The translations under genes and the position numbers were made by a program. 64,000 bases of DNA from Deltaproteobacteria bacterium (GTDB taxonomy: Bacteria > Myxococcota > Kuafuiibacteriia > Kuafuiibacteriales > Kuafuiibacteriaceae): assembly GCA_040218735.1 (NCBI GenBank), contig JAVJQW010000011.1, forward strand, positions 32,001 through 96,000. Direction: 5' to 3'. The notes below the pieces were generated by a model. The model did no database searches, was not told the DNA's origin, and was given only the letters and a program-made list of their open reading frames with translations. Numbering within the stretch: position 1 is the stretch's first letter; each line of letters starts with the position of its first letter. This document shows, one piece after another, positions 1 through 64,000 of the stretch.

Positions 1-1
1 C

Positions 2-1804
2 CGCGTCGACCTCAGCTGGATGATCGGCGGCGAGGACCCGAGCTCCGTCAGCATCGACGACGATCAGGGCAACAACGTGTACCAGGGCACGATGGCGCAG
101 GGCTCCCTGGAGGTTCGTCCGGCCGCGACCGTCACCTACACGCTGACCGCCGAGGGCTCCACCGGGACGGAGACCGCCGAGGTCACCATCACCGTCGCGT
201 CCAACCGCCCGACGATCGTGCGCTTCGTGGTCGAGCCCGACAACGTCGTGCAGATCAACGTCGAGGAAGCGAACCTGGTCTGGGAGACCACGGCCGACGA
301 GGTGCAGGTTCTGCAGGACGGCGTCGCGGTGCGCCCGTGGAACTCGTTCGGCGCGTCGGCGGGCAACCTGCAGCGCCCGGTGACGACCGAGATGACGGTC
401 TTCACGCTCCAGGCGCGCAACACGGCGGACCCGGAGGACATCGTCGAGGAGTCGGTCACCGTTACGGGCCTCGCGACGCCGACGATCGTGTCGTTCACCG
501 TGACGCCGCTCGAGTACACCGAGAGCAGCACGATGGCGACGATCAGCTGGGAGGTCGAGACGACCGACACCGTCGAGATCCGGCTGAACAACACGGTGCT
601 CCCCGGCTTCCCGAGCACGGACGCCACCGGCAGCGTCACGGTCCCGATCACCGGCGAGCCGCGCGTGCGGCTGCTCGCGACGAACCCGGTGACGACCGTC
701 GAGCAGACGCAGCAGATCGTCTTCGGCTTCGACGAGCGCGAGCCGAACGACAGCGCGATCGACGCGATCCCGATCGAAGGCAACGGCATGGCGCTGCGCG
801 GGACGATCTCCGATCCGACCGACGTCGACTGGTACGTGGTCGACGTCCCGCAGGACGTCCAGCTGAACGCGCGCGTCGGCATCGTGCAGGTGATGGGCAT
901 CGACGTGTGCAGCTTCGACACGTTCGTGCGCGTCTACACCTCGACGCTCGCGGAGATCGGCAGCAACGACAACGGGCCGACGTCGATCTCGCCGTGCTCC
1001 GAGATCAGCCCGATCGCCAACGCGTTCGCGGAGCAGATGGACGCCGGGACGTACTACATCGCGGTCTCCGGCACCGGGACCACGCCGCAGGGGCAGTACT
1101 CGATCGTCGTGGAGTTCTCGCCGGTCGCGCCGCCTGCGCTCCCGCTGACGAACGTCACCGCGGTCGGCAACCCGACGTGGAGCGTGACCGGGCTGCAGAT
1201 GTGGGAAGGCCCGGTCGGAGCCACGGGTGAGCTCGTGCCCCCGGACTTCGACATGACGTTCGCGGACTACCACGCGTTCGCCGCGTTCGGGCTCATCTCG
1301 ATCCTGTCGCAGCCGCTGTCGCCGCTCCCGCGGAGCAACTACGACAACGTCCTCGCGCTGTTCCTCCACCGCGCGGGGTACACGGCGACCACGACGTTCC
1401 CGACGACTTCGCTGCTGAACGGGAACGCGATCTACATCGGCATGACGCTGGTCCCGAACGGCACCGCGCCCGTCGGTCCGTCCTTCGACTCGGTGAGCGG
1501 CCCGATCATCCCGAACGCCGCGTTCCCCATCGTCGTGAACATGACGATCCGAAACGGCGCGGCCGACTACCTCCCGGTCGATCCGCTGGACCTCCCGAGC
1601 TACGCCGGCTACGCCGCCGCGGGGCTCCCCCCGGTGCCGAACCCCGGCAACGGCGACGGCCACCGCCACCTGATCTCGCTGATCGCGGACTCCATCGCGC
1701 CGACGCCCGGCGGCAACCTGGTGGGGAGCTACACCTGGAACTACCAGCTCCGCGACGCGACCAACGCCGGCTACGACATCGTCGTGCCTTTCACAGTCCA
1801 GTAG
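2..1804 (+). CDS. Surface/secreted protein with Ig-like beta repeats and a PPC-like (pre-peptidase C-terminal) domain; 5'-partial
   Basis: Frame is open to the window edge. Repeated 'PTIVxFxVxP...W...YTLTA' beta-sandwich units; EREPND, GTISDPTDVDWY, NDNG and GTYYIAV motifs typical of PPC domains. Confidence 0.6.
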   Translation, partial: RVDLSWMIGGEDPSSVSIDDDQGNNVYQGTMAQGSLEVRPAATVTYTLTAEGSTGTETAEVTITVASNRPTIVRFVVEPDNVVQINVEEANLVWETTADEVQVLQDGVAVRPWNSFGASAGNLQRPVTTEMTVFTLQARNTADPEDIVEESVTVTGLATPTIVSFTVTPLEYTESSTMATISWEVETTDTVEIRLNNTVLPGFPSTDATGSVTVPITGEPRVRLLATNPVTTVEQTQQIVFGFDEREPNDSAIDAIPIEGNGMALRGTISDPTDVDWYVVDVPQDVQLNARVGIVQVMGIDVCSFDTFVRVYTSTLAEIGSNDNGPTSISPCSEISPIANAFAEQMDAGTYYIAVSGTGTTPQGQYSIVVEFSPVAPPALPLTNVTAVGNPTWSVTGLQMWEGPVGATGELVPPDFDMTFADYHAFAAFGLISILSQPLSPLPRSNYDNVLALFLHRAGYTATTTFPTTSLLNGNAIYIGMTLVPNGTAPVGPSFDSVSGPIIPNAAFPIVVNMTIRNGAADYLPVDPLDLPSYAGYAAAGLPPVPNPGNGDGHRHLISLIADSIAPTPGGNLVGSYTWNYQLRDATNAGYDIVVPFTVQ

Positions 1805-1908
1805 GCCATTCCGAGTCCGGGTCCTCGAGAACCGACGGATCCGGACGCCAGCTCATTACTTCGTCCGTGAAAGCGACAAGTGTCGGCGAGTCGTTGGAAC
1901 CTCGCTGC

Positions 1909-2814
1909 ATGACGTCGATGTCGCCGTTCGAGCTCCTCAACTTTGGCGCCATTACGCCGAGGTGGGGACCGCAGCCCTTCATCGCGGCGCAGTCCGAACC
2001 GGTTCCTCCGGATCTCGAAGCGCTGTTCGGGACCGACGGCTTCCAAAGCGAGGCGTTTGCCCGACTCTTCACGGATCCCTGGCTGGCCTCAGCGGCCCTG
2101 AACCTCAATCTGGACCTCCCCGGGTTACTCGTCGCGCTGGTGCTGCACGAGCTCAATCGGCGGGACCCGCGGCCGAGCCGTGATGTCGGGACGTTGCCTC
2201 GCCACCACGGTCGCCCGCAGCGCGCAGCGCCTTGGACTCACCTCGCGGGCTCGAACGGAGGCGGTGCATCGAATGGGTCCGCAACCCAGCCCGCCGGCCC
2301 GGCCCCGTCTGCAAGTGCTCCCGCTGCGCCCGTCACGGCCAACGTCGCGACCGACCGGGCCCAGGTGCAAACGGCGCTCGACTTCGCCCTGAGCCACCAA
2401 GGTGCGCCCTACGTCGGCGGCGGCAGCCCCTTCCGTTTCGGCCAGCCGGGCGACGGCGGCACGTACCAAATGGCCGGGCAGAACGCCTATGTGTCACCGC
2501 GAGGCGTCGTTGGATTCGACTGCTCCGGTTTCGTCGTCGCCATGTACCGCCAGGCGGGCATCGACCTCGCCGCGCAGGGCATCGCCAACACCCGCAGCAT
2601 GCACGCCAACCTCCCCGCGGTCGGCCGAGGGGACCTGCAGCCCGGCGACCTCTTGGTGAAGCCGGGTTCGCATGTCGTGGTGTTCTTGGGCGACGTCACC
2701 GGCGACGGTCGACCCGATGTCATCGAATCCAAACCCGGCGGCGTCGCCGTCGGTGATGCGAGCAAGTTCTTGGACAATCCGGCCTACGAAGGCCGGCGCG
2801 TTCCCACGGGATGA
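1909..2814 (+). CDS. NlpC/P60 (C40) cell-wall peptidase with long N-terminal extension
   Basis: GAPYVGGG, FDCSGFV (catalytic Cys), LQPGDLL, GSHVVVFLG (His). Start uncertain (ATG 1909 or 1918). Confidence 0.85.
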   Translation: MTSMSPFELLNFGAITPRWGPQPFIAAQSEPVPPDLEALFGTDGFQSEAFARLFTDPWLASAALNLNLDLPGLLVALVLHELNRRDPRPSRDVGTLPRHHGRPQRAAPWTHLAGSNGGGASNGSATQPAGPAPSASAPAAPVTANVATDRAQVQTALDFALSHQGAPYVGGGSPFRFGQPGDGGTYQMAGQNAYVSPRGVVGFDCSGFVVAMYRQAGIDLAAQGIANTRSMHANLPAVGRGDLQPGDLLVKPGSHVVVFLGDVTGDGRPDVIESKPGGVAVGDASKFLDNPAYEGRRVPTG

Positions 2815-2870
2815 AGCGTCGCCGCGAGCGGTGAAGGCCAAGCGCAAAGCGAGGATGCCCAACTGGCGCG

Positions 2871-3968
2871 TTAGCTGGCGCGGAGGGCTTGGTAGCGGAT
2901 GCGGTCGATGTGCTGGCGGGCGGCGAGGTCGGCTTCGAGCGGGGCGGCCCAGGCGGCGGCCTTCGCGGCGGGGCCGGCCGTGAGCTCGAAGAGCTCGGCG
3001 CCGAAGCCGCTGCCGTAGGAGAACGCGACGACGCTCTCGCCGCGCTCGGCGCCCGCGAGGGCGCGCGCGACGGCGAACCACAGGCTGCCCGTGTAGCTGT
3101 TGCCGATCTCGGTGTTCCAGGACATCGCGGGGGCGACCTTCTCGGCGAAGAGGCGCTCCGTCTCGTCGGCGCTCCACCCGAACGTCTCCCCGACGCGGCG
3201 CACCGCCTTCTTCACCATCTTCGGGAACGGCGCGTGGAGGCACGCGGCCGAGAGGGCTTCGATCTTCGCGCGCGCGTCGTCTTCGCCGACCCACGACGAA
3301 AAACACGCCGCCGCCGCGCGCATGTAACACTCCAGGCTGAACTTCCCGTCGACGCGCGGGAACGACTCACCGACCGGACGCCAGAAGTCGAACGCCGGCT
3401 CGGAGAACGCGTGCGCGTCGATGCCGACCGCCGCGACCGCCGGGTCGTGCACGATCATCGCGACCGCCCCTGCGCCCTGCGTCGCCTCGCCCGGATCCTC
3501 GGGCGCGTACAGCGCGACGTCGGCCGCGATCACCAGCGCCGCCTTGTCGCGAGCGGCTCCCGAGGCGCGCCACTCGACGGCCTGCCGCAGCGCGAGCGTG
3601 CCGCCGTAGCAGGCGTGTTTGACCTCGTACGAGCGGACCGAGCCGCGCACGCCGAGGCGGTCCGCGACGAACGCCGACAAGGGTCGGCTCATGTCCAACG
3701 CCGACTCGGTGCCGACCGCGATCAACCCGATATCCTCCGCGCTGCCGCCCCAGCTCTCGAGCGCGCGGCGCGCCGCCGTCTCGGCGAGGTCCACGACGCC
3801 GTACCCCTCGGGGCACAGCGCCATCGTTCGGCAGCCGAGGCCGACCGTGTACTTGTCGGGGTCGACGCCGCGGAGCGCAGCGAGCTCGGTGACGTCCATC
3901 GCGAGCGGAGGAACGGCGAGGCCGAGCGCAGCGATGCCAGTGGATTCGGGGCGGTGGTCTTCACGCAT
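2871..3968 (-). CDS. mvaS: Hydroxymethylglutaryl-CoA synthase family protein
   Basis: GTES, EVKHACYGGT (catalytic Cys), GEATQGAGAVA, LHAPFPKM, IGNSYTGS, FSYGSG. Confidence 0.88.
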   Translation of the reverse strand: MREDHRPESTGIAALGLAVPPLAMDVTELAALRGVDPDKYTVGLGCRTMALCPEGYGVVDLAETAARRALESWGGSAEDIGLIAVGTESALDMSRPLSAFVADRLGVRGSVRSYEVKHACYGGTLALRQAVEWRASGAARDKAALVIAADVALYAPEDPGEATQGAGAVAMIVHDPAVAAVGIDAHAFSEPAFDFWRPVGESFPRVDGKFSLECYMRAAAACFSSWVGEDDARAKIEALSAACLHAPFPKMVKKAVRRVGETFGWSADETERLFAEKVAPAMSWNTEIGNSYTGSLWFAVARALAGAERGESVVAFSYGSGFGAELFELTAGPAAKAAAWAAPLEADLAARQHIDRIRYQALRAS

Positions 3969-3996
3969 GGGTAGGATCTCGGGGTCGCGCGCTAAC

Positions 3997-4014
3997 ACGA
4001 CCCGCGAGGGTCGT
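3997..4014. terminator. Small GC hairpin, possible terminator or processing site
   Basis: ACGACCC-GCGA-GGGTCGT, a perfect 7-bp stem between the upstream operon and mvaS. No clear U-tract. Confidence 0.25.
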
Positions 4015-4142
4015 CACGCCCGCGGTCACAACCAACGACCGTCGAGGCTGCTTCCCCAAACGCCTAGGGGCCCGTGCGGGAACAAGGTGGCCGTTCTCCG
4101 CGAGCGCCGCCGAGAACGGTCAGATTATCCCCGCACCGGCCC

Positions 4143-4379
4143 TTAGGTGCTGACGAGGCAATAGCGACCGTCGAGCTGCACCACGCGCCACCGCGCGCCG
4201 CGCCACTCGACGACCTGCTCCGCGCCGACTTCGAGCTCGGTACCCGTGAGCTTCACGCGAACGACCAAACCGTCCTCGACGACCGCGCCGTCGTGCACGT
4301 CGATCGCCGGGACGCCGCGCGGCGCCTCGTCCGCGACCGGTGTCGTGCCTTCCGAGAAACGATTCGTCTTCGGCTTCAC
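4143..4379 (-). CDS. Small beta-rich hypothetical protein (78 aa)
   Basis: GTG start overlaps the upstream TGA (GTGA coupling); protein-like composition. Confidence 0.65.
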   Translation of the reverse strand: MKPKTNRFSEGTTPVADEAPRGVPAIDVHDGAVVEDGLVVRVKLTGTELEVGAEQVVEWRGARWRVVQLDGRYCLVST

Positions 4380-6289
4380 AGGCGATCTTCTCCGCGCACG
4401 AACCCGTCGGCCCCCGACGAGAACGACGCGACGTCGAAGTCGAACCCTTCGTCCTTCGGCGTCACCCCGACGATGACGGTTCTGAACCCCGGGAACAAGG
4501 CGACCTCACCGCGCGCACCTTCGAGGTCCCCCTCGGAGAACAGCGGCGACTCGTCCGGGTGCGAGTGCACCTTTGCGCGGATGTCGAGGCCGAACGCCTG
4601 TACCAGCCGGTCGACGTGTTCGACGTCCTCCGGGTGCACCACGCCCATCGAGTGGCCCATGTCCGTCCCGTGCAGCAGGTTCCGCACCGGCAGGAAGCGG
4701 TGCGCCGCGCCGTCGTAGACGAGGTACCCCATCCCCTCGAACGGGAACGCCTCGGCCATCGCCGACTTCATGTCCGCGACCACGCCGGGCTCGAGCCCCA
4801 GCTCGTTCGCCCCCAGGTTGCGCTCCAGCGCCTCCGTCTCGCGCACCGTCTGACGCGCGGCGATCGAAGCCTGCGCGAGCGCGTCGACGTGACCCGCGAG
4901 CTCCTGCGCGACGACCTCGATGCCGTCACGCTGACACTCGGCGACGAGACCATCGACCACGGCGTCGAGCGCACCTTCACCGCGCGCCCACTGCGCGAGC
5001 GCGCCGAGGCGCTCGGACGCCTTGCCCTCTCCGGGCGGGCCATAGCGTTCCAGCAGCGCGACCGTCCCCTGCCGAACCGCCGCCGAACGCGGCCCCGCGT
5101 CGCGGAACATCCGCGCGACGGACGCGAGCTCGGGCCGGCGCCCGATCGCATCACGGAGATCATCACCGATGCGGCGCAAGCCATCTTGCAACAGACGCGC
5201 GTGCAAGTGCTCCGCCTTCGCGCCGATCGGCCCCGGCGCGTCGAGGTCCGCGAACACCCGGCTCCCGTGCCGCGGGTCTGCGAGTGACGCAATCGTCGCC
5301 GCGACGTCCACGTTCGACGTGACCTCGGCGGCGAGCTTCGGGCCGAGGTGTTTCTCGAGCGACTCGAACACCAGACCCAGACGATCTCCAGCCAAGCGTT
5401 GCCGGTTCACCATCGCGACGAACACGTCGTCGTGGGACGGGCCCGCGACCGGATCCGAGAGCCCCTCCGCGATCCGCTGGGCCTGCGCCTGGAGGACCTC
5501 GGAACCCTTGGGATCGATCGTGAGTGCGCGCAGCGAGGCACCGGTCGCAGAACCTCCGCGCCGCGCCTCGATGTCCTCCATCGTCGCGAAACGCTCGTGC
5601 GCGGACTGCATGAAGTTCGCGAAGCCCGCGAGGTCGGAGGCGTCCGCGCCCGCGAGCTCGGTGAGGAACGTCTCCGCGGAGTCGATGCCACACGCCTGCG
5701 CGAGGGCCCCCCACGCAAACGGGGACGCGCGCCCCACGCGATCGATCAGCATCGCGAGATTCGACGTGTCGTCCTCGGCGGTGTGTGAAGCCACGACCGC
5801 CGTCGCGATCGAACGCCCGAGCGCGAGCTGCGCACCACCGCTGGTGTCGACGTTGGGACGCGGCGCCGCCGCCCGCATCAGCGCGGCGAAGCTCGTGGTG
5901 ATGCTCGCGTCGTCGCGCGCGAGGAGCTGCTCCGCGGCCTCTTCGGCCGTCATCAGCGGCGAGTGACCGCACAGGGTGTGAGCGACGTCGAAGAGCGCGT
6001 CCGAGAACGCCTGCCGATTGACCGTGCCGTCCTTGCCAGCCGCCAGGACACTCGCGAGCTTCGCGGACCCACCGCCTTCGGCCATGCGTTGTCCGAGCAC
6101 CGCCTCGAGCGCCCACACAAATTCGGTCTTGGCGTTGCCCGAGAACGCGGCCTTCTCGAACTGCGCCGCGAGCTCCGGTCCGAGGAGGTCCGCCGGTGTG
6201 GTGCGCGGCGCTTCGGGCTCCTCGGTCTTCGCGGTCCGTCGAACCCGGTTGGTGTTGTCCGCCGCGCCGGGTCCGCCCAGCGGTTTCAT
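4376..6289 (-). CDS. Large helical protein with C-terminal JAB/MPN+ (JAMM) metalloprotease domain
   Basis: FEGMGYL...HSHPDESPLFSEGD matches E-xn-H-x-H-x7-S-x2-D exactly. ATG at 6289 overlaps the upstream TGA (ATGA). Confidence 0.8.
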   Translation of the reverse strand: MKPLGGPGAADNTNRVRRTAKTEEPEAPRTTPADLLGPELAAQFEKAAFSGNAKTEFVWALEAVLGQRMAEGGGSAKLASVLAAGKDGTVNRQAFSDALFDVAHTLCGHSPLMTAEEAAEQLLARDDASITTSFAALMRAAAPRPNVDTSGGAQLALGRSIATAVVASHTAEDDTSNLAMLIDRVGRASPFAWGALAQACGIDSAETFLTELAGADASDLAGFANFMQSAHERFATMEDIEARRGGSATGASLRALTIDPKGSEVLQAQAQRIAEGLSDPVAGPSHDDVFVAMVNRQRLAGDRLGLVFESLEKHLGPKLAAEVTSNVDVAATIASLADPRHGSRVFADLDAPGPIGAKAEHLHARLLQDGLRRIGDDLRDAIGRRPELASVARMFRDAGPRSAAVRQGTVALLERYGPPGEGKASERLGALAQWARGEGALDAVVDGLVAECQRDGIEVVAQELAGHVDALAQASIAARQTVRETEALERNLGANELGLEPGVVADMKSAMAEAFPFEGMGYLVYDGAAHRFLPVRNLLHGTDMGHSMGVVHPEDVEHVDRLVQAFGLDIRAKVHSHPDESPLFSEGDLEGARGEVALFPGFRTVIVGVTPKDEGFDFDVASFSSGADGFVRGEDRL

Positions 6290-7575
6290 ACCCCGTACTC
6301 CGAGCGGTCCGCGCCCACGACGACGGCGAGCCCGGCGTCCTTGAAGCGCTGCTGGGTCGACTCCACCTCTTCCGCGGTCACCGGCCGATCGATCTCTGGC
6401 GAGCGGAACGTCGTGAACGTCGGCGTCCACTGGTCCATCAGGTGGACGCGCATGTCCTTCGACACGGACGCGAGGAAGTCGGCGATCTTGCCGGAGTCGG
6501 TGACGTCATCCGGCATGATGAGGTGCCGAACGAGGAGCCCCTCGTACGCGACGCCGCGGTCGTCCTTCTTGAGATCGCCGACCTGCCGGTGCATCTCGCG
6601 CACGGCCTCCTGCACGTTGTCCCAGTAACCCTTCGTACCGCCGTAGCGCTGCCCCGCGTCGTTGTTCCCGAACTTCACGTCGGGGAGGTAGACGTCGACG
6701 ATGCCGTCGAGCTCCTTCAGCGCGTCGAGGTCTTCGTAGCCGCCTGTGTTGTAGACGAGCGGGATCTTCAGCCCCTGGTCGGCCGCCATCTGCACCGCCT
6801 CCAGGATCTCGACGATGAAGTGGGACGGCGTCATCAGCTGGATGTTGTGCGCGCCGCGGTCCTGCAAATCGAGGAAGGTCTCGGCGAGCTCCTTCACCTT
6901 GATGTCGTCGCCGCCCTTCATGTGCGCGATGTCCGCGTACTGGCAGAACGAACACGCCATGCTGCAGCTCGAGAAGTAGACCGTGCCGCTCCCCTGCACG
7001 CCGGAGATCTCACGCTCCTCGCCGACGTTCAGGTTCTTGCCGCCGATGCGCAGCGGCACCTTCTTGCGGAACACGCCGTACTTGTCGGTGTCGCGGATGT
7101 CCTTCAGACGGTCGATGCGCTCCTTCAGCTCGCCGCTCTGCGCGAGCGCAACGTAGCTTGCGGGACGGAAGACGTCGTCCGCTCCGCCCGGCCAGTCGAC
7201 GCGGAACTCCGCGAGGCGCGCCTGCTGCTTTTCGTCCATGCAGATGGCCTGCGCGAGCGGCACCTGCTCCATGGTGAGGTCGAGGAACTCGAGCGTCCCG
7301 TCGTCCCGGATGTGCAGCGAACCCTGGTCGTAGCTGACGTCGCTCTTCGCAATCGTCCGCAGCGCGACCAGCGACTCCTTCTCCGCGGGGGTCGCCTTCT
7401 TGTACGGCGTCCGCTCCTGCGAGGACGTAGCCGCGCGTTCAAAACCGCCCTGCCCGGCCGGCGCCTTCGCCTTCTTCTTCGGCGCGGACGCAGACGACGC
7501 ATCGCCCGAGCCGCGCACCTGGGTGCCCGACTCGGTCGGCGTCGCCCCGCCGGTCTTGCGGCTCGCGCGGGTCAC
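6286..7575 (-). CDS. Radical SAM protein, PflX-like, with N-terminal extension
   Basis: GSGTVYFSSCSMACSFCQ (CxxxCxxC), HNIQLMTPSHF, PLVYNTGGY, DVYLPDVKF, EMHRQVGDL, GLLVRHLIMP. Confidence 0.85.
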   Translation of the reverse strand: MTRASRKTGGATPTESGTQVRGSGDASSASAPKKKAKAPAGQGGFERAATSSQERTPYKKATPAEKESLVALRTIAKSDVSYDQGSLHIRDDGTLEFLDLTMEQVPLAQAICMDEKQQARLAEFRVDWPGGADDVFRPASYVALAQSGELKERIDRLKDIRDTDKYGVFRKKVPLRIGGKNLNVGEEREISGVQGSGTVYFSSCSMACSFCQYADIAHMKGGDDIKVKELAETFLDLQDRGAHNIQLMTPSHFIVEILEAVQMAADQGLKIPLVYNTGGYEDLDALKELDGIVDVYLPDVKFGNNDAGQRYGGTKGYWDNVQEAVREMHRQVGDLKKDDRGVAYEGLLVRHLIMPDDVTDSGKIADFLASVSKDMRVHLMDQWTPTFTTFRSPEIDRPVTAEEVESTQQRFKDAGLAVVVGADRSEYGV

Positions 7576-7576
7576 G

Positions 7577-7858
7577 CTACTGCTTGGAGGCGTTGAGGCC
7601 GACCTCGCCGCGCACGACCTTGCCCGGATCGTCCGGCTTGTCCTCGAACCGATCCGTGTTGCGCGCCTCGGTGATCTCCAGCCCTGCGAGCGACTGGAGC
7701 GCCGCGTAGTGCAGCGCCGCGCACGCGTCGCCGATCCCCTGGCCGCTGTGGTCGCTGATCTCGACCTTGTCGCCCGTGATCGAGATGTTCATCTGGACGT
7801 CCACCACGTAGGTGCCGTCGGTCATCGCCTTGAAAGGCTTCGCTCGAATATCGCTCAT
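7577..7858 (-). CDS. Small protein, possibly DUF2997-like
   Basis: GAGGAG RBS. 'ISITGDKVEI...GIGDACAAL...LAG' recalls the DUF2997 pattern; lies in an operon with a Ycf46-like ATPase. Confidence 0.5.
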   Translation of the reverse strand: MSDIRAKPFKAMTDGTYVVDVQMNISITGDKVEISDHSGQGIGDACAALHYAALQSLAGLEITEARNTDRFEDKPDDPGKVVRGEVGLNASKQ

Positions 7859-7868
7859 CTCGTGCTCC

Positions 7869-8540
7869 TCAGGTCTGGACCATGGCGCGACGCCGACGCG
7901 CCGCAACCGCCGCGCGCGTCCGCTCGGGCATCTTCAGATCCCCGGAGTGCTGCGCGATGACACCCGCCGCCTGGCTGGACGCCTTCGGGTTCACGACCAC
8001 CTTGGCGGTGAACTTGATGTCGAGGCCGCCGTCCGGACGGACGACGACGTTCGGCTCCACCATCATCTGCGGGTTCTTCTCGATGTGCGTGAGCACCTGC
8101 CCCGCGCGCGCGAGCTGCACGACCTTCTTGATCGCGGCTTCGACCTTCGCCTGCGTGAGCCCCACCGCGCTCGCGGTGATCGTCGCCTGGCCGTTCTCAC
8201 CGGCCTGGTACTGGAGCGTGAGCCCGTCGACGCTGATGTTGTTGCCGTTCACCTTCACGTCGAGGCTCGGGATGCGCGAGTCGGAGAGCGCCTTGTTCAC
8301 GTCCTCGAGGTTCACGCTCATCTGCGCCTGCACGCGGTTGGGCTGCGGAGCGCGGTACACGACCTGCGTGTAACCGTACGTCCGCCGCGACTGCACCGCG
8401 CCCGAGAAAGCCGCGAACGCCGCACCGGCCTCCGCTCCGACCCCCTCGGTCGTCGACGCCGCCTGCGTCGCCTGCGCCGCCGGCTGACCGCTCTCGACCT
8501 CACCGGCCGCGAATCGTCCGTTGTCGTTCTTGATCTTCAT
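7869..8540 (-). CDS. Hypothetical protein, possibly DUF1257/Ycf35-like, with N-terminal extension
   Basis: AGGAG RBS; starts 4 bp after the upstream stop. 'NLEDVNKAL...IKKVVQLARAGQVLTHIEK...VRPDGGLDIKF' resembles the DUF1257 C-terminal helix plus DG hairpin. Confidence 0.5.
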   Translation of the reverse strand: MKIKNDNGRFAAGEVESGQPAAQATQAASTTEGVGAEAGAAFAAFSGAVQSRRTYGYTQVVYRAPQPNRVQAQMSVNLEDVNKALSDSRIPSLDVKVNGNNISVDGLTLQYQAGENGQATITASAVGLTQAKVEAAIKKVVQLARAGQVLTHIEKNPQMMVEPNVVVRPDGGLDIKFTAKVVVNPKASSQAAGVIAQHSGDLKMPERTRAAVAARRRRAMVQT

Positions 8541-8544
8541 GCCA

Positions 8545-11043
8545 TCACTCCTGCGGCGGCGCCGCGTCATTCTCGACGACGTTCACCGGTACGCCTTCGC
8601 CGACATCCGGGGCCGACGCATCCTTCTTGATCGTGCGCGACTTGCCTTCGAGCGCGTCGCGAATCCCTGCGCTGTCGATCTGCTTGAGGACCTCCGCGAT
8701 GAGGTCCTTCGGCACGTGCGAGCGCACGAGCCGCAGCACCTCGCGGTCCCCCTTGTCGGCGGCGGCGCGAACCAGGCCGACCATCGCTTTCTCGGTCATC
8801 AGGTTCGGCACGGCGAGCCTCAGCGCCGCCTCCAACCGAACCATCGCCTGGTGCTGCCCCGCGTCCATGTCCTTGACGTCCGTCCCGACGGTGTCGTCCG
8901 CCATCTGGACGATCGCGTCGCGCGCCAGCTTCGTCGTCTCGACAGAACCCGCGAACGCGAGCGCGATGGACGACGGGTCCTGCTTCAGGTCGACCATGTT
9001 CCCGAGCTCTTCGCGGTTCGCGAACTTCCCGAGATCACCGATCGCGCGCGCGAGGCTCACGTGCCCCTGCGGCTGCCGAAGCACCAGCTCCGCGACGCGC
9101 CGCACGCTCCCCGAGAGCAGCTCGACATTCGATACGGTCTTCAGCGCTGCGAGCGCGTCGGCCGCGCCGTTGACCGAGACGTTCGCGCCGCCCCACTGCA
9201 CGTTCTGCGGTCCGTTGGCCTGCGGGACCTCCTCGACCAGCTTGTCGAGGAGCTCGTTGGCCTTGTTCATCGAGCCGATGTCGTCACCGTGCCGCGCGAG
9301 CACGCCGACGAGCCCGGCGACGAACGGCGACAACCTGAAGCCCGCCCCTTCGACCGCGGTCTGGACCTTCGACACGAGGTCCTCGGTCTGCTCGGGCGAA
9401 AGCGGCGCGTCCGCGTTCGTCAGCGCGTTGAGGATGCGCTGCGCGGCCGGGAGCTGCATCGGTTTGTTGGGATCCAGCGCGACCTCGATGCCGCGGAGGT
9501 AGCTCTGGCCGATCCACTCCTCGGTCGGCTTCTTGCCGAGCTTGCCCCCCTCGGCGAGCGCTTCGAGGCCCGCGTCCGTCGCCGCGGCGAACATCCGCGC
9601 CTGGCGCGCCGGGTTCTGACCGTCGTCGATCTCGTCCCACAGCTCGTCGAAGAACAGCTCGTACGCCTTGTCGAACTGACCGTGCTCCAGGAAGCCGGTG
9701 ACGGCCGCCTCGAGCGCGTTGAGCTTCGTCGTCGCGTTCGTGATGAACTCACGAATCATCTCGACGGCCTTGTCCGCCACGGCGGGATCCCGCGTGAGCT
9801 GACCGACGAGCGACTGCATCGGCCCGTCCTGGTCCATCGCGGCCGCCTGCAGCATGAGCGCCTGGCCCATCTCACACGCGGCGCGGTGCCCCTCCTTCGC
9901 GTCCTTGCTCTCGAGGTCGGGGTAGACCGTCCCGATCAGCTTCACGAAGCGCGCGACGTTCTGGTTGAACGCCGTCACCTCGGTCTTGTGCGCCTTGTAG
10001 GGCGTGCCGTCCTCCTGCGCCTTCGCCTCCGTCAGGACGCCGAGCGCCTCGGGCATGCGCGCGAACAGCTCCGCGTCCTTCTGCGACACCTCTAGCGCCG
10101 AGCCGAAGGCGGCGATCGCCGGAGCGTCGAGCGGCGCCGTCCGCTTCGTCGCCCCCTCGATCATGTTGTCGAGGTGCGCCGCGATACGGCCGCGCGCGGC
10201 CTTGACGTCCGTCGCCTTGCTCGACCCGAGGAAGATCGCGTCGACCTCGATCTGCTTGGCGCGACCGGTCTCGCCGTCGATCTCCTTCGCGAGGCGAGTC
10301 GCCTCGCGGTTGTACTCCATGACCTCGGACTTGGTGGAGCCGAGGTCCGTGAGCTTCGTCAGCGCTTCTTTCAGGACGTTGAGCGCCGCCTCGCGGTTCT
10401 CCGGCGTGCGGTTCTCCGCGACCTGCACCGACTGCACCGCCGCCTTCGCCATGCGCACCAGGAACTCACTCTGCGCCTCGGGCGCGAGGCCGGGCGTCGC
10501 CGCCATCTGGCGGAGCGTCCCGATCAGCTGCATCGGCTCGTCGAGGTACGCCTGGATGTCGGTGTTGCGCTCGATGATCTCGAGGCCCAGCCGCGTCATG
10601 TCGACCTCGGCCGAGTCACGCAGCTCACGCATCTCGCCGAGGTGTTTGTCGAACTCGTCGAGGAAGTCGACGACGAGGGTCCGCTGCAGCACCACGTCCG
10701 CGTCGGCCTTCTTCTGCGCCGACGCCTTCGCGCTGCCCGACGCGATCATCGCGAGGTAGCCCTTGAACGCCATCAACAGCAGCGGGTCCTGCAGGACCTT
10801 CTCCTGGAACGCGACGTCGAGCCGGTCGGCGCCGACGATCGCCTCCTTCGCCTCGCGCAGCTTCTCTTGGAACTGCTCGGTGGTGATGCGCTTCGAGAAC
10901 ACCCCCGAGTCGTTGCCGAACAAACGCGTCGCCGCCTTGTCGACGACCGCGGTGAGGTCCGAGAGGCCCACGCGCTGGGTCGACGCCGCCTCGGACGTGA
11001 CGTTGGCGCCGGGTGAGAACCGGTTTCCGTTCTGAATCTTCAT
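8545..11043 (-). CDS. Large alpha-helical hypothetical protein (832 aa)
   Basis: Long ORF with strong GC3 bias, purine-rich RBS (GGGAGAG) and A/E/L/K-rich helical composition. No recognised motif. Confidence 0.8.
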   Translation of the reverse strand: MKIQNGNRFSPGANVTSEAASTQRVGLSDLTAVVDKAATRLFGNDSGVFSKRITTEQFQEKLREAKEAIVGADRLDVAFQEKVLQDPLLLMAFKGYLAMIASGSAKASAQKKADADVVLQRTLVVDFLDEFDKHLGEMRELRDSAEVDMTRLGLEIIERNTDIQAYLDEPMQLIGTLRQMAATPGLAPEAQSEFLVRMAKAAVQSVQVAENRTPENREAALNVLKEALTKLTDLGSTKSEVMEYNREATRLAKEIDGETGRAKQIEVDAIFLGSSKATDVKAARGRIAAHLDNMIEGATKRTAPLDAPAIAAFGSALEVSQKDAELFARMPEALGVLTEAKAQEDGTPYKAHKTEVTAFNQNVARFVKLIGTVYPDLESKDAKEGHRAACEMGQALMLQAAAMDQDGPMQSLVGQLTRDPAVADKAVEMIREFITNATTKLNALEAAVTGFLEHGQFDKAYELFFDELWDEIDDGQNPARQARMFAAATDAGLEALAEGGKLGKKPTEEWIGQSYLRGIEVALDPNKPMQLPAAQRILNALTNADAPLSPEQTEDLVSKVQTAVEGAGFRLSPFVAGLVGVLARHGDDIGSMNKANELLDKLVEEVPQANGPQNVQWGGANVSVNGAADALAALKTVSNVELLSGSVRRVAELVLRQPQGHVSLARAIGDLGKFANREELGNMVDLKQDPSSIALAFAGSVETTKLARDAIVQMADDTVGTDVKDMDAGQHQAMVRLEAALRLAVPNLMTEKAMVGLVRAAADKGDREVLRLVRSHVPKDLIAEVLKQIDSAGIRDALEGKSRTIKKDASAPDVGEGVPVNVVENDAAPPQE

Positions 11044-11070
11044 GACTGTTCGCTCTCCCTGACCTCGGCG

Positions 11071-13308
11071 TCAGACCGAATCCATGGCCGACGGGTTCAC
11101 CCCCGCGCGCCGCGCCGGACGCTCCGCCGAGGGCGCCTCGCCCTGCTGCGCCGCCGGTGCCACCGGTGCCTCGCCCGTGCTCGGGTCGAGGATCGCCTTC
11201 CCGCTCGCCGACTCGTACGCCGACGCCTGCGCCAGGATGACCTGCGCTCGGAACGGGTCCTTCTGGTAATCCGTGCGGTACCCCTCGAGGCCCTTCTCGA
11301 TGTCCTTCAGCGAGATGACCTCGTCCTGGTCCGGACGATCCACCAGCGCGACTTCGCGGGCCGCGTTGATCGCGTGGTAGACCTCGCGACCCGAGATCGT
11401 CGGGAACGCCTCCACCAGCTTCTTGATCTGCGCCGGCTTGAGATCGTGCCCGTCCGTGAGCGCGTCGAGGTTCGACTTCCAGATGTCGGCGAGCCCCTCG
11501 GCGTCCTGGTAACCGACGAAGTACTTCGCCGGCGAACGGCTGACGAACGCGCTCGACAGCTTCTGCGGCTCGTTGCACGTGCCGAGCAGGAGGATGTCGC
11601 TCTTGTGCTCCTCGATCCACGTGAGGAGCAGGCCGTGCACGCGGTCGGTCACGCCGCCGTCGTGCGCGCTCGTGCCCTCCGCCGAACCGCCGAGCGCCTT
11701 CTCGATCTCGTCGAGCCACACCACGCAGGGCGCGAGCGACTCGAGCAGCTCGAACATCCGCGCGAAGTTCGACTCCGACTCTCCGACGAACTTGTTGAAG
11801 AGCTTCGCGAGGTCGACCTTCACGAGCGGCATGTCGAGCTTCGACGCCGCGCTCTTCGCGACGAGTGACTTACCCATGCCGGGCACACCGGCGAGGAGCA
11901 TCATCTTCGCGGCCTGCAGCGGCTTCTTGCGGGTCTGACCGGCCTTGAAGACCGCGCGCAGGCGGTCGAGCTTGTTCATCACCGCGCCGAGGCCCATCGG
12001 CTCCGGCATGTTCGGGTCGTGGCGGACGAGCTCGATGTTGAAGTTCTTCTTCAACATGTCGAAGCGACGCCGCGAGATGAACTCGAAGTCGATGCGCCGG
12101 TCCGAGCTCCCCGACGCGCGGCTCACGGCCTCACCCATGAGGTCCTTCGCCTGGTGCGTCGTGAAGCCGATCAGCTGCTGCGAGAGATCCGGGAGCGTCT
12201 TGCCCTCGGGCAGGAACTCCTTGAACTGGTCGAGCGTGATCCCGTCCGCGATCGCGTTCCGGATCATGCCTTCCTTGAGGTCGTCGCCGACGACCTCAAG
12301 CCAGGCGCCGATCTCCTTGTCGGTGACGTCCTCGGGCGCCTTCTCCTCGCCCGCCGCGCGACCCCACAGGTAGCCGGTGACGGAGCCGAACACGAGCCCG
12401 GCCATCATCCGCTTGGTGGGCATCGGCATCGAGTAACCCGAGCCGAGCTCCGCGGCGGTCGTCGGCATCATCGACGGACCGTCGTTGAAGATGATGTGTT
12501 TCGTCGTCGACGTGGTGTCCATGCGACCGCGCATGTCGACGAGCTGCTGGTAGATGCGCCCGTTGCCGACGGCGCCGTCGAGGTCCGCGCGCAGGTGCGG
12601 CCCCATACCGTTGAGCGTGAAGATGATGCGACCGCGTTTGTCCTGGTTGCCGGCCTGGACCCGGTCCACGGCCTGGAGCGTCTCGTTGGGGCTGAGCAGA
12701 TCGTTGATCGCGTCGGTGCCGTCGCTGCCGTACAGGAGGCGCTGCAGCCCCTTGTTGTTGTACGTGCTGCGCTCGGTCTCGTCCGTGAGGTCCTTGTACG
12801 GGACGACCGTACCGTTGTCGTCCGAGTACGCGACCGGCGTGCCGTCCTGCGGGTACAGCTCGAGCCACCCGCCCGCCGAGGACCAGGTGATGAGGCGGAC
12901 CGGCCCCGCGTCGACGTCTTCACGCGCGAACGTCCCGGCGACCTTGACCGAGGCCGCGAGCACGCGGTCGGGCTGCGTGCCTTCGCTGAAGATGTACGGC
13001 TGGCCGCCGTGCACGTGGTAGTAAAGCTCGGCCGACGGGTTCTCCGCCGCGGACTTGCTGCACACCGCGCCGATGGAAGCGAGGCGCCCCTCGAAAGCGT
13101 CGAGCGTCTTCTGCATCGCCGCCGCGATCGCGCCCAGCGCACCGCCCTGCTTGCGGGTGGGGTTGAACCGGCCGCCCTGCGGATCCGGTAGACCGCTCGC
13201 GGCCTGGAAGCCGAGTTGCTCGGCGCCGCGCTGTTGGGTCTCGGCGACCGGCGTGGCTTCGTTCGCCCCGCCGGCATTCGTCTTCAGGCCGTCGTTCTTC
13301 AGCTTCAT
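11071..13308 (-). CDS. AAA+ ATPase, Ycf46-like
   Basis: Walker A GVPGMGKS, FVGESE pore loop, APCVVWLDEIEKAL (Walker B), DGGVTDRV..LLTW, GTCN. N-terminal half appears to be a degenerate P-loop domain. Confidence 0.85.
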   Translation of the reverse strand: MKLKNDGLKTNAGGANEATPVAETQQRGAEQLGFQAASGLPDPQGGRFNPTRKQGGALGAIAAAMQKTLDAFEGRLASIGAVCSKSAAENPSAELYYHVHGGQPYIFSEGTQPDRVLAASVKVAGTFAREDVDAGPVRLITWSSAGGWLELYPQDGTPVAYSDDNGTVVPYKDLTDETERSTYNNKGLQRLLYGSDGTDAINDLLSPNETLQAVDRVQAGNQDKRGRIIFTLNGMGPHLRADLDGAVGNGRIYQQLVDMRGRMDTTSTTKHIIFNDGPSMMPTTAAELGSGYSMPMPTKRMMAGLVFGSVTGYLWGRAAGEEKAPEDVTDKEIGAWLEVVGDDLKEGMIRNAIADGITLDQFKEFLPEGKTLPDLSQQLIGFTTHQAKDLMGEAVSRASGSSDRRIDFEFISRRRFDMLKKNFNIELVRHDPNMPEPMGLGAVMNKLDRLRAVFKAGQTRKKPLQAAKMMLLAGVPGMGKSLVAKSAASKLDMPLVKVDLAKLFNKFVGESESNFARMFELLESLAPCVVWLDEIEKALGGSAEGTSAHDGGVTDRVHGLLLTWIEEHKSDILLLGTCNEPQKLSSAFVSRSPAKYFVGYQDAEGLADIWKSNLDALTDGHDLKPAQIKKLVEAFPTISGREVYHAINAAREVALVDRPDQDEVISLKDIEKGLEGYRTDYQKDPFRAQVILAQASAYESASGKAILDPSTGEAPVAPAAQQGEAPSAERPARRAGVNPSAMDSV

Positions 13309-13387
13309 CTGGGTATGGTCCTACGCATCAGGGTGTGGTGTTCGTCCACGATGTGACCACCGGTTCGGCACCGGGGCCATCCGTCGT

Positions 13388-13393
13388 ATTATA
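13388..13393 (-). promoter_or_regulatory. Putative sigma70 -10 box (TATAAT) for the AAA operon
   Basis: Perfect TATAAT on the minus strand in an AT-richer intergenic region, about 80 bp upstream of the ATG. No canonical -35. Confidence 0.5.
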
Positions 13394-13455
13394 CGTGCGT
13401 CTCTTACATTCCTACCATGGAGAAATGCTGAGTCACTAGCGATCCCGGAGGTCGG

Positions 13456-14814
13456 TCAACGATCCGAGGCGTGACCTTTGGGGGTGACCGGGAGCACGAT
13501 CGTGAACCGCGCGCCGCCCTCCGGGCGATCGTCGACGCCCACCCAACCGCCGTGGGCCGTGACGATGCGATCCACGAGGGCCAACCCCAGTCCGAGGGAG
13601 CCCCGCTCGCTCGCGCCCTTCTGCAGCGGGGCGAAGATCCGGTCGCGGTCCTCGCCCGGCACGCCCGGCCCGGCGTCCTCGACGGAGAAGGCCACGCCGT
13701 CGTCCGCCTCCGCGACCCGCACTGCCGTCACCCCGCCCCCGTGACGCTCCGCGTTGTCGAGGAGGTTGGCGAGCGCGCGTGCGAGGAGCGTCGCGTCCGC
13801 TACGAGATGGGGGTCCCCCTGAACCTCGAGCAGCGTGGACGCGAGGGCCCGTCGTTCGAGCGCGGCGGCGGCGACGTCCTTCGCGACGAGGCGCTGCGGG
13901 TTCACCACGCCGAAGTCGAGCTTGCTGCTCGCGAGCAGCTCGCCGACCAAGCGATCGATCTCCGCGATCTCCGACTCCATCCCGTCGAGCGACTTCGCGA
14001 GCTTCTCGGGCGCGGCCTGCCGCTGCCGCACCAACTCGATCAACACCCGCAGGTGGCCGAGCGGCGTCCGCAGCTCGTGGGACACCGCCGCGAGGAGCTC
14101 GCGTTGATCCTCGAGCTGTTTTTCGAGGCGCTCCGCCATGTCGTCGATCGCGTCCGCGAGCACCGCGACTTCTTCGGTGCGGTGCCGCGACAGGTGCGTG
14201 CGTCGCGACAGATCGCCCTGCCCGATCCCCTCCGCGACCGACGCGACGTGGGAGAGCGAGCGCGTGATCCGGCGCGCGATCATCAGCGACGCCATCCAAA
14301 GCACGAACCCGACGAGCACCAGCACGAAGAACACCTTGAAGAGCCCGCCGGGGGGGTGGAGGTTTTGGCGACACAGCGCGAGGTGCCCGAACACCACGCC
14401 GTCCTTCGCGAGCGGGACGTCCATGCGGTGCGGGATGAAACACTCCGACGGACCGACCTCGGAGAGGAGGCGGCGGTCCCCGTCGAGCACCTGGATCGAC
14501 AGGTCGAAGTCATCTGCAAGTTGTCTTGCGTACGCGTCCCGCGCGGCCGGATCGGCCCAGGCGTCGGAGAAGTTCCGCGACAGGTGCGTCGACAGGCGAT
14601 CGATGTCGCGGCTCCACTCGGACCCGAACACCCGCCCGAGCCCCCACACCGCGAGCGTCGCCATCACCACCGTGAAGAGGATCGACGCGCCGAACCAGTG
14701 AAAGATCCGTCGCGCGAGAGGACGCGCCGACCGCATCCGCCGGTGACGCGCCCACGGCGGCCCGTGGCCGTGGTGCCACCCACGCCGGTGGTGGTGGTGC
14801 GGCGAGCACTTCAT
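13456..14814 (-). CDS. HAMP-domain sensor histidine kinase
   Basis: Two TM segments, HAMP, SHELRTPL H-box, NLLDNA, EDAGPG, GLGLGL. Confidence 0.93.
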   Translation of the reverse strand: MKCSPHHHHRRGWHHGHGPPWARHRRMRSARPLARRIFHWFGASILFTVVMATLAVWGLGRVFGSEWSRDIDRLSTHLSRNFSDAWADPAARDAYARQLADDFDLSIQVLDGDRRLLSEVGPSECFIPHRMDVPLAKDGVVFGHLALCRQNLHPPGGLFKVFFVLVLVGFVLWMASLMIARRITRSLSHVASVAEGIGQGDLSRRTHLSRHRTEEVAVLADAIDDMAERLEKQLEDQRELLAAVSHELRTPLGHLRVLIELVRQRQAAPEKLAKSLDGMESEIAEIDRLVGELLASSKLDFGVVNPQRLVAKDVAAAALERRALASTLLEVQGDPHLVADATLLARALANLLDNAERHGGGVTAVRVAEADDGVAFSVEDAGPGVPGEDRDRIFAPLQKGASERGSLGLGLALVDRIVTAHGGWVGVDDRPEGGARFTIVLPVTPKGHASDR

Positions 14815-15485
14815 ACGCCGTCCTTGACCAGCAGGTAGCCGACGCCGCGCACCGTCTTGATGCGTTTGGCCGCGCCGAGCTTCGAGCGCAGATGTGAGAT
14901 GTGCACGTCGACCGTGCGCTCGCCGACGACGACGTCGTTGCGCCCGGCTTCCTCGAGCAGCGCGTCGCGCGGGATGACGCGCCCGGCGCGCCGCGCGAGG
15001 GCGTGGAGGATGTCGAACTCGATACCGGTGAGATCGATCGCCGCGCCTTCGACGATCACCTCGCGTGCGTCGGGATCGATCGTGAGGCCGTTGATCTCGA
15101 TCGTCTGCGTAGTGAGCTCGCCGCCGGCGCGTCGCAGCACGGCGCGGATGCGCGCGAGGAGCTCGCGCGGGCCGAACGGCTTCGGGACGTAGTCGTCGGC
15201 GCCGAGCTCGAGCCCGACGACACGGTCCGTCTCGTCGCCCTTCGCGGTGAGCATGATGACCGGGATGGCGCTCTTCTCGCGGACGCGGCGGAGCACCTCA
15301 AGGCCGTCCATCCCCGGCATCATCATGTCGAGAAGGACGACGTCGTAGGCGCCCGCGGCCAGCGCGGCGAGGCCGCGTCCTCCGTCGGGCGCGTGCGACA
15401 CCTGACAGCCGTTGTCCCCGAGGTAGTCGTCGAGGAGCTCGTACAGTCGGTGGTCGTCGTCGACCAGGAGGACGCGGTGCGCCAT
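14811..15485 (-). CDS. OmpR/CpxR-family response regulator
   Basis: VLLVDDD, LLDMMMP, MLTAKG, GADDYVPKPF, RTVDVHISHLRSKL, TVRGVGY. Confidence 0.95.
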   Translation of the reverse strand: MAHRVLLVDDDHRLYELLDDYLGDNGCQVSHAPDGGRGLAALAAGAYDVVLLDMMMPGMDGLEVLRRVREKSAIPVIMLTAKGDETDRVVGLELGADDYVPKPFGPRELLARIRAVLRRAGGELTTQTIEINGLTIDPDAREVIVEGAAIDLTGIEFDILHALARRAGRVIPRDALLEEAGRNDVVVGERTVDVHISHLRSKLGAAKRIKTVRGVGYLLVKDGV

Positions 15486-15498
15486 CGTCGAGGTGAGC

Positions 15499-15972
15499 CT
15501 ACCAGCCGCCGTCGATCATGTCGGCGAGCTGTGCGCGCTGCCGCGGCTCGAGGACCTCGTGCACACGCTGCAGTGCGGTGAGGACCGCCATCCGGGCCTT
15601 CTCCAGCGCCTCGTCCTGTTCGGTCCAGGCCTGGCCGACAGCTTCGTGATCGAAGCTCTCCCCGCGCAGGATGTCACCGAGGTCGCGGCGCTGCTTCTTG
15701 CCGAGGCCCCGCGCCCCGCGGACGGCGTCTTCCACCTCGCGCGCGGCGTCGAGGATCACCTTCTCCTGTCCGTGCGTCGTGTCGAGGCGCGTGAAGAGCC
15801 AGTCCATCCAGTGGCGACGACGCCGCTCGAACCGCCGCCCGTGGCCATGGCCGTAGCCGTGATGATGACGGAACCGCCGGTGATGCCCACCGCAGCCCCC
15901 CAAGTGATGTCGATGTGATGCCACCTTGAACACGATCAGCGCCCCCAACAGTCCGAAGAAGAATCCACACAT
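15499..15972 (-). CDS. Spy/CpxP/ZraP-like accessory protein, His-rich
   Basis: AGGAG RBS; N-terminal hydrophobic segment; His/Gly-rich tract; LTxxQ-like motifs (LDTTHGQ, VLEPRQRAQL); upstream of the two-component pair. Confidence 0.7.
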   Translation of the reverse strand: MCGFFFGLLGALIVFKVASHRHHLGGCGGHHRRFRHHHGYGHGHGRRFERRRRHWMDWLFTRLDTTHGQEKVILDAAREVEDAVRGARGLGKKQRRDLGDILRGESFDHEAVGQAWTEQDEALEKARMAVLTALQRVHEVLEPRQRAQLADMIDGGW

Positions 15973-16099
15973 GGTCGAAATCTCGACTCCTTTCCTCGGG
16001 AGCCTAGAGACGGTCTTTGTGGGTTCGGTCGCGTGAACGTGAAGAAGTGTTGCGACGCGCTGGATGACTCGACGGCGTTGCTGCGTTAGCGAGGGGGCG

Positions 16100-16375
16100 A
16101 TGGGCCGCATGACGGAGAAGCAGAGCGGGCTGCACCGGCTACAGCCCGCGATCGGCACGCTGATCCTCGCGCTCGGGCTCACCGTGCTCGCGCTCGTCGT
16201 GCAGAAGGGCCTCGACAGCAAGTCACTCCCGACCGCGGGCATGAGCGGGATGATGACGATGGGCGGCCTCAGCCTGCTGTTCCGCGCGCGCATCTCCCGC
16301 GGGCGCGCCGGGCTGTGGGCGCTCGGCGGCGTCATCGTCGCGGCCGTCGCCGTGTCGCTCGCCACGATCCCCTGA
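16100..16375 (+). CDS. Small membrane protein (about 3 TM)
   Basis: Three hydrophobic stretches; GAGGGG upstream of the ATG. Confidence 0.65.
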   Translation: MGRMTEKQSGLHRLQPAIGTLILALGLTVLALVVQKGLDSKSLPTAGMSGMMTMGGLSLLFRARISRGRAGLWALGGVIVAAVAVSLATIP

Positions 16376-16415
16376 TTCGCGCGCAACGCGCGCGGCGATC
16401 TCACGATAACGAACC

Positions 16416-17525
16416 ATGAAGACGACAACTTCGAGTTGTCTGGGTTTCGTGTGTCCGGCGCTGCTGTGGTGCGCGTGTGTCTCCACCCCGACGCCGCCCG
16501 TCGCGCTCACCCAGGTCGACCTCGGCCTCACGTACCTCGCGCAGGGCCAGTGCGACCAGGCCTACGCGCGGCTGACCCACGCGCTGGAGTTCGATCCGGA
16601 TCTCGCGCACGCCCACAACGGGCTCGGGCTGATCGCGATGCAGTGCGACGGTGATCTCCTGCGCGCCGCGCAGCACTTCAAGGACGCGCTCGCGATCGAC
16701 GTCGACTTCGTCGCCGCGCGCACCAACCTCGGCGTGACGTTCCTGGAGCGCACCCCGCCCGAGCTCGACGCTGCGTGTGAGCTCTTCGAGAGCGCGCTGG
16801 AGATCGCCCCGTCCGCGATCGAGCCACGCGAGAACCTCGTGCGCTGCAAGCTCCGGCAGGCCATCACCGGCGACGACGACGCGCTCGAGACCGCCTACCG
16901 GCACGCGATGATCTTCGTGGAGATCGCCCCGAACGTCGCCGCCGCCCACGAGCTGCTCGGTGCGATTCGGCTGCGACGCGAAGAACCGGCGCTCGCCGCA
17001 CGGCGCCTCGCCCACTGCATCGACATCGACCCGCGGCGGGCGCGCTGCCACTACTACCTCGCGCACGCGCACCTCGCGCGCGAGCAGTGCGCCGACGCGA
17101 TGGCCTCGTTCGTCGCGGCGCTCACGAACGGCGACACGATCGAAGTCGAGGTTCGCCGCGACCTCGCCGCCGCTTCGTTCCGATGCGCGCTCGCCGACGA
17201 AGCGATGCGCCGCGCGCTCGACACGATCGCCAAGGCCCCCTCCGACCCGCAGTCGCACGTGAGCCTCGCGCGCATCTTCGAGGACAAGGGTTGGTACGCG
17301 CAGGCGGAGCACTCGTGGCAGACGGTGCTCCAGCTCGCGCCCGACTGGTGCCCGGCGCACTTCGCGCTGTTCCGCGCGGCCGACCGACGCCTCGACACGC
17401 GCGGGGTCATCGAGCACTGCGGCGCCTACGCACGGTGCGGCGAACGCGAAGCCGACGCCGAGCAAGTCTGCAACGAGCGGGTGCGCGGGCTGACGACCGA
17501 GCCGAATCGGTTCACTTCGAGGTGA
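16416..17525 (+). CDS. TPR-repeat (lipo)protein
   Basis: Signal/lipobox-like N-terminus; TPR motifs (AHNGLG, ARTNLG, AHELLG). Confidence 0.8.
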   Translation: MKTTTSSCLGFVCPALLWCACVSTPTPPVALTQVDLGLTYLAQGQCDQAYARLTHALEFDPDLAHAHNGLGLIAMQCDGDLLRAAQHFKDALAIDVDFVAARTNLGVTFLERTPPELDAACELFESALEIAPSAIEPRENLVRCKLRQAITGDDDALETAYRHAMIFVEIAPNVAAAHELLGAIRLRREEPALAARRLAHCIDIDPRRARCHYYLAHAHLAREQCADAMASFVAALTNGDTIEVEVRRDLAAASFRCALADEAMRRALDTIAKAPSDPQSHVSLARIFEDKGWYAQAEHSWQTVLQLAPDWCPAHFALFRAADRRLDTRGVIEHCGAYARCGEREADAEQVCNERVRGLTTEPNRFTSR

Positions 17526-19185
17526 GCTCGATCAGGTTCTTCGCGCCCGGCGTCGCGCGGCGGAGGTTGGCGTCCAGGAGGCGCCGCGGACCGTCTGTCT
17601 CGGGGAGCGCATCGACGAGCGTGCGCGCGCGCTCCAGGTCGCCGGCTTCGAACGCCGTCGTCGCTTCCTCGTAGGTCGACCACACGTCTTCGGGCTCGGT
17701 CGCGAGCTGGTGGAGCACGACAGCGTCGTCGATCCCCACGACCCGCACCGCGCCGATGCGGCGGGTGGCGACCGCGTCCCCGACGAGCGCACGCGTCGCC
17801 TCGGAGAGGAGGATCGAGACCCCGGCGTGTTTCGTCGCGCCCTCGATGCGGCTCGCGAGGTTTACGGTGTGCCCGCGCGGACCGTACTTCTGGCGCTTCT
17901 TGCTGCCGGCGTTGCCGACGCGCGCCGGTCCGGTGTGTACGCCGACGCCGATCGCGAGCGGCGTGCCGAGACGCTCGCGCCACTTCGCATCGAGCGCGCG
18001 CAGGTCTTCTTGCATGCCAATCGCCGCGCGGCAGGCGCGCACGGCGTGGTCGTCGTACTCGATCGGTGCGTTCCACATCGCGGCCATGCCGTCGCCGTAG
18101 TAGTCGATGATGACGCCACTCTCCTGGAGCACACGCTCCGTGAGCACGTCCATCACCTCGCCCACGAGCTGAAACGTGGACGCCCCGTCGAGCTGTTCGG
18201 ACAGCCGCGAGAATCCGCGCAGGTCTGAGAACAACACGGTGATGACGCGGTCCGCGGGCTCCAGCATCTTCGGGTTGCGCTGCAGCTCGCGGACGAGCTC
18301 CTGCGAGAACACCCGCTCGAACTGCACGCGCAGGCGGCTCGCCTCCGCGGCCTGCTCCTGGCGAGCGAGCCCCGCCGACACCGCAGCGGCGAGCACCCGC
18401 ACGACCTGCGCTTCGAGGGGCATGATCGCCGGCGACGGGACGCCGGGTCGCCGGTCGCGTGCGCCGAACACCGCGCCAATCACTTCGTTGTCACCGTCGA
18501 GGATCGGAGAAGCGACGAACGCGTCCACGGCGGCGAGGCTCGCGACGGTGGTGTCGGGCGCCTCGAACACCGTCTGCTTCGTGGTCTGCAGCTGCGCGAG
18601 GACCGTCTGACTGTACTCGGCCTGGCCCGCAGGATGTGCAGCGGCGACGGTCCATTCGTCGGCGCGTCGCAGCAGGACGATCCCGCGGTCGAGGCCGATG
18701 AGATCGACGATCGCCCGCGCGGTCTGGTCGTAGAACTCCGCGGACCCGGCGGCGGCCTGCTGCACCGAGACCAGCGTCGTGAACCACTCCGCGAGCTGCT
18801 CGGGCGTGGGGGTGCGCTCCAGGACGATCGCGCGGGTCTGCAGCTGGATCGTCTGCATCCGCGCGGAGGCCTTCGCGGGCGACGCGGTGACGTGGGCGCG
18901 GACCTCGATCTTGGTGGTCCCGGTCTGGACCGCGATGGGCAGCGCGTAGACCTCGCTCCCGTTGGTGGCGAGGGGCTGACCGTTCACGGTGATCGGCTGG
19001 CCGTAGTTGGTCACGCGCGCGCCGCCGCCGGCCTCCTCGACCGACAGCTGCGTCCGCGACACGTGCGGGTCTTCGATCACGAAGCTGCGCCCGATCCCCT
19101 TCGGTGCACGGCCGAAGATCATGGGGCCGCGGTCGTTCCGGAACGTGTGGTTCTGCTGCGCGTTGCCGACCGTGAACTCGAGCAT
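17512..19185 (-). CDS. FHA-GAF-class III nucleotide cyclase
   Basis: FHA (FGR...VSR), GAF-like middle, VLFSDLRGFS, YYGDG, GVHTG, TVNLASRIE. Confidence 0.88.
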   Translation of the reverse strand: MLEFTVGNAQQNHTFRNDRGPMIFGRAPKGIGRSFVIEDPHVSRTQLSVEEAGGGARVTNYGQPITVNGQPLATNGSEVYALPIAVQTGTTKIEVRAHVTASPAKASARMQTIQLQTRAIVLERTPTPEQLAEWFTTLVSVQQAAAGSAEFYDQTARAIVDLIGLDRGIVLLRRADEWTVAAAHPAGQAEYSQTVLAQLQTTKQTVFEAPDTTVASLAAVDAFVASPILDGDNEVIGAVFGARDRRPGVPSPAIMPLEAQVVRVLAAAVSAGLARQEQAAEASRLRVQFERVFSQELVRELQRNPKMLEPADRVITVLFSDLRGFSRLSEQLDGASTFQLVGEVMDVLTERVLQESGVIIDYYGDGMAAMWNAPIEYDDHAVRACRAAIGMQEDLRALDAKWRERLGTPLAIGVGVHTGPARVGNAGSKKRQKYGPRGHTVNLASRIEGATKHAGVSILLSEATRALVGDAVATRRIGAVRVVGIDDAVVLHQLATEPEDVWSTYEEATTAFEAGDLERARTLVDALPETDGPRRLLDANLRRATPGAKNLIELTSK

Positions 19186-19198
19186 CGAAGTACGGTAT

Positions 19199-21049
19199 AT
19201 GCGATGCGTGGACCGCACGCACTTCGACGTCACGCCGGGCGTGCAGATCGGTGAGTACGTCGTCGAGAAGGAGCTCGGGAGCGGGACCTTCGGCAACGTC
19301 TACAAGGCCGTCCACCCGCTGATCGCGAAGAAGGTCGCGATCAAGGTGCTCTCCGCCGACTACTCGAAGAACGAGGAGGTGGTGTCTCGGTTCGTGACAG
19401 AGGCGCGCGTCGTCAACGAGATCGGCCACAAGAACATCATCGACACGTTCTCGTTCGGCGAGCTCCCCGATGGGCGCCAGTACTTCGTGATGGAGTACAT
19501 CGACGGCGAGCCGCTCGACGAATACATGGCGCGCTTCGACGGCCAGGTCCCGCGGGCCGACACCCTCGCGATCCTCGAAGGGGTCGCCGCCGCGCTCGAC
19601 GCCGCGCACGCCGCGGGGGTCACCCACCGCGACCTGAAACCGGCGAACGTGTTCGTCGCGAACGACGACGGTCGCCCCTTCGCGAAGCTCCTCGACTTCG
19701 GCATCGCGAAGCTGCGCTCCGACGAGATGGAGCAGAAACACCGCACGGCGACGGGCATGGCGCTCGGCACGCCGGCGTACATGGCGCCGGAGCAGTGCCA
19801 GGGCCACGCGGTGGATCACCGCGCGGACATCTACGCGCTGGGGGTGATGACGTACCAGCTGCTGACCGGGGAGCTCCCGTTCGACGGGACCGCGTTCGAG
19901 ATCCTGATGCACCACGTGCAGACGCCGCCGCCGTCGATCGGCGACGCGACGCTGCCCGGGACGCTCGTCCCGATCGTGAACGGGATGTTGGAGAAGGATC
20001 CGGCGATGCGGCCGCCCTCGGCGGGGTTCGCGATCGAGCGCCTCGTCGAGATGCTCGGGAGCCAGCAGAACACCGCAGCGTCCGTCGCGACCGCGGCGCT
20101 GCCGGCCGTCACGGCGACGATGACGCCCGCCCCCGCCGTCGCCGCGCCGTCCGAGCCGGAGCCGAAGCGTCGTACGGGGATGATCGTCGGCGCGCTCGGC
20201 GTGTTCGCCTTGGTCGGCGTCGGTGCCTTCGCGCTGACGCCCAAGGATCCGCCGCCGCCGCCCGAGAAGAAGCCGGCCGCCATCGAGCCGCTCGCAGCCG
20301 CGATGCACGCGGTCCCCGCCGGCGACTTCCTGATGGGCTGCAACGCCGAGGTCGACGCCGAGTGTGACGAGGACGAGCCCAAGCTACGCTCGACGCCCGT
20401 CGCCGCGTTCGAGATCGACGAGACCGAGGTGACGGTCGAGGCGTACGCGAAGTGCGTCGACGCGGGCGCGTGTGACGCGGAGGGCCTCGACACCCCGTTC
20501 TGGAAGGAAGGCGACGAGCCGGAGAAGGCGCACCCCGAGTGGGCGCACGCCTGCAACTGGGGCAAGGACGGCCGGAAGAGACGGCCGATCAACTGCATCA
20601 CCTGGGCGCAGGCGGACACGTTCTGCCGGTGGCAGGGCAAGCGCCTCCCCACCGAGGCGGAGTGGGAGAAGGCTGCGCGCGGAACGACCGGCAAGAAGTA
20701 TCCGTGGGGCAACGACGGCTTCGACAAACTCTCCGCCCCCGTCGCGAACATCGCGGACGTCGCGATGAAGAAGGCGCGCGACGTCGCCTGGGCACACGCG
20801 ACCTACGACGATGGCGCGGAGCTGTCCGTCGACGCCGGACAGCTCACCGCGGGCGCGTCGCCCTACGGCGCGCTCGACATGATCGGCAACGTCTCCGAGT
20901 GGACCGCCGACTGGCACGACCCCGGCAAGACCCGGGTCACCCGCGGCGGCTCCTACGACAAACCGGCACAGATGGCCCGCGCGTCGTTCCGCAACGCGTC
21001 GTTCCCGACCTGGCGCCAAGACGACGTGGGGTTTCGGTGTGTCCGATGA
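19199..21049 (+). CDS. Ser/Thr kinase - TM - FGE-sulfatase domain protein
   Basis: LGSGTFG, VAIK, HRDLKPAN, DFG, GTPAYMAPE; TM segment; RLPTEAEWEKAARG, DMIGNVSEW, GFRC. Start at 19199 or GTG 19208. Confidence 0.92.
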   Translation: MRCVDRTHFDVTPGVQIGEYVVEKELGSGTFGNVYKAVHPLIAKKVAIKVLSADYSKNEEVVSRFVTEARVVNEIGHKNIIDTFSFGELPDGRQYFVMEYIDGEPLDEYMARFDGQVPRADTLAILEGVAAALDAAHAAGVTHRDLKPANVFVANDDGRPFAKLLDFGIAKLRSDEMEQKHRTATGMALGTPAYMAPEQCQGHAVDHRADIYALGVMTYQLLTGELPFDGTAFEILMHHVQTPPPSIGDATLPGTLVPIVNGMLEKDPAMRPPSAGFAIERLVEMLGSQQNTAASVATAALPAVTATMTPAPAVAAPSEPEPKRRTGMIVGALGVFALVGVGAFALTPKDPPPPPEKKPAAIEPLAAAMHAVPAGDFLMGCNAEVDAECDEDEPKLRSTPVAAFEIDETEVTVEAYAKCVDAGACDAEGLDTPFWKEGDEPEKAHPEWAHACNWGKDGRKRRPINCITWAQADTFCRWQGKRLPTEAEWEKAARGTTGKKYPWGNDGFDKLSAPVANIADVAMKKARDVAWAHATYDDGAELSVDAGQLTAGASPYGALDMIGNVSEWTADWHDPGKTRVTRGGSYDKPAQMARASFRNASFPTWRQDDVGFRCVR

Positions 21050-21137
21050 ACGAGCAGGCAGCGCTCAGCCTTCAGTCCGCAGCCAGACCGCCGCGCGTGC
21101 TCCGGCTGCAAGCTACCCGCTGCGAGCTGTCGGCTCC

Positions 21138-22349
21138 CTAGAGCGTCAGGTTCAGCTCGCGCCCGCGTGAGGAACGCACGTCCATCGTCTTGAGCGGCGC
21201 GACCTTCTCCGAGGCCTGCAGGACCGCCGCCTCCAGGTGCGTGATGTCGAAGGCGGCCTTGTAGAAGACCTCCAGCTCCATGCGCCCCTCCGCGAACGTC
21301 AGCTGCTTCACGAGCTTCACGTCCGGGAGCTTGCCGAGCATCTCGATGAAGCGGAGGCCCTGCCGCTTCTTGCTCTTCACCTCGTAGAGGCGAACCGTGT
21401 AGCGGATGCCGTTTTCGGTGTCGCGGTCCCAGGACTGCACGATGCGATCGATGAACGGCTCGATCATCTTGTCGGAGAGGACCTTCACGGTTTTGTTCCG
21501 CATCGTGCCCTCGTCGTAGCAGTTGGGCGGCGAGTTGCCGTCCTGGTTCGTGCTGTGGACGAGCGCGCCGGTCGAAGCGTCGATCGCCTGGACCGCGATC
21601 TCCGCGCGGCCGCGGTGGGCCTTCAAACCCATCGCGTCGAAGCTGGTGTGCGCGACCTTCACGTCCGCGACGACGAGATACTCCGCGCCGTAGCTGCTCG
21701 CATGCTGGATTGCGGCTTCGTTCGGTTTGTCGAGGAGGCTCGCGAAGACCTTCGCGTCCTGCGCGCGCAGCCGCTCCACGACCTCCTTCGACACGAGGTC
21801 GAACCCGCGCGCGATCAGCGCGTCCTGCATCACCGATCGGAACACCGGCGAATCGATCGTGACCACTTCCCCCGCCTGGTTCGTGTACTGCTCCTTCACC
21901 AGGAACATGATCTTCGGGAACCGCGCCTCCGCGATGCGCCGGTCGAGGAGCGACATCATCCTCAGCATCCCCGGGCCGTCGACCTCCATCACCACGTCGG
22001 CGCTCACGACACCGTTCGCGAGGTCTGCGCTCGTGAGGTTCGCGGTGCGGAAGAACGGCGCGGGGTCGCGGTCGATCGCTTCGTAGGCTTCGCGCTCGAA
22101 CCGAGCGCGGTCGCGCTTCACGCCCACGAAGCCAGGCGTCGCGGCGAGCACGTCGAGCTTTTCGTGCACGAGCTTCTTGAGCTCGAGGACCTGGGCCTTG
22201 CGCACCAGCTTCTTCTTCGTCGCCGCGTCCGCCTTCGGGGCGTTCACGGTGACCTTGGTACGGATCTTCGACTTGATGCCGAACGGGTTACCGGCCCGCG
22301 CCACGCCGGGCGCGCCGACGAGGAGCGCGATGAAGAGGAGATGTCGCAT
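21138..22349 (-). CDS. Secreted protein, possibly FlgT/CsgG-like alpha-beta domains
   Basis: Signal peptide (MRHLLFIALL..ARA); 'LIARGFDLV...GAEYLVV...AIDASTG' pattern. Confidence 0.55.
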   Translation of the reverse strand: MRHLLFIALLVGAPGVARAGNPFGIKSKIRTKVTVNAPKADAATKKKLVRKAQVLELKKLVHEKLDVLAATPGFVGVKRDRARFEREAYEAIDRDPAPFFRTANLTSADLANGVVSADVVMEVDGPGMLRMMSLLDRRIAEARFPKIMFLVKEQYTNQAGEVVTIDSPVFRSVMQDALIARGFDLVSKEVVERLRAQDAKVFASLLDKPNEAAIQHASSYGAEYLVVADVKVAHTSFDAMGLKAHRGRAEIAVQAIDASTGALVHSTNQDGNSPPNCYDEGTMRNKTVKVLSDKMIEPFIDRIVQSWDRDTENGIRYTVRLYEVKSKKRQGLRFIEMLGKLPDVKLVKQLTFAEGRMELEVFYKAAFDITHLEAAVLQASEKVAPLKTMDVRSSRGRELNLTL

Positions 22350-22422
22350 CGTCAACTTGGGTTGCAGCGCACGTGCCATGGAGGTCATCGATGTTTCCCG
22401 TCGCGTGTCACAGGCCGTGTCA

Positions 22423-23700
22423 CTACGGGCGCAGCGGCGCCACTAAGAAGTCAACGTCGACACGACCGTTCTGCGGCGCGCGGTTCGCGACGATCAGCGT
22501 CGCCGTCAGCCCCACGACCACCGCGCCGCCGACGGCCGTCCACACCCACCACTTCTCGTACCACTGCTCCGGTCGCCGCTCGAGCTCGGCCCACACCGCG
22601 GTGGTGTCTCCCGGCTCGACGTAGGCGTCCTGTTGCCAGTCGAAGTACCCGCCCTTCACGAGGCGGACGCTGTGCCGCCCGCTCTTCAGCTCGGGGATCG
22701 GCGGCAGCGGCAGCTCGCCGACGCGCTCGTTGTCGACGTACACCTCGGCGGCTTCTTGCGACGCCGTCACGACGAGCGCACCGCCGCTCGACGCTTCGAG
22801 GCCGAGGAGCGATCGCGCCGCGTGATTGATCGCGCGGATGAGTTGGTCCTCGGTCCCCTTGAACGACTCGGTGATGCGGTTGTCCGTCTTCACCTCGTTC
22901 GGATCGATCAAACGCAACGAGATGAAGTACGTCTCGCCGAGCGTCCCGACGCTCCCGCTGATGAGTTTGTCGACGCCCAGCGCGCCGCCCAGCTCCGCGA
23001 CGCAGGACGTGTCGCAGTCCTCGCCGACCATCTGGTTGAGCTTGTCGAGCGAGAGGAGCGCGACGAGGTCGTCGCGGCTGATCACCGTCGCGCCTTCGAC
23101 GCGTTTGATCGCCGCGGAGAGGAGCTGCGTGAGGTTGGCCGTGACCTTCGCGTCGACGCCCGTCGCTTGAAGGTCCAACACGGCGAAGGAGAGCTTCGTA
23201 CCCTGCGGGAGGTGGTACGCGACCTTGGTCTCGGCGCCCTCCAACCCGAGCAGCCGCGCGACGGCGACCTTCAGCTGGGCGTCGAGCTTCTCGAGGTTCG
23301 GGACGTTCACACTCTCGCGCCCGAGGGGCGCCGCCTGATCCGGCGACACGAGCGTCAGCGTCGCGACGAACGTCTTGCCGACGCGCCCCACGGTCGTCGC
23401 GATGACGAGATCGGTCTTCGACGCCTTGGTGACTTCGGCGACACACGCCGCGTCTTCTTCGCAGCCGACGAGGCCCTTGGTCTTCTCGAGATCGAGGACC
23501 CCCTGCAGCTCCTCGGGCGTCACGACGCGCACCTCTTCGCGCGCACCGAGGGCCTCCGCCATGCTCGCGATCGCCCGGACCCCGACGCTCTCTTCGACGC
23601 CGATGACGTTCGGCTTCGCAAGGAAGACGGAGCGCGTCCCTTCCGCGAGCGCGTCGGCGCTCACGAGGGTGAGCGCGAGCAGGATGCAGGAGCCTTTCAT
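22423..23700 (-). CDS. PEGA-domain membrane-anchored protein with two CsgG/TolB_N-like repeats
   Basis: Signal peptide; two 'C..xCVAE' repeats; AEVYVD..GRHSVRLVKGGY (PEGA); WYEKWWVW TM anchor. Confidence 0.75.
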   Translation of the reverse strand: MKGSCILLALTLVSADALAEGTRSVFLAKPNVIGVEESVGVRAIASMAEALGAREEVRVVTPEELQGVLDLEKTKGLVGCEEDAACVAEVTKASKTDLVIATTVGRVGKTFVATLTLVSPDQAAPLGRESVNVPNLEKLDAQLKVAVARLLGLEGAETKVAYHLPQGTKLSFAVLDLQATGVDAKVTANLTQLLSAAIKRVEGATVISRDDLVALLSLDKLNQMVGEDCDTSCVAELGGALGVDKLISGSVGTLGETYFISLRLIDPNEVKTDNRITESFKGTEDQLIRAINHAARSLLGLEASSGGALVVTASQEAAEVYVDNERVGELPLPPIPELKSGRHSVRLVKGGYFDWQQDAYVEPGDTTAVWAELERRPEQWYEKWWVWTAVGGAVVVGLTATLIVANRAPQNGRVDVDFLVAPLRP

Positions 23701-23757
23701 TCGTGTTTCATCCTACCTCAGAGTAGACGCGCGCGCCGCCCTCGACATTCGGTTCGA

Positions 23758-24216
23758 TCAGCACCCGTCGGTCAGCACACTCTCCGATCGGATCACCTCG
23801 CCGTTGGCGATCTGAGACTCGAACCGGATCGTGGTGAGGCCCCCGTTGAAGTCCACGCAGCTCTTCAGGTGCATCCGAACGATGCCGGCGCCATCGCTCA
23901 TGTAGTTCCGGCGTTCGGACGTGGAGACCTCCGTGACGGTGGTTCCGCCGAGGACGAGCCGCTGCGTTCGGGTCCCGTTGAAGACGAAGTGCAAGCGGCC
24001 GCGGCCGTCGGTGTTCTGGTGCGAAACCCCCTCGAGCGCGACGCAGGACAGGTAGGGTCCGGACGGCGAGCAGGTCTCGCTGCCGTCGTGGACGGTCGTC
24101 TCGGACTGAGCGAGTCCGCTCGTGTCGAGATCGTAAGCGACCTCTTCGTCGGGGCCGCCGCAGGCCACGAGGAGCGACGCGGACAGGAGGGTTGCGGTGA
24201 GCGCTGGTTGGTTCAT
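23758..24216 (-). CDS. Hypothetical lipoprotein
   Basis: Lipobox LLVAC; four further Cys. Confidence 0.65.
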   Translation of the reverse strand: MNQPALTATLLSASLLVACGGPDEEVAYDLDTSGLAQSETTVHDGSETCSPSGPYLSCVALEGVSHQNTDGRGRLHFVFNGTRTQRLVLGGTTVTEVSTSERRNYMSDGAGIVRMHLKSCVDFNGGLTTIRFESQIANGEVIRSESVLTDGC

Positions 24217-24381
24217 GCCCTCGTCCAAAGCAGGCGTCGTGCCACCGCTTCGAACACCGCCGAGGCGCGCGCGTCACCGCGCAGGGCCTGCGTTGATCGT
24301 GTCATGACACCGGTCGCGGGCGCATTCGCTCGCTCTGGACGGCCCTCGTGCTGGCACGTAAGACGCAACTGGGGCCTGTCG

Positions 24382-27300
24382 TTGTTCGCCCGTTCCCGCC
24401 TGCTCGGCGCGCTCGGCGCGCTACTGATGTGCGTCGCGTGCCGATCCGAAGGGCGCGTTGGGCTGCGTTTCTCGCTCGAGGATCTCCCGGCGGAGCTCAC
24501 CGGCCTCTTCCTCCACGTGCGCGTCCAGGACGAAGCGGGTGACGTCCTCGGAGGCAGCATCACCGAAGCCGACCGCGACGTTCAGCTCGGGCTGTCCGTA
24601 CCGCACGGCGACGATCGGCGCGCCGTCGTCGAGCTGCGCGACAGCGCGTCGCCGACGAGCTCCAACGTGATCGCGTACGGCGTCTCCGCGCCGTTCTCCC
24701 TGCATCCGAACGACAACCGCGTCGTCGAGGCCGTCGTCGTGATGCGACGGGTACCCGCGATCGTCGACCTCGTCGCGCCGTCCGTCGTGAACACCTCCGA
24801 CGTCCCCGTCTCGGTCACCGCCGATCGAGGCGGCGTCGTGCAGCTCGTCCTCGCGCAGGACCCGAGCCTCACGTTCGGGCGCCAGGTCTTCGACTTCACG
24901 GAGGACCTCGACGTCACCTACGACATCGACGCCGCGTGCCGCGCGACGAACACCTGCACCGACGGGCGACGCAACGTGTTCGCGCGGTTGATCGACGAAG
25001 CCGGCTACAGCTCGACGTCGACGTCGACGCCGGTGGTCGTGGACACGCAGCCCCCGCGTGTCCTCGCGGGCGCAGGCTCGGTACGTTTCGTAGCGCCCGC
25101 GGGCCTCCTCACCCCCACCGCGGCGAGCGCCGGCGTGACGGTGCGGTTGTCCTTCGTGTTCGACGAGCCGGTCACGAGCACGCCGTCCGTCACGCTGGAG
25201 TCCGGGCTCGACTTCACCCTCGTGAGCGAAGCCGCGGGCGCGTACATCTTCGAACGTATCGTCGTGGCGACGGATCCGGAGGGCGTGCAACGGCCACGCG
25301 TTCAGGCGCGCGACGAAGCGGGCAACGAAGCGCCCGTGGTCGCCCCCGACCTGGCGTATGTCGTGGACCACGTGCCCCCCGATGCGCCGCGCGTCGACGT
25401 CCCGGGGGCGATCGTCTACCGACGCATCCCCTACCGCGACGCGTCCGAAGGCGGCGCGTCCTTCACCGTGGTCGGCGCGCCCGGCGCGGTCGAAGGCGGC
25501 GCGCGGGTCGTCGTCTACGACCGCCCCGACGCGTTCCTCGACGGCCTTGAGGTCGCCACGCGCGCGGGCGCAGCGACCGCCGACGACGACGGGAGCTTCG
25601 TCGTTCAGCTCGCGCCGGTGGACCGCGCGCAGGTCTACGTCCTGGTCCTCGACGCCGCCGGCAACCCCCACACCACCGACCGCTCCGCGGCGCGCGTGCG
25701 TGACGTCGAGTGGCGCCTCCCGGCCGGGGTGCGCTCGGGCAGCCAGCCCCCGGTCGAGGTGTTGACGCTCGACCGCCTCCACGACTCGGCGCGCCTGGAT
25801 CACGCCGGCGTCACGACCGTCGACGCGTCGCCGCTCGCGCTCGCGGACGGGCTCGCGGTCGAGTCGCACTACGATCCACGGTGGACCGAGCGGCTCCCGG
25901 CGCCGACGGCGCTGCCCGACGCGCTCCGCTTCGCGGCGATCGCGAACGACCCGGCGCGCGATCGCGTCGTTCTGTACGGCGGGCGCTCCGCGGGCGACGT
26001 CGTGCGCGGTGAGACGTGGGAGTGGGACGGGCGCCAGTGGGAGTCGATCGCAACGAGCGGCGTCCTGCCGTCGTGCGACGACGGCTCCGCGGACGGCGAC
26101 GATCCGTTCGGGGCGATGAGCTACCACGGGGCGCTGGGGCTCTCGATCCTGATCTGCCGATCGCTCACGCCCAACCAGGCGCCGCCCCTCCCCGCCGGTG
26201 GCGTCGACGCGATGCACGCGTTCGGTTGGGACGGCGCGCGGTGGCGAAGTGTCACGCTCGAGGGCGCACCCGGCGGGCGTTCGGGCGCGGCGTTCGCCTA
26301 CGACCCGAACCACGGGCGCACCGTCATGTTCGGCGGCAACTCCGCCGCGCTCGTGCTCCCGGGCGCGAGCGCGAGCACGCTCGGTGACACGTGGGAGCTC
26401 GAAGCCGTCCCGACCACCACCATCGGCGCACGCGCGCGGCTGCGCTGGATCGAACGGAGCCCCGGGCCCCCCGCCCGCGATCGACACGCGATGGTCTACG
26501 CGCCGAGCCTCGGCGGCGTCGCGATGTTCGGCGGCATCTCGAACGCGCCCGATCGCCACCCCCTCGACGACCTGTGGATCTGGGACGGTACGACCTGGAC
26601 CGAGATCGAGAAGAGCGGCGCGTGGCCTCCGGCGCGCGCGCTGCACGCGCTCGTCTACGACGAACGGAGCGGACACCTCGGCGTGATCGGTGGCGTCGCG
26701 AACGAGCCCATCTCGACGCGCATCGATCAGCTCGACGCCGGCTTCGACGACGCGTGGTGGTTCGACGGCGCCACCTGGACCCGAACCGCGACCGCCGCGA
26801 ACACCCCGCGCGGCCCCGGCCTCGCCGCCACCGGGATGCGAAGCGAGGCCGACGTCTACGTGCTCTCGGGCGCGGCCCCCGGCGCGGCGCCGGCCTCGGC
26901 GCAGACGTTCGTCGCCGACGCGACCCGCTGGTCCGACCGCACGCCGTCCGGCGCGGTCCCCCCGCAGACGGAGCTTCAGTCGTTGCTCTACGATCCGGGG
27001 CGCGACCTGTTCTGGCTGTACGCCGCGCCACGAGGTCCGAGTGGTAGACCCGAAGGTGAAACCTGGTTCTGGTCCGAGAGCGGCTGGCGAATCGTCGACC
27101 AGAACCCGGCGACCGGAAGGGCGTGGGCGGCCGTGTTCGACGTCCGCCGCAACGAAGCGTTGCTGCTCGCCGACTCCGGCGGCCCACTGATCCCGGGAGA
27201 GCTGGCCCCCCGGAAGTACTACTTCGTCAATCGAGGCGCCGGATGGACGGCCACGTCGAGTACGGCCAAGGTCCAGCCTCGACGCCACATCCTTGGGCTA

Positions 27301-28260
27301 CCGGGCAACGCGCTCTTCTACGATCGTGTGCGGTCGCGGCCCGTCTCCTTGGCGCACGACGACTTGGGTGGCCCGATTGGTACCGCGCACTTCGCGACCC
27401 AGGAGCTATACGAATGGACCGCGCCCACGTGGACCCGTGTGGACCGACGCGACACTTTGGACACCGAGCTCCGCTCCGCCACCATGATCTTCGATGACCG
27501 GACGGCGCTCTATTTCCTCCAGTTCTCGAACTCGGCCCGCTGGAAGACGTTCACCTTCGACGGCAACGACTGGGCGGAGCACACCGGGACGGAAGGCAGC
27601 TGGTCGCACCTGCGCGGCATCGTCGCGGACAGCACGCGTCAGGACATCCTCGTCGTCGGTGCCGTGGCCGGTCGCGCCCGCACGTGGTCCTGGGACGGCG
27701 CGAGCTACCGCGATCGGGTCACCACCGGGACGCCGCCGCCCCGGGCGGTGAGCCGAGGCATCGCCTACGACCACCGCCGCCGCCGGGTGGTGGTCGCGGA
27801 AGCCCCGGAGCAACGCGCCTCCACCGGACTGGAGGCCCCTGCGGGCGCCGTCTACCTCCTCGACCTCGACCCCGACGCCGCACCCGCCGTCGCCGTGCGC
27901 GCGCGACTGGCCGAAGGCGGCGTCGCGCCCGCGCTCGTCGAGCGAATCACCGTCACGGTCGACGCGGGCGGCGTCGGGTTCGCCACGACGAGCACGTCCG
28001 CCACGCCCGGCGCCGTGCTCTCTGCGTTCGACCGCCGCGCCGGGCGCTGGTCCCAGCTCGCCGTGAGCACCGCCGGCGTCACGAACCCCGCGCGGCTCGC
28101 GATCGACCTCGACGCGGAGGACGTCGCACCGCTGCTCTTCGCCGACGACGCCGAGCTGCTCCTCGCCGTCCACTCGAGCGAAGGCCTGGGCGCGGGCGCC
28201 GAACCCGCGAGGGTCGTGGTGGACCGCGCCGAGGTCGTCGTGTGGTATCGACTGCCGTGA
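24382..28260 (+). CDS. Large lipoprotein with Ig-like domains and kelch-like beta-propeller (paralog 1)
   Basis: Lipobox CVAC; repeated 'AYD...VMFGG...DTWEWDG..W' blades. Start approximate (TTG 24382); the upstream part of the 1875-aa ORF overlaps minus-strand genes. Confidence 0.8.
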   Translation: MFARSRLLGALGALLMCVACRSEGRVGLRFSLEDLPAELTGLFLHVRVQDEAGDVLGGSITEADRDVQLGLSVPHGDDRRAVVELRDSASPTSSNVIAYGVSAPFSLHPNDNRVVEAVVVMRRVPAIVDLVAPSVVNTSDVPVSVTADRGGVVQLVLAQDPSLTFGRQVFDFTEDLDVTYDIDAACRATNTCTDGRRNVFARLIDEAGYSSTSTSTPVVVDTQPPRVLAGAGSVRFVAPAGLLTPTAASAGVTVRLSFVFDEPVTSTPSVTLESGLDFTLVSEAAGAYIFERIVVATDPEGVQRPRVQARDEAGNEAPVVAPDLAYVVDHVPPDAPRVDVPGAIVYRRIPYRDASEGGASFTVVGAPGAVEGGARVVVYDRPDAFLDGLEVATRAGAATADDDGSFVVQLAPVDRAQVYVLVLDAAGNPHTTDRSAARVRDVEWRLPAGVRSGSQPPVEVLTLDRLHDSARLDHAGVTTVDASPLALADGLAVESHYDPRWTERLPAPTALPDALRFAAIANDPARDRVVLYGGRSAGDVVRGETWEWDGRQWESIATSGVLPSCDDGSADGDDPFGAMSYHGALGLSILICRSLTPNQAPPLPAGGVDAMHAFGWDGARWRSVTLEGAPGGRSGAAFAYDPNHGRTVMFGGNSAALVLPGASASTLGDTWELEAVPTTTIGARARLRWIERSPGPPARDRHAMVYAPSLGGVAMFGGISNAPDRHPLDDLWIWDGTTWTEIEKSGAWPPARALHALVYDERSGHLGVIGGVANEPISTRIDQLDAGFDDAWWFDGATWTRTATAANTPRGPGLAATGMRSEADVYVLSGAAPGAAPASAQTFVADATRWSDRTPSGAVPPQTELQSLLYDPGRDLFWLYAAPRGPSGRPEGETWFWSESGWRIVDQNPATGRAWAAVFDVRRNEALLLADSGGPLIPGELAPRKYYFVNRGAGWTATSSTAKVQPRRHILGLPGNALFYDRVRSRPVSLAHDDLGGPIGTAHFATQELYEWTAPTWTRVDRRDTLDTELRSATMIFDDRTALYFLQFSNSARWKTFTFDGNDWAEHTGTEGSWSHLRGIVADSTRQDILVVGAVAGRARTWSWDGASYRDRVTTGTPPPRAVSRGIAYDHRRRRVVVAEAPEQRASTGLEAPAGAVYLLDLDPDAAPAVAVRARLAEGGVAPALVERITVTVDAGGVGFATTSTSATPGAVLSAFDRRAGRWSQLAVSTAGVTNPARLAIDLDAEDVAPLLFADDAELLLAVHSSEGLGAGAEPARVVVDRAEVVVWYRLP

Positions 28261-31200
28261 AGGTGCGGTCCATTCGCCTGCTTTCGGCGCTCCTGGGAGT
28301 GGGGCTCGCGATCGCGTGTCGGTCGGAAGGAAGCGTCGCGCTGCGGTTTCAGATCGAGGACCTCCCCGCGGACCTGTCGGGGCTCTTCCTCCACGTCCAG
28401 GTCCGCGACGCCGACGGCGACGTGCTCGGAGGCAGCGTCACCGCGGCCGCACGCGAGATCCAGCTCGCGCTGTCCGTGCCCCACGGCGACGACCGCGTAG
28501 CCGTCGTCGAGCTCCGCGACGGCGCGTCGTCGAGCGCCTCGAACGTGATCGCCTATGGCGTCTCTGCGCCGTTCTCGTTGACCGTCGGCGAGGACACCAT
28601 GGTCGACGCCGTCGTGGTGATGCAGCGGGTGCCCGCGCTCCTCTCCATCACCGCACCCGACGTCGTGCGCGACCCGACCATCACGGTCACCCTCACCGCC
28701 GACCGGAGCGACGTCGCATCCATCGTGCTCGCGCAGGATCCGAGCCTCACGTACGGGCGCCAAGTCTACGACGCCGACGCGGACCTCACCGTCACCTACG
28801 ACCTCGACGCCCCGTGCCGCCCGACCAACACCTGTACCGACGGACGCCGCAACGTCTTCGCGCGCCTCGTCGACCGCGCCGGGTACAGCTCCACCGCGAC
28901 GTCCGCGCCCGTGTTCGTCGACACCGAAGCGCCGCGTGTCCTCCCCGGCTCGGGCACCGTGCAGTTCCTCGCCCCCGCCGGGCTCCTCACCCCGACCGCC
29001 GCCGGCGCGGGCGTGACGGTGCGGCTCGCGTTTGTGCTCGACGAAGCCGTCACGAGCACGCCGACCGTCGTGCTCGCCGACTCCGGCTTGCCCTTCGAGC
29101 TCGTGCGCACCGAGCTCGGCGCGTACATCTTCGAGCGCACCGTCGCGGCGACCGACCCGACCGGCCCGCAACGCCCGCTCGTCACTGCGCGGGACGTCGC
29201 CGGCAACGAAGCGCCCCGCCTCGCCCCGCAGCTCGAGTACGCCGTCGAGCACGAGGCCCCTGGGGCGCCGGCGGTCGACGTGCCCGGCGCCGTCGTCTAC
29301 CACCGCGACCCCTACCGCGTCGCCTCGGAGGGCGGCGCGTCGTTCCGCGTCGTCGGGGCGGCGGGCGCCGTGGAGGGAGGCGCGCGCGTCGTCGTCTACG
29401 ACCGCGCCGAAGCGTTCGTCGACGGGGTCGAGGTCGCCACCCGATCGGGCGCCGCGACCGCGGAGCCGGACGGCAGCTTCGTCGTCCCGCTCGCACCGGT
29501 CGACCTCGAAGCGGTCTACATCCTCGCGCTCGACACCGCCGGCAACTTCGACGCGCAGGGCACCGCAACGCGGGTGCGCGACGTCGAGTGGCGCATCCCC
29601 GCGGGCTCCAGCTCAGGCGCGCGCCCGCCGATCGACGTGTTCACGGTCGACCGACTCGACGACACCACGCGGCTCGATCGCGAAGGCACCTTCGAGGTCG
29701 ACCCGTCCGTCATCGATGGCGGCGTCGAAGCCCACTACGACCCGCGATGGAGCGAGCTGCTCCCCACCGCGTCCCCCCTCCCCGACGCGCTGCGTTTCTC
29801 CGCCGTCGCCAACGACACTGCGCGCGGCCGCCTCGTCGTCCACGCCGGGCGCTCCGCCGGCGACGTCGTACGCAGCGACACCTGGGAGTGGGACGGCCGA
29901 ATGTGGCAGAACCTCGGGTCGCTCGGGACACCGCCCGCCTGCGACGACGGCACCGCGGACGGCGACGACGCATTCGGGCTCGCGACCTACGACGGCGCGC
30001 TGGGCCTCTCCCTCGTCGTGTGTCGTCACCTCGACCCGCGCCAAGCGCCGCCGCTCCCGGCAGGCGGCGTCGACGTGATGCGCGCGTACGGTTGGGACGG
30101 CGCGCGGTGGCGCACCGTCGACATCGAGGCCGCGACCGCACCGGGCGGACGCACGGGCGCGGCGCTCGCGTACGATCCCACCCGCGGACGCACGGTGATG
30201 TTCGGCGGCAACCGCGCTTCGCTCGTCCTCCCCGGCGCGAGTGCGACGACGCTCGGCGACACGTGGGAGCTCGAAGCCGTCCCCGCCGTGTCGGTCGGCG
30301 CACGCGCACGCATGCGATGGATCGAACGCACCGGCGGGCCGCCCGCCCGCGACCGCCACGCGATGGTCTACGCGCCCGGCCTCGGCGGCGTCGCGATGTT
30401 CGGCGGGATCTCCGCGGCGCCGGACCGACACGCGCTCGACGACCTGTGGATCTGGGACGGCACCACCTGGACCGAGGTGGCGAAGACCGGCGCGTGGCCG
30501 CCCGCCCGCGCGCTCCACACGCTCGTCTACGATCCGCGGAGCCAGAGCGTGGGGGTGCTCGGCGGCGTCGCCGAAGAACCAGCGTCCACGGACGTCGACC
30601 TCGTCGGCGAGGGCCTCGACGACGCGTGGTGGTTCGACGGCGCGACGTGGACGCAGACCGGGACCATCGCCGGCGCCGCGCGCGGCCCGGGGCTCGTCGC
30701 GTCCGGGATGCGGAGCCGCAGCGACGTCTACGTGGTGTCGGGGGTGACGCCCGGTGCCGCGCCGTCGGCTTCACGCACCTTCGTGGTCGACCCGGTGCGC
30801 TGGTCGGACCGGACGCCGTCGAGCGCGGTTCCGCCGCAGAACATTCGCAGCGACCTGACGTACGACCCGATCCGCGACCTCGTCTGGTACTCCACGTACC
30901 AGGTCGTATCGGAAGCGACCACGGCGAGCGAAACGTGGCTGTGGAGCGAAAGCGGGTGGCGCGTCATCGACCGCGACGCCCGGCTCCAAGACCCTATTGC
31001 GTGTGTCTTCGACCGCCGCGACAGCGTGATGTTCCAGCTCAGCGGCGCGCCGGTGATTCGCATACCGGACCAGACACCCAGCCTGCGGATCCCGCCCCCA
31101 TTCACCGCCGTGAACGGAGGCGCTGGCTGGTCGATTACGTCCACGACGGTACCGGTCTTGGGCGCGGGGAACGCGGGCACCTTCGTCCTGGACGACCTGC

Positions 31201-32171
31201 TCTTCGACCACGCGCGGATGCGTCCCGTCGTCCTGAACACGGCGGGCCAGGTGCAGCTGCCGAATGGCACCTTCGGCCCACCCACGTCGCAGGAGCTCCA
31301 CGTGTGGGTTCCGCCCGAGTGGGTCCGCATCGATCAGACCGACCTCCTCGTCGGCGGCCCGAACGAGGCCGTTCTCCCGAACCGTCGGTTCGTCGAAGAG
31401 CGTTGGACCGGGCGCTACTTCCTCCAAACCACCGACGGCGAGGGACGACGCACGTTTACGTTCGACGGCGCCGAATGGACCGAGCGCTCCGGGACCGAGG
31501 GCTCGTGGAGCGTGAGCCGAGGCGTCGTCGCCGTCGACGCGCGTCGACACATCCTGACCTTCGGCGGGACGAGCAGACGCGCCGCGACGTGGTCCTGGAA
31601 CGGCGACCGCTACCGCCCACAGACGACGGCGGGTCCCGCACCGCCCGCGGTCGTGGGCCGCAGCCTCGCCTACGACGAACGCCGCCGACGTGTCGTCGTC
31701 GTCGAGCCGCGCCTGCCGACGCAGTCCCTCGACGCCCCCGCCGGGGCCGCGTTCCTGCTCGATGTCGACCCCGACGCCACCCCCGCGATCGTCGTACGCG
31801 CGCGTCTCGACGTCGGCGGCGTCGCCCCCGGCCTCGTCCAAGGTGTCCGCGTTCGCACCGTCGCGGGCGGCGTTGGGTTCGCTTCGACGAGCTCCGCCGC
31901 CTCCGACGGCGTCTCACTCTCGGCCTACGACCGGCGCGGCACCCGCTGGGAACCGCTCGCCGCGAGCGCGTCTGCGATCGAGTCTCCGAGTGAGATCGAC
32001 TTGTTGCTGTCCGACCCCCAGCTCGCTCGCGTCACGGGCGCGTCCAACGCCGAGATCCGCTTCGCGCTGCAGCCCGCCGGCGGTCTCGGCCGCGGGGAGG
32101 ACGCGCCGACGGTGCTGGTCGAGCGCTTCGAGGTCGTGGTGCAGTATCGACTACCGACGGAGAATCGATGA
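28257..32171 (+). CDS. Kelch-like propeller lipoprotein (paralog 2)
   Basis: GTG start overlaps the paralog 1 TGA; lipobox AIAC; colinear with paralogs 1 and 3. Confidence 0.82.
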   Translation: MKVRSIRLLSALLGVGLAIACRSEGSVALRFQIEDLPADLSGLFLHVQVRDADGDVLGGSVTAAAREIQLALSVPHGDDRVAVVELRDGASSSASNVIAYGVSAPFSLTVGEDTMVDAVVVMQRVPALLSITAPDVVRDPTITVTLTADRSDVASIVLAQDPSLTYGRQVYDADADLTVTYDLDAPCRPTNTCTDGRRNVFARLVDRAGYSSTATSAPVFVDTEAPRVLPGSGTVQFLAPAGLLTPTAAGAGVTVRLAFVLDEAVTSTPTVVLADSGLPFELVRTELGAYIFERTVAATDPTGPQRPLVTARDVAGNEAPRLAPQLEYAVEHEAPGAPAVDVPGAVVYHRDPYRVASEGGASFRVVGAAGAVEGGARVVVYDRAEAFVDGVEVATRSGAATAEPDGSFVVPLAPVDLEAVYILALDTAGNFDAQGTATRVRDVEWRIPAGSSSGARPPIDVFTVDRLDDTTRLDREGTFEVDPSVIDGGVEAHYDPRWSELLPTASPLPDALRFSAVANDTARGRLVVHAGRSAGDVVRSDTWEWDGRMWQNLGSLGTPPACDDGTADGDDAFGLATYDGALGLSLVVCRHLDPRQAPPLPAGGVDVMRAYGWDGARWRTVDIEAATAPGGRTGAALAYDPTRGRTVMFGGNRASLVLPGASATTLGDTWELEAVPAVSVGARARMRWIERTGGPPARDRHAMVYAPGLGGVAMFGGISAAPDRHALDDLWIWDGTTWTEVAKTGAWPPARALHTLVYDPRSQSVGVLGGVAEEPASTDVDLVGEGLDDAWWFDGATWTQTGTIAGAARGPGLVASGMRSRSDVYVVSGVTPGAAPSASRTFVVDPVRWSDRTPSSAVPPQNIRSDLTYDPIRDLVWYSTYQVVSEATTASETWLWSESGWRVIDRDARLQDPIACVFDRRDSVMFQLSGAPVIRIPDQTPSLRIPPPFTAVNGGAGWSITSTTVPVLGAGNAGTFVLDDLLFDHARMRPVVLNTAGQVQLPNGTFGPPTSQELHVWVPPEWVRIDQTDLLVGGPNEAVLPNRRFVEERWTGRYFLQTTDGEGRRTFTFDGAEWTERSGTEGSWSVSRGVVAVDARRHILTFGGTSRRAATWSWNGDRYRPQTTAGPAPPAVVGRSLAYDERRRRVVVVEPRLPTQSLDAPAGAAFLLDVDPDATPAIVVRARLDVGGVAPGLVQGVRVRTVAGGVGFASTSSAASDGVSLSAYDRRGTRWEPLAASASAIESPSEIDLLLSDPQLARVTGASNAEIRFALQPAGGLGRGEDAPTVLVERFEVVVQYRLPTENR

Positions 32172-35100
32172 GCCGACGCTTCACCACCATCGGCCTGCTG
32201 TGCTTCGCGCTCGCCGCCTGTCGCTCCGAGGGGCGGGTCGCGCTGCGCTTCTCGATCGAGAACCTCCCGACGGATCTCACCGGGCTCTTCCTCCACGTCC
32301 AGGTCGTCGACGCCGACGACGACGTCCTCAGCGGCAGCATCGTCCCCGCCGCGCGCGACGCACAGCTCGCGCTGTCGGTGCCGCACGGCGACGACCGCTC
32401 CGCCGTGGTCGAGCTTCGTGACAGCGCATCACCCGCGACCTCCAACGTGATCGCGTACGGCGTATCGAACCCGTTCTCGCTACACCCGGGCGACGACACG
32501 GTCGTGGAAGCGGTCGTCGTCATGCGACCGGTCCCCGCGATCGTGGACCTCGACGTGCCCGACGTCGTCCGCGACCCCAACGTCGTCGTCTCGGTCACGG
32601 CCGACCGTGAAGACATCGCCCAGATCGTCCTCGCGCAGGACCCGAGCATGACGTTCGGTCGCCAGGTCTTCGACGCCGCGAGTGGTCTCTCGGTGGTCTA
32701 CGACATCGACGCCCCGTGCCGCGACGGCGGCGGCTGCGCCGACGGACGACGCAACGTCTTCGCGCGGCTCGTCGACGACGCCGGCTACAGCTCCACCGCG
32801 ACCTCCACGCCGCTCGTCGTCGACACGAAGTCACCGGGGGTGTTGCCGGGATCCGGCACCGTGCAGTTCGTCGAACCGGCCGAGCTGCTCACGCCCACCT
32901 CGGCGAGCACCGGCATCACCGTCCGCCTGACGTTTGTCTTCGACGAGCCGGTCACCAGCACGCCGACGGTTACGCTCGCCGACTCGGGCCTGACGTTCGA
33001 CCTCGTGCGCATCGAGCTCGGCGCGTACGTCTTCGAGCGCGTCGTCACTTCGCTGGACCCCGAGGGCGTGCAGCGACCGCTCGTCCAGGCGCGCGACCGC
33101 GCGGGCAACGAAGCCCCCGCGCCCGCCCCCGACCTCGAGTACCTCGTCGACCACGTCCCGCCCGCGGCGCCCGCCGTGGACGCCGAAGAAACGATCGTCT
33201 ACCGCCGCAGCCCCTACCGCGAAGCCACCGAGGGCGGCCCTTCGTTCACCGTCGTCGGCGCGGCCGGCGCGATCGAGGGTGGCGCCCGCGTCGTCGTATA
33301 CGACCGCGCGGAGGCGTTCGTGGACGGGGTCGAGGTCGCCAACCGCGCGGGCGCCGCCGACGCCGCCGCCGACGGCAGCTTCGTGGTGCAGCTCGCACCG
33401 GTCGATCTCCCGGAGGTCTACGTGCTGGTGCTCGACCGCGCCGGCAACCCGCACGGCGCCGAGGCCACGCGTGTCCGCGACATCGTGTGGACGCTGCCGG
33501 CGGGGGTGTCGGGCGGGACACCACCGCCGGTCGACGTCTTCACGGTCGACCGCCTCCCCACCACCGCGCGCTTCGACGGCGCGGGGGTGGTCGACGTCGA
33601 CGACCTCGCTCCGCTCGCGCGCGCGGACGGCGCAGGCATCGAGTCCCGCTACGACCTGCGTTGGACGGAGTGGCTCCCCGCGACCACCGCGATGCCCGAG
33701 GACATTCGCTTCGCCGCGACCGCCGAGGATCCGGAGCGCGGCCGACTCGTCGTCTTCGGCGGACGCACCGCCAACGACCTGGTCCGGACCACGACGTGGG
33801 AGTGGGACGGCCAGCGCTGGCGGAGCTTCTCGCCGACGGGCGCCGAGCCGGTCTGCGACGACGGCTCGGTCGACGGCAGTGATCCCTTCGGCGCGATGAC
33901 CTACCACGGCGCGCTCGGACTCACCCTGGCCGTGTGCCGCCACCTCGATCCGCTGCAGGCCCCGCCGCTCCCGATGGGCGGCGTCGACGTGATGGAGGCG
34001 TTCGGTTGGGACGGCGCGCGGTGGCGAAGTGTGCCGATCGAAGGGGGCACCGAACCCGTCGGGCGCACCGGCGCCGCCGTCGCCTACGATCGCGCGCGCG
34101 GGCGCACCGTGATGTTCGGCGGCAACACGTCGTCGCTGCTCCTCCCCGGCGCGGGCGCCGCGGCGCTCGGAGACACCTGGGAGCTGGAGGCCATCCCCAC
34201 CGAGCGCGTCGGCGTGCAAGCTAGCTTGCGTTGGACCGAACACGCCGCCGCGGGCCCGCCGGCGCGCGACCGCCACGCGATGGTCTACGCGCCGAGCCTC
34301 GGCGGCGTCGTCCTGTTCGGCGGCTTCTCCGCAGCGCCGGATCGCCACCCGCTCGACGACCTGTGGATCTGGGACGGGGCGACGTGGACGGAGGTCGAAA
34401 AGAGCGGCGCGTGGCCACCCGCGCGCGCACTGCACACCCTCGTCTACGATCCGCGGAGCGGCAACGTCGGCGTGCTCGGCGGCGTCGACGCGGAGCCGGC
34501 GTCCACGAGCGTCGACCTCGTCGGCGAGGGCCTCGCCGACGCGTGGTGGTTCGACGGGACGACGTGGACCGAGACGCCGACGACCGCCGACGCCCCGCGT
34601 GGACCGGGCATCGCAGCCGGTTCCCTCGAACACAGAGGCGACGTCTTCGCGCTGACGGGCGTCGTCCCCGAGGCGGAGCCGCGCGCTTCGCAGACGTTCG
34701 TCGTGGATGCCGCGCGCTGGTCCGACCGCACGCCGTCGGGCGCGATACCGCCGCAGACCGGGCGGCAGTCGCTGCTCTACGACTCGGGCCGCGACCTCTT
34801 CTGGCTGCTGACATCGAGCGGATCGTATCCGGACTTCATCGGGGAGTTGTGGTTCTGGTCGGACGCCGGCTGGCGATTTGTCTCCGACGAGCTGCCATTC
34901 AGAGAGACGAGGTCCGCCGTGTTCGACGACCGCCTCGGCCAGGCGCTGCTGCTCGGAACCGTCGACTTGCTCCCGAGCGAGTTGGAGTTCTCGCACCGGG
35001 TCTTCGTTGGCGACGGCGCGGATTGGCTCCAGGCTTCGACCGTCGTCGACGGCCAACCGCTTGGCTTCTTCAACGGCGCCGGGTTCATCTACGCGGTGTT

Positions 35101-36046
35101 CCAGCTCTTCCTCTACGATCGCGCGCTCGACCGCCCCGTCGTCCTCGCGCTCGGCGGATTCGATCCCGTGCAGGCGACGTTCACGGGATTCGAGCTCTTC
35201 GACTGGACGAACCCGACCTGGCGATCGCTCGGCCTGCACCCGGCCTTCACCGAGAGACCGTCCATCCACATCGCCTACGACGACCGGAGCGGCCGGTACC
35301 TCGCGCAGACCTCGGACCTCGCCGGCCGCGCCACGTACGCATACGACGGCCAGAGCTGGTCCTCGATCGGCGGCACCGAGGGCGACTGGAACTCCGTCCG
35401 CGGGATGGTTTCGGACGTCGCGCGTCGACGCGTCCTCACCGTCGGCAGCTCGGCCGGGCGCGCGCGCACGTGGGCGTGGGACGGCGCCGGATACCGCGCC
35501 GTGACGACGGTCGGCTCCGCACCCGCGAGGACCATCGGTCGCGGCATCGCGTACGATGGTCGGCGCCACCGCGTCCTGGTCCTGGAGTCACGCGAAGCGG
35601 GCATCCCGTTCGACGCACCCGCGGGCGCGGTCTACGCGCTCGACGCCGAGCCCAACTCCACGCCCGCGCTCGCGTTCCGCGCGCGCCTCGCCGCGGGGGG
35701 CGTCGCGCCGGGGCTCGTCCGCTCCGTGGGGATCGAAGCGGACGCCGGCGGCACCGGCTACACCGCGACGGCCACCGTGAGCACCGGCGGGGTCGTCCTC
35801 GCGGCGTACGATCGAAGCGCGGCCGCGTGGGTCCCGCTCGCCGCCAGCACGGCCGACGCCAGCACCCCCGCGCGCCTCGGCCACGCGCTCACCCCGAGTG
35901 AGCTCTCGCGTGTGTTGCGCGCCGACGACGCGGAGCTGCTCGTCGCGCTCCGCACCTCCGAAGGGCTCGGCGCAGGGCCGGCGGGTCCGCGCGTGAACGC
36001 GGACCACCTGACCCTCGTCGTGACCTATCGTCTCCCCGATCAGTAG
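32168..36046 (+). CDS. Kelch-like propeller lipoprotein (paralog 3)
   Basis: ATGA coupling; lipobox LAAC; colinear with paralogs 1 and 2. Confidence 0.85.
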   Translation: MSRRFTTIGLLCFALAACRSEGRVALRFSIENLPTDLTGLFLHVQVVDADDDVLSGSIVPAARDAQLALSVPHGDDRSAVVELRDSASPATSNVIAYGVSNPFSLHPGDDTVVEAVVVMRPVPAIVDLDVPDVVRDPNVVVSVTADREDIAQIVLAQDPSMTFGRQVFDAASGLSVVYDIDAPCRDGGGCADGRRNVFARLVDDAGYSSTATSTPLVVDTKSPGVLPGSGTVQFVEPAELLTPTSASTGITVRLTFVFDEPVTSTPTVTLADSGLTFDLVRIELGAYVFERVVTSLDPEGVQRPLVQARDRAGNEAPAPAPDLEYLVDHVPPAAPAVDAEETIVYRRSPYREATEGGPSFTVVGAAGAIEGGARVVVYDRAEAFVDGVEVANRAGAADAAADGSFVVQLAPVDLPEVYVLVLDRAGNPHGAEATRVRDIVWTLPAGVSGGTPPPVDVFTVDRLPTTARFDGAGVVDVDDLAPLARADGAGIESRYDLRWTEWLPATTAMPEDIRFAATAEDPERGRLVVFGGRTANDLVRTTTWEWDGQRWRSFSPTGAEPVCDDGSVDGSDPFGAMTYHGALGLTLAVCRHLDPLQAPPLPMGGVDVMEAFGWDGARWRSVPIEGGTEPVGRTGAAVAYDRARGRTVMFGGNTSSLLLPGAGAAALGDTWELEAIPTERVGVQASLRWTEHAAAGPPARDRHAMVYAPSLGGVVLFGGFSAAPDRHPLDDLWIWDGATWTEVEKSGAWPPARALHTLVYDPRSGNVGVLGGVDAEPASTSVDLVGEGLADAWWFDGTTWTETPTTADAPRGPGIAAGSLEHRGDVFALTGVVPEAEPRASQTFVVDAARWSDRTPSGAIPPQTGRQSLLYDSGRDLFWLLTSSGSYPDFIGELWFWSDAGWRFVSDELPFRETRSAVFDDRLGQALLLGTVDLLPSELEFSHRVFVGDGADWLQASTVVDGQPLGFFNGAGFIYAVFQLFLYDRALDRPVVLALGGFDPVQATFTGFELFDWTNPTWRSLGLHPAFTERPSIHIAYDDRSGRYLAQTSDLAGRATYAYDGQSWSSIGGTEGDWNSVRGMVSDVARRRVLTVGSSAGRARTWAWDGAGYRAVTTVGSAPARTIGRGIAYDGRRHRVLVLESREAGIPFDAPAGAVYALDAEPNSTPALAFRARLAAGGVAPGLVRSVGIEADAGGTGYTATATVSTGGVVLAAYDRSAAAWVPLAASTADASTPARLGHALTPSELSRVLRADDAELLVALRTSEGLGAGPAGPRVNADHLTLVVTYRLPDQ

Positions 36047-37473
36047 GCGACGACGGCTGCGGACGCGCCGACCGACGACGTGAACACCGCGACGACCGCG
36101 TTCAGATCCACGATCTCGTGCGCACCGTTGCCGCTCTGGACGTCGGTCGTGGTCGCGGTCGTGACGTACTGAATCCCGCCGGTCGTCGTGCTCGTCGGCG
36201 CATAGTCGAGGACGCCGAGGGCGCCGTCCGAGATGCCGTTCATGTTCAGGCGGCGCACGACGACGTAGCCCGAACCATCGGTCGAGGCCGCGACGCCAAA
36301 CCCGAAGGGATGCGGCGCGCTATGACCGGCAGGGACGATCAGCGGCTCCGCAGTGCCCGCCTGCACGTCGATGCGCGCGGTGCACGTCGAGTTTCCGAAA
36401 GTCGACGCACACGAGTAGTACGCGGTGGACGGCGGGCTGAACGCGATATCACCGCCCAGCGACAGCCCCGAGATCATGTGCTCGAGCGCAAACGTCTGCC
36501 CGAGGTCGGTGCTCCGGTGGATCTCGAAGCGCAGCGGCGCGTCGATGAAGGCGATCAGGTCCCCGGTCGCCGGGTCGACGTGGATCGCGCCGCCCGCGGC
36601 GGTCGCGCTGGTGATCGACGCGAGCTCGAACGTCGTCTCTCCGAAGTCGGAGTTGCGCCAGACGCGGACCTCGGAACCCGCGCTGTCCTTCACCGCCAGG
36701 AAGACGTGGTTGCGCCACGACGCGATGTGCGGGCCGTAGTCGAGCAAGCCGCTCGCCACGGGGCCGGCGTCGACCACCCGGGGCGCCGACCACGTCGCGC
36801 CGCCGTCCGTCGACTTCGCGAACACCAGCGCGCCGCCCGTCGTGTTCGCCGCGGCGTACAGGACGTCGGGGGCGTGGGCGTGGATCGCGAAGCGCTCCAC
36901 GGTGGGGATCGCGATCGGCGTCGGGTCCGCGTAGCTCACGCCGAGGTCGGCGCTCCGCGCGACGTACGGCGCGCCGGCGCAGTCCATCGCGACGAAGATA
37001 CGGCCCGAGGGGTCGACCGTGACCTTGTCGATCTGCGCGGAGGGAATCGTACACCCCGGGCCGACGACCTGCTCGGGCACCGTAGCTGCGAGCGTCGGCG
37101 CCGGCGGTCCACACACACCCGAGAGGCAGACGTCTCCGCCCGCGCAAGCTGCGTTGCAAGCACCGCAGTGCCCATCGTCGGCGAACAGGTCGGCGCATAC
37201 GCCGTCGCAGTTCGTGAGCGGGTCCATACACATGCCGGCGTCACGCGGACCACCGTCGCGCGCGCCGCCGTCGCGCGGCGTCCCCGAGTCTGGCGTACCG
37301 CCGTCGGGTACGTCGACGCCGCCGTCGCGGAACCCGGCGTCCCGTACGACTTCGGTTCCGCTGTCGCGGGTCCCGCCGTCGCGCGGGTCGATCATCTCGT
37401 CGTCGTCATCACCGCCGCTGCAGCTCGCGAGCACCAGCGCAAACGTCAAACCCACTAGGCGTCGCACCATCAT
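36040..37473 (-). CDS. Lipoprotein with DGG-rich linker, Cys-rich module and BNR/Asp-box propeller
   Basis: Lipobox LASC; RDGG/RDSG repeats; CDGVCADL...HCGACNAAC; Asp boxes SADLG, STDGGATWS, STDLGQTF. Confidence 0.78.
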   Translation of the reverse strand: MMVRRLVGLTFALVLASCSGGDDDDEMIDPRDGGTRDSGTEVVRDAGFRDGGVDVPDGGTPDSGTPRDGGARDGGPRDAGMCMDPLTNCDGVCADLFADDGHCGACNAACAGGDVCLSGVCGPPAPTLAATVPEQVVGPGCTIPSAQIDKVTVDPSGRIFVAMDCAGAPYVARSADLGVSYADPTPIAIPTVERFAIHAHAPDVLYAAANTTGGALVFAKSTDGGATWSAPRVVDAGPVASGLLDYGPHIASWRNHVFLAVKDSAGSEVRVWRNSDFGETTFELASITSATAAGGAIHVDPATGDLIAFIDAPLRFEIHRSTDLGQTFALEHMISGLSLGGDIAFSPPSTAYYSCASTFGNSTCTARIDVQAGTAEPLIVPAGHSAPHPFGFGVAASTDGSGYVVVRRLNMNGISDGALGVLDYAPTSTTTGGIQYVTTATTTDVQSGNGAHEIVDLNAVVAVFTSSVGASAAVVAY

Positions 37474-37837
37474 GAAGCGTCGAGGATACACAGATCTGGT
37501 TTTCATGGGCTCCCCTTCCGCAAGCCGCGTGCCGATTGCGGCGCGTCGCGAGTCGCCATCGTGTCACGACGGATCGCCACGTCACCGTGCCATGGTTCGA
37601 GACCCCACCGCGCGACCATCGCAGCCTGAGATTCACCCCGAGACGGATCGCGTCGGGTCGCGCGGCACGGGGCCGACATGAATTCGCACTACGCATCCCT
37701 AGCGTAAACGTCGAGGCTCCGGCTCGCGTCACCCCCCTCGCGCCTGACACACGTCGACGCACGACCGGCTGTGACACGACGAGGGCCGTGCAACCTAACC
37801 GCCTTGGCACGACCGCTGCTATCGTCCCCCGTCGACC

Positions 37838-38794
37838 ATGCAGATCGTCGAGCTCCTCCTCGCTTACGCCGGACCCACGATCGTCGGCCTCGTCTTCGTC
37901 GTGACCGGCTTCCTCAAGCTCGCCGAGCCGATGCCGTTCGGGATGCACCTGCAGAAGCTCGAGCTCGTGCCGCCGAAGTACTTCGCGCGCGTCCTGACGT
38001 TCGCGATCGTCCAGGAGCTCGTGCTCGGCGTCGCGCTCCTCATCGGTTGCGCACCGATGCTCGTCATCCCCCTCGCCATCCTCACCATCGCGACCTTCAC
38101 GATCATCACCCTGCGCGCCGGCGCCGCCGGTCGCATCACCGACTGCGGCTGTTACCAAGGGCTGATCGAGCTGACCCCGAAGCAGAGCGCGCTCGTCAAC
38201 CTCGGCTACATGCTCGCCCTCGCCGCGGCCCTCCCCTTCCGCCTGCACCTCGGCCACTGGGTCACCGGCCTGATCGTCGCCGCCGCCGCCATCGCAGCAA
38301 CGCTCCTCGCGCGCGAGTCGCTGAAGCGCAGCGCACAGATGCGCGACCCCCTCATCGATCTCAACGGCGTCAAGGCCGGCAAACGCTTCGATCCTCGCTG
38401 GACCCCCGGCTGCCCCGTCGACCTCGGCGAAGGCGAACGCCTCGTCGTCTTCCTCGGCCTCGGCTGCTCCGCCTGCAAGCCATGGCTCCCCGTCCTGCGC
38501 GCGCTGAACGCGTCGAACCAGGGGATGCCGGTCATCGGCGTGCTCGCCGGCGACGCTTCGGCGGTCATCGCGTTCGTCGCCGAATACCAAGTGGACCTCC
38601 CGCTCGTCGTCATCCCGCACGGACGATTCAACCGCCTCGTCCGCGGCACGCCGATCGCGGCGCACCTCGTCGATGGACGCATCGAACACCGCTACGTCGG
38701 GGTCCTCCCTCGCGACGTCGCGCTGCGCGCGCGCAATCGTCCAAAGCCGAGCGTCTCAGTGGAATCCACTGAAGCGATCGGGGTCGCCGGATGA
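37838..38794 (+). CDS. MauE/DoxX-like membrane protein fused to a thioredoxin-like domain
   Basis: About 5 TM segments, GFLKL, DCGCYQG (MauE CGC motif), followed by GCSACKPW (CxxC). Confidence 0.8.
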   Translation: MQIVELLLAYAGPTIVGLVFVVTGFLKLAEPMPFGMHLQKLELVPPKYFARVLTFAIVQELVLGVALLIGCAPMLVIPLAILTIATFTIITLRAGAAGRITDCGCYQGLIELTPKQSALVNLGYMLALAAALPFRLHLGHWVTGLIVAAAAIAATLLARESLKRSAQMRDPLIDLNGVKAGKRFDPRWTPGCPVDLGEGERLVVFLGLGCSACKPWLPVLRALNASNQGMPVIGVLAGDASAVIAFVAEYQVDLPLVVIPHGRFNRLVRGTPIAAHLVDGRIEHRYVGVLPRDVALRARNRPKPSVSVESTEAIGVAG

Positions 38795-40323
38795 GGAACC
38801 GCTCCTTCGTCATCACGCTGGCGCTCCTGGCGCCGGCGAGCGCGAGCGCCGAGGGGACACTCCGCCTCGACGACGCGGTGCGCTCCGCGCTCACGGAGCA
38901 CCCCGATCTCCTCGCCGCGCAGCAGCGGGTCGAGGCGGCGCGGGGGCAGCTCTCCTCGGTGCGCGGCACCTTCGACGAATACCTGGACGCCAGTGTGGAC
39001 TACCAACGAACCGAGGAAGCGATCACGCAGGAGCAGCGTCCCTTCGTCGGCGCGGACAGCCTCACGTCCGACGTCTTCACCGCCCGCCTCGGGCTCTCGA
39101 AGACCTTCCGCTGGGGGATGCGCGTCAACCCGTCCGTCGCCGTAACGCGAAGCGAGCGCGACGTCGGTGCCAACGCCCCCGAGACCGACGCTCTCAACCG
39201 TGCGCAAGCTCGATTGCAGGTCACGCAACCCATCTTGCGCAACGTCGGCGCCTCGTCCGCCGTGCTCCAAGAGCGCACGTCCGAGATCGCGTTCGAGGCC
39301 GCCGAACGCGACCTCGAAGGCACCGCCCAACGGCTCACGCGCGACGTCGTGAATGCGTATTGGACCTACGCCGCATCCGTCCGCCGCCTGGCGCTCCTCG
39401 AGATCTCCGAAGCGCTCGCCAAGAAGACCGCCGAGGACACCCGCGCGCTGATCGCCGCCGACGAACGCCCCGCCGCGGACGCCCTCCAGCTCGAAGCCAC
39501 CGAAGCCGACCGGCGACGGCAACGCCTCCAGGCCGAGTCCTCGGTGTTCGCGGATCGCCGCCGCCTCGGCCTCGCGATGGGGCTCGACGACGCCCGCGCG
39601 ATGGCGCTCCCGCCCCCCGCGCGCTCGCTGCCGACCGCGCCCCTGCTGGCGGCGATCGCGCCGACGGAGCCCGAGCTCGCCGCCGCGGTCGAACGACGCC
39701 CGGACGTCATCGCGGCGCGGCTCCGACTCGCCGCCAACGGCCTCTCCGTCGACGCGGCCGACTGGAACACCCTCCCGGAGCTCGACGCGAGCTTCGGCGT
39801 CGGTTACAGCGGCCGCCTCGACCGCGACGCGCCGTCCGGGCTCTTCGGCGCGCTCACCGCGAACGTGGGTCCGTCCGTCGGCGGGGGCCTCACGCTGCGC
39901 CTCCCGGTGCGCAACGCCCAGCAACGCGGCGCCCTCCTCAACCAGCTCGCAGCGCGCCGGCAAGCCGAGTTGCAGCTCTTCGATCTCGAACGCAACGTCC
40001 GCGCGAACCTCGCGATCGCACACAACCAACTCCTGCGCGCGGCCGAAGCGGTGACCGCCGCGCAGCGCGCGCTCGAGCTCTTCGAGGGGGCGCTCGACGC
40101 CGAGACCGAAAAACTCGCGGCGCAGCTCGGGACCGTGCTCGACGTGGTGCTCTCGCAGGAGCGCCTGCTCAACGCGCAGATCTCTTCGGTCGACGCCCGC
40201 GCGCAGAACGCACGCGCGCACGTCGATCTCGAGTACCAACGCGGCGTCCTCCCCAACGGCGCCGAAGACCAAGACGCCCTCGCGCGGCTCCTCGCCGCGT
40301 TCGCCGAGGAGGCCACCCCATGA
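38791..40323 (+). CDS. TolC-family outer-membrane channel
   Basis: Signal peptide; LDDAVRSAL..HP, TQPILR, VVNAYW, RRPDV, LPELD, GTVLDV; ATGA coupling. Confidence 0.9.
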   Translation: MRNRSFVITLALLAPASASAEGTLRLDDAVRSALTEHPDLLAAQQRVEAARGQLSSVRGTFDEYLDASVDYQRTEEAITQEQRPFVGADSLTSDVFTARLGLSKTFRWGMRVNPSVAVTRSERDVGANAPETDALNRAQARLQVTQPILRNVGASSAVLQERTSEIAFEAAERDLEGTAQRLTRDVVNAYWTYAASVRRLALLEISEALAKKTAEDTRALIAADERPAADALQLEATEADRRRQRLQAESSVFADRRRLGLAMGLDDARAMALPPPARSLPTAPLLAAIAPTEPELAAAVERRPDVIAARLRLAANGLSVDAADWNTLPELDASFGVGYSGRLDRDAPSGLFGALTANVGPSVGGGLTLRLPVRNAQQRGALLNQLAARRQAELQLFDLERNVRANLAIAHNQLLRAAEAVTAAQRALELFEGALDAETEKLAAQLGTVLDVVLSQERLLNAQISSVDARAQNARAHVDLEYQRGVLPNGAEDQDALARLLAAFAEEATP

Positions 40324-41585
40324 GCTCACCGTTCCGTGAAGCCGCGCTCGAACGCCTGTCGTCGCCGGAGCAGCTCGACAGCCTGATGCAGGTCACCACC
40401 GCCAAGGGTTGGATCGCGCTCCTGACCTCCGGCGTCCTGGTCGCCGGCTTGACGGTGTGGAGCGTCGTCGGGCGCCTCCCGACCAACATCACCGGCTCGG
40501 GGGTGCTCCTCTACCGCGGCGGCGTGACCGAAGTGACCGCGCTCGGCTCGGGGCAGGTCACGGCGCTGCACGTCGCCGAGAACGACGTCGTGAAGGTGGG
40601 TCAGACGATCGCCGAGGTCGCGCAGCCGGATCTCGTCGACCAGATCACCGACGCCGAGGCTGCCGTCGAGCAGGCCCGCGCGGACCTCGAGACGCTGCAG
40701 CGCTTCGGCACCGAGGACCAGCGGCTGCAGGCCGTCAGCCTCCGCGCGAACGAGCGCGACAAAGCCGCCGCCTTGACCTCCGCGCGCGACAAACTCGCCT
40801 ACCTCGAAGAGCGCCACGCTGCGCAGCTCAAGCTCCACGACCGGGGCCTCATCACCGGCTCCACGTTGCAGCAGACGAAACAATCGATCGACGGCGCCCA
40901 GGCCGAGATCGCGCAGCTCACCCAGAGCGTCCGCGAGCTCCGCCTGTCGACGCTGCGCAACGAGAAGCAGTCCGAGTCGGAGCTGAGGAACGCCGAGGTG
41001 CGCCTCGCGGAGGCCGAGCGAAGGGTCGAGACGCTGAAGGAGCGCCTCGCGACCAGCTCGAAGGTCGCCAGCCCCTACGCGGGCCGCGTCGTCGAGGTCC
41101 GCGCGCGGCGCGGCGCGCAGGTCAACACCGGGGGCCCGGTCATCGCGCTGGAGCTCACGAGCCCCGACGACGTCGAAGAACTGGAAGCCGTCGTGTACCT
41201 CCCCCTCGCGGAGGGCAAGCGCGTGCAACCTGGCATGCGCGTCCGAGTCTCGCCTGCGACGGTGAAGGAGGAAGAGTTCGGGATGATCCACGGCGAGGTC
41301 CGCGCCGTGGACGGGTTCGTCTCCAGCCGTCAGGGCATGGCGCGCCTTCTCGAGAACGAGGACCTCGTCTCCAGCCTGATGCAGAGCGCGGGGGGAACGG
41401 CGCTCGGCGTGCGCGTGACCCTCGACCGTGACGAAGCCGCGAAGAGCGGCTTTTCGTGGACCTCGGGCGAAGGCCCCCCGCTACAGGTCGAGAGCGGCAC
41501 GCCCTGCTCCGCCACGATCACCCTCGAGACCGAGCGCCCGATCGCCCAGCTACTGCCGTCCGTCGCGAGGTGGTTGGGGCCGTGA
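40320..41585 (+). CDS. NHLM bacteriocin system secretion protein (HlyD family)
   Basis: FREAALERLSSPEQLD N-terminus characteristic of this family; TM, lipoyl-like halves, coiled coil, SPATVKEEEFG; ATGA coupling. Confidence 0.92.
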   Translation: MSSPFREAALERLSSPEQLDSLMQVTTAKGWIALLTSGVLVAGLTVWSVVGRLPTNITGSGVLLYRGGVTEVTALGSGQVTALHVAENDVVKVGQTIAEVAQPDLVDQITDAEAAVEQARADLETLQRFGTEDQRLQAVSLRANERDKAAALTSARDKLAYLEERHAAQLKLHDRGLITGSTLQQTKQSIDGAQAEIAQLTQSVRELRLSTLRNEKQSESELRNAEVRLAEAERRVETLKERLATSSKVASPYAGRVVEVRARRGAQVNTGGPVIALELTSPDDVEELEAVVYLPLAEGKRVQPGMRVRVSPATVKEEEFGMIHGEVRAVDGFVSSRQGMARLLENEDLVSSLMQSAGGTALGVRVTLDRDEAAKSGFSWTSGEGPPLQVESGTPCSATITLETERPIAQLLPSVARWLGP

Positions 41586-43711
41586 AACGCAAGAAGGTCG
41601 AGACCGTCCTCCAGATGGAGGCCGTAGAGTGCGGCGCCGCGTCACTCGCGATGATCCTCGGCTACTACGGCGCGCACGTCCCGCTCGAAGAGCTCCGCTA
41701 CGAGTGCGGCGTGTCGCGCGACGGCACCAAGGCCGGCAACATCCTCCGCGCCGCGCGCACCTACGGCCTCACCGCGAAGGGCTTCAAGAAGGAGCCGTCG
41801 CAGCTCGCCGAGATGCCGCTCCCCGCGGTGCTGCACTGGAACTTTCAGCACTTCCTCGTGCTCGAAGGCATCGACGACGAAAAGGCGTGGCTCAACGATC
41901 CCGCGCTCGGTCAACGGACCGTCACCCTCGAACAGCTCGACGAGGCCTTCACGGGCGTCGTCCTCACCTTCGAACCCAACGACGCGTTCAAAAAGCGCGG
42001 CGCGCCGATGCGAGTGTGGCCGAAGCTCCTGGAACGCATCCAGGGTTCGAAGTCCGCGCTCGTCTTCGCCGTCGTCGCCGGGCTCCTCCTCGCGGTGCCG
42101 GGGATCGTGATCCCCCTCCTCGCGCGGATCTTCGTCGACGAGATCCTCGTGGGCGGAAAGACGAGCTGGCTCCTCCCGCTCCTCGCCTTCGCCGCGCTCC
42201 TCCTCGTCCTGCAGTCCGGGCTCGGCCGACTGCGCGCGAAGAACCTCCTCGACTTCCGCACCAAGCTCTCCGTCCTGGGCTCGGCGCGCTTCATCTGGCA
42301 CACGCTGCGGATCGAGCCGCGGTTCTTCGAAGCGCGCTTGCCGGGCGACGTCGCGATGCGCGCCGGCCTCGAGTCTTCGCTCGCGGGGACCCTCGCCGGG
42401 CAGCTCGCGAGCACCTTCATCGATCTGCTGCTCGTCGTCTTCTACCTGATCGTGATGCTGTCGTTCGACGTCCCGCTCACGCTCGCCGCCGTGACCGCCG
42501 CCGCGATCAACATCGTCGCGCTCCGGATGATCCAGTCCCACCGCGCGACCCTGAGCAACCGCGCGTCGCGCGCCGAGTCGAACCTCAACGGCGTGCAGTC
42601 GGCGGGGCTCATGCAGATCGAGACGCTCAAGTCGACGGGATCCGAGAGCCAGTTCTTCGAACGCTGGGCCGGGAACTACGCCCACGTCGTGAACACCAAG
42701 CAGGAGTCGACCGACAGCAACCTGCGCCTCGGCCTCGTGCCCGCGCTCCTCGGTGGGATCTCCACCGCGGTCATCCTCTGCTGGGGCGCGACCCGCGTGC
42801 TCGACGGCGCGATGACGATGGGGACGCTCGTCGCGTTCCAAGCGCTCACCGCCTCGTTCCTCGGCCCGGTCCAGCGCGTCCTCGGGCTGTGGTCGACGGT
42901 CCAGATGCTCCCCGGCAACCTGGTCCGCCTCGACGACGTCCTGAAACAACGCGTCGACGACCCGTTCGGCGAAGGCAACGATCGGACGCCGCTCGTCGGG
43001 CGCGTCGAGCTGGAGGGCGTGACGTTTGGCTACAGCCCGCGCGAGCCGCCGCTGCTCGACGACTTCTCGCTCACCGTCGAACCGGGGCAACGCGTCGCGC
43101 TCGTCGGGAGCTCCGGGAGCGGCAAGAGCACCATCGCGAAGCTCATCGCCGGCGTGTATCCGCCGTGGGCCGGCACGGTCCTCTTCGACGGGCGACCGCC
43201 GAACACGATCGACCGCCGCGCGTTCCTGGACGCGTTCAGCGTGGTGAACCAGGAGATCATCCTCTTCGAAGGCACTGTCCGCGAGAACCTCACGTTCTGG
43301 GACGACTCGATCCCGCAGGAGGACGTCGTGCGCGCGGCGAAGGACGCGTGCATCCACGAACACATCGTCGGCCTCCCGAACGGCTACGACACAAAGCTCG
43401 AAGAGGCCGGCCGGAACCTGAGCGGCGGGCAGCGGCAGCGCCTCGAGCTCGCGCGCGCGCTCGTCAAGAACCCGGCGCTCCTCGTGCTCGACGAAGCGAC
43501 GAGCGCGCTCGACTCGACGGTCGAGCAGCAGATCGATCGCAACCTGAGGCGCCGTGGGTGCACCTGCCTGATCGTCGCGCACCGCCTGAGCACCGTGCGC
43601 GACGCGGATCAGATCGTCGTCCTCGAACGCGGCAAGGTCGTGGAGCGCGGGACCCACGACGACCTGTACGCGTCCGACGGCACCTACAAACGACTGGTGG
43701 CGTCGGCATGA
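41582..43711 (+). CDS. NHLM-type ABC transporter with C39 peptidase domain
   Basis: LQMEAVECGAASL (Cys), CGVSRDG, HWNFQHF (His), NDPA; GSSGSGKS, LSGGQRQR, LDEATSALD. Confidence 0.95.
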   Translation: MKRKKVETVLQMEAVECGAASLAMILGYYGAHVPLEELRYECGVSRDGTKAGNILRAARTYGLTAKGFKKEPSQLAEMPLPAVLHWNFQHFLVLEGIDDEKAWLNDPALGQRTVTLEQLDEAFTGVVLTFEPNDAFKKRGAPMRVWPKLLERIQGSKSALVFAVVAGLLLAVPGIVIPLLARIFVDEILVGGKTSWLLPLLAFAALLLVLQSGLGRLRAKNLLDFRTKLSVLGSARFIWHTLRIEPRFFEARLPGDVAMRAGLESSLAGTLAGQLASTFIDLLLVVFYLIVMLSFDVPLTLAAVTAAAINIVALRMIQSHRATLSNRASRAESNLNGVQSAGLMQIETLKSTGSESQFFERWAGNYAHVVNTKQESTDSNLRLGLVPALLGGISTAVILCWGATRVLDGAMTMGTLVAFQALTASFLGPVQRVLGLWSTVQMLPGNLVRLDDVLKQRVDDPFGEGNDRTPLVGRVELEGVTFGYSPREPPLLDDFSLTVEPGQRVALVGSSGSGKSTIAKLIAGVYPPWAGTVLFDGRPPNTIDRRAFLDAFSVVNQEIILFEGTVRENLTFWDDSIPQEDVVRAAKDACIHEHIVGLPNGYDTKLEEAGRNLSGGQRQRLELARALVKNPALLVLDEATSALDSTVEQQIDRNLRRRGCTCLIVAHRLSTVRDADQIVVLERGKVVERGTHDDLYASDGTYKRLVASA

Positions 43712-46269
43712 CCAGCGCGACGTACGACAGCCGAACGACCCGCTCCATCGAGGGCAACGCCCCGCTGTGGCTCGTCGGCGACGGCGCGTGGCGGGTCGTC
43801 GGCGGCGAGGTCGATCTGTTCGTGGTGCAGCGGCGAGACGGCCGCGCCGTCGGGCGGCGCCGCTACCTCGGACAGATCGGCGCGAACGCCCTCCTCCTGG
43901 AGCTCGAGTGCGACGCCGAGCATCAGCTCCTCGCCGTCGGGGTGCTCGGCACGACGGTCGAGCGTGTCGAAGACCCGTCCCCGAGCGACCCCGCGCTCGG
44001 CCCCTGGCGCAAGATCTTCGGCGGCGAGGATCCCCGCGTCGCCGCCCAGACCTTCCTGGCCGACGAGGCCCCCCGCGAATTGAACGCCCGTGCGGCGATC
44101 CGCGATCGGGTGGAGGCCGGCGTCGAGCGCAACCGCGACCTCTTCGACGCCGCCCTGCGAGGCCTCGGCGATCTCCGCCTCCGCGGCGCCGCGAAGTGGT
44201 CGCCGCCCGACGAACCGTTGGCCTTCGCGATCGCCCACGTCGCGCGCGCCGAGGGCATGACGCCGCCCGCGAGCGCGTTCGAGGACCTCGGCGAAGGTGA
44301 CGCCAAGACGCGCCTCGAACGCTTCGGCCGCCGCGCTCGCGCGCGGAGCCGGCGCGTGTTGCTGCGCGGGGACTGGTTCAGAACCGACGCCGGCTCCCTC
44401 GTCGCGTTCGAGGACCGCGGCGTCGACAAGCCTTACCCCGTCGCGTTGGTCCGCACCGCGGCGGGTTACGTGCTGCACGCCGCACAGGAGGCGCCCGTCG
44501 CCGTCGACCGCGAGGTCTCGGACCGGCTGACCGGCGAGGCGTTCCAGCTCTACCCGGGCTTCGACAAGGACCGCATCACACCCGTCGATCTCGTTCGCTT
44601 CGCGATGCGCGGCCGACGCACCGACGCGATCGTGATGGCCGCGATCGGGATCGCGGGTGCGGTCGTGGGGTCCGCCGTCCCGCTCGCGACGAAGGAGATC
44701 TTCGGCACCGTCATTCCGAACGCCGCGCACTCGATGCTGTGGTTGGTGTTCGCGGCGCTCATCGGGCTCACCGTCGCGCAGGCGGTGTTCCAGCTGTCGA
44801 TGGGGCTCGCGCAGCTGCGGCTCGAGTCGCGCACCACCGCCGCGTCGCAGGCGGCGGTCCTGGATCGTGTGCTCAGCCTGCCGATGGGATTCTTCCGGCG
44901 GTTCGGCACGGGGGATCTGTCGCAGCGCGCGATGGGCATCGAACAGATCCGCTCGATGCTCTCGGGGACGGTCTTTGCGTCGTTGATGTCGTTTGTCTTC
45001 TCGCTGTCGAGCTTCGCGCTCTTGTTCTACTTCAGCCTCCAGCTCGCGCTCGCGGGGCTCGTGCTCGTCCTGATCGCCGGGGGCGTCGCGGTGTTCAGCG
45101 CGTGGATCGACGTGCGACTGATGCGGCGCATGGAGGAAGCGCGCGGCGCGACTTCGAACTACCTCCTCGAAAACCTCGCGGGGATCGCCAAGATCAAATC
45201 GGCGGGCGCCGAGGCCCACGTGTTCGCGGAGTGGTCGAAGCGCTTCGGGCGACAGTGGTCACTCACGTATCGCTCGACGGACATCCAGAACGACGTGCAG
45301 ACCTTCACCACCGCGTTCCCGCTGTTCTGTTCGATGGTGCTGTTCTTCATCGTCGGCAACTCGGGCGGCGACATCGGTACCGCCGACTACGTCGCGTTCT
45401 CCGCCGCGTTCACCGCGTTCAACGGGGCCGCGCTCGGCCTGATCAACGCCGGGCTGATGGCCCTCAGGATCGTCCCGCTCTACGAGCGCGCGCGGCCGAT
45501 CCTCGAGACAACGCCCGAGGTCCCGACCGAACGCCTCGCCGACGTGGACCTGAACGGGAAGATCGAGGTCAGCCACGTGAGCTTCGGCTACGACCCGGAG
45601 GCGCCGGTGCTCGAGGACGTCAGCTTCGAGGTCCCCGCCGGCCAGATGGTCGCGCTGGTCGGTCCCTCCGGCTCCGGGAAGTCGACGCTGGTGCGGCTCC
45701 TCCTCGGGTTCGAGACACCGACGTCCGGCGCGGTGTACTTCGACGACCAAGACCTGTCCGAGATGAACGCCGAGGCCGTGCGCCGGAACATGGGCGTCGT
45801 GACCCAGACCGGCGAGGTCCTCGGCGGAACGATCCTCGAGAACATCCGCGGCGGGACCGACGCGACGATGGAGCAGGTCTGGACCGCCGCGGAGCGCGCG
45901 GCGTTCGCCGACGAGATCCGCGCGATGCCGATGGGGATGCACACCGTCCTCCAGCCGCGCGGCGGGACACTCTCCGGCGGCCAGCGGCAGCGCCTGCGGA
46001 TCTCGCGGGCGCTGGTCGAAGAGCCGAAGATCCTCGTCCTCGACGAAGCGACGAGCGCGCTCGACAACCGGACGCAGGCGGTCGTCACGGACAGCCTGCA
46101 GGCGCTCGGCGTGACGCGGCTGGTGATCGCGCACCGGCTCAGCACGATCGAGCGCGCGGACCTGATCGTCTACCTCGAGGACGGGCGCGTGGTGGAGCGC
46201 GGCACGTTCGAGGAGCTCATGGCGCTCGACGGCGCCTTCGCGAAGCTGGCGCGCCGGCAGCAGGCGTGA
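43708..46269 (+). CDS. Second NHLM-type ABC transporter (no peptidase, cNMP-like N-terminus)
   Basis: GEVDLFVV..GRRRYL N-terminus; TMD; GPSGSGKS, LSGGQRQR, DEATSALDN; ATGA coupling. Confidence 0.93.
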   Translation: MTSATYDSRTTRSIEGNAPLWLVGDGAWRVVGGEVDLFVVQRRDGRAVGRRRYLGQIGANALLLELECDAEHQLLAVGVLGTTVERVEDPSPSDPALGPWRKIFGGEDPRVAAQTFLADEAPRELNARAAIRDRVEAGVERNRDLFDAALRGLGDLRLRGAAKWSPPDEPLAFAIAHVARAEGMTPPASAFEDLGEGDAKTRLERFGRRARARSRRVLLRGDWFRTDAGSLVAFEDRGVDKPYPVALVRTAAGYVLHAAQEAPVAVDREVSDRLTGEAFQLYPGFDKDRITPVDLVRFAMRGRRTDAIVMAAIGIAGAVVGSAVPLATKEIFGTVIPNAAHSMLWLVFAALIGLTVAQAVFQLSMGLAQLRLESRTTAASQAAVLDRVLSLPMGFFRRFGTGDLSQRAMGIEQIRSMLSGTVFASLMSFVFSLSSFALLFYFSLQLALAGLVLVLIAGGVAVFSAWIDVRLMRRMEEARGATSNYLLENLAGIAKIKSAGAEAHVFAEWSKRFGRQWSLTYRSTDIQNDVQTFTTAFPLFCSMVLFFIVGNSGGDIGTADYVAFSAAFTAFNGAALGLINAGLMALRIVPLYERARPILETTPEVPTERLADVDLNGKIEVSHVSFGYDPEAPVLEDVSFEVPAGQMVALVGPSGSGKSTLVRLLLGFETPTSGAVYFDDQDLSEMNAEAVRRNMGVVTQTGEVLGGTILENIRGGTDATMEQVWTAAERAAFADEIRAMPMGMHTVLQPRGGTLSGGQRQRLRISRALVEEPKILVLDEATSALDNRTQAVVTDSLQALGVTRLVIAHRLSTIERADLIVYLEDGRVVERGTFEELMALDGAFAKLARRQQA

Positions 46270-46279
46270 GGAGGAACCG

Positions 46280-46777
46280 ATGCGACAGGCTTTGTACATC
46301 CTAGGGCAACTCACGGACGACGACGTGGAGTGGATGATCCAAAACGGTCGTCGCCACGCCGCGCGCACCGGCGACGTCCTGATCCGCGAGGGTGAGCCGG
46401 TGCGGTCGCTGTTCGTGCTGCTCGACGGCCTCGTCGCGATCGAGCGTGGCGGCAAGCGGATCAACACGTCGCAACCGGGTGAGTTCTTGGGAGAGCTGTC
46501 CTTCGTGGACTCGCGGCCGCCGAGCGCGACGGTCAAGGCGGCCCGCGACTCATCGCTCCTCGAATTGCCGCGTGACGTGCTGGTGCGCCACCTCGGTGAA
46601 GACCTCGGGTTCGCGAGCCGCTTCTACCGCGCGGTGGCGGTGTTCCTCGCCGACCGCGTGCGCGCGGAGATCGGCGGAGGTCACGATCCGGACGAGCTCG
46701 ATCCGGACGTGCTCGACGAGGTGAGTCGGGCGGGCGAGCGGTTCACGCGGATCCTTCAGAGGTTTCAGCGAGCGTGA
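46280..46777 (+). CDS. Cyclic-nucleotide-binding domain protein, bacteriocin-transport associated
   Basis: GAGGAGG RBS; LTDDDVEWM, LIREG, GEFLGELSFVDSRPPSATV, FASRFYRA. Confidence 0.9.
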   Translation: MRQALYILGQLTDDDVEWMIQNGRRHAARTGDVLIREGEPVRSLFVLLDGLVAIERGGKRINTSQPGEFLGELSFVDSRPPSATVKAARDSSLLELPRDVLVRHLGEDLGFASRFYRAVAVFLADRVRAEIGGGHDPDELDPDVLDEVSRAGERFTRILQRFQRA

Positions 46778-46904
46778 GCGGTGACGTGTCACAAGCGCGG
46801 GCGGTGACACAGAGGACACGATCGAGGCGCGGCCGCGGTGGCCCGCTTGGTGCATTTCGAAAACGTAGGCGCGACACGATAGGCGCGCGGAGGAATGAAG
46901 AGAG

Positions 46905-47585
46905 ATGAAGAGCATCACCATCAACGGAAAGACGTACTACCCGGGCGACGAGGTCGAAGTGGAGATCGATGGGCAAAAGCATCGACTCCCGTTCCCCAAG
47001 GACCCGGGCGTGTCCGAATCGGGCGAGCTCAGCGACGATGCGCTGGACGCCGTCACCGGGGGCGCCGGAAGCTACCCGGTGTGTCCCGGATCCGAGGGTA
47101 CCGGCGGCACGCCCATCTGTGACGTGGCTTCGCTGTACATCGGCGCCCTCTGCTTCGAGACGGGGTCGACGCTCCAATGTTTCTGCTCGAGGAGCAACGG
47201 CTACGCCATCGACTCGTACACGAACTGCCAGGGGCTCGGTCCGGACACCACGGTGTCCGACGCTCGCGTGAAGCAGGACGTCCAGCCCCTCGAAGGCGCG
47301 CTCGACACCCTCCTCGCGCTCCGCGGCGTCACGTTCGCCTACGACGCCGAAAAGGCGCCCGGCACGCGGCCCGGTGAGCACGTCGGGTTCGTCGCGCAGG
47401 AGGTCGAAGAGGTCCTCCCCACCTGGGTGCACGAGGCCGGAGGCATCAAGCGCCTGAAGGCCGAGGGGCTCTCCTTCGAAGCGCTCGCCGTCGAGGCGCT
47501 CCGGGAGCTGAAGAAGCAGAACGAACGCCTCGCCGAAGACAACGCCGAGCTGCGCAAGCGGCTGGATCGAATCGAGTCCGCCTGA
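46905..47585 (+). CDS. Double-glycine-leader precursor: 6-Cys core fused to a peptidase S74-like intramolecular chaperone domain
   Basis: ELSDDALDAVTGG leader end; Cys-rich aa 54-117; SDARVK..., LRGVTFAY, GFVAQEVEEVLP and a terminal coiled coil. Confidence 0.85.
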   Translation: MKSITINGKTYYPGDEVEVEIDGQKHRLPFPKDPGVSESGELSDDALDAVTGGAGSYPVCPGSEGTGGTPICDVASLYIGALCFETGSTLQCFCSRSNGYAIDSYTNCQGLGPDTTVSDARVKQDVQPLEGALDTLLALRGVTFAYDAEKAPGTRPGEHVGFVAQEVEEVLPTWVHEAGGIKRLKAEGLSFEALAVEALRELKKQNERLAEDNAELRKRLDRIESA

Positions 47586-47619
47586 TCCGCTTCTGCCCCG
47601 ACCTGCTACGCTGCGCGCG

Positions 47620-49686
47620 ATGTCGGACGTCGACCTCGCGCGCGTGCTCAACGAACGGTTCGGGCTCTCATCGTTCCGCCCCGGGCAGGAAGAAGCCATC
47701 CGCGCGCTCCTCGCCGACGGGCGCCTCCTCTGCATCCAGCCCACTGGCCACGGCAAGTCCCTGCTCTACCAGCTCCCGGCGACGCTCCTGCCGGGCATCA
47801 CGCTCGTCATCTCGCCGCTGCTCGCGCTCGTGCGCGATCAGGTGCAGCAGCTCGGCGAGCGCTTCTCGATCCACGCCGTCGCGATCAACTCCGACCAGGA
47901 GGACGACGAAAACGAGGCCGCGATGCGCGACGCCGCGAGCGGCGCTGCGAAGATCCTGTTCGTGTCCCCGGAGCGCCTCGACAACGTGGAGGCGTGGCAG
48001 TTCCTCCTGAGCCTCGCGGTCGACCTCGTCGTCGTCGACGAAGCGCACTGCATCTCGACGTGGGGGCACGACTTCCGCCCGTCGTACCGGCGCATCGTCG
48101 ACGCGGTGCAGAGCCTCTCCGGGCAGCGCGAAGGTGTGCGCGTCCTCGGCCTCACTGCGACGGCGTCGGCGCGCACCGAAGCGGACATCGCGCGGCAGCT
48201 CGCGCCGGATGCGGATCACCCGCTCACCGTGATGCGGGCGTCGATGGACCGCGCGAACCTCTCCCTCGCGACCCGGAGCGTGTCCGGCCCGGCGGAGAAG
48301 CTCGGCTGGCTCGACGCGTTCCTCGCGGACGCGGAGGGCACCGGCATCCTCTACTGCGCGACGCGCGATCAGACGGAGGTCGTCGCGGCGTTCCTCTCCG
48401 CGCGCGGGCACGACGTCGTCGCCTACCACGCGGGGCTCGCGCCCGAGGACAAGCGTCGGCTGCAGCAAGCGTTCACGCGCGGGGACCACAAGGCGATCGC
48501 CGCGACGAATGCGTTGGGGATGGGGATCGACAAGGCGGACCTGCGCTTCATCGTTCACGTCGACGTCCCGGGCTCGATCACCGCGTACTACCAGGAGGTC
48601 GGCCGCGCGGGACGCGACGGGGAGCCGGCCCGTGGCGTGCTGCTCTTCGACCCCGCCGACCGACGCATCCAGGCGCACTTCATCCGCTCCGCGCAGCCGA
48701 CCGCCGAGGACTTCGACCAAGTGCTCTCGGTGCTGCGTCCGGGGGGCGACGATGAGTGGCCGAACCTCACTCAGGTGAAGATGCGCTCCGGCCTCCACCC
48801 GACGCGCGTCACTGTCGTGCTCGCCGAGCTGCGCGAGCAGGGCCGCGTCGAGAAGGTCCTCGACCGCCGTCGCCAGGTCTACCGAACGATCGAGGGCGAC
48901 CACCCGCCGCTGGATCTGACGCGTTATATTCGACAGAACGAGGTCCGGACGAACGAGCTCGAGGCGATGATGCGCTACGCCGCGGCCGAGGTGCCGTGCG
49001 CGATGCAGGCGCTCCGCGTCGCGCTCGGTGACGACGGCGCCGAACGTTGCGGGCGCTGCGATCGGTGCGCACCCGATGCGTGGTCACTCCCGGCGCCGGG
49101 CGTTGGCGCCGAGGTCGCGGGGCGCTGGCTCTCGGATCGCGTCGTCCCGATCCCCGCGATGCGGACGAACAAGGTGTCCGAGGGCGTCGCGCTGATGACG
49201 AGCGAGGAGCGCAGCCCGCCGTTCCTGCACTTCATGAAGGCGCGCACGAACGCCACGTCGCTCGACGCGGTCGTGCTCGAGAACCTCGATGCACGCGCGG
49301 CCGAGCTCGCCGAGCTACATCGGTTCTCCGCGGTGGTCGCGGTGCCCTCTCGGACGTGGGCGCAGCGGACGGCCACCGGCGAGCGGCTCGCCGCGGCCGT
49401 CGGCGCGACGTTCGTCGAGGCCCTGCGTTGGCGCGAGCCGCCCGAGGCTCGCCAGGGCGAGCTGCTCAACAACGACCAGCGACGCGACAACGTGAAGGGC
49501 CGCCTCGACGCGGCGCTCGACGACGACGGCGGCGCGGTGCTCCTCGTCGACGACTACACCGGGAGCGGGTCGACCCTCGCGGAGGCCGCGCGTGCGCTCC
49601 GCAAGGATGCGGGTTGGTCCGGGGCGATCGTCCCGTTTGTCATCGCGAAGGTGCGCTGGCGGCTCGGCGCCCGCGGGATCGTCTGA
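47620..49686 (+). CDS. recQ: RecQ-family helicase with C-terminal PRTase-like domain
   Basis: FRPGQ, PTGHGKS, DEAHCISTWGHDFRP, TATA, QEVGRAGRDG, CGRCDRC; C-terminal VLLVDDYTGSGSTL. Confidence 0.9.
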   Translation: MSDVDLARVLNERFGLSSFRPGQEEAIRALLADGRLLCIQPTGHGKSLLYQLPATLLPGITLVISPLLALVRDQVQQLGERFSIHAVAINSDQEDDENEAAMRDAASGAAKILFVSPERLDNVEAWQFLLSLAVDLVVVDEAHCISTWGHDFRPSYRRIVDAVQSLSGQREGVRVLGLTATASARTEADIARQLAPDADHPLTVMRASMDRANLSLATRSVSGPAEKLGWLDAFLADAEGTGILYCATRDQTEVVAAFLSARGHDVVAYHAGLAPEDKRRLQQAFTRGDHKAIAATNALGMGIDKADLRFIVHVDVPGSITAYYQEVGRAGRDGEPARGVLLFDPADRRIQAHFIRSAQPTAEDFDQVLSVLRPGGDDEWPNLTQVKMRSGLHPTRVTVVLAELREQGRVEKVLDRRRQVYRTIEGDHPPLDLTRYIRQNEVRTNELEAMMRYAAAEVPCAMQALRVALGDDGAERCGRCDRCAPDAWSLPAPGVGAEVAGRWLSDRVVPIPAMRTNKVSEGVALMTSEERSPPFLHFMKARTNATSLDAVVLENLDARAAELAELHRFSAVVAVPSRTWAQRTATGERLAAAVGATFVEALRWREPPEARQGELLNNDQRRDNVKGRLDAALDDDGGAVLLVDDYTGSGSTLAEAARALRKDAGWSGAIVPFVIAKVRWRLGARGIV

Positions 49687-49718
49687 CGGCGCGTCTTGGC
49701 GTACGCTCGGAGCAACGG

Positions 49719-51041
49719 ATGTCACGCGACGACAAGACCGTGAAGAAGAAGTCGCTGGCGCGCCCGAAGCCGCGCCGCCGCGTCGTGCGCATCGTCTTCG
49801 CGCCCGATCCCGCGGCCCGCGGCCGGGTGGTCGAGCTCGACGGGCGCGAGAAGACCTTCGGCCGCGCCGCCGAAGGGGATGGCCTCGTCGAGGACGACAC
49901 GATGTCGCGGCAACACTTCGCGCTCAGGCCCGAGGCCGGCGCGCAGTACCGCATCGAGGACCTCGGGACCTCGAACGGCACCTTCGTCGACGGGCGTCAG
50001 CTCGGCGGCCCTGCGCCCGTCGAACCGCAGCAGGTGGTCGCCGCGGGGGAGACGCTGTTCACGATCGACGTCGAGCCGAAGAAGGACACCCTCCCCGCCA
50101 CGGACGTCGACGCGGATGCCGTGACCGAGGTCGTCGGTGTGTCCCTCGCGACCGAGCGCTTGCGCCGATCGCTCGCGACCGTCGCGCGCGCGCCCGGCGC
50201 CGTGCTGCTCCTCGGCGCGACGGGGGCCGGCAAGGAGGTTGCCGCGAACGCTATCCACCGACTGAGCGAGCGCCCCGGCGCCCTGGTCGCGGTGAACTGC
50301 GCCGCGATCCCAAAGGACATGGCCGAAGCCGAGCTGTTCGGCCACGTACGCGGCGCGTACACCGGCGCCGAGACGGACCGCGCCGGCTACATCGAACGCG
50401 CCGACGGCGGCACGCTGTTCCTCGACGAAATCGGCGACCTCCCGGAGGCGCTGCAAGCCAAGTTGCTCCGCGTCCTCGAGACGGGTGAAGTCGCGCGCCT
50501 CGGTGCGGAGGGGATGAAGAAGGTCGACGTCCGCTTCATCGGCGCGACGCACAAGGACCTCGAAGGCGGCGCGTTCCGCAAGGACCTCTTCGCGCGCCTG
50601 TCGGACTGGGTGCTCCGCCTCCCGCCGCTGAAGGACCGCAAGGCCGACGTCCTCCCGCTGTTCGATCACTTCCTCGGCGACGCCGAGTCCTACGGACCGG
50701 AGGTCGCCGAGGCGCTCCTCCTCCACGACTGGCCGATGAACGTGCGCGAGCTGCGCAAACTCGCGCAGCGGCTCCGCACCCTCGCGGACTCCGGCGTCGT
50801 CGCGCTCGACGATCTCCCATCGACGCTCACGGAGCGCCTCGCGCATCGGTTCGAAGAGGAGGTCGAGGACCCGGACGACCCCAACATCGCCGCGCCCCCG
50901 CGCGAGGAGCTCGAGGCCGCGCTGCGCGCCTGCAAGGGCAACGTGAAGGACACCGCCACCGCGAACGGCTGGCACCGGACACAGCTCTACCGCTGGCTCA
51001 AGCGACGCGCGATCGATCCGAAAGCCTTCCGGGATGGCTGA
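49719..51041 (+). CDS. FHA-domain sigma54-dependent transcriptional activator
   Basis: FGR..MSRQH..GTSNGT (FHA); GATGAGKE, GAYTGA, LFLDEIG, WPMNVREL; C-terminal HTH. Confidence 0.93.
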   Translation: MSRDDKTVKKKSLARPKPRRRVVRIVFAPDPAARGRVVELDGREKTFGRAAEGDGLVEDDTMSRQHFALRPEAGAQYRIEDLGTSNGTFVDGRQLGGPAPVEPQQVVAAGETLFTIDVEPKKDTLPATDVDADAVTEVVGVSLATERLRRSLATVARAPGAVLLLGATGAGKEVAANAIHRLSERPGALVAVNCAAIPKDMAEAELFGHVRGAYTGAETDRAGYIERADGGTLFLDEIGDLPEALQAKLLRVLETGEVARLGAEGMKKVDVRFIGATHKDLEGGAFRKDLFARLSDWVLRLPPLKDRKADVLPLFDHFLGDAESYGPEVAEALLLHDWPMNVRELRKLAQRLRTLADSGVVALDDLPSTLTERLAHRFEEEVEDPDDPNIAAPPREELEAALRACKGNVKDTATANGWHRTQLYRWLKRRAIDPKAFRDG

Positions 51042-52725
51042 CCTCGGCGAGCTCCGCCGACGCCTCGGGATCCCGCGGGACGGCGAAGCGCGCTACGCCC
51101 TGGGCGACGAGCTCGGCCGCGGCGCCTTCGGACGCGTCGTCTCCGCCGAAGACCGCGACCTCGATCGCGCCGTCGCGATCAAGGCCCTCTCCGCCGACCC
51201 CGGCGCGTCCCCGGACGACGCCGAAGCGTTCCTCGCGGAGGCGATGATCACCGGGCGCCTCGAACACCCCAACATCGTCCCCGCGTACGACGTCGGCGTG
51301 CACGACGAGCTCGGCCTCTACTACACGATGAAGCGCCACGGGGGTCGCTCGCTGCGCGGTGCGATCGACGACCTGGAGCTCGGACCGGCGCTCGACGTGT
51401 TCGTCCAGATCTGTCGCGCCGTCGCGCACGCGCATCGCCACGGCGTGGTGCACGCGGACCTCAAACCGGAGAACGTGCTGCTCGGCGAGCGCGGCGAGGT
51501 GCAGGTCGGCGACTGGGGCGTCGCGTTCCGTGTCGACGACGACGGCCGCCCCGTCGGTGGCCCCCGCCCCGGCGAGGGATCGCTTCGGTACATGGCGCCC
51601 GAACAGATCACGGAGGCGTTCGAAGCGCTCGACCACCGCATCGACGTCTGGTCGCTCGGCGTCATGCTCTACGAGCTGCTCACGAAGACGGTCCCGTTCG
51701 ACGGCGCCGACGAAGAGGACGTCCTGGAGTCGATCCTCACCGACCGCGTCGAGCCGCCCTCGCGAATCGATCCCGCGATCCCCGAGGCGATCGACAACAT
51801 CTGCCTCGGCGCGCTGACGAAGTCGCGCTCCGACCGCTACTCGACGGTCGATGTGATGCTCGACGACCTCGAAGCCGAGCTCGCGGGGCGCCGCGAAGAA
51901 CAGCGCAGGCGACAGATCGCCGAGCGTGCCGTCCGCGTGGTGGACGCGTTGCTCGAAGACGCCGACCTCGACGCCTACGCACTCGCCGCCGATCACCTCG
52001 TAGCGGGCCTGTCGCTGGTCCCCGACCACGCCGAGCTCCTCGCGCGCGCCGGGACGATCTACTGGCGCGTCTTCGAGGACATCTACCCCGGCGGCACGAC
52101 CGACGACCCGCAGCGCGCGCTCGCGTTGCTCGCGAGGCTCACCGAGCACGCGCTCGGCGGCGTCGTGCGCGCGAAGCCGGACCAGCTCAGCACCGGCGAC
52201 CTCGAAGACCCGTGGCTGTCGCTCGTACGGCGCCTCACCGCGGGGGAGCGCGTCCAGGCTTCGGAGGCGCCCCCGGCGCTGCTCCGCCTCGTGCGGAGGA
52301 TCGAGTTGCTCGACGCGGCGCCGATCTTCGCGTCCCTCCCCTCGCACCGCCTCCTGACGATCGCCGAGGCCTGCGACGACGTGGCACTCGCCGCGAACGA
52401 GACGCTCTTCGAGACCGGCGACGAGAGCCGCACGCTCTACATCGTCATCGACGGCACCCTGCGCGCCGAGCGCGCCGGACAGGTCCTCTCCACGATGGGC
52501 GCAGGCGAAGTGTTCGGCGAGATCGCGCTGTTCGGTGGGCATCGCCGAACCGCCACCGTCGTCGCCGAGACGGACGCGTCGTGCCTCGCGCTCGACGGCG
52601 CGAAGTTCTCCGAACTCGTCGAGAACAACGGCGACATCGCGCTCGCAGCGCTGAAGGTGTTGAGCGCCCGCCTCGAAGCCGCGACGCGGCGCGAAGCCGC
52701 GCGGCGTCACGCGCCCGGTTCGTGA
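51034..52725 (+). CDS. Ser/Thr kinase with C-terminal cNMP-binding domain
   Basis: LGRGAFG, VAIK, HADLKPEN, DWG, YMAPE; GEVFGEIALF..RTATV. Confidence 0.9.
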   Translation: MADLGELRRRLGIPRDGEARYALGDELGRGAFGRVVSAEDRDLDRAVAIKALSADPGASPDDAEAFLAEAMITGRLEHPNIVPAYDVGVHDELGLYYTMKRHGGRSLRGAIDDLELGPALDVFVQICRAVAHAHRHGVVHADLKPENVLLGERGEVQVGDWGVAFRVDDDGRPVGGPRPGEGSLRYMAPEQITEAFEALDHRIDVWSLGVMLYELLTKTVPFDGADEEDVLESILTDRVEPPSRIDPAIPEAIDNICLGALTKSRSDRYSTVDVMLDDLEAELAGRREEQRRRQIAERAVRVVDALLEDADLDAYALAADHLVAGLSLVPDHAELLARAGTIYWRVFEDIYPGGTTDDPQRALALLARLTEHALGGVVRAKPDQLSTGDLEDPWLSLVRRLTAGERVQASEAPPALLRLVRRIELLDAAPIFASLPSHRLLTIAEACDDVALAANETLFETGDESRTLYIVIDGTLRAERAGQVLSTMGAGEVFGEIALFGGHRRTATVVAETDASCLALDGAKFSELVENNGDIALAALKVLSARLEAATRREAARRHAPGS

Positions 52726-54683
52726 GTGAGCGAGATCCCGATCGTCGGCGCCTCGCGTCCGTACTGCCGCGCGTCGAGCTTCGCCGCCGCGACCGCGAGC
52801 GCGCGGAGGATCGCGCGGCTCGTTCGGTAGAAGTCGAGGTCGTGCAGCTCGTGGCACATGTGCGCGAGCTCGTGCGCGAGCACCGGCATCAACGCGCGCG
52901 CCGCGAGGCGAGGGTCCGGGTTCTTCGACAGGCGGCGCACCGAGCGGTGCGCGGTATTGAAACGAATCTCGCCCATCCGGTACGCGGCCACCGGCCCGAA
53001 TGCGTTCCGCGACACCCCGAACCCCAACCGCGGCAGCGGGCCGGGGAGCAGGCGCGCGAGGGCCTCGCTGACCTCCTCCGTCGCCAGGAACTCCTGCAGC
53101 GCCTCCACGATGCGCTTCGTCCCCGCGTTCACGGAGTTGTCGTTCACCGGCCGCTGGAACAGCGAGTACTCCGCGCGCGGCCCGGACATGAAGCGGTCGC
53201 GCATCCGCGACCACAGCGAGGGACGCGCGATGTCCTCGGCGCGCGCCGCCGCCGGCATCTCGCGGAGCCCGGAGAGCTTCCGGAAGATGTCGCGCTCGAT
53301 GGAGTCGTCGGCGCGTAGGATCGGACCGTCGTCGCGGTCGCGCCACGCGGGGCGGTACGAGAGCGCGCGGAAGCGGTCGGCCTCCTTCAGCTCGGTCAGC
53401 TCTTCGAACGAGTAACGACGCTTCGTCCCCCACGCGTTGAACAGCGGGGAGCGAACCACCGCGCTACTGAATAGATCCTCTGACTCCGCCAGCAGCGACT
53501 CCGGGGTCGTGCTGCGCAAGCCGCGCCGGATGGCGTCGAGCAAGACGATGCGCGCGTAGGCGTCGTGGTTCGACTCGAAGTGCCGCACGACGCGGTACGC
53601 CGCTTCGTACGCGAGCCGACGCAGCTCGTCCTGAAAGCGTGTGAACCGATCGTTTTCGACGAACGCGTTGCGGCTCGCGACGAGCTCGAGCCCCTCCGCG
53701 TGCACCGCGCCGAACACCCCGCGCGGCCACGGCTTGCCCTGCACGCGCGTCAGCGGGATCTCGCAGACGAACAGGCCGCGCTGGTACGCGCGGAACTTCG
53801 ACTCGGAGCGCGCGGGATCGATCGCCGCGACCCCCACCGGGCCGCGCACCGCCGTCGCCGACACCAACGCGCGCTCGACGTTGCTCCAGTCACCGTCCTT
53901 GATCTCCTGCTTGATGTAGTCCGCGAGGTCCTTGCCGAGCAGGCGCCCGTTGAGCTCCGTCTCGACGCCCGAGTACGCCGCGTGGGTCTCGAACACCTCG
54001 ACGGCCTTCGCGACGCGATCCTCGGGCGCACGCGCCGGGTCGAAGTAGACCTCGACACGCGAGCCGCCGGTCTTCGGCCGAGGCGCGTCACTCACTTCGA
54101 TGGACACGCCGCCGCTCACGTCGGGCACGAAGCGAACGATGATGCCGTCGTCGCGCCCGTAACGCGCCGCGCGGAACTCCACGCGCCCCACGCCGAGCTG
54201 CGGGTCGAAGATCGACGCGAACCCGATGCCGAAGCGGCCGATCGCGTCGTTCCCGCGACGCGTCGACGAACCGAGCGTCGTGAGCGCCTCGATGCCCGGC
54301 TCGTCGAGGCCGGTGCCGTTGTCCTCCATCACCACGCGGTCCGACTGCACGCGGATCGTCACCTGCGGATCGCGCCGGTTGCGGACGGCGTCGAGCGCGT
54401 TGGCGTACAGCTCGCGGAACGCGAGGAACGGATCTTCGAACTGGTTCGCCGACAGGACCCGCAGCACGCGGTCCGGATCGGCGCGGTAGAGCGGCCGACG
54501 GGTGCTCGGCGGTTCGGCGCGCGGCGGTGGTTGTTCGACGGCGAGCCGCTCGAAGTGATCGGAGGGCGGGTCCTCCACGTCGTGCGGGCGCCCGAGCACG
54601 GGGAGCTCGTCGCGACTCGAGCGATCGACCGAGCGCCCCTCGTCGGTCGTCGAGTCGTTCATGCTGTCGTAGCGACCGCTCAT
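52707..54683 (-). CDS. Hsp90-like GHKL ATPase with C-terminal HExxH motif
   Basis: RELYANALDA, EDNGTGL, GRFGIGF; C-terminal AHELAHMCHELHDLDFY; ATGA coupling. Confidence 0.8.
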   Translation of the reverse strand: MSGRYDSMNDSTTDEGRSVDRSSRDELPVLGRPHDVEDPPSDHFERLAVEQPPPRAEPPSTRRPLYRADPDRVLRVLSANQFEDPFLAFRELYANALDAVRNRRDPQVTIRVQSDRVVMEDNGTGLDEPGIEALTTLGSSTRRGNDAIGRFGIGFASIFDPQLGVGRVEFRAARYGRDDGIIVRFVPDVSGGVSIEVSDAPRPKTGGSRVEVYFDPARAPEDRVAKAVEVFETHAAYSGVETELNGRLLGKDLADYIKQEIKDGDWSNVERALVSATAVRGPVGVAAIDPARSESKFRAYQRGLFVCEIPLTRVQGKPWPRGVFGAVHAEGLELVASRNAFVENDRFTRFQDELRRLAYEAAYRVVRHFESNHDAYARIVLLDAIRRGLRSTTPESLLAESEDLFSSAVVRSPLFNAWGTKRRYSFEELTELKEADRFRALSYRPAWRDRDDGPILRADDSIERDIFRKLSGLREMPAAARAEDIARPSLWSRMRDRFMSGPRAEYSLFQRPVNDNSVNAGTKRIVEALQEFLATEEVSEALARLLPGPLPRLGFGVSRNAFGPVAAYRMGEIRFNTAHRSVRRLSKNPDPRLAARALMPVLAHELAHMCHELHDLDFYRTSRAILRALAVAAAKLDARQYGREAPTIGISLTHEPGA

Positions 54684-56797
54684 CGCTTCCTCTTCAGCGC
54701 CTGGTCGGCGCGGCCCAGCAGGTCCCACTCGACCTGTCGCGGGTCCGTGCCCTTGCCGAGGTCCGGGTCGGTCGCGAGCAACACGTCGAGGATGAGCCGC
54801 GCGCGCACGGCGTCGACCTCGGCGACGGTGATGAGGTCGCGCACCGTCGGGTGGTTGCGGTTGAGCAGCACGCGGTCCTGACGGCGCAGCAGGATCCGAC
54901 CGTCGTGCGGGTCACCGCTCTGCGACATCAGATCGACGAAGCCGATCTTCACGCGGTCGAGATCCAGACGAACCCCCGACCGAATCGGCAGCTCCGGCGC
55001 GAACTCACGGTAGCCCTTGATCCCCGCCGACGCCGACACCGTCAGCGGCCGCGCGCCCGACGCACGCACCGACCAGCCGCGCGCGACGAAGAAGTCGATC
55101 GGGTGCAGCAGCGCCCGCGACAGCACGTTGAAGCGCCGTTTGCGCGACTCCCCCAAGGTCAACGGCGCACCGGCCTCCGCGCGCAACCAGGACGCGGCCT
55201 TCGCCGACTTCGAGGTCAGCGTCAGGTAGATCATCGCGAACCCCGCCGCCGCCGACAGCGCGGCGACGATGCCCGCGATGGTGACCAGCAAGGTGTTCTT
55301 CCGGCGCGCCGGCGGGAGGCTCACGATGTCGGCGCGCCCGACCTCGTCCGCCGGCTCCAACATCGGGGCCGCCGGCGAAGCGTCCACGGCGTGCGTCGCC
55401 GCGACCGGCGCCGGTGACTGCATCCGCGGCGCGACGTAGAACACCGCGCCCGCCACCGCCGCGGCGACGACCGTCGCACCGATCCACGCGCCCGGCGAGC
55501 GCCACGGCGCACGCACTGCGACCGGCGGGCGGTCGGCGAGCGCGAGCTCCCCGGCCGACCAATCCAACTCGGCGATCTCCACGCCGTCGTCCAGGCCGTC
55601 GACCTCGACGGTCTCGATCGACTGCCGCTCCAGGAAGTCCTCGAGGTCCCGGTACAACAGCAGCACCGGCACGCCGCGGTCCGCATAGGCGCTGATCTCG
55701 TCGCGCGTACGCGGCACCCGCGAGATGGGCACCCGCCCCTCGCGGCGGATCACGTCGATCAGCTCGTTGGCCGACACCAACCCGCCGTCCGCCGTCTCGA
55801 GCACGGGCGCGTCGCGGACCACGGAGTCCGGCGCCTCGTCTTCCGGCTGCAACAACAGCGAGCGCAGCCACTCCAGCGCGGCGCGATCGTTGGCGTCGAG
55901 CCCACGTTCGACCGGCGTTCCGTCCTGCCTCAGGCGTGTCGTTCGCACGCGGAGCTGTCGCGCGACGTGCGCGGTGAACGCCGGCATCTGTGCACGCGCC
56001 GCGCGGAGGAGCGCATCGAACGCCTGGTCCCGGCGCACCGCGTTGCGCGACAGCGTCGGCGCGAGGCGCGGTGAGTCGAGGATGTACGAGACCTCCGCGC
56101 CGAGGAGCGGCGCGTTCTGCTCGAGGACGATGCCCCCGCCCATCAGCGCGTGCTGCGCGTCCGAGACGATGCCGAGGACGCCCTTGCCCGCCTTCGTCGA
56201 GAACGTCAGCGCGTAGATCGTGGGGAGCGCGATGTCGCGGTTGACCGGGGTGCCGTTGACGAACAGCGGGATGGAGATCGATCCGCACGTCTCCTGCACC
56301 AGCTTGAACGCGCGCTCGGCGAGCGCCTCTGCCTCCTCGCGGCCGCAGTCCTTGTAGACACGCACCACCGTCCCGCGCGGCCGTGTCTCGAGGCGCGCGA
56401 TGGTCCCGGAGCCGTCACGGTTGAAGGTGATGCGGTGGGTGTGCTGGCCGGCGCAGGTCTCGACGACCATGCGCGTGATGCCCAGCGCGTACGGCGACAG
56501 CTTCCCGACCCCGAAGCGCCCGCGGTGTTTGCTCGGGTCCTTCTCCGAGAACCCGATCGTCAGGTAACCCTCGACCTCCTCGTCGTTCATCCCGCGTCCG
56601 TCGTCGCGGACCGAGAGGCGGAGGAGGCGCCGGGCGGCGTCGTAGGCGACGTCGGCTTCGATACGGCGGGCCCCCGCATCCGCTGCGTTCTGGACGAGCT
56701 CGCGGACGCAGAGGAGCGGCTCCGGAAACTGCTCGGTCAGCGCTTCGAGGAGGCCCTGGATGTCGACGGAGAATGACTGCCGTTTGGCGCCCGCCAC
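54680..56797 (-). CDS. Hsp90-like GHKL ATPase with two TM segments
   Basis: RELVQNAADA, DDGRGM, GRFGVG, GTVV; two hydrophobic segments; LNRNHP. GTG start at 56797. Confidence 0.8.
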   Translation of the reverse strand: MAGAKRQSFSVDIQGLLEALTEQFPEPLLCVRELVQNAADAGARRIEADVAYDAARRLLRLSVRDDGRGMNDEEVEGYLTIGFSEKDPSKHRGRFGVGKLSPYALGITRMVVETCAGQHTHRITFNRDGSGTIARLETRPRGTVVRVYKDCGREEAEALAERAFKLVQETCGSISIPLFVNGTPVNRDIALPTIYALTFSTKAGKGVLGIVSDAQHALMGGGIVLEQNAPLLGAEVSYILDSPRLAPTLSRNAVRRDQAFDALLRAARAQMPAFTAHVARQLRVRTTRLRQDGTPVERGLDANDRAALEWLRSLLLQPEDEAPDSVVRDAPVLETADGGLVSANELIDVIRREGRVPISRVPRTRDEISAYADRGVPVLLLYRDLEDFLERQSIETVEVDGLDDGVEIAELDWSAGELALADRPPVAVRAPWRSPGAWIGATVVAAAVAGAVFYVAPRMQSPAPVAATHAVDASPAAPMLEPADEVGRADIVSLPPARRKNTLLVTIAGIVAALSAAAGFAMIYLTLTSKSAKAASWLRAEAGAPLTLGESRKRRFNVLSRALLHPIDFFVARGWSVRASGARPLTVSASAGIKGYREFAPELPIRSGVRLDLDRVKIGFVDLMSQSGDPHDGRILLRRQDRVLLNRNHPTVRDLITVAEVDAVRARLILDVLLATDPDLGKGTDPRQVEWDLLGRADQALKRKR

Positions 56798-56807
56798 GGC
56801 CGTCAGT

Positions 56808-58025
56808 CTACCTGAAAAGCGATAACACCACCCAAACGGCGACCGCGGACACCGCCAGGACCGCCGGCCAGAACCACATCGGCCTACCGGGCAGGGCTTC
56901 CAGCGACAGATCCTCGGTGCCGGACATCGCCAGCACCGCGTCACGACGGGGCGGGAGCGGGGGGATCGTGAGCACACCGTGGTCATCGACGGTGGGATCG
57001 AACGCGCTGACCTCGTCGGTGGAGAGGTTGCCCCCGGCGGTCCACATCACCACCTCCTCCTCCGGCTCACGACGCGCCAGATCCACGACCGGCGCGGACA
57101 GCTCCTCGTCGAGGGTGACGTCCAGCGACCGGACCCACTCCACGACCGACTGCCGCCCGCCGTCCACGAGCGCGGCGTAGTCGGTGCACGCGCGGAGCGC
57201 GTCGGCCATCGCGGCGGCGTCGGCGAACCGATCTTGGGGCGCACACGCGAGGCCCTTCAGGAGGACCGCGCGGATGTCCTCGGGGAGCCGCTCCACCGCC
57301 GACGCCGGAAACACCGGCGGGTCGAAGGAGGTCCTCAGCAGCTCCTTGATCGAGTCCAGCGGCGGCCACGGGTGGGTGCCCGTCAGCAGCTCGAAGAGGA
57401 TCACACTCACCGAGAAGACGTCGGCGCGCGTGTCGATGTACTCGGCCATCCGGTGCTCGGGCGCCATGTAACGCGCCGTCCCGATCACCCGGCCCGGCAG
57501 CGTGATCGCCGGGCCCAGGACGTCCTTGGTGATCCCGAAGTCGATGATCACGGGCACCCCGTCGCGCGAGATGATCACGTTCGCGGGGGTGACGTCGCGG
57601 TGGAGCATCGGCCGCGGCTCTCCGTTTTCGTCGGTCACCGCGTGCATCGCGGCGAGGCCGTCGAGGAGCCCCGTCCCGATCGACAGCCCGGCCGCGACTG
57701 GCGGCGCGCGGTCGTCGGCGAACACCGGATCGAGGAGCCGGTTGAGGCTGTGGCCGGTGACCATGTCCATCGCGATGTAGTGACAGCGACCGACGCGCCC
57801 GAACTCGTGGAAACGCACGAGGTTGTCGTGGCCGAGCCGCGAGGCGACCTGCGCTTCGAGGATGAAGCGCCGCAGGTATTCGGCGTCGTCCGCGAGGTCG
57901 GCCCGGATGCGCTTGAGGACGAGGCGCGGCCCCGCCGCCCCTCGACGCTGCGCGATGAACGCCTCCGCCATGCCGCCGCGGCCCAGGAGACGCTCGAGGA
58001 TGAATGGCCCGAAACGTTCGGACAC
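56808..58025 (-). CDS. Ser/Thr protein kinase with C-terminal TM
   Basis: LGRGGMA, HRDVTPAN, DFG, GTARYMAPE. Confidence 0.92.
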   Translation of the reverse strand: MSERFGPFILERLLGRGGMAEAFIAQRRGAAGPRLVLKRIRADLADDAEYLRRFILEAQVASRLGHDNLVRFHEFGRVGRCHYIAMDMVTGHSLNRLLDPVFADDRAPPVAAGLSIGTGLLDGLAAMHAVTDENGEPRPMLHRDVTPANVIISRDGVPVIIDFGITKDVLGPAITLPGRVIGTARYMAPEHRMAEYIDTRADVFSVSVILFELLTGTHPWPPLDSIKELLRTSFDPPVFPASAVERLPEDIRAVLLKGLACAPQDRFADAAAMADALRACTDYAALVDGGRQSVVEWVRSLDVTLDEELSAPVVDLARREPEEEVVMWTAGGNLSTDEVSAFDPTVDDHGVLTIPPLPPRRDAVLAMSGTEDLSLEALPGRPMWFWPAVLAVSAVAVWVVLSLFR

Positions 58026-58075
58026 GGGCGGGACGATACCCACCGCCCCGCACACCTGGAAACTCGAAAATGGGC

Positions 58076-58462
58076 CTATTCGATGCGCGAGAGCGCGAGG
58101 GTCTGGAAAGGGGTTTCCAGGTCTGCGTACGTGAAGCGCCGACAGGCGAACTGAATGGGGGTCCCGGCGTCGTCCTCGGTGTGCACGATGGCGTCGATCG
58201 CCTCGAGGTCGAGCGCGTCGAACCCGATCTCGCGGGGCGTGTCGTCGTCGCGGGTCCAGCGCTCCGATCGAACGCCTTCCACCGTCTGCACGTTGTCGAG
58301 ATCGACGGCCGGACAGCGTGGATCACCGGTGCCATCGGCGAGGGTGAGGACGAGCGTCGCCGCCAGGCCCGACAGCCCCTCGATGCGCAGCTCCATTGGG
58401 CGGCGCGCGATCGACCCGCACCCGAGGGTGCCGAGCAGGAGCGCCACCGCCAAGACCCGCAT
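58076..58462 (-). CDS. Hypothetical lipoprotein
   Basis: Lipobox TLGC. Confidence 0.65.
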   Translation of the reverse strand: MRVLAVALLLGTLGCGSIARRPMELRIEGLSGLAATLVLTLADGTGDPRCPAVDLDNVQTVEGVRSERWTRDDDTPREIGFDALDLEAIDAIVHTEDDAGTPIQFACRRFTYADLETPFQTLALSRIE

Positions 58463-58510
58463 GCCTGGGAGCGTAGCCTGGCGCGAGGTCCGCTGCTAGC
58501 GTGTCGGCCG

Positions 58511-60001
58511 GTGCTCGGCTCGCTCCTCGCGCTCTCGGTGGCCTCCGTCCCCGGGCAACTCACGATCGTCGGGCCGGCCGACCCGGTGGAGATCGAGGTC
58601 GGACAGACCGTGCTCGTCGAGGTGAAGGCGCGGGTGGCGCGCCCGGACGTCGTGGCGATCCCCCCGGTGCGTGCGGTGATCGTACGACCGACCGGGGTTC
58701 GCAGCGGGCGCAACGCGAAGGTCCTCCCCTGGATCGAGGTCGTGAAGGTCTCGCGCCGCTTCGTGACGGCGCGCGTGCCCGTCACCGGGCTCGCGCAGGG
58801 CCAGACCACGGTGGCGTTCGGGCTCGAGATCCACGAGCGCGGCGCGGTCGACCCCGTCGGTGTGAAACCCGTCTCGCTCGCCGTGAAGGTCGTCGCCCCG
58901 ACCACGTCCGCGGCGGAGATCGAACCATGGGTCGAGGCCTTCACCCGCGCCGACGGCGCCGCGAAGGACGCCCACCGAAAGATCTCGAAGGCGCTACGCC
59001 GAAAGATACCGATCGACCGCGTCTCCCCCTACCCGCGCGAAGGGGTCGAAGACCGCGACCTCGCGCCGCTCGCGCGCTTCTACGGGCAACGCCTTCGCGC
59101 GCTCGCCGCGCAACGTGCCTTGCGCGCCGCGGCCGACGCCGACGACACAGCGCTCGCGCAAAAGGCCACCCTCGCGATCGGCAGCATCACGCCGCCGGTC
59201 GGTGAGGACTACGACACAACCGCGTTGCAGCGCCTGACGAACGCGAAGGCCATCGCCGCGATCACCCGCGCGATCGACGACCTGCGCGTGCAGCGCGCGC
59301 ACGCGTTCGCGGACGCGCTCCTCGCGTCGGGCCGACTGGACCTCTCGGAGCTCGCGGAGGTGCTCGCGCTCCGTGGGTTCGTGATGCTGGTCCGCGGCGA
59401 GGCCAACCGCGCGGAGCGTGAGCTCGGGCGCGCGTACTGCGTGCGCGCGGACCTGGAGCCCGCGGTGAAGCGCCCGTGGTTCGTCGAGGCGGCCCGCGCC
59501 GCGAAGACCGCAAACGCATGCTCGCGCCCCCTCGCGGTCGACCGCGTCGTCGCCACGCACGTGGTGAAGGACGACACCCCGGCGCTGGAGGTCATCGCGA
59601 CGTTCGGGCCCGACCCGCACCACCTCGTCGCGAAGGCGAACATCCAGCTTTGGGGTTACGACGGCGCGCTCGACACCTCGCTCACCGTGCCCGCGCTCCA
59701 CGCGAAGATCCCGCGCGCGGAGGCGCGGCTGACGGGCTCCGTCCCCACCGGCGACGGCTACGCGCTCATCAAGGTCTTCCTCCTCGACGCCAACGGCACC
59801 GAGCTCGTGGCGACCGGCGATCCGGATCCGCTCGCGGTCCCGGTGGTCGCGGGTGAAGGCAGCGGCGGCCCCCTCCCCTGGTGGGTGTGGGCGATCGCCG
59901 GCGGCGTCGTCGTGGCCGGCGCGGCCACCGCTGGCGTCGTCGCGCTGTCACGCGGCGGCGACGTCGAGCGGGTCATCGGCCCGGTGGACGTGAGGTTCTG
60001 A
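58511..60001 (+). CDS. Exported, C-terminally anchored hypothetical protein with TPR-like segment
   Basis: Hydrophobic N-terminus from GTG 58511; PWWVW TM anchor resembling that of the PEGA protein. Confidence 0.65.
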   Translation: MLGSLLALSVASVPGQLTIVGPADPVEIEVGQTVLVEVKARVARPDVVAIPPVRAVIVRPTGVRSGRNAKVLPWIEVVKVSRRFVTARVPVTGLAQGQTTVAFGLEIHERGAVDPVGVKPVSLAVKVVAPTTSAAEIEPWVEAFTRADGAAKDAHRKISKALRRKIPIDRVSPYPREGVEDRDLAPLARFYGQRLRALAAQRALRAAADADDTALAQKATLAIGSITPPVGEDYDTTALQRLTNAKAIAAITRAIDDLRVQRAHAFADALLASGRLDLSELAEVLALRGFVMLVRGEANRAERELGRAYCVRADLEPAVKRPWFVEAARAAKTANACSRPLAVDRVVATHVVKDDTPALEVIATFGPDPHHLVAKANIQLWGYDGALDTSLTVPALHAKIPRAEARLTGSVPTGDGYALIKVFLLDANGTELVATGDPDPLAVPVVAGEGSGGPLPWWVWAIAGGVVVAGAATAGVVALSRGGDVERVIGPVDVRF

Positions 60002-60004
60002 GCG

Positions 60005-60553
60005 TCAGATCCCGACGGCCTTCTTGAACTTGTCGATCGCGCCCTCGGCGAAGCCGGAGCTGAGCCATCGGACCTGCCCGTCCGGCGAGATGATCACCGT
60101 CATGGGCAGCTCGTTCGCGTGGTAGCGACGGGCGAGCACGCCGAAGCGATCCGACAGCACCGGGTACTCGAGCGCGAGCTGATCCACGGTGAGCTTCTTC
60201 ATCGCCGCGATCCCCTCCGGGTCGGTGTCGATGACGACCACCGCGAGTTCCACGTTGGCGCCGTCGAGCGAGCCCTTCAGCTTCTTCAGCTCGGCGAGCT
60301 CCTTCTTGCACGGCACGCAGTACGACGCGGCGAAGCTGAGGACGACGGCGCGTTTCTTCGTCTTGGTGTCGTTACCGACGTAGTCGCGCAGCGCAAAGCG
60401 TTTCTTCTTCGACAGCTCGGGGTTCATCGTCTTGAGCGTGAACGACGGCGCCGTCTCGCCGACCTTCAGCTTCTCGTTCTCGGCGGCATCGCCGCTTTCG
60501 GCGCCGGCGAGGACGAGGCCGACGAGCGCGAGGGTGAGGATCGTTCGCTTCAC
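60005..60553 (-). CDS. TlpA/AhpC-TSA-family exported thioredoxin-like protein
   Basis: Signal peptide; GETAPSFTL, FAASYCVPCKKEL, LPMTVII. Confidence 0.88.
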   Translation of the reverse strand: MKRTILTLALVGLVLAGAESGDAAENEKLKVGETAPSFTLKTMNPELSKKKRFALRDYVGNDTKTKKRAVVLSFAASYCVPCKKELAELKKLKGSLDGANVELAVVVIDTDPEGIAAMKKLTVDQLALEYPVLSDRFGVLARRYHANELPMTVIISPDGQVRWLSSGFAEGAIDKFKKAVGI

Positions 60554-63500
60554 GACGCGGAGTCTACCGACGCCGGTGGCGCCTCGTCGAGGAGCGCTCG
60601 CACCTCGCGCAGCAAGTGTTTCGGTTCGTACGGCTTCGGGAGGAAGCGCTCCTGGGGACGGAGGTCGTCGATCGCGGCCTGCGTGTATCCCGAGACGTAC
60701 AGCACCCGGTCCACCGCCCCCGCTGCACGCAGCGCCTCGAACAGCTCGCGGCCGTTCATCTTGGGCATCACCACGTCCGTGACCAAGAGCGCCACCGACG
60801 ACGTCTTCGCCACCGCGATCGCCGCGGTCGGGGAGTCCACCTCGACGACCTCGTAGCCCCCTTGCTCCAGGATGCGCGCGGTCGCGGCGCGGGCGCCGTC
60901 GTCGTCGTCGCAGTAGAGGAGTCGTTCGCCACGGCCGGGCTCGACGGGTGCGTCGTCCGCGGCCATGTCGACGCTCGGATCCACGCTGTCGGACGCCGGG
61001 AACAACACGTCGAAGCGCGTCCCCACGCCGACCCGGCTCTGCACGACCACCTGCCCCCCCGCCTGCGACACGATGCCGTGTACGACGGACAGACCCAGTC
61101 CACTATTCTCCTGCGATTCCTTCGTCGAGTAGAACGGCTCGAAGACCCGGTCGAGGACCTCCTCCGTCATCCCGATGCCGTCGTCGACCACGCTGAGGCG
61201 AACGTGCGGCCCGACCAGCCCGCGGCCCGCGTACCGCTCCGCCAGATCGCTCTCGTCGAGCTGCTTGATCCCCAGCGCGATCGTCCCGCCCTTCGGCATG
61301 GCCTGACTCGCGTTGATCACGAGGTTCACCAAGACCTGTTCGAGGTGCGCCGGATCCGCGTAGACCGCACCGACCTGCCCTTCGACCTCGAGCGCGATGT
61401 CGATGTCGTCGCGCAGCAGCCGCGAGAGCATCGGGAGCATCGCGCGGACGATCCGATCCAGCGCGACGTAGCGCGGCTGCACCGACTCGCGGCGGCCGAA
61501 CGCGAGGAGCTTCTTCGTGAGCGTCGTCGTGCGCTCCACGCCCGAACCGATCTCCAGGAGGTCGGCACGCGCCGCGCCGCCGTCACCCGACTCGACCGAC
61601 ATCAGCGCGAGGTCCGCGTAACACTTCACGGCGGTCAGCATGTTGTTGATGTCGTGCGCGATGCCGCCGGCGAGCCGACCCATCGCATCGACGCGCTGAC
61701 TCCGAAGGAGCTGCTCGCGGAGGCGGCGCTCCTCGGCGTGCGCGGCGACGAGCGGACTGAGGTCGACCACGCTGACCAACGTTCGAGTCGTGCCGCCGAA
61801 CACGTAGGACGCGACCTGCACGCGCGCCTCGAACGACGTGCCGTCCTTGCGCCGACACGCCTGCACCGACGCCTCGTTGTCGCTCTCGTTCACGTACACG
61901 ATCGACGACAGCGGTTGGTCGAGCAGCTCGTCCGGTGCGTAGCCGAACATGGTGCACGCGGCCGGGTTCGCGTCGAGGACGACACGATCGACCCCGACCA
62001 CGAAGAACCCGTTCTCGGAGGAGCGGAAGACGCTGCGGTAGTGCATCTCGCGATCGCGGAGCGCGGCCTCGGCGACCAGCCGGCTGTCGATCTCCCTCGA
62101 CAACTCTCGGTTCTGACGGTCGATGCGCCGTGTCCGCCACGCCGACCACGCGTAGACGAGCCCGAGGAAGAGGACGACGAGCCCGCCGCGGAACGGGAGG
62201 GTCTCGGTCACGTGCGGCGGCAGGTCGAAGCTGAACGCGGCGGTCGGGCCGACCACCCGATCCTCGTTGATCGCGCGGACCTCGAAGCGATACGTCCCCG
62301 GCGCGAGGCCATCGAAGATCGCCTGCTCCCGCCGCCCCGGGACGCGGAGCCAAGCGTCGGAGAGGCCGAGCAGCCGATACTCGAACGTGCGCAGGCCCGG
62401 CTCGCGAAGCATGGCGGCTCGAAACTGCACCGAGAGCGCGCCACGACCCGGCGGAAGGTCCGTGGCTTCGCCGGCGGTCAGCGGGCGACCGTCGACCGAC
62501 GCCTCCGTGATGACCACGACCGGCGCGACGGGGTTGCCTTCCACCGCGTCGAGGCGAACGACACACACACCCTCCACGGTCGGCACCCACAGCTTCGCGC
62601 CGTCGAAGAACCCGGGCGGTGATGCGTAGCCTTCGGTTTCGAAGAGTCGGATCGGCTGGCCTCGGAGTACCGCCCGTGCTCCGGAGCCGACGGCGTCGTA
62701 CTCCGCGAGCGTCGCGCCGAACACCCCGAGGTTGCCGGTGACCCACACGCCATCGTTCGCGTCGATCGCGATGTACGAGACGAAGTCGTCGAGGAGCCCC
62801 TCCGCGGTCGTGAAGTGTTGTGTGCCCCCGGACGTGAACCGGACGAGCCCGCCGCCGTAGGTGCCGATGAAGACATCGCCGTCGTGGAAACGGATCGCAC
62901 GCACTTCGCCGGGCGGGATACCGTCCGCCTCGGTGCGAACCGTCGGAGCTTCGTCGACGACGACGACACGCCCTTCCCCGCCGACCCACAACGCACCGTC
63001 GGGGGCACGGGCGAGCGTCGCGACGGGGCCCTTCACCGGCGCGTCGATCGGCTCCAGGTGATCTTCGTCGAATCGGTAGAGCTTGCCGAGCCGCGTGCCG
63101 AGGACGACGCGCCCGGCCTCGACCAAGAGCGACGTACACACGTCGCCTTGCTCCGGCAGCTCGAACACCTCGCGCTCCGTGCCGTGTCGCTCCAACGCGG
63201 ACTCCGTGCAGATCCACAGCGCCCCCGAGCTCTCGTCGTGGGCCATCGCCTCGATGCAGTCCTGCACCGGCACGGCGCGCTGCGTTCCGTCGGGCGACAT
63301 CCGCGTGTACGCGTAACACTGGTTGCCGAAGACCATGTCCTCGCCGGCGGCGACGATCCCCGTCACCGAGCGCGCGGCGGTGTGCCGCGGCGGGTAGTGA
63401 TCGACCGGGACGGGCTTGAGGCGCCACAGCCCGTTACCGGACACGCCGACCCACAGGTTGCGCTCACGGTCGGCGTAGAGCGCCCGGATGACCGTCGACC

Positions 63501-63999
63501 ACCGAACGACGTGAGGCGCGGAGACCGGACCTCCCTCGGCTTCGCGGTGCGCCCACTCCAGCGACGGCACGAAGTGGAGGGCCCCGTCGATCGAGAACCA
63601 CGCGTGCCCGTCGAGATCGACGATCGGACCGCGGGCCCATCGGGCGCCGTCGCCGTTCGACGCGACGAGGTGCTGCGCCCGTCCGTCGACGACGCGGTAC
63701 AGGCCGTCCTCCGTCACGAAGTAGATCGCGCCGTCGAGCACGCTCACGCTGAGGATTTGATCGCGGACCTCGACGATCGGTTCGCGCGCTCCGCCGACCA
63801 GCCGCTCGAGTCGTCCGCCGAGCGTGAAGACGACGCCCGCATCATCGACGGGCGCGGCGCGATAGACGTGGTCGACCACGGTCGTCCACACGCCATCGAC
63901 CCACTTCATGAGGCGCTGTTCGTTCACCGCCCACAGCGTCTCGTCCGCCCAGAACAACAGCTCCACCGCGCCGGTCGACATCGCCGCAGCTTCAGGGCG
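60550..63999 (-). CDS. Hybrid histidine kinase (beta-propeller sensor, Y_Y_Y, TM, PAS, HisKA, HATPase, REC); 5'-partial
   Basis: FEYRL..W..LAPGTYRFEV; DANPAAC..FGY; AGGIAHDINN; NLVINA; GLGLS; LLVTDVVMP. Frame is open to the window edge. Confidence 0.93.
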   Translation of the reverse strand, partial: RPEAAAMSTGAVELLFWADETLWAVNEQRLMKWVDGVWTTVVDHVYRAAPVDDAGVVFTLGGRLERLVGGAREPIVEVRDQILSVSVLDGAIYFVTEDGLYRVVDGRAQHLVASNGDGARWARGPIVDLDGHAWFSIDGALHFVPSLEWAHREAEGGPVSAPHVVRWSTVIRALYADRERNLWVGVSGNGLWRLKPVPVDHYPPRHTAARSVTGIVAAGEDMVFGNQCYAYTRMSPDGTQRAVPVQDCIEAMAHDESSGALWICTESALERHGTEREVFELPEQGDVCTSLLVEAGRVVLGTRLGKLYRFDEDHLEPIDAPVKGPVATLARAPDGALWVGGEGRVVVVDEAPTVRTEADGIPPGEVRAIRFHDGDVFIGTYGGGLVRFTSGGTQHFTTAEGLLDDFVSYIAIDANDGVWVTGNLGVFGATLAEYDAVGSGARAVLRGQPIRLFETEGYASPPGFFDGAKLWVPTVEGVCVVRLDAVEGNPVAPVVVITEASVDGRPLTAGEATDLPPGRGALSVQFRAAMLREPGLRTFEYRLLGLSDAWLRVPGRREQAIFDGLAPGTYRFEVRAINEDRVVGPTAAFSFDLPPHVTETLPFRGGLVVLFLGLVYAWSAWRTRRIDRQNRELSREIDSRLVAEAALRDREMHYRSVFRSSENGFFVVGVDRVVLDANPAACTMFGYAPDELLDQPLSSIVYVNESDNEASVQACRRKDGTSFEARVQVASYVFGGTTRTLVSVVDLSPLVAAHAEERRLREQLLRSQRVDAMGRLAGGIAHDINNMLTAVKCYADLALMSVESGDGGAARADLLEIGSGVERTTTLTKKLLAFGRRESVQPRYVALDRIVRAMLPMLSRLLRDDIDIALEVEGQVGAVYADPAHLEQVLVNLVINASQAMPKGGTIALGIKQLDESDLAERYAGRGLVGPHVRLSVVDDGIGMTEEVLDRVFEPFYSTKESQENSGLGLSVVHGIVSQAGGQVVVQSRVGVGTRFDVLFPASDSVDPSVDMAADDAPVEPGRGERLLYCDDDDGARAATARILEQGGYEVVEVDSPTAAIAVAKTSSVALLVTDVVMPKMNGRELFEALRAAGAVDRVLYVSGYTQAAIDDLRPQERFLPKPYEPKHLLREVRALLDEAPPASVDSAS

Positions 64000-64000
64000 T

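Follow-up and report, generated by a model that had tools for sequence, protein, structure and literature searches.

What is the function of a run of seven genes in which an AAA+ ATPase is encoded together with a helical solenoid, two small proteins, a radical SAM enzyme and a JAMM metalloprotease? The run lies within a 64 kb stretch of DNA (hereafter the window) from an uncultured, apparently myxobacterium-like bacterium, where its features are arranged as follows.

13388..13393, minus strand: TATAAT, candidate -10 box, 80 nt upstream of the ATPase ATG
11071..13308, minus strand: AAA+ ATPase, 745 aa (Pfam AAA above cut-off)
8545..11043, minus strand: all-helical solenoid, 832 aa (fold searches, predicted model)
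7869..8540, minus strand: DUF1257-resembling protein (g3), 223 aa (fold and profile likeness)
7577..7858, minus strand: DUF2997-resembling protein, 93 aa (motif and profile likeness)
6286..7575, minus strand: radical SAM enzyme, 429 aa (Pfam Radical_SAM above cut-off)
4376..6289, minus strand: JAMM protein, 637 aa (Pfam Prok-JAB above cut-off)
4143..4379, minus strand: 78-aa protein (weak syntenic orthologue in a second genome)
4060..4150, minus strand: long hairpin across the final stop codon (z -5.8, 0/200 shuffles)

All seven open reading frames are read from the minus strand, with intergenic gaps of 27, 4, 10, 1, -4 and -4 in order, and a recount agrees exactly with the gaps and overlaps given in a preliminary description of the locus. 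The GC content at third codon positions ranges from 0.85 to 0.94 across the seven genes, and operon GC is similar to that of the remainder of the window. The TATAAT box placed upstream in that description is indeed present and is the sole copy on both strands of the 64 kb, where chance predicts 1.4 copies overall and 0.002 within 150 nt. However, a -35/-10 pair scan of the coding strand scored no pair, no -35 element matches the box, and the box is not kept upstream of the operon in the second genome. Comparison of the two upstream regions reveals no convincing common element. The hairpin is the probable 3′ end of the operon transcript; it has no other copy in the window and is not seen in the second genome, and an Rfam search of the window gave no match.

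The second genome carries all seven genes in identical order (locus L001, 22 kb), with 29-60% identity and unrelated flanks, and a third genome probably carries three of them on one contig. The full order is thus known from two genomes, the window and L001, and the gene-neighbourhood comparison proposed earlier does uncover a conserved unit that recurs with different flanks. We consider it very likely that the seven genes form one functional unit.

The ATPase is built from a ~60-aa polar tail, a degenerate N-terminal AAA-like domain, a C-terminal AAA domain and a 40-aa C-terminal tail ending in MDSV. Specifically, the C-terminal AAA domain carries GVPGMGKS, VVWLDEIE, the pore loop KFVG and a single SRH arginine (R591), and the Walker A, Walker B and aromatic pore loop motifs are intact in all eight aligned members. 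Judged from its sequence, this pore loop points to protein threading, in agreement with the protein-remodelling activity first suggested for the locus. The N-terminal domain aligns with 14 plasmid and phage ATPases linked to DUF1257 and DUF2997 (hhalign probability 94%, E 9.5e-8, 219 columns), and the protein belongs over its full length to the family that adjoins these two genes on plasmids and phages. In a FastTree phylogeny of 118 sequences it nests with the DUF-linked family rather than with CDC48 or FtsH (supports 0.76-0.91), and the same grouping is recovered by IQ-TREE from 53 of the 118 (support 91.6), in a tree with long branches whose sister pair consists of two phage ATPases without DUF genes. 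The second-region motif RxGRFD is absent from the operon ATPase, which has one invariant Arg in a shorter loop; this motif occurs in 10 of 14 canonical members and hence is not universal in the family. The reference set comprised plasmid and phage ATPases, a family that probably corresponds to Ycf46. The original Ycf46-type call holds in the form of the DUF1257/DUF2997-linked type.

The two small proteins resemble the usual neighbors of such ATPases. The 223-aa protein is disordered at residues 1-62, followed by an alpha/beta domain resembling DUF1257 (Ycf35). Foldseek matches it to a 147-aa viral protein (probability 1.00, TM 0.48, E 4e-3), which equals Rhizobium phage DUF1257 proteins in length and may be one of them. 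In an Atlas search, the best 10 of 10 family-bearing matches belong to one family, displayed as DUF1257 (28% of the cluster), with scores of 0.84-0.86 that serve as a lead only. Local hhalign comparison with DUF1257 is not significant; the global profile score of 12.2 exceeds the shuffle maximum of 6.5, but the reversed control comes close at 10.9. In a ranking of 13,486 reported segments, family members take places 2 and 4, but the other comparison family is likewise enriched there. None of four family members reaches the Pfam cut-off for DUF1257 (PF06868), which also misses both divergent plasmid proteins tested in the DUF1257 slot. The N-terminal MSH motif of DUF1257 (PMC13060386) is found in 20 of 26 reference segments and is missing from 5/5 sequences of the present family.

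Similarly, the 93-aa protein, which has no long tail, carries invariant G29, G43, C46 and H50, yet 0/6 family members match DUF2997 (PF11211) at the Pfam cut-off. Its G43-x-x-C46 is invariant in 6/6 sequences, and G-x-x-C is present in 12/12 DUF2997 references. Profile comparison with DUF2997 gave no signal from two sequences; with six it gave a probability of 38% and a score of 24.0 with the Cys in register, a score reached by none of 60 shuffles (maximum 15.1) or by the reversed control (9.3). The Atlas search returned no family for this protein; a 7,125-aa repeat protein among its five matches was left out. Thus, the DUF1257 and DUF2997 identities proposed at the outset survive as an indirectly supported likeness in fold and motif, carried by the six-sequence profile signal and the Foldseek and Atlas leads, whereas both Pfam models and the local alignment to DUF1257 gave no match. 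Sequence searches for solved structures of DUF1257, DUF2997 or the operon radical SAM enzyme found none.

The radical SAM enzyme has an invariant CxxxCxxC motif (cluster cysteines C204/C208/C211; 39.4 bits versus a Pfam cut-off of 29.5), a ~55-aa tail and a ~80-aa additional conserved segment. It is 36-41% identical to stand-alone enzymes, presumably of the PflX-like subfamily, versus 19-22% to the short Fer4_12 enzymes of plasmid modules, and it lacks the N-terminal extra cysteines of the former. Its Fer4_12 score is 20 bits (cut-off 22), compared with 24.9 in L001 and 75-108 in the plasmid enzymes. Given this identity and sub-threshold score, the NrdG-type activase of the plasmid modules was rejected as an orthologue. 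The 637-aa protein combines a ~38-aa tail, a ~450-aa region of no known family and a C-terminal JAMM metalloprotease (Prok-JAB above cut-off; 2KCQ match), in which the E...HxH-x7-S-x2-D residues E518, H575, H577, S585 and D588 are identical in both genomes. A RadC-type JAB that adjoins one plasmid module (1 of 23 loci) belongs to a separate clade (PMC5512222) and was rejected as a precedent.

The solenoid has a HEAT/TPR/PPR-like helical arrangement with no internal sequence repeat, and fold searches return generic solenoids only. It is disordered at residues 1-54 and 804-832, the latter holding a conserved PDxxExxPVxVV motif. The 78-aa protein joins a ~20-aa tail to a small domain whose sequence pattern resembles that of beta strands, and gives a sub-threshold head-closure hint (E 0.22). 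No family was assigned by Pfam, NCBIfam, PADLOC or PHROGs to the solenoid, to either small protein, to the 78-aa protein or to the N-terminal region of the JAMM protein. Moreover, 28 partner proteins from plasmid and phage modules resemble neither the solenoid nor the JAMM N-terminal region, both of which matched no locus except L001 and no plasmids.

Although the gene combination was at first not recognized, the ATPase, DUF1257, DUF2997 and a radical SAM gene already co-occur in 7 of 23 hand-picked plasmid and phage loci (7 of the 15 that bear DUF genes). Four of the seven roles are therefore those of a known, unexplained module, and it is quite likely that the operon is a chromosomal, lineage-specific expansion derived from it. 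New relative to the module are the 832-aa solenoid, a JAMM protease without a ubiquitin-like partner, a radical SAM enzyme from another subfamily, the 78-aa protein and the N-terminal tails on five of the proteins.

These added tails, and a common motif within them, had been missed in the preliminary description. The tails are polar and disordered, with pLDDT below 50 at residues 1-54 of the solenoid and 1-62 of the 223-aa protein (two models), and are less conserved than the cores in five genes. Compared with nine controls that lack signal peptides, they contain fewer hydrophobic residues (p 0.006 across the seven proteins, 0.002 for the five long tails), and they have no hydrophobic signal or membrane segment (maximum KD19 1.34). 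The start MK[IL]xN occurs in three of seven operon proteins versus none of 18 controls; two of its residues, Ile3 and Asn5, have been listed with other weak traits of type III signals (PMC2668754). The common motif occurs at three N-termini.

11014..11025, minus strand: NRFS, solenoid N-terminus (TRFQ in the L001 orthologue)
8508..8519, minus strand: GRFA, 223-aa protein N-terminus (TRFQ in the L001 orthologue)
4353..4364, minus strand: NRFS, 78-aa protein N-terminus (TRFQ in the L001 orthologue)

The motif, found post hoc, changes in step between genomes on three unrelated proteins. The coincidence of TRFQ at three L001 N-termini arises in 0/20,000 shuffles and 4/20,000 internal windows, and these sites, which use different codons, are the sole TRFQ in the six-frame segments of L001. 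In the window taken alone the RF motif is not significant (3,677/20,000 shuffles); an early RF is present in 3 of 18 control genes, and the solenoid homologue P0026 lacks it. On balance, the tails probably act as a common recognition signal, one that would direct the proteins jointly to a single receptor.

Our best, though tentative, explanation is a machine that unfolds, cuts and modifies proteins and whose components are marked by one N-terminal address tag, with export as its least certain layer. The ATPase would form a hexamer that threads polypeptides, with the two small proteins as putative cofactors, the 93-aa protein possibly containing a Cys/His metal site. As an adaptor, the solenoid would present substrate, and it may also bind the x-D-x-V C-terminus of the ATPase. 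The JAMM protease would cleave the substrate at a peptide or isopeptide bond, and the radical SAM enzyme would abstract hydrogen from a protein. Finally, and least certainly, the tags might be recognized by a non-Sec export route of type III-like character that delivers the parts to a prey or neighboring cell, where they would act. That the common tail signal means export is possible, at somewhat less than an even chance. It is unlikely, though worth stating, that a predatory-type bacterium exports a seven-part machine resembling p97 plus a proteasome lid in type III fashion, one subunit at a time and keyed by the common N-terminal motif, and that the machine reassembles in the target cell, whose proteins it would unfold, cut and modify by radical chemistry.

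A polar, disordered N-terminus without a Sec signal is a trait of type III substrates that is necessary but not sufficient. Several considerations count against export: refolding and loading in the recipient would be needed for a hexamer, an Fe-S enzyme and a zinc protease, and the 93-aa protein, by its sequence, has no long tail and a conserved N-terminus (17/20). No secretion-system genes are found among the 38 window ORFs scanned. Myxococcus has a needleless T3SS. To our knowledge, no multi-subunit unfoldase is delivered by the type III route. In favor of export, there are two effector-like neighbors: an NlpC/P60 gene with no evident signal peptide at 1867-2814, and an ORF 41 nt past the L001 operon with a weak, sub-threshold Pfam match to an ADP-ribosyltransferase toxin (E 0.053).

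If export is in doubt, might the same machine work inside the producer? Export is the most likely reading and an intracellular assembly is nearly as likely, in the form of a stress or developmental protein-quality-control complex whose tails and RF motifs are docking or engagement tags for the ATPase or the solenoid; the JAMM protease may then clip tails to mature the subunits. Such an arrangement poses no refolding problem. It accords with the RF motif on three non-enzyme proteins, with an invariant RF at residues 47-48 in 8/8 aligned ATPases (absent in L001), with further conserved short motifs in disordered ends, and with the stress induction of the cyanobacterial ycf46 operon (PMC7496141 and 10.1101/2025.07.21.665879). 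However, it leaves unexplained why the enzymes and ATPase gained variable polar tails that stand-alone relatives lack, as well as the MK[IL]xN starts.

A conflict system was the other option raised initially. An anti-phage or abortive-infection role, with the solenoid as sensor and the ATPase and JAMM protease as executors, would suit the carriage of related modules by plasmids and phages, the family-level similarity of the ATPase to IetA, and the common conflict design of helical sensor, NTPase and protease (PMC7159879). Nevertheless, we regard it as improbable: the IteA/IetA score is 71 against a 510-bit cut-off, PADLOC matches none of the six remaining proteins, the 38 window ORFs scanned include neither defence nor mobility genes, operon GC does not stand out, and gene content is fixed rather than diversifying across two genomes at 29-60% identity. 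There is equally little chance of a nucleic-acid-directed machine like the plasmid versions beside HhH, WGR, HNH or RadC genes. HhH or WGR partners do occur in several plasmid loci, and the best structural neighbors are KH/TBP-like for the 223-aa protein (Z up to 5.2) and PPR proteins for the solenoid (Z up to 13.7), but these Z values fall within the tool's ‘common arrangement’ range, all four partner domains are absent from the operon, and its JAB is of the Prok-JAB/MPN rather than RadC type. Least probable of all, separately acting tagged proteins might merely share a transcript, as the lack of a link between the solenoid, JAMM or radical SAM proteins and the module's usual partners and an order seen in two genomes alone would allow, but order, spacing and overlaps are kept across large divergence while flanks differ, and refilling of the radical SAM slot from another subfamily suggests a required role.

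Plastids and phages alike retain Ycf46, Ycf35/DUF1257 and DUF2997, for which no mechanism is known, and DUF2997 appears in only two distinct papers of the literature searched by full text. Here the module is coupled to a protease and retains an occupied radical SAM slot, although the occupant is an unrelated enzyme; this combination points toward protein substrates. A motif that changes in step on three non-homologous proteins offers a handle for finding its receptor. If that receptor is an export machine, the operon would establish a new class of effector, delivered and built from several subunits, and would thereby supply a secretion signal for a lineage whose genomes resemble those of myxobacteria.

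How does the operon compare with known systems? Like the operon proteins, type III secretion substrates begin with polar extensions that are poorly conserved and have no Sec signal, but no apparatus is seen in the window, whose gene content is myxobacterium-like; nor do sheath, tube or baseplate genes of a contractile injection system occur among the 38 window ORFs. IetAS has a CDC48-like AAA domain in common with the operon (E 4e-20), but the operon falls far below the IetA cut-off and lacks an S8 peptidase partner. The FtsH-ternary vWA-MoxR systems include a JAB peptidase, helical proteins and another AAA+, with a radical SAM enzyme in one of their subtypes (PMC7159879, where Ycf46 has no occurrence in the main text). 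Unlike these and the JAB plus ubiquitin-like systems, the operon has no MoxR, vWA, E1, E2, E3 or ubiquitin-like gene.

The functional analogy to p97/CDC48 plus the proteasome lid would extend to a classical AAA domain (best solved relatives CDC48/p97), a helical scaffold and an MPN+ protease. However, the operon ATPase has one active ring only and lies outside the CDC48 clade, and a ubiquitin-like protein, E1 and peptidase barrel are absent from the operon; no operon protein ends in GG and no ubiquitin-like conjugation family occurs among the 38 window ORFs scanned, which weakens the ubiquitin part of the analogy drawn previously.

The closest relative is the Ycf46-like/DUF1257 (Ycf35)/DUF2997 module of cyanobacteria, plastids, plasmids and phages. 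Its small proteins differ from those of the operon, which lie below the Pfam cut-offs, with no MSH start in the 223-aa protein and His in place of the Thr usual four residues after the DUF2997 Cys (21 of 24 scored). The operon ATPase is longer (745 versus 480-574 aa) and has an altered SRH motif, and its setting is chromosomal and non-mobile, unlike that of the plasmid and phage modules. Regardless, both systems have a homologous full-length ATPase in common, accompanied by two small neighbors that match in size, pattern and predicted topology.

The seven minus-strand genes at 4143-13308 form a real and conserved operon. On recount, the ORFs of the preliminary description, their sizes and their spacings (27, 4, 10, 1, -4 and -4 bp) are matched exactly, and the third-position GC of all seven is of the coding type. 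A TATAAT sequence located 80 nt upstream is the sole copy in the window, with no -35 partner found for it, and a strong hairpin spans the last stop codon of the operon (z -5.8; 0 of 200 shuffles). The preliminary description also made its reading depend on the gene set recurring in other genomes. It does so in L001, a locus from a second deltaproteobacterial MAG, which keeps six orthologues in unchanged order (48, 38, 35, 60, 60 and 29% identity) and a weak but syntenic seventh, the best of 170 ORFs, whose score is reached by 8 of 5,000 shuffles. Spacing is similar at the two loci and the flanking genes are different.

The seven-gene system is rare. Among 7,999 candidates scored for the ATPase, 18 matches include seven full-length homologues (51-96% identity), and the 80 loci kept from 157 relatives in GTDB genomes contain a single full-length orthologue, that of L001. 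Among 1.84 billion representatives, the 832-aa protein has five matches (one being the window's own protein), the 223-aa protein four, and the 93-aa protein five, one of which was discarded. Because the longest contig listed for homologues of the ATPase, the 832-aa protein and the 223-aa protein is in each case 9,503 nt, we infer a third copy of the operon on that contig.

Distant relatives of the ATPase occur in 1,170 plasmid and 116 phage records. In 15 of 23 loci picked by hand from these records, DUF2997 is accompanied by DUF1257 or a DUF1257-like gene (12 via annotation or Pfam, three via our own profile, which was built partly from those loci), and in seven of the 15 a short radical SAM enzyme is encoded as well (recognised by profile in six and, at the edge of the locus, by annotation in one). 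The N-domain of the operon ATPase aligns to those of the plasmid and phage ATPases (probability 94%), among which it nests, away from CDC48 and FtsH, in a tree with long branches. Given these loci, the alignment and the nesting, the ATPase, the two small proteins and the radical SAM enzyme constitute an already existing module. All eight aligned ATPases have intact Walker A and Walker B motifs and an intact aromatic pore loop, but the SRH retains one arginine. Among the 80 GTDB loci, 10 carry one or both DUFs. In print, the four-part module is covered only in fragments: excerpts equate DUF1257 with Ycf35, which starts with MSH (PMC13060386), and report clustering of DUF2997, ycf35 and fed7 in cyanobacteria (PMC4284462) and stress induction of the ycf46 operon (PMC7496141; 10.1101/2025.07.21.665879).

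The surroundings of such ATPases vary. On large plasmids and in tailed phages (L081-L103), AAA, DUF1257 and DUF2997 genes recur together, frequently joined by a short radical SAM enzyme and by a variable partner such as HhH, WGR or DUF3150. On a Treponema plasmid (L084), phage baseplate hub and spike genes flank a related ATPase gene and a radical SAM gene, with DUF1257 and DUF2997 absent beside the ATPase. Nine clostridial loci (L045, L046, L049, L056, L059, L060, L068, L069 and L080) surround a related ATPase with a different conserved set of genes, encoding proteins of about 570, 165 and 61 aa, those scanned having no Pfam match.

The preliminary description linked the two small proteins to DUF1257 and DUF2997, a proposal that survives as likeness rather than as membership. 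The 223-aa protein is predicted (mean pLDDT 60, core 67-84) to run strand-helix-four strands-long helix-two strands, which agrees by eye with the DUF1257 alignment pattern. An Atlas search with it displays DUF1257 as the family, with scores at the level of a lead, and its best full-length Foldseek match is an unnamed viral protein of 147 aa, the size of Rhizobium phage DUF1257 proteins. Aligned to DUF2997, the 93-aa family (six sequences) places its cysteine in register and scores above 60 of 60 shuffles. However, both proteins miss the Pfam models, first profile comparisons with the two families were negative, the MSH start is absent from the 223-aa protein, and its global profile score against DUF1257 is near that of a reversed control. 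We conclude that the two proteins function in the manner of DUF1257 and DUF2997, from which they are probably derived, but we do not assign them as members. An invariant His50 in the 93-aa family, where DUF2997 mostly has Thr, could, speculatively, compensate for the loss of the MSH histidine.

The operon radical SAM enzyme is not of the plasmid-module type, sharing 19-22% identity with those enzymes versus 36-41% with stand-alone enzymes, presumably labelled PflX-like, whose extra N-terminal cysteines it lacks. Judged from these comparisons, the radical SAM slot has been refilled by a different type of enzyme, which argues that the module requires a radical enzyme. The JAMM motif is complete in the window and in L001; the operon encodes neither a ubiquitin-like protein nor an E1, and the JAMM substrate is therefore something else. 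The 832-aa protein is predicted to be an alpha-solenoid (pLDDT 76). Fold searches returned generic matches only for it, and nothing connects it to the genes that usually accompany the module.

The N-termini of five operon proteins are extended by 40-60 polar residues, which show lower conservation than the cores and are disordered in the proteins modelled; no signal peptide or membrane segment was found in these tailed proteins. Three operon proteins begin with MK[IL]xN, versus 0 of 18 controls. In L001, TRFQ occurs among the first residues of the solenoid, 223-aa and 78-aa counterparts, which are unrelated proteins using different codons, and nowhere else in the locus (0 of 20,000 shuffles reproduce the coincidence). 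The window proteins carry NRFS, GRFA and NRFS, respectively, which by themselves are not significant (3,677 of 20,000 shuffles). The RF motif was picked post hoc, an early RF is present in 3 of 18 control genes, and one homologue lacks it. Even so, the best explanation for such concerted change across non-homologous proteins is a single receptor common to them.

Features of the surrounding DNA include:
Window 1867-2814, plus strand: an NlpC/P60 hydrolase, 1.3 kb from where the operon ends. It has a long extension at its N-terminus, shows no evident signal peptide and is a candidate for export by a non-Sec route.
Window 22633-36046, plus strand: three large Kelch-propeller proteins in tandem (1,300-1,900 aa).
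Window 37838-47585, plus strand: consecutive MauE-like, outer-membrane efflux, C39-peptidase ABC transporter, cNMP-binding and small Peptidase_S74-domain genes, an arrangement suggestive of type I export of a leader-bearing protein.
Window 52707-56986, minus strand: two neighbouring large HATPase_c_3 (MORC/Hsp90-like) proteins beside a Ser/Thr kinase.
L001 19246-19725, plus strand: 159-aa ORF that begins 41 nt past the operon and matches an ADP-ribosyltransferase toxin domain of Pfam below threshold (E 0.053).

The sequence GCCGATAA, which we take to be the sigma-28 -10 consensus, ends 6 nt before the ATG of the 159-aa ORF; a match of this type arises somewhere in the L001 locus in 17 of 100 shuffles. 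Operon GC is like that of the remainder of the window, whose other genes in an ORF scan (Ser/Thr kinases, PEGA, Kelch, two-component systems) look like those of a myxobacterium-type chromosome.

We propose that the operon products would act as a single machine that unfolds, cuts and modifies. An export route may, tentatively, be what recognises the N-terminal tag. In favour of export, tails sit on the ATPase and the enzymes too, there is a likeness to weak type III signal features (PMC2668754), effector-like neighbours are present in the window and in L001, and prey lysis by Myxococcus is reported to need its needleless type III secretion system, T3SS* (PMC12075869). Against export, the 93-aa protein is tail-less, a hexamer and two metalloenzymes would need rebuilding, and the sequence examined contains no secretion apparatus. 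Nearly as probable as export is intracellular docking, in which the machine itself would read the tag. A defence role appears improbable, as does a nucleic-acid role, and no mobility or defence genes were found among 38 window ORFs scanned.

At its other end (window 11071-11090, minus strand), the ATPase carries a short, conserved C-terminal motif, preceded by a disordered linker, that reads MDSV, MDDV, MDGV, SDTV, FDQV or LNSV from homologue to homologue, with one deviating. This end resembles a TPR-docking tail.

No description of the operon or of the four-part module as a system was found in the full-text literature searched, which covers main texts from mostly non-subscription sources. The terms JAB, AAA+, radical SAM and ubiquitin-like together lead to vWA-MoxR systems, in the one paper found to combine them, whose main text does not name Ycf46 (PMC7159879). 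The gene combination was unfamiliar to the preliminary description, and the operon is indeed undescribed in the literature found, but its four core roles are those of the module at plasmid and phage loci. In our verdict the tags are a more interesting part than was first seen and the core is less unfamiliar: the operon is a fresh version of a known, unexplained module.

Follow-up and report, generated by a model that had tools for sequence, protein, structure and literature searches.

A double-glycine leader, a variable cysteine-rich core and a predicted self-cleaving S74 chaperone joined in one precursor of a C39 export operon

In a 64,000-nucleotide stretch of the genome of a Deltaproteobacteria bacterium (the window), the last gene of an export operon encodes a protein that joins a leader ending in a double glycine (GG), a small core with six cysteines and a Peptidase_S74 domain with a long C-terminal helix. 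The reading we favor, with a probability of roughly 0.6, is that the leader is cut at the GG and the protein exported, and that the S74 domain trimerizes and severs itself from the chain, so that a core of 54-69 aa with disulfide bonds remains. The features of the locus are collected in Table 1.

Table 1. Features of the precursor gene and its operon, in window coordinates
Feature	Coordinates	Strand	Evidence and remarks
Sigma-54-like motif TGGC-N8-TGCT	37805..37820	+	candidate; 18 nt upstream of first operon gene
MauE-thioredoxin fusion (P0065), 318 aa	37838..38794	+	Pfam MauE 57 bits (cut-off 27); weak AhpC-TSA match at aa 198-262
TolC-like outer-membrane factor	38791..40323	+	TIGR01844 E 4.9e-26, 91.7 bits, below cut-off 225
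NHLM-type HlyD membrane-fusion protein	40320..41585	+	TIGR03794 310.7 bits (cut-off 156.2)
ABC1, C39 peptidase, permease and ATPase	41582..43711	+	TIGR03796 989.8 bits (cut-off 853.3); Pfam Peptidase_C39 128 bits
ABC2, permease and ATPase	43708..46269	+	TIGR03797 761.9 bits (cut-off 709.4)
Small cNMP-binding protein, bacteriocin-transport-associated type	46280..46777	+	Pfam cNMP_binding 63 bits
Sigma-54-like motif TGGCCCGCTTGGTGCA	46839..46854	+	candidate precursor promoter, 50 nt upstream of ATG
Ribosome-binding site GGAGGA	46889..46894	+	10 nt upstream of precursor ATG
Precursor gene (P0001)	46905..47585	+	single ORF, 226 aa, by translation; full-length homologs
Leader, aa 1-53	46905..47063	+	conserved beta-rich N-terminus (ITINGKTYYPGDE...), then helix with GG cleavage motif at its end
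Core, aa 54-117	47064..47255	+	six Cys; acidic (pI 4.05); varies among relatives
Peptidase_S74 domain, aa 118-175	47256..47429	+	HMM, alignment, structures, fold; S118 and K123
C-terminal helix, aa 190-225	47472..47579	+	in trimer interface of model

The precursor and its S74 domain

Full-length homologs that are 63-67% identical, together with a distant homolog of the same architecture, establish that the precursor gene is real. Translation confirmed the leader and core borders and the six cysteines given in the initial annotation, which lie at protein positions 60, 72, 83, 92, 94 and 108 (core positions 7, 19, 30, 39, 41 and 55). In the AF2 model, the leader has strands at aa 4-29 with pLDDT 75-84 and a helix at aa 44-50; the core has pLDDT 41-51, and aa 121-226 exceed 90. 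A query of the ESM Atlas with aa 1-117 gave no usable feature match, and its structure matches had TM scores of at most 0.37.

Double-glycine leaders end in GG and carry hydrophobic residues at positions -4, -7 and -12. The leader, which ends in LSDDALDAVTGG (...GELSDDALDAVTGG up to aa 53), fits this consensus at L42, L47, V50, G52 and G53. All four full-length family members carry the motif L-[ST]-D-[DE]-x-L-[DE]-A-V-[ST]-G-G, which none of 57 other S74 matches has. The GG leader first proposed from the letters alone is upheld by this motif but not by the curated GG-leader HMMs: even with E allowed to reach 10, TIGR01847, TIGR03949, TIGR03793 and TIGR03798 gave no match to aa 1-117. For the Planctomycetota relative described below, the matches to the curated leader models were sub-threshold only (E 0.012-0.075), and each of them fell at the GG end. 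Among the 14 proteins of the window and 10 of the Planctomycetota cluster, the S74 protein alone carries the GG-leader pattern. No other substrate is visible for the adjacent NHLM-type peptidase-containing ABC (type-I) exporter, of which it is the predicted cargo. Kelch-repeat giants adjoining both clusters were considered as further substrates and rejected, as they have lipoprotein- or Sec-type N-termini without the GG motif.

Directly after the core, V117 is followed by S118-D-A-R-V-K123, and then by LRGVTFAY, GFVAQEVEEVLP and the long C-terminal helix. Pfam Peptidase_S74 (PF13884) matches aa 118-175 with E 6.8e-17 and 62 bits (cut-off 22), covering profile positions 1-57 of 58. Profile matches to solved S74 chains included 6f45 (5e-9), 8jov and 7dc3, and the best Foldseek match was the MyRF ICA domain 7dc3 (E 2.8e-5, probability 1.00), followed by 3gw6, 3gud and 4uw8. 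HMM, solved-structure alignment and fold therefore agree with the S74 assignment of the initial annotation, and the Ser-Lys dyad that it described as intact is indeed kept: S118, D119, R121 and K123 are invariant in five of five family sequences and at least 90% conserved among 62 S74 sequences. At the level of sequence, the precursor is shown to end in what is predicted to be an intact self-cleaving chaperone with a coiled coil.

The trimer model reached an ipSAE of 0.93 against 0.00 for the best control, a pass that may reflect likeness to the S74 trimers already solved. Of the proteins solved as one-chain pairs, 20 of 30 attained that mark, as did 1 of 23 known as single chains. Runs of the model agreed in at least 59% of contacts, with partner pLDDT of at least 67. 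As a model, the trimer suggested earlier passes its controls over aa 114-224, by likeness to known structures, but the confident contacts lie only within that stretch and none falls in the core. The confident contacts of the model thus lend no support to a trimer of the core after its release.

The export operon and its MauE-thioredoxin gene

The precursor gene is preceded, in order, by genes for a MauE-thioredoxin fusion, a TolC-like protein, HlyD, the C39-containing ABC protein (ABC1), a second ABC protein (ABC2) and a small cNMP-binding protein. Four 4-nt start/stop overlaps point to translational coupling: the ATG of the TolC-like gene and that of the HlyD gene (at 40320, preceded by GAGGAGG) each overlap the preceding stop by 4 nt, and the ABC2 ATG at 43708 overlaps the ABC1 stop. 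ABC1, which starts at 41582 or at 41570, contains the motifs ECGAASLAMIL and QHFLVLEG; ABC2 has no C39 match in Pfam. TIGR03794, TIGR03796 and TIGR03797 all score above their cut-offs, in agreement with the NHLM transporter that had been placed beside the precursor at the outset. The cNMP-binding protein falls below the TIGR03896 cut-off (122.4 bits against 161) and occupies the same position in a second genome of the genus (G001). No immunity-like gene was recognized among the conserved neighbors at the window, same-genus and Planctomycetota loci, which speaks against the favored reading.

The MauE-thioredoxin gene at the operon head was missed by the initial annotation, and its presence strengthens the disulfide part of the reading. 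A CGC at aa 103-105 and a CxxC at aa 210-213 of its product are invariant. No other MauE match exceeds the cut-off in the 11.6-Mb source genome (G000), and the Planctomycetota genome (G401) has no further MauE match at all. The fusion stands in the cluster in all three genomes with context, at 46-66% identity, and in none of five other genomes with an above-cut-off TIGR03796 match; a word-based search of 5.8 billion clusters found only two close homologs. K/R counts made by eye would even be compatible with a cytoplasmic thioredoxin domain. If export is coupled to TolC, the cargo would not pass through the periplasm, and the oxidoreductase might have to meet its substrate elsewhere; this counts against the favored reading. 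Methylamine dehydrogenase requires MauE and MauD for its small subunit, which is rich in disulfides. Like that pair, the fusion combines a MauE membrane domain with a thioredoxin-like CxxC domain and lies beside a small Cys-rich, predicted secreted protein; unlike it, both functions are in one protein, in a bacteriocin-type export operon and without methylamine genes.

No cyclodehydratase or lanthionine synthetase was found near the precursor, and no modifying enzyme was recognized in the cluster except the thiol-disulfide oxidoreductase-like MauE-thioredoxin fusion, a candidate through disulfides; no other enzyme is common to both clusters. For this reason "bacteriocin-like secreted protein" seems a more fitting name than "RiPP".

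Evidence on regulation is limited to candidates. A search of the window with a sigma-54 pattern gave 8 matches where 1.8 were expected, and 1 of 100 shuffles reached 8. As a promoter, the motif before the first operon gene would leave a very short 5' UTR. The motif before the precursor is kept as TGGC-N8-TGCA in the G001 intergenic region, which is otherwise diverged; the Planctomycetota locus has no strict match. A sigma-70 promoter scan gave 0 sites, a terminator scan was at chance level, and Rfam at the gathering threshold found nothing in 37000-48500. Expression evidence is weak, consisting of four short contigs from one metatranscriptome library, which may hold DNA.

Relatives, linkage and core variability

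Among 1.84 billion cluster representatives, we found four full-length family members. The relatives of the window precursor come from the same-genus genome G001, one Logan contig and one Planctomycetota metagenome-assembled genome (MAG), and all keep the GG leader, the six core cysteines and SDxRxK. Among the window precursor and its two nearest relatives, identity amounts to 74-79% in the leader and 73-79% in the follower, but to only 23-28% in the core; across relatives, core length ranges from 54 to 69 aa and pI from 4.05 to 5.25. The cores are therefore variable, as the initial annotation had suggested they might be, and the six cysteines are kept in four of four full-length members. The power of these comparisons is small, with four full-length proteins of which three are close relatives.

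In G001, the ABC2, cNMP and precursor genes lie together on one contig (C379), and ABC1 lies with the MauE-thioredoxin gene on another. The order in the Planctomycetota MAG is HlyD, ABC1 (1018 bits), ABC2 (883.5 bits) and precursor, with identities to the window of about 47% for MauE-thioredoxin, 46% for ABC1, 39% for ABC2, 41% for the precursor and 26% for HlyD. Thus in all three genomes with context the precursor (one of two copies in G001) is beside the same transporter, or on contigs syntenic with it, so that the link to a C39 transporter is found again both within the genus and outside the phylum. A leader profile found only the G001 and Planctomycetota loci among genome contigs; in metagenome contigs neither it nor a MauE-thioredoxin profile found a relative. 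Across 401 genomes of the phylum of G401, the full leader occurs in G401 only, with weak partial GG-end matches in four others (E 1e-4 to 1e-2). A third match in the relative search, a 533-aa repeat protein (P0061), was judged spurious, as six repeated stretches matched only aa 36-70.

This linkage bears on whether the protein is a transporter substrate at all. It might be a fragment of a phage-type fiber gene that came to lie beside the transporter by chance, its GG incidental: the S74 part has matches in 182 phage records, none of which reaches 60% identity, and the second G001 copy, split over two contig ends and flanked by caspase-like and GH46-like genes, has no transporter gene on those short contigs. 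Against this, the leader, the GG motif and the position after ABC2 are kept in two phyla, no phage genes flank the precursor gene in the window, and none of 46 other short S74 ORFs has such a leader. A chance fragment is accordingly disfavored, and we give it very little weight. The idea that the core is a relic of a phage fiber tip was also rejected; when BLASTP aligned the protein with the long tail fiber of a Vibrio phage, the alignment entered the core but showed no common cysteines and no real similarity there.

A different question is whether the core is released. An exported 173-aa protein could stay whole or associated, with the S74 domain and coiled coil serving as a permanent stalk in a miniature adhesin or fiber. 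The follower is the best conserved part and holds all confident trimer contacts, and bacterial S74 fibers exist (PMC10769870). Yet the Ser-Lys pair and SDxRxK are invariant, as expected only if cleavage matters, and no anchor domain remains once the leader is removed. We consider retention of the follower to have a small chance of being correct, and favor release.

Short S74 loci of the source phylum were also screened, with an HMM built from the S74 alignment. In 12 of 33 loci, the products are Gly-rich S74 proteins with a lipoprotein signal and 22-25 cysteines. By eye, with two transporter candidates per genome scored, none of these Cys-rich lipoprotein loci adjoined an ABC1 match. A general adjacency of S74 and C39 transporter genes in the phylum was dropped as well, since it was seen by eye only in the source genome, in what is a weak comparison with two transporter candidates scored per genome. 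Like the precursor, the lipoproteins have a Cys-rich region directly before the SD..K site, which suggests that this phylum pairs S74 domains with secreted domains rich in disulfides. Unlike it, they carry a lipoprotein or Sec signal, and their Cys pattern (CCGAGQLCC...) is unrelated.

Proposed maturation and known systems

In the favored reading, the C39 domain of ABC1 would cut after G53, and the 173-aa remainder would pass through the exporter in unfolded form. Once beyond the cytoplasm, the S74 domains and coiled coils of three chains would associate and draw three cores together. The MauE-thioredoxin protein would handle the six cysteines, giving three disulfides per chain or inter-chain links. 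S118 with K123 would then cut the V117-S118 bond, and the 109-aa chaperone would be discarded. The product would be an acidic, disulfide-bonded miniprotein of 64 aa, possibly a trimer.

The size of the cargo bears on the order of these steps. A cargo of 173 aa exceeds what C39 transporters usually carry, which counts against our reading, and a 64-aa core is of the usual size. In an alternative order, the S74 domain would trimerize and cut itself free while still in the cytoplasm, having served for a time to keep the protein soluble or harmless; a 117-aa GG precursor would remain, and only its core would be exported. S74 domains of phage tail fibers do fold and cleave in the cytoplasm, phage homologs were found here, and the predicted folded N-terminus of the leader suggests that the precursor may spend time there. 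However, a cytoplasmic trimer would need unfolding for export, so that without a disulfide lock the chaperone step would achieve little, and the conserved MauE-thioredoxin gene points to membrane-linked, thiol-coupled folding. We therefore regard processing before export as unlikely, and retain export followed by self-cleavage.

Judging by its variability, the core may be a bacteriocin-like or receptor-binding factor directed at other cells or surfaces. This is the weakest inference made here; class II bacteriocins are cationic and this core is acidic, which counts against it. A fuller version of the favored reading, which we hold only tentatively and at somewhat less than even odds, describes a class of doubly matured secreted miniproteins. 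The C39 domain would cut at the GG off a folded leader, the co-exported S74 domain would assemble three cores outside the cytoplasm and cut itself free, and the MauE-thioredoxin protein would set the disulfides. The result would be a free trimeric "fiber tip without a fiber" that binds the surfaces of other cells as a toxin, receptor blocker or signal, from a cassette of oxidoreductase, transporter and precursor moved between two phyla.

Several known systems resemble parts of this one. With class II bacteriocins and microcin V the precursor shares a GG leader, a C39 transporter with membrane-fusion and outer-membrane partners, and, as predicted here, a Cys-containing unmodified product; it differs in its length of 226 aa, a predicted second, autoproteolytic cut, an acidic core and the lack of a recognized immunity gene. 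With the S74 chaperones of phage endosialidases and tail fibers (3gw6, 3gud, 4uw8, 6f45) and the MyRF ICA domain (7dc3) it agrees in HMM, sequence and fold, in an SDxRxK site with Ser and Lys five apart, and in a following helix, which in the model lies at the trimer interface. In those proteins, which are cytoplasmic, Sec-exported or ER-anchored, S74 follows a long trimeric fiber, a beta-helix or a transcription-factor domain, whereas here it follows a 64-aa, Cys-rich, low-confidence core behind a GG leader, a core that does not align with the Vibrio phage fiber tip used for comparison.

NHLP/Nif11-leader precursors occur with a cluster of TIGR03794, TIGR03796 and TIGR03797, according to Haft et al. 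2010 (PMC2887384). The present system resembles them in its three transporter families, each scoring above its cut-off, in a long GG leader with some structure, in a variable core and in copies away from the transporter. In the present precursor, the leader is unrelated (no match to NCBIfam TIGR03793 or TIGR03798) and a predicted self-cleaving follower of 109 aa is added. The MAT fibers of Bdellovibrio, as described in PMC10769870, have S74 ends, about 1,000 aa, a Sec signal and a conserved N-terminal domain; their self-cleavage is demonstrated, and S782A blocks it. On that description, both are chromosomal, non-phage uses of S74 for secreted trimeric proteins with diverse ends, secretion and trimerization being only predicted here. 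Unlike the MAT fibers, the precursor has 226 aa, no fiber and no Sec signal, and carries a GG leader and a predicted C39 route.

The literature searched contains no GG-leader and S74 architecture and, in line with the initial annotation, no RiPP or bacteriocin with an S74 follower. The pairing predicted from the sequence, of GG-leader cleavage by a peptidase ABC exporter with S74 self-cleavage, would likewise be unreported there. Only four full-length members of the family are known here, and because of this rarity its ecological weight is probably small and its interest mechanistic. If the mechanism holds, a GG-leader precursor would for the first time be seen to carry a follower that removes itself, and it would mean that an S74 chaperone can serve a cargo of only 54-69 aa, probably after export. 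MauE-thioredoxin fusions thereby gain a concrete candidate substrate. The same mechanism would offer a new way to small disulfide-rich oligomers and a design for secreted, self-processing miniproteins.

A double-glycine leader ahead of an S74 domain

The precursor P0001 is a single open frame of 226 aa, with a GGAGGA site 10 nt 5' of its ATG. Residues 1-53 form a leader terminating GELSDDALDAVTGG, residues 54-117 form a core with cysteines at 60, 72, 83, 92, 94 and 108, and residues 118-123 read SDARVK; on translation, all of these details of the initial annotation proved correct. The S74 domain that it had recognized was recovered by Pfam Peptidase_S74 on residues 118-175 (E = 6.8e-17; score 62 bits, cut-off 22). 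The sequence evidence confirms the observation and supports its interpretation as a precursor fused to a self-cleaving chaperone.

An AF2 monomer model of P0001 has a mean pLDDT of 74.6; pLDDT exceeds 90 in the S74 domain plus helix (residues 121-226), is 75-84 for four leader strands within residues 4-29, and falls to 41-51 in the core. A helix at residues 44-50 lies ahead of the GG. Of the structures in the PDB, the model most resembles the MyRF ICA domain (7dc3, E = 2.8e-5), followed by the phage chaperones 3gw6, 3gud and 4uw8. A trimer had also been proposed, and a model of three copies of residues 54-226 scored 0.93 against 0.00 for the best control (contact agreement at least 59% and pLDDT at least 67 across runs). 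Among proteins of solved structure, 20 of 30 one-chain pairs and 1 of 23 single chains reached that mark. Every confident contact falls within residues 114-224; because S74 trimers have already been solved, the model shows likeness to them, not binding.

A rare family with a variable core

In a word-indexed search of 5.8 billion clusters with P0001, 60 of 2,428 candidates matched. Matches over the whole length were confined to P0002 (233 aa, 63% identity; contig C379 of G001, a genome of the same genus) and P0003 (231 aa, 67%; a Logan contig); the remaining 57, fibre-like proteins, had the S74 part alone in common. With residues 1-117 as the query, the same type of search found P0001, P0002 and P0003 only, among 48 candidates, and phmmer against 1,835,955,588 cluster representatives gave three matches: P0003, P0062 and a repeat protein, which we discounted as a family member. 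P0062 (242 aa), from a Planctomycetota MAG, has a 72-aa leader terminating ELTDEQLEAVSGG, a 54-aa core with six cysteines, and SDRRLK. Of the 62 proteins compared, four carry the GG-leader pattern, and these are the members of the family; the window's own genome has one copy of the gene. The family is very rare.

The initial annotation suggested a test for variable cores, and the core does vary. Among the three close relatives, identity is 74-79% in the leader and 73-79% in the follower versus 23-28% in the core; the corresponding values to P0062 are 35-40%, 52-54% and 16-18%. All family cores have six cysteines, with the common frame C-x10-C-x7-9-C-x13-15-C, and are acidic (54-69 aa, pI 4.05-5.25); S118, D119, R121 and K123 are invariant in the family alignment. 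Contigs of three metagenome studies (aquaculture, sponge and biofloc) contain near-identical DNA, with 10-20 differing positions in as much as 1,421 nt; the core is not enriched in changes. Four short contigs of one metatranscriptome library map to the stretch, including one at 46887-47037; they are no proof of transcription.

G001 has a second family copy, split across two contig ends (the end of L023 on C1141 and the start of L024 on C233) by an assembly break inside the variable core. Its neighbours encode a caspase-like protein (Peptidase_C14) and a GH46-like protein; neither of these short contigs bears a transporter gene. Contig C102 of G448, another genome of the phylum to which the Planctomycetota MAG belongs, has three ORFs of 125-130 aa in tandem (L067, L070, L071). 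The GG end of the leader profile aligns weakly with their N-terminal parts (E = 4e-4 to 2e-3), and the three probably represent an array of GG-leader precursors unrelated to the family.

Linkage to a transporter and an oxidoreductase

The precursor gene is the last in a run of plus-strand genes, the first five of which are joined by four 4-nt start/stop overlaps. Haft et al. linked the transporter families TIGR03794, TIGR03796 and TIGR03797 to NHLP and Nif11 precursors (PMC2887384). Among 14 proteins of the operon region, the GG-leader pattern occurs in the S74 protein only, and no immunity gene is visible there. A helicase, a sigma-54 activator and a kinase are encoded 3' of the precursor gene.

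Features of the window and of compared loci
Feature	Position	Strand	Evidence or description
Kelch-repeat protein	22633-28260
Kelch-repeat protein	32168-36046
TGGC-N8-TGCW site	37805-37820		before operon
P0065	37838-38794	+	MauE membrane domain and thioredoxin-like CxxC domain
TolC-like protein	38791-40323	+	E = 4.9e-26, below cut-off
HlyD	40320-41585	+	TIGR03794, 310.7 bits
ABC1	41582-43711	+	TIGR03796, 989.8 bits; Pfam Peptidase_C39, 128 bits
ABC2	43708-46269	+	TIGR03797, 761.9 bits; without peptidase domain
cNMP-binding protein	46280-46777	+	resembles TIGR03896
TGGC-N8-TGCA motif	46839-46854		50 nt 5' of precursor ATG
P0001	46905-47585	+	frame 1
RecQ-family helicase	47620-49686		TIGR00614, 323 bits; C-terminal region weakly phosphoribosyltransferase/GntX-like
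FHA-domain sigma-54 activator	~49719-51041
Ser/Thr protein kinase	51034-52725		fused with cNMP-binding domain
Planctomycetota Kelch-repeat protein	L062:9868-12141	-
P0063	L027:11048-12469	-	contig C56, window's genome
C39-peptidase ABC transporter	L027:6617-8860

The predicted linkage to an NHLM-type transporter recurs in both other genomes. G001 has the window's order of ABC2, cNMP protein and precursor, and the Planctomycetota contig has HlyD (308.7 bits), ABC1 (1018.1 bits), ABC2 (883.5 bits) and precursor. The single MauE match of the latter genome lies ~6 kb from HlyD on the opposite strand; the protein (320 aa) keeps both the CGC and the CxxC of P0065. Identities between the two cassettes are 47% for MauE-thioredoxin (over 289 aa), 46% for ABC1, 41% for the precursor, 39% for ABC2 and 26% for HlyD. 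The G001 homolog of P0065 (66% identical) shares a contig with ABC1, the window's genome has its one MauE match above cut-off in the precursor operon, and a P0065 homolog was found in none of five other genomes of the phylum with a TIGR03796 match above cut-off. A word-based search with P0065 gave only two close homologs, both at 66%, and was not exhaustive, since it missed the Planctomycetota protein; one is probably that on G001 contig C911, which bears the ABC1 match, and the other comes from Logan, as does P0003. Conserved order and shared cassette genes in these genomes thus indicate that oxidoreductase, transporter and precursor travel together.

In both phyla the cassette is flanked by genes for large Kelch-repeat proteins (25-31% identity over the repeats), whose N-termini are of lipoprotein or Sec type. 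The Planctomycetota locus also has a kinase 3' of the precursor gene, 35% identical in its kinase domain to that of the window, and a 1,024-aa ECF-sigma/CarboxypepD_reg fusion; the helicase is not kept 3' of precursor homologs. The TGGC-N8-TGCA motif before the precursor gene is kept in G001 and fits the sigma-54 consensus; TGGC-N8-TGCW, with sigma-54-like spacing, occurs 8 times in the window (19791-47208) versus 1.8 expected.

Other S74 proteins and a possible route of processing

Of 401 genomes sampled in the window's phylum, 103 have S74 matches; in the Planctomycetota MAG's phylum, at E <= 1e-6, the figure is 40 of 401. Among the matches listed, 33 and 13 loci outside the family have open frames of at most 400 aa, larger frames being left out, and in none of these 46 does a GG-leader motif precede the S74 site. 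Twelve of the 33 combine a signal of lipoprotein type with a Gly-rich stretch and 22-25 cysteines directly before SD..K, a precedent in the window's phylum for S74 behind a Cys-rich secreted domain. The GG leader and tiny size are without precedent among the S74 proteins sampled in that phylum.

These twelve (L035, L042-L044, L046-L052, L055) are a recurrent Cys-rich S74 type with CCGAGQLCCDPQGP...CPQGCAPLC directly before SDRNIK and S74; in two others of the 33, the minimal proteins of L032 and L034, a signal peptide leads directly to the cleavage motif, with no cargo between. P0063, a second S74 protein of the window's genome (473 aa), has a Sec signal and a collagen triple-helix repeat. Some 2.2 kb downstream of its gene, in the same orientation, another C39-peptidase ABC transporter is encoded, with two unassigned ORFs between them and JmjC/cupin-like genes beyond.

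Full-text searches found no paper in which S74 is combined with double-glycine leaders, with C39 transporters, with bacteriocins or with RiPPs; the string 'S74' does occur in RiPP papers that they listed. The nearest published work concerns Bdellovibrio MAT fibres, with demonstrated self-cleavage (PMC10769870); these have ~1,000 aa and a Sec signal, whereas P0001 has 226 aa and a GG leader.

Sequence shows which parts the system has, how they are conserved and how they are linked. ABC1 would cut after G53 and the remainder would be exported; the S74 domains would form a trimer, P0065 would handle the core cysteines, and S118 with K123 would cleave before S118, setting the core free. Alternatively, S74 self-cleavage could precede export. 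As for function, the weakest step of the scheme, the core may bind foreign surfaces, judging from its variability and by analogy with fibre tips. The P0001 system is built from two known devices and is open to direct test.
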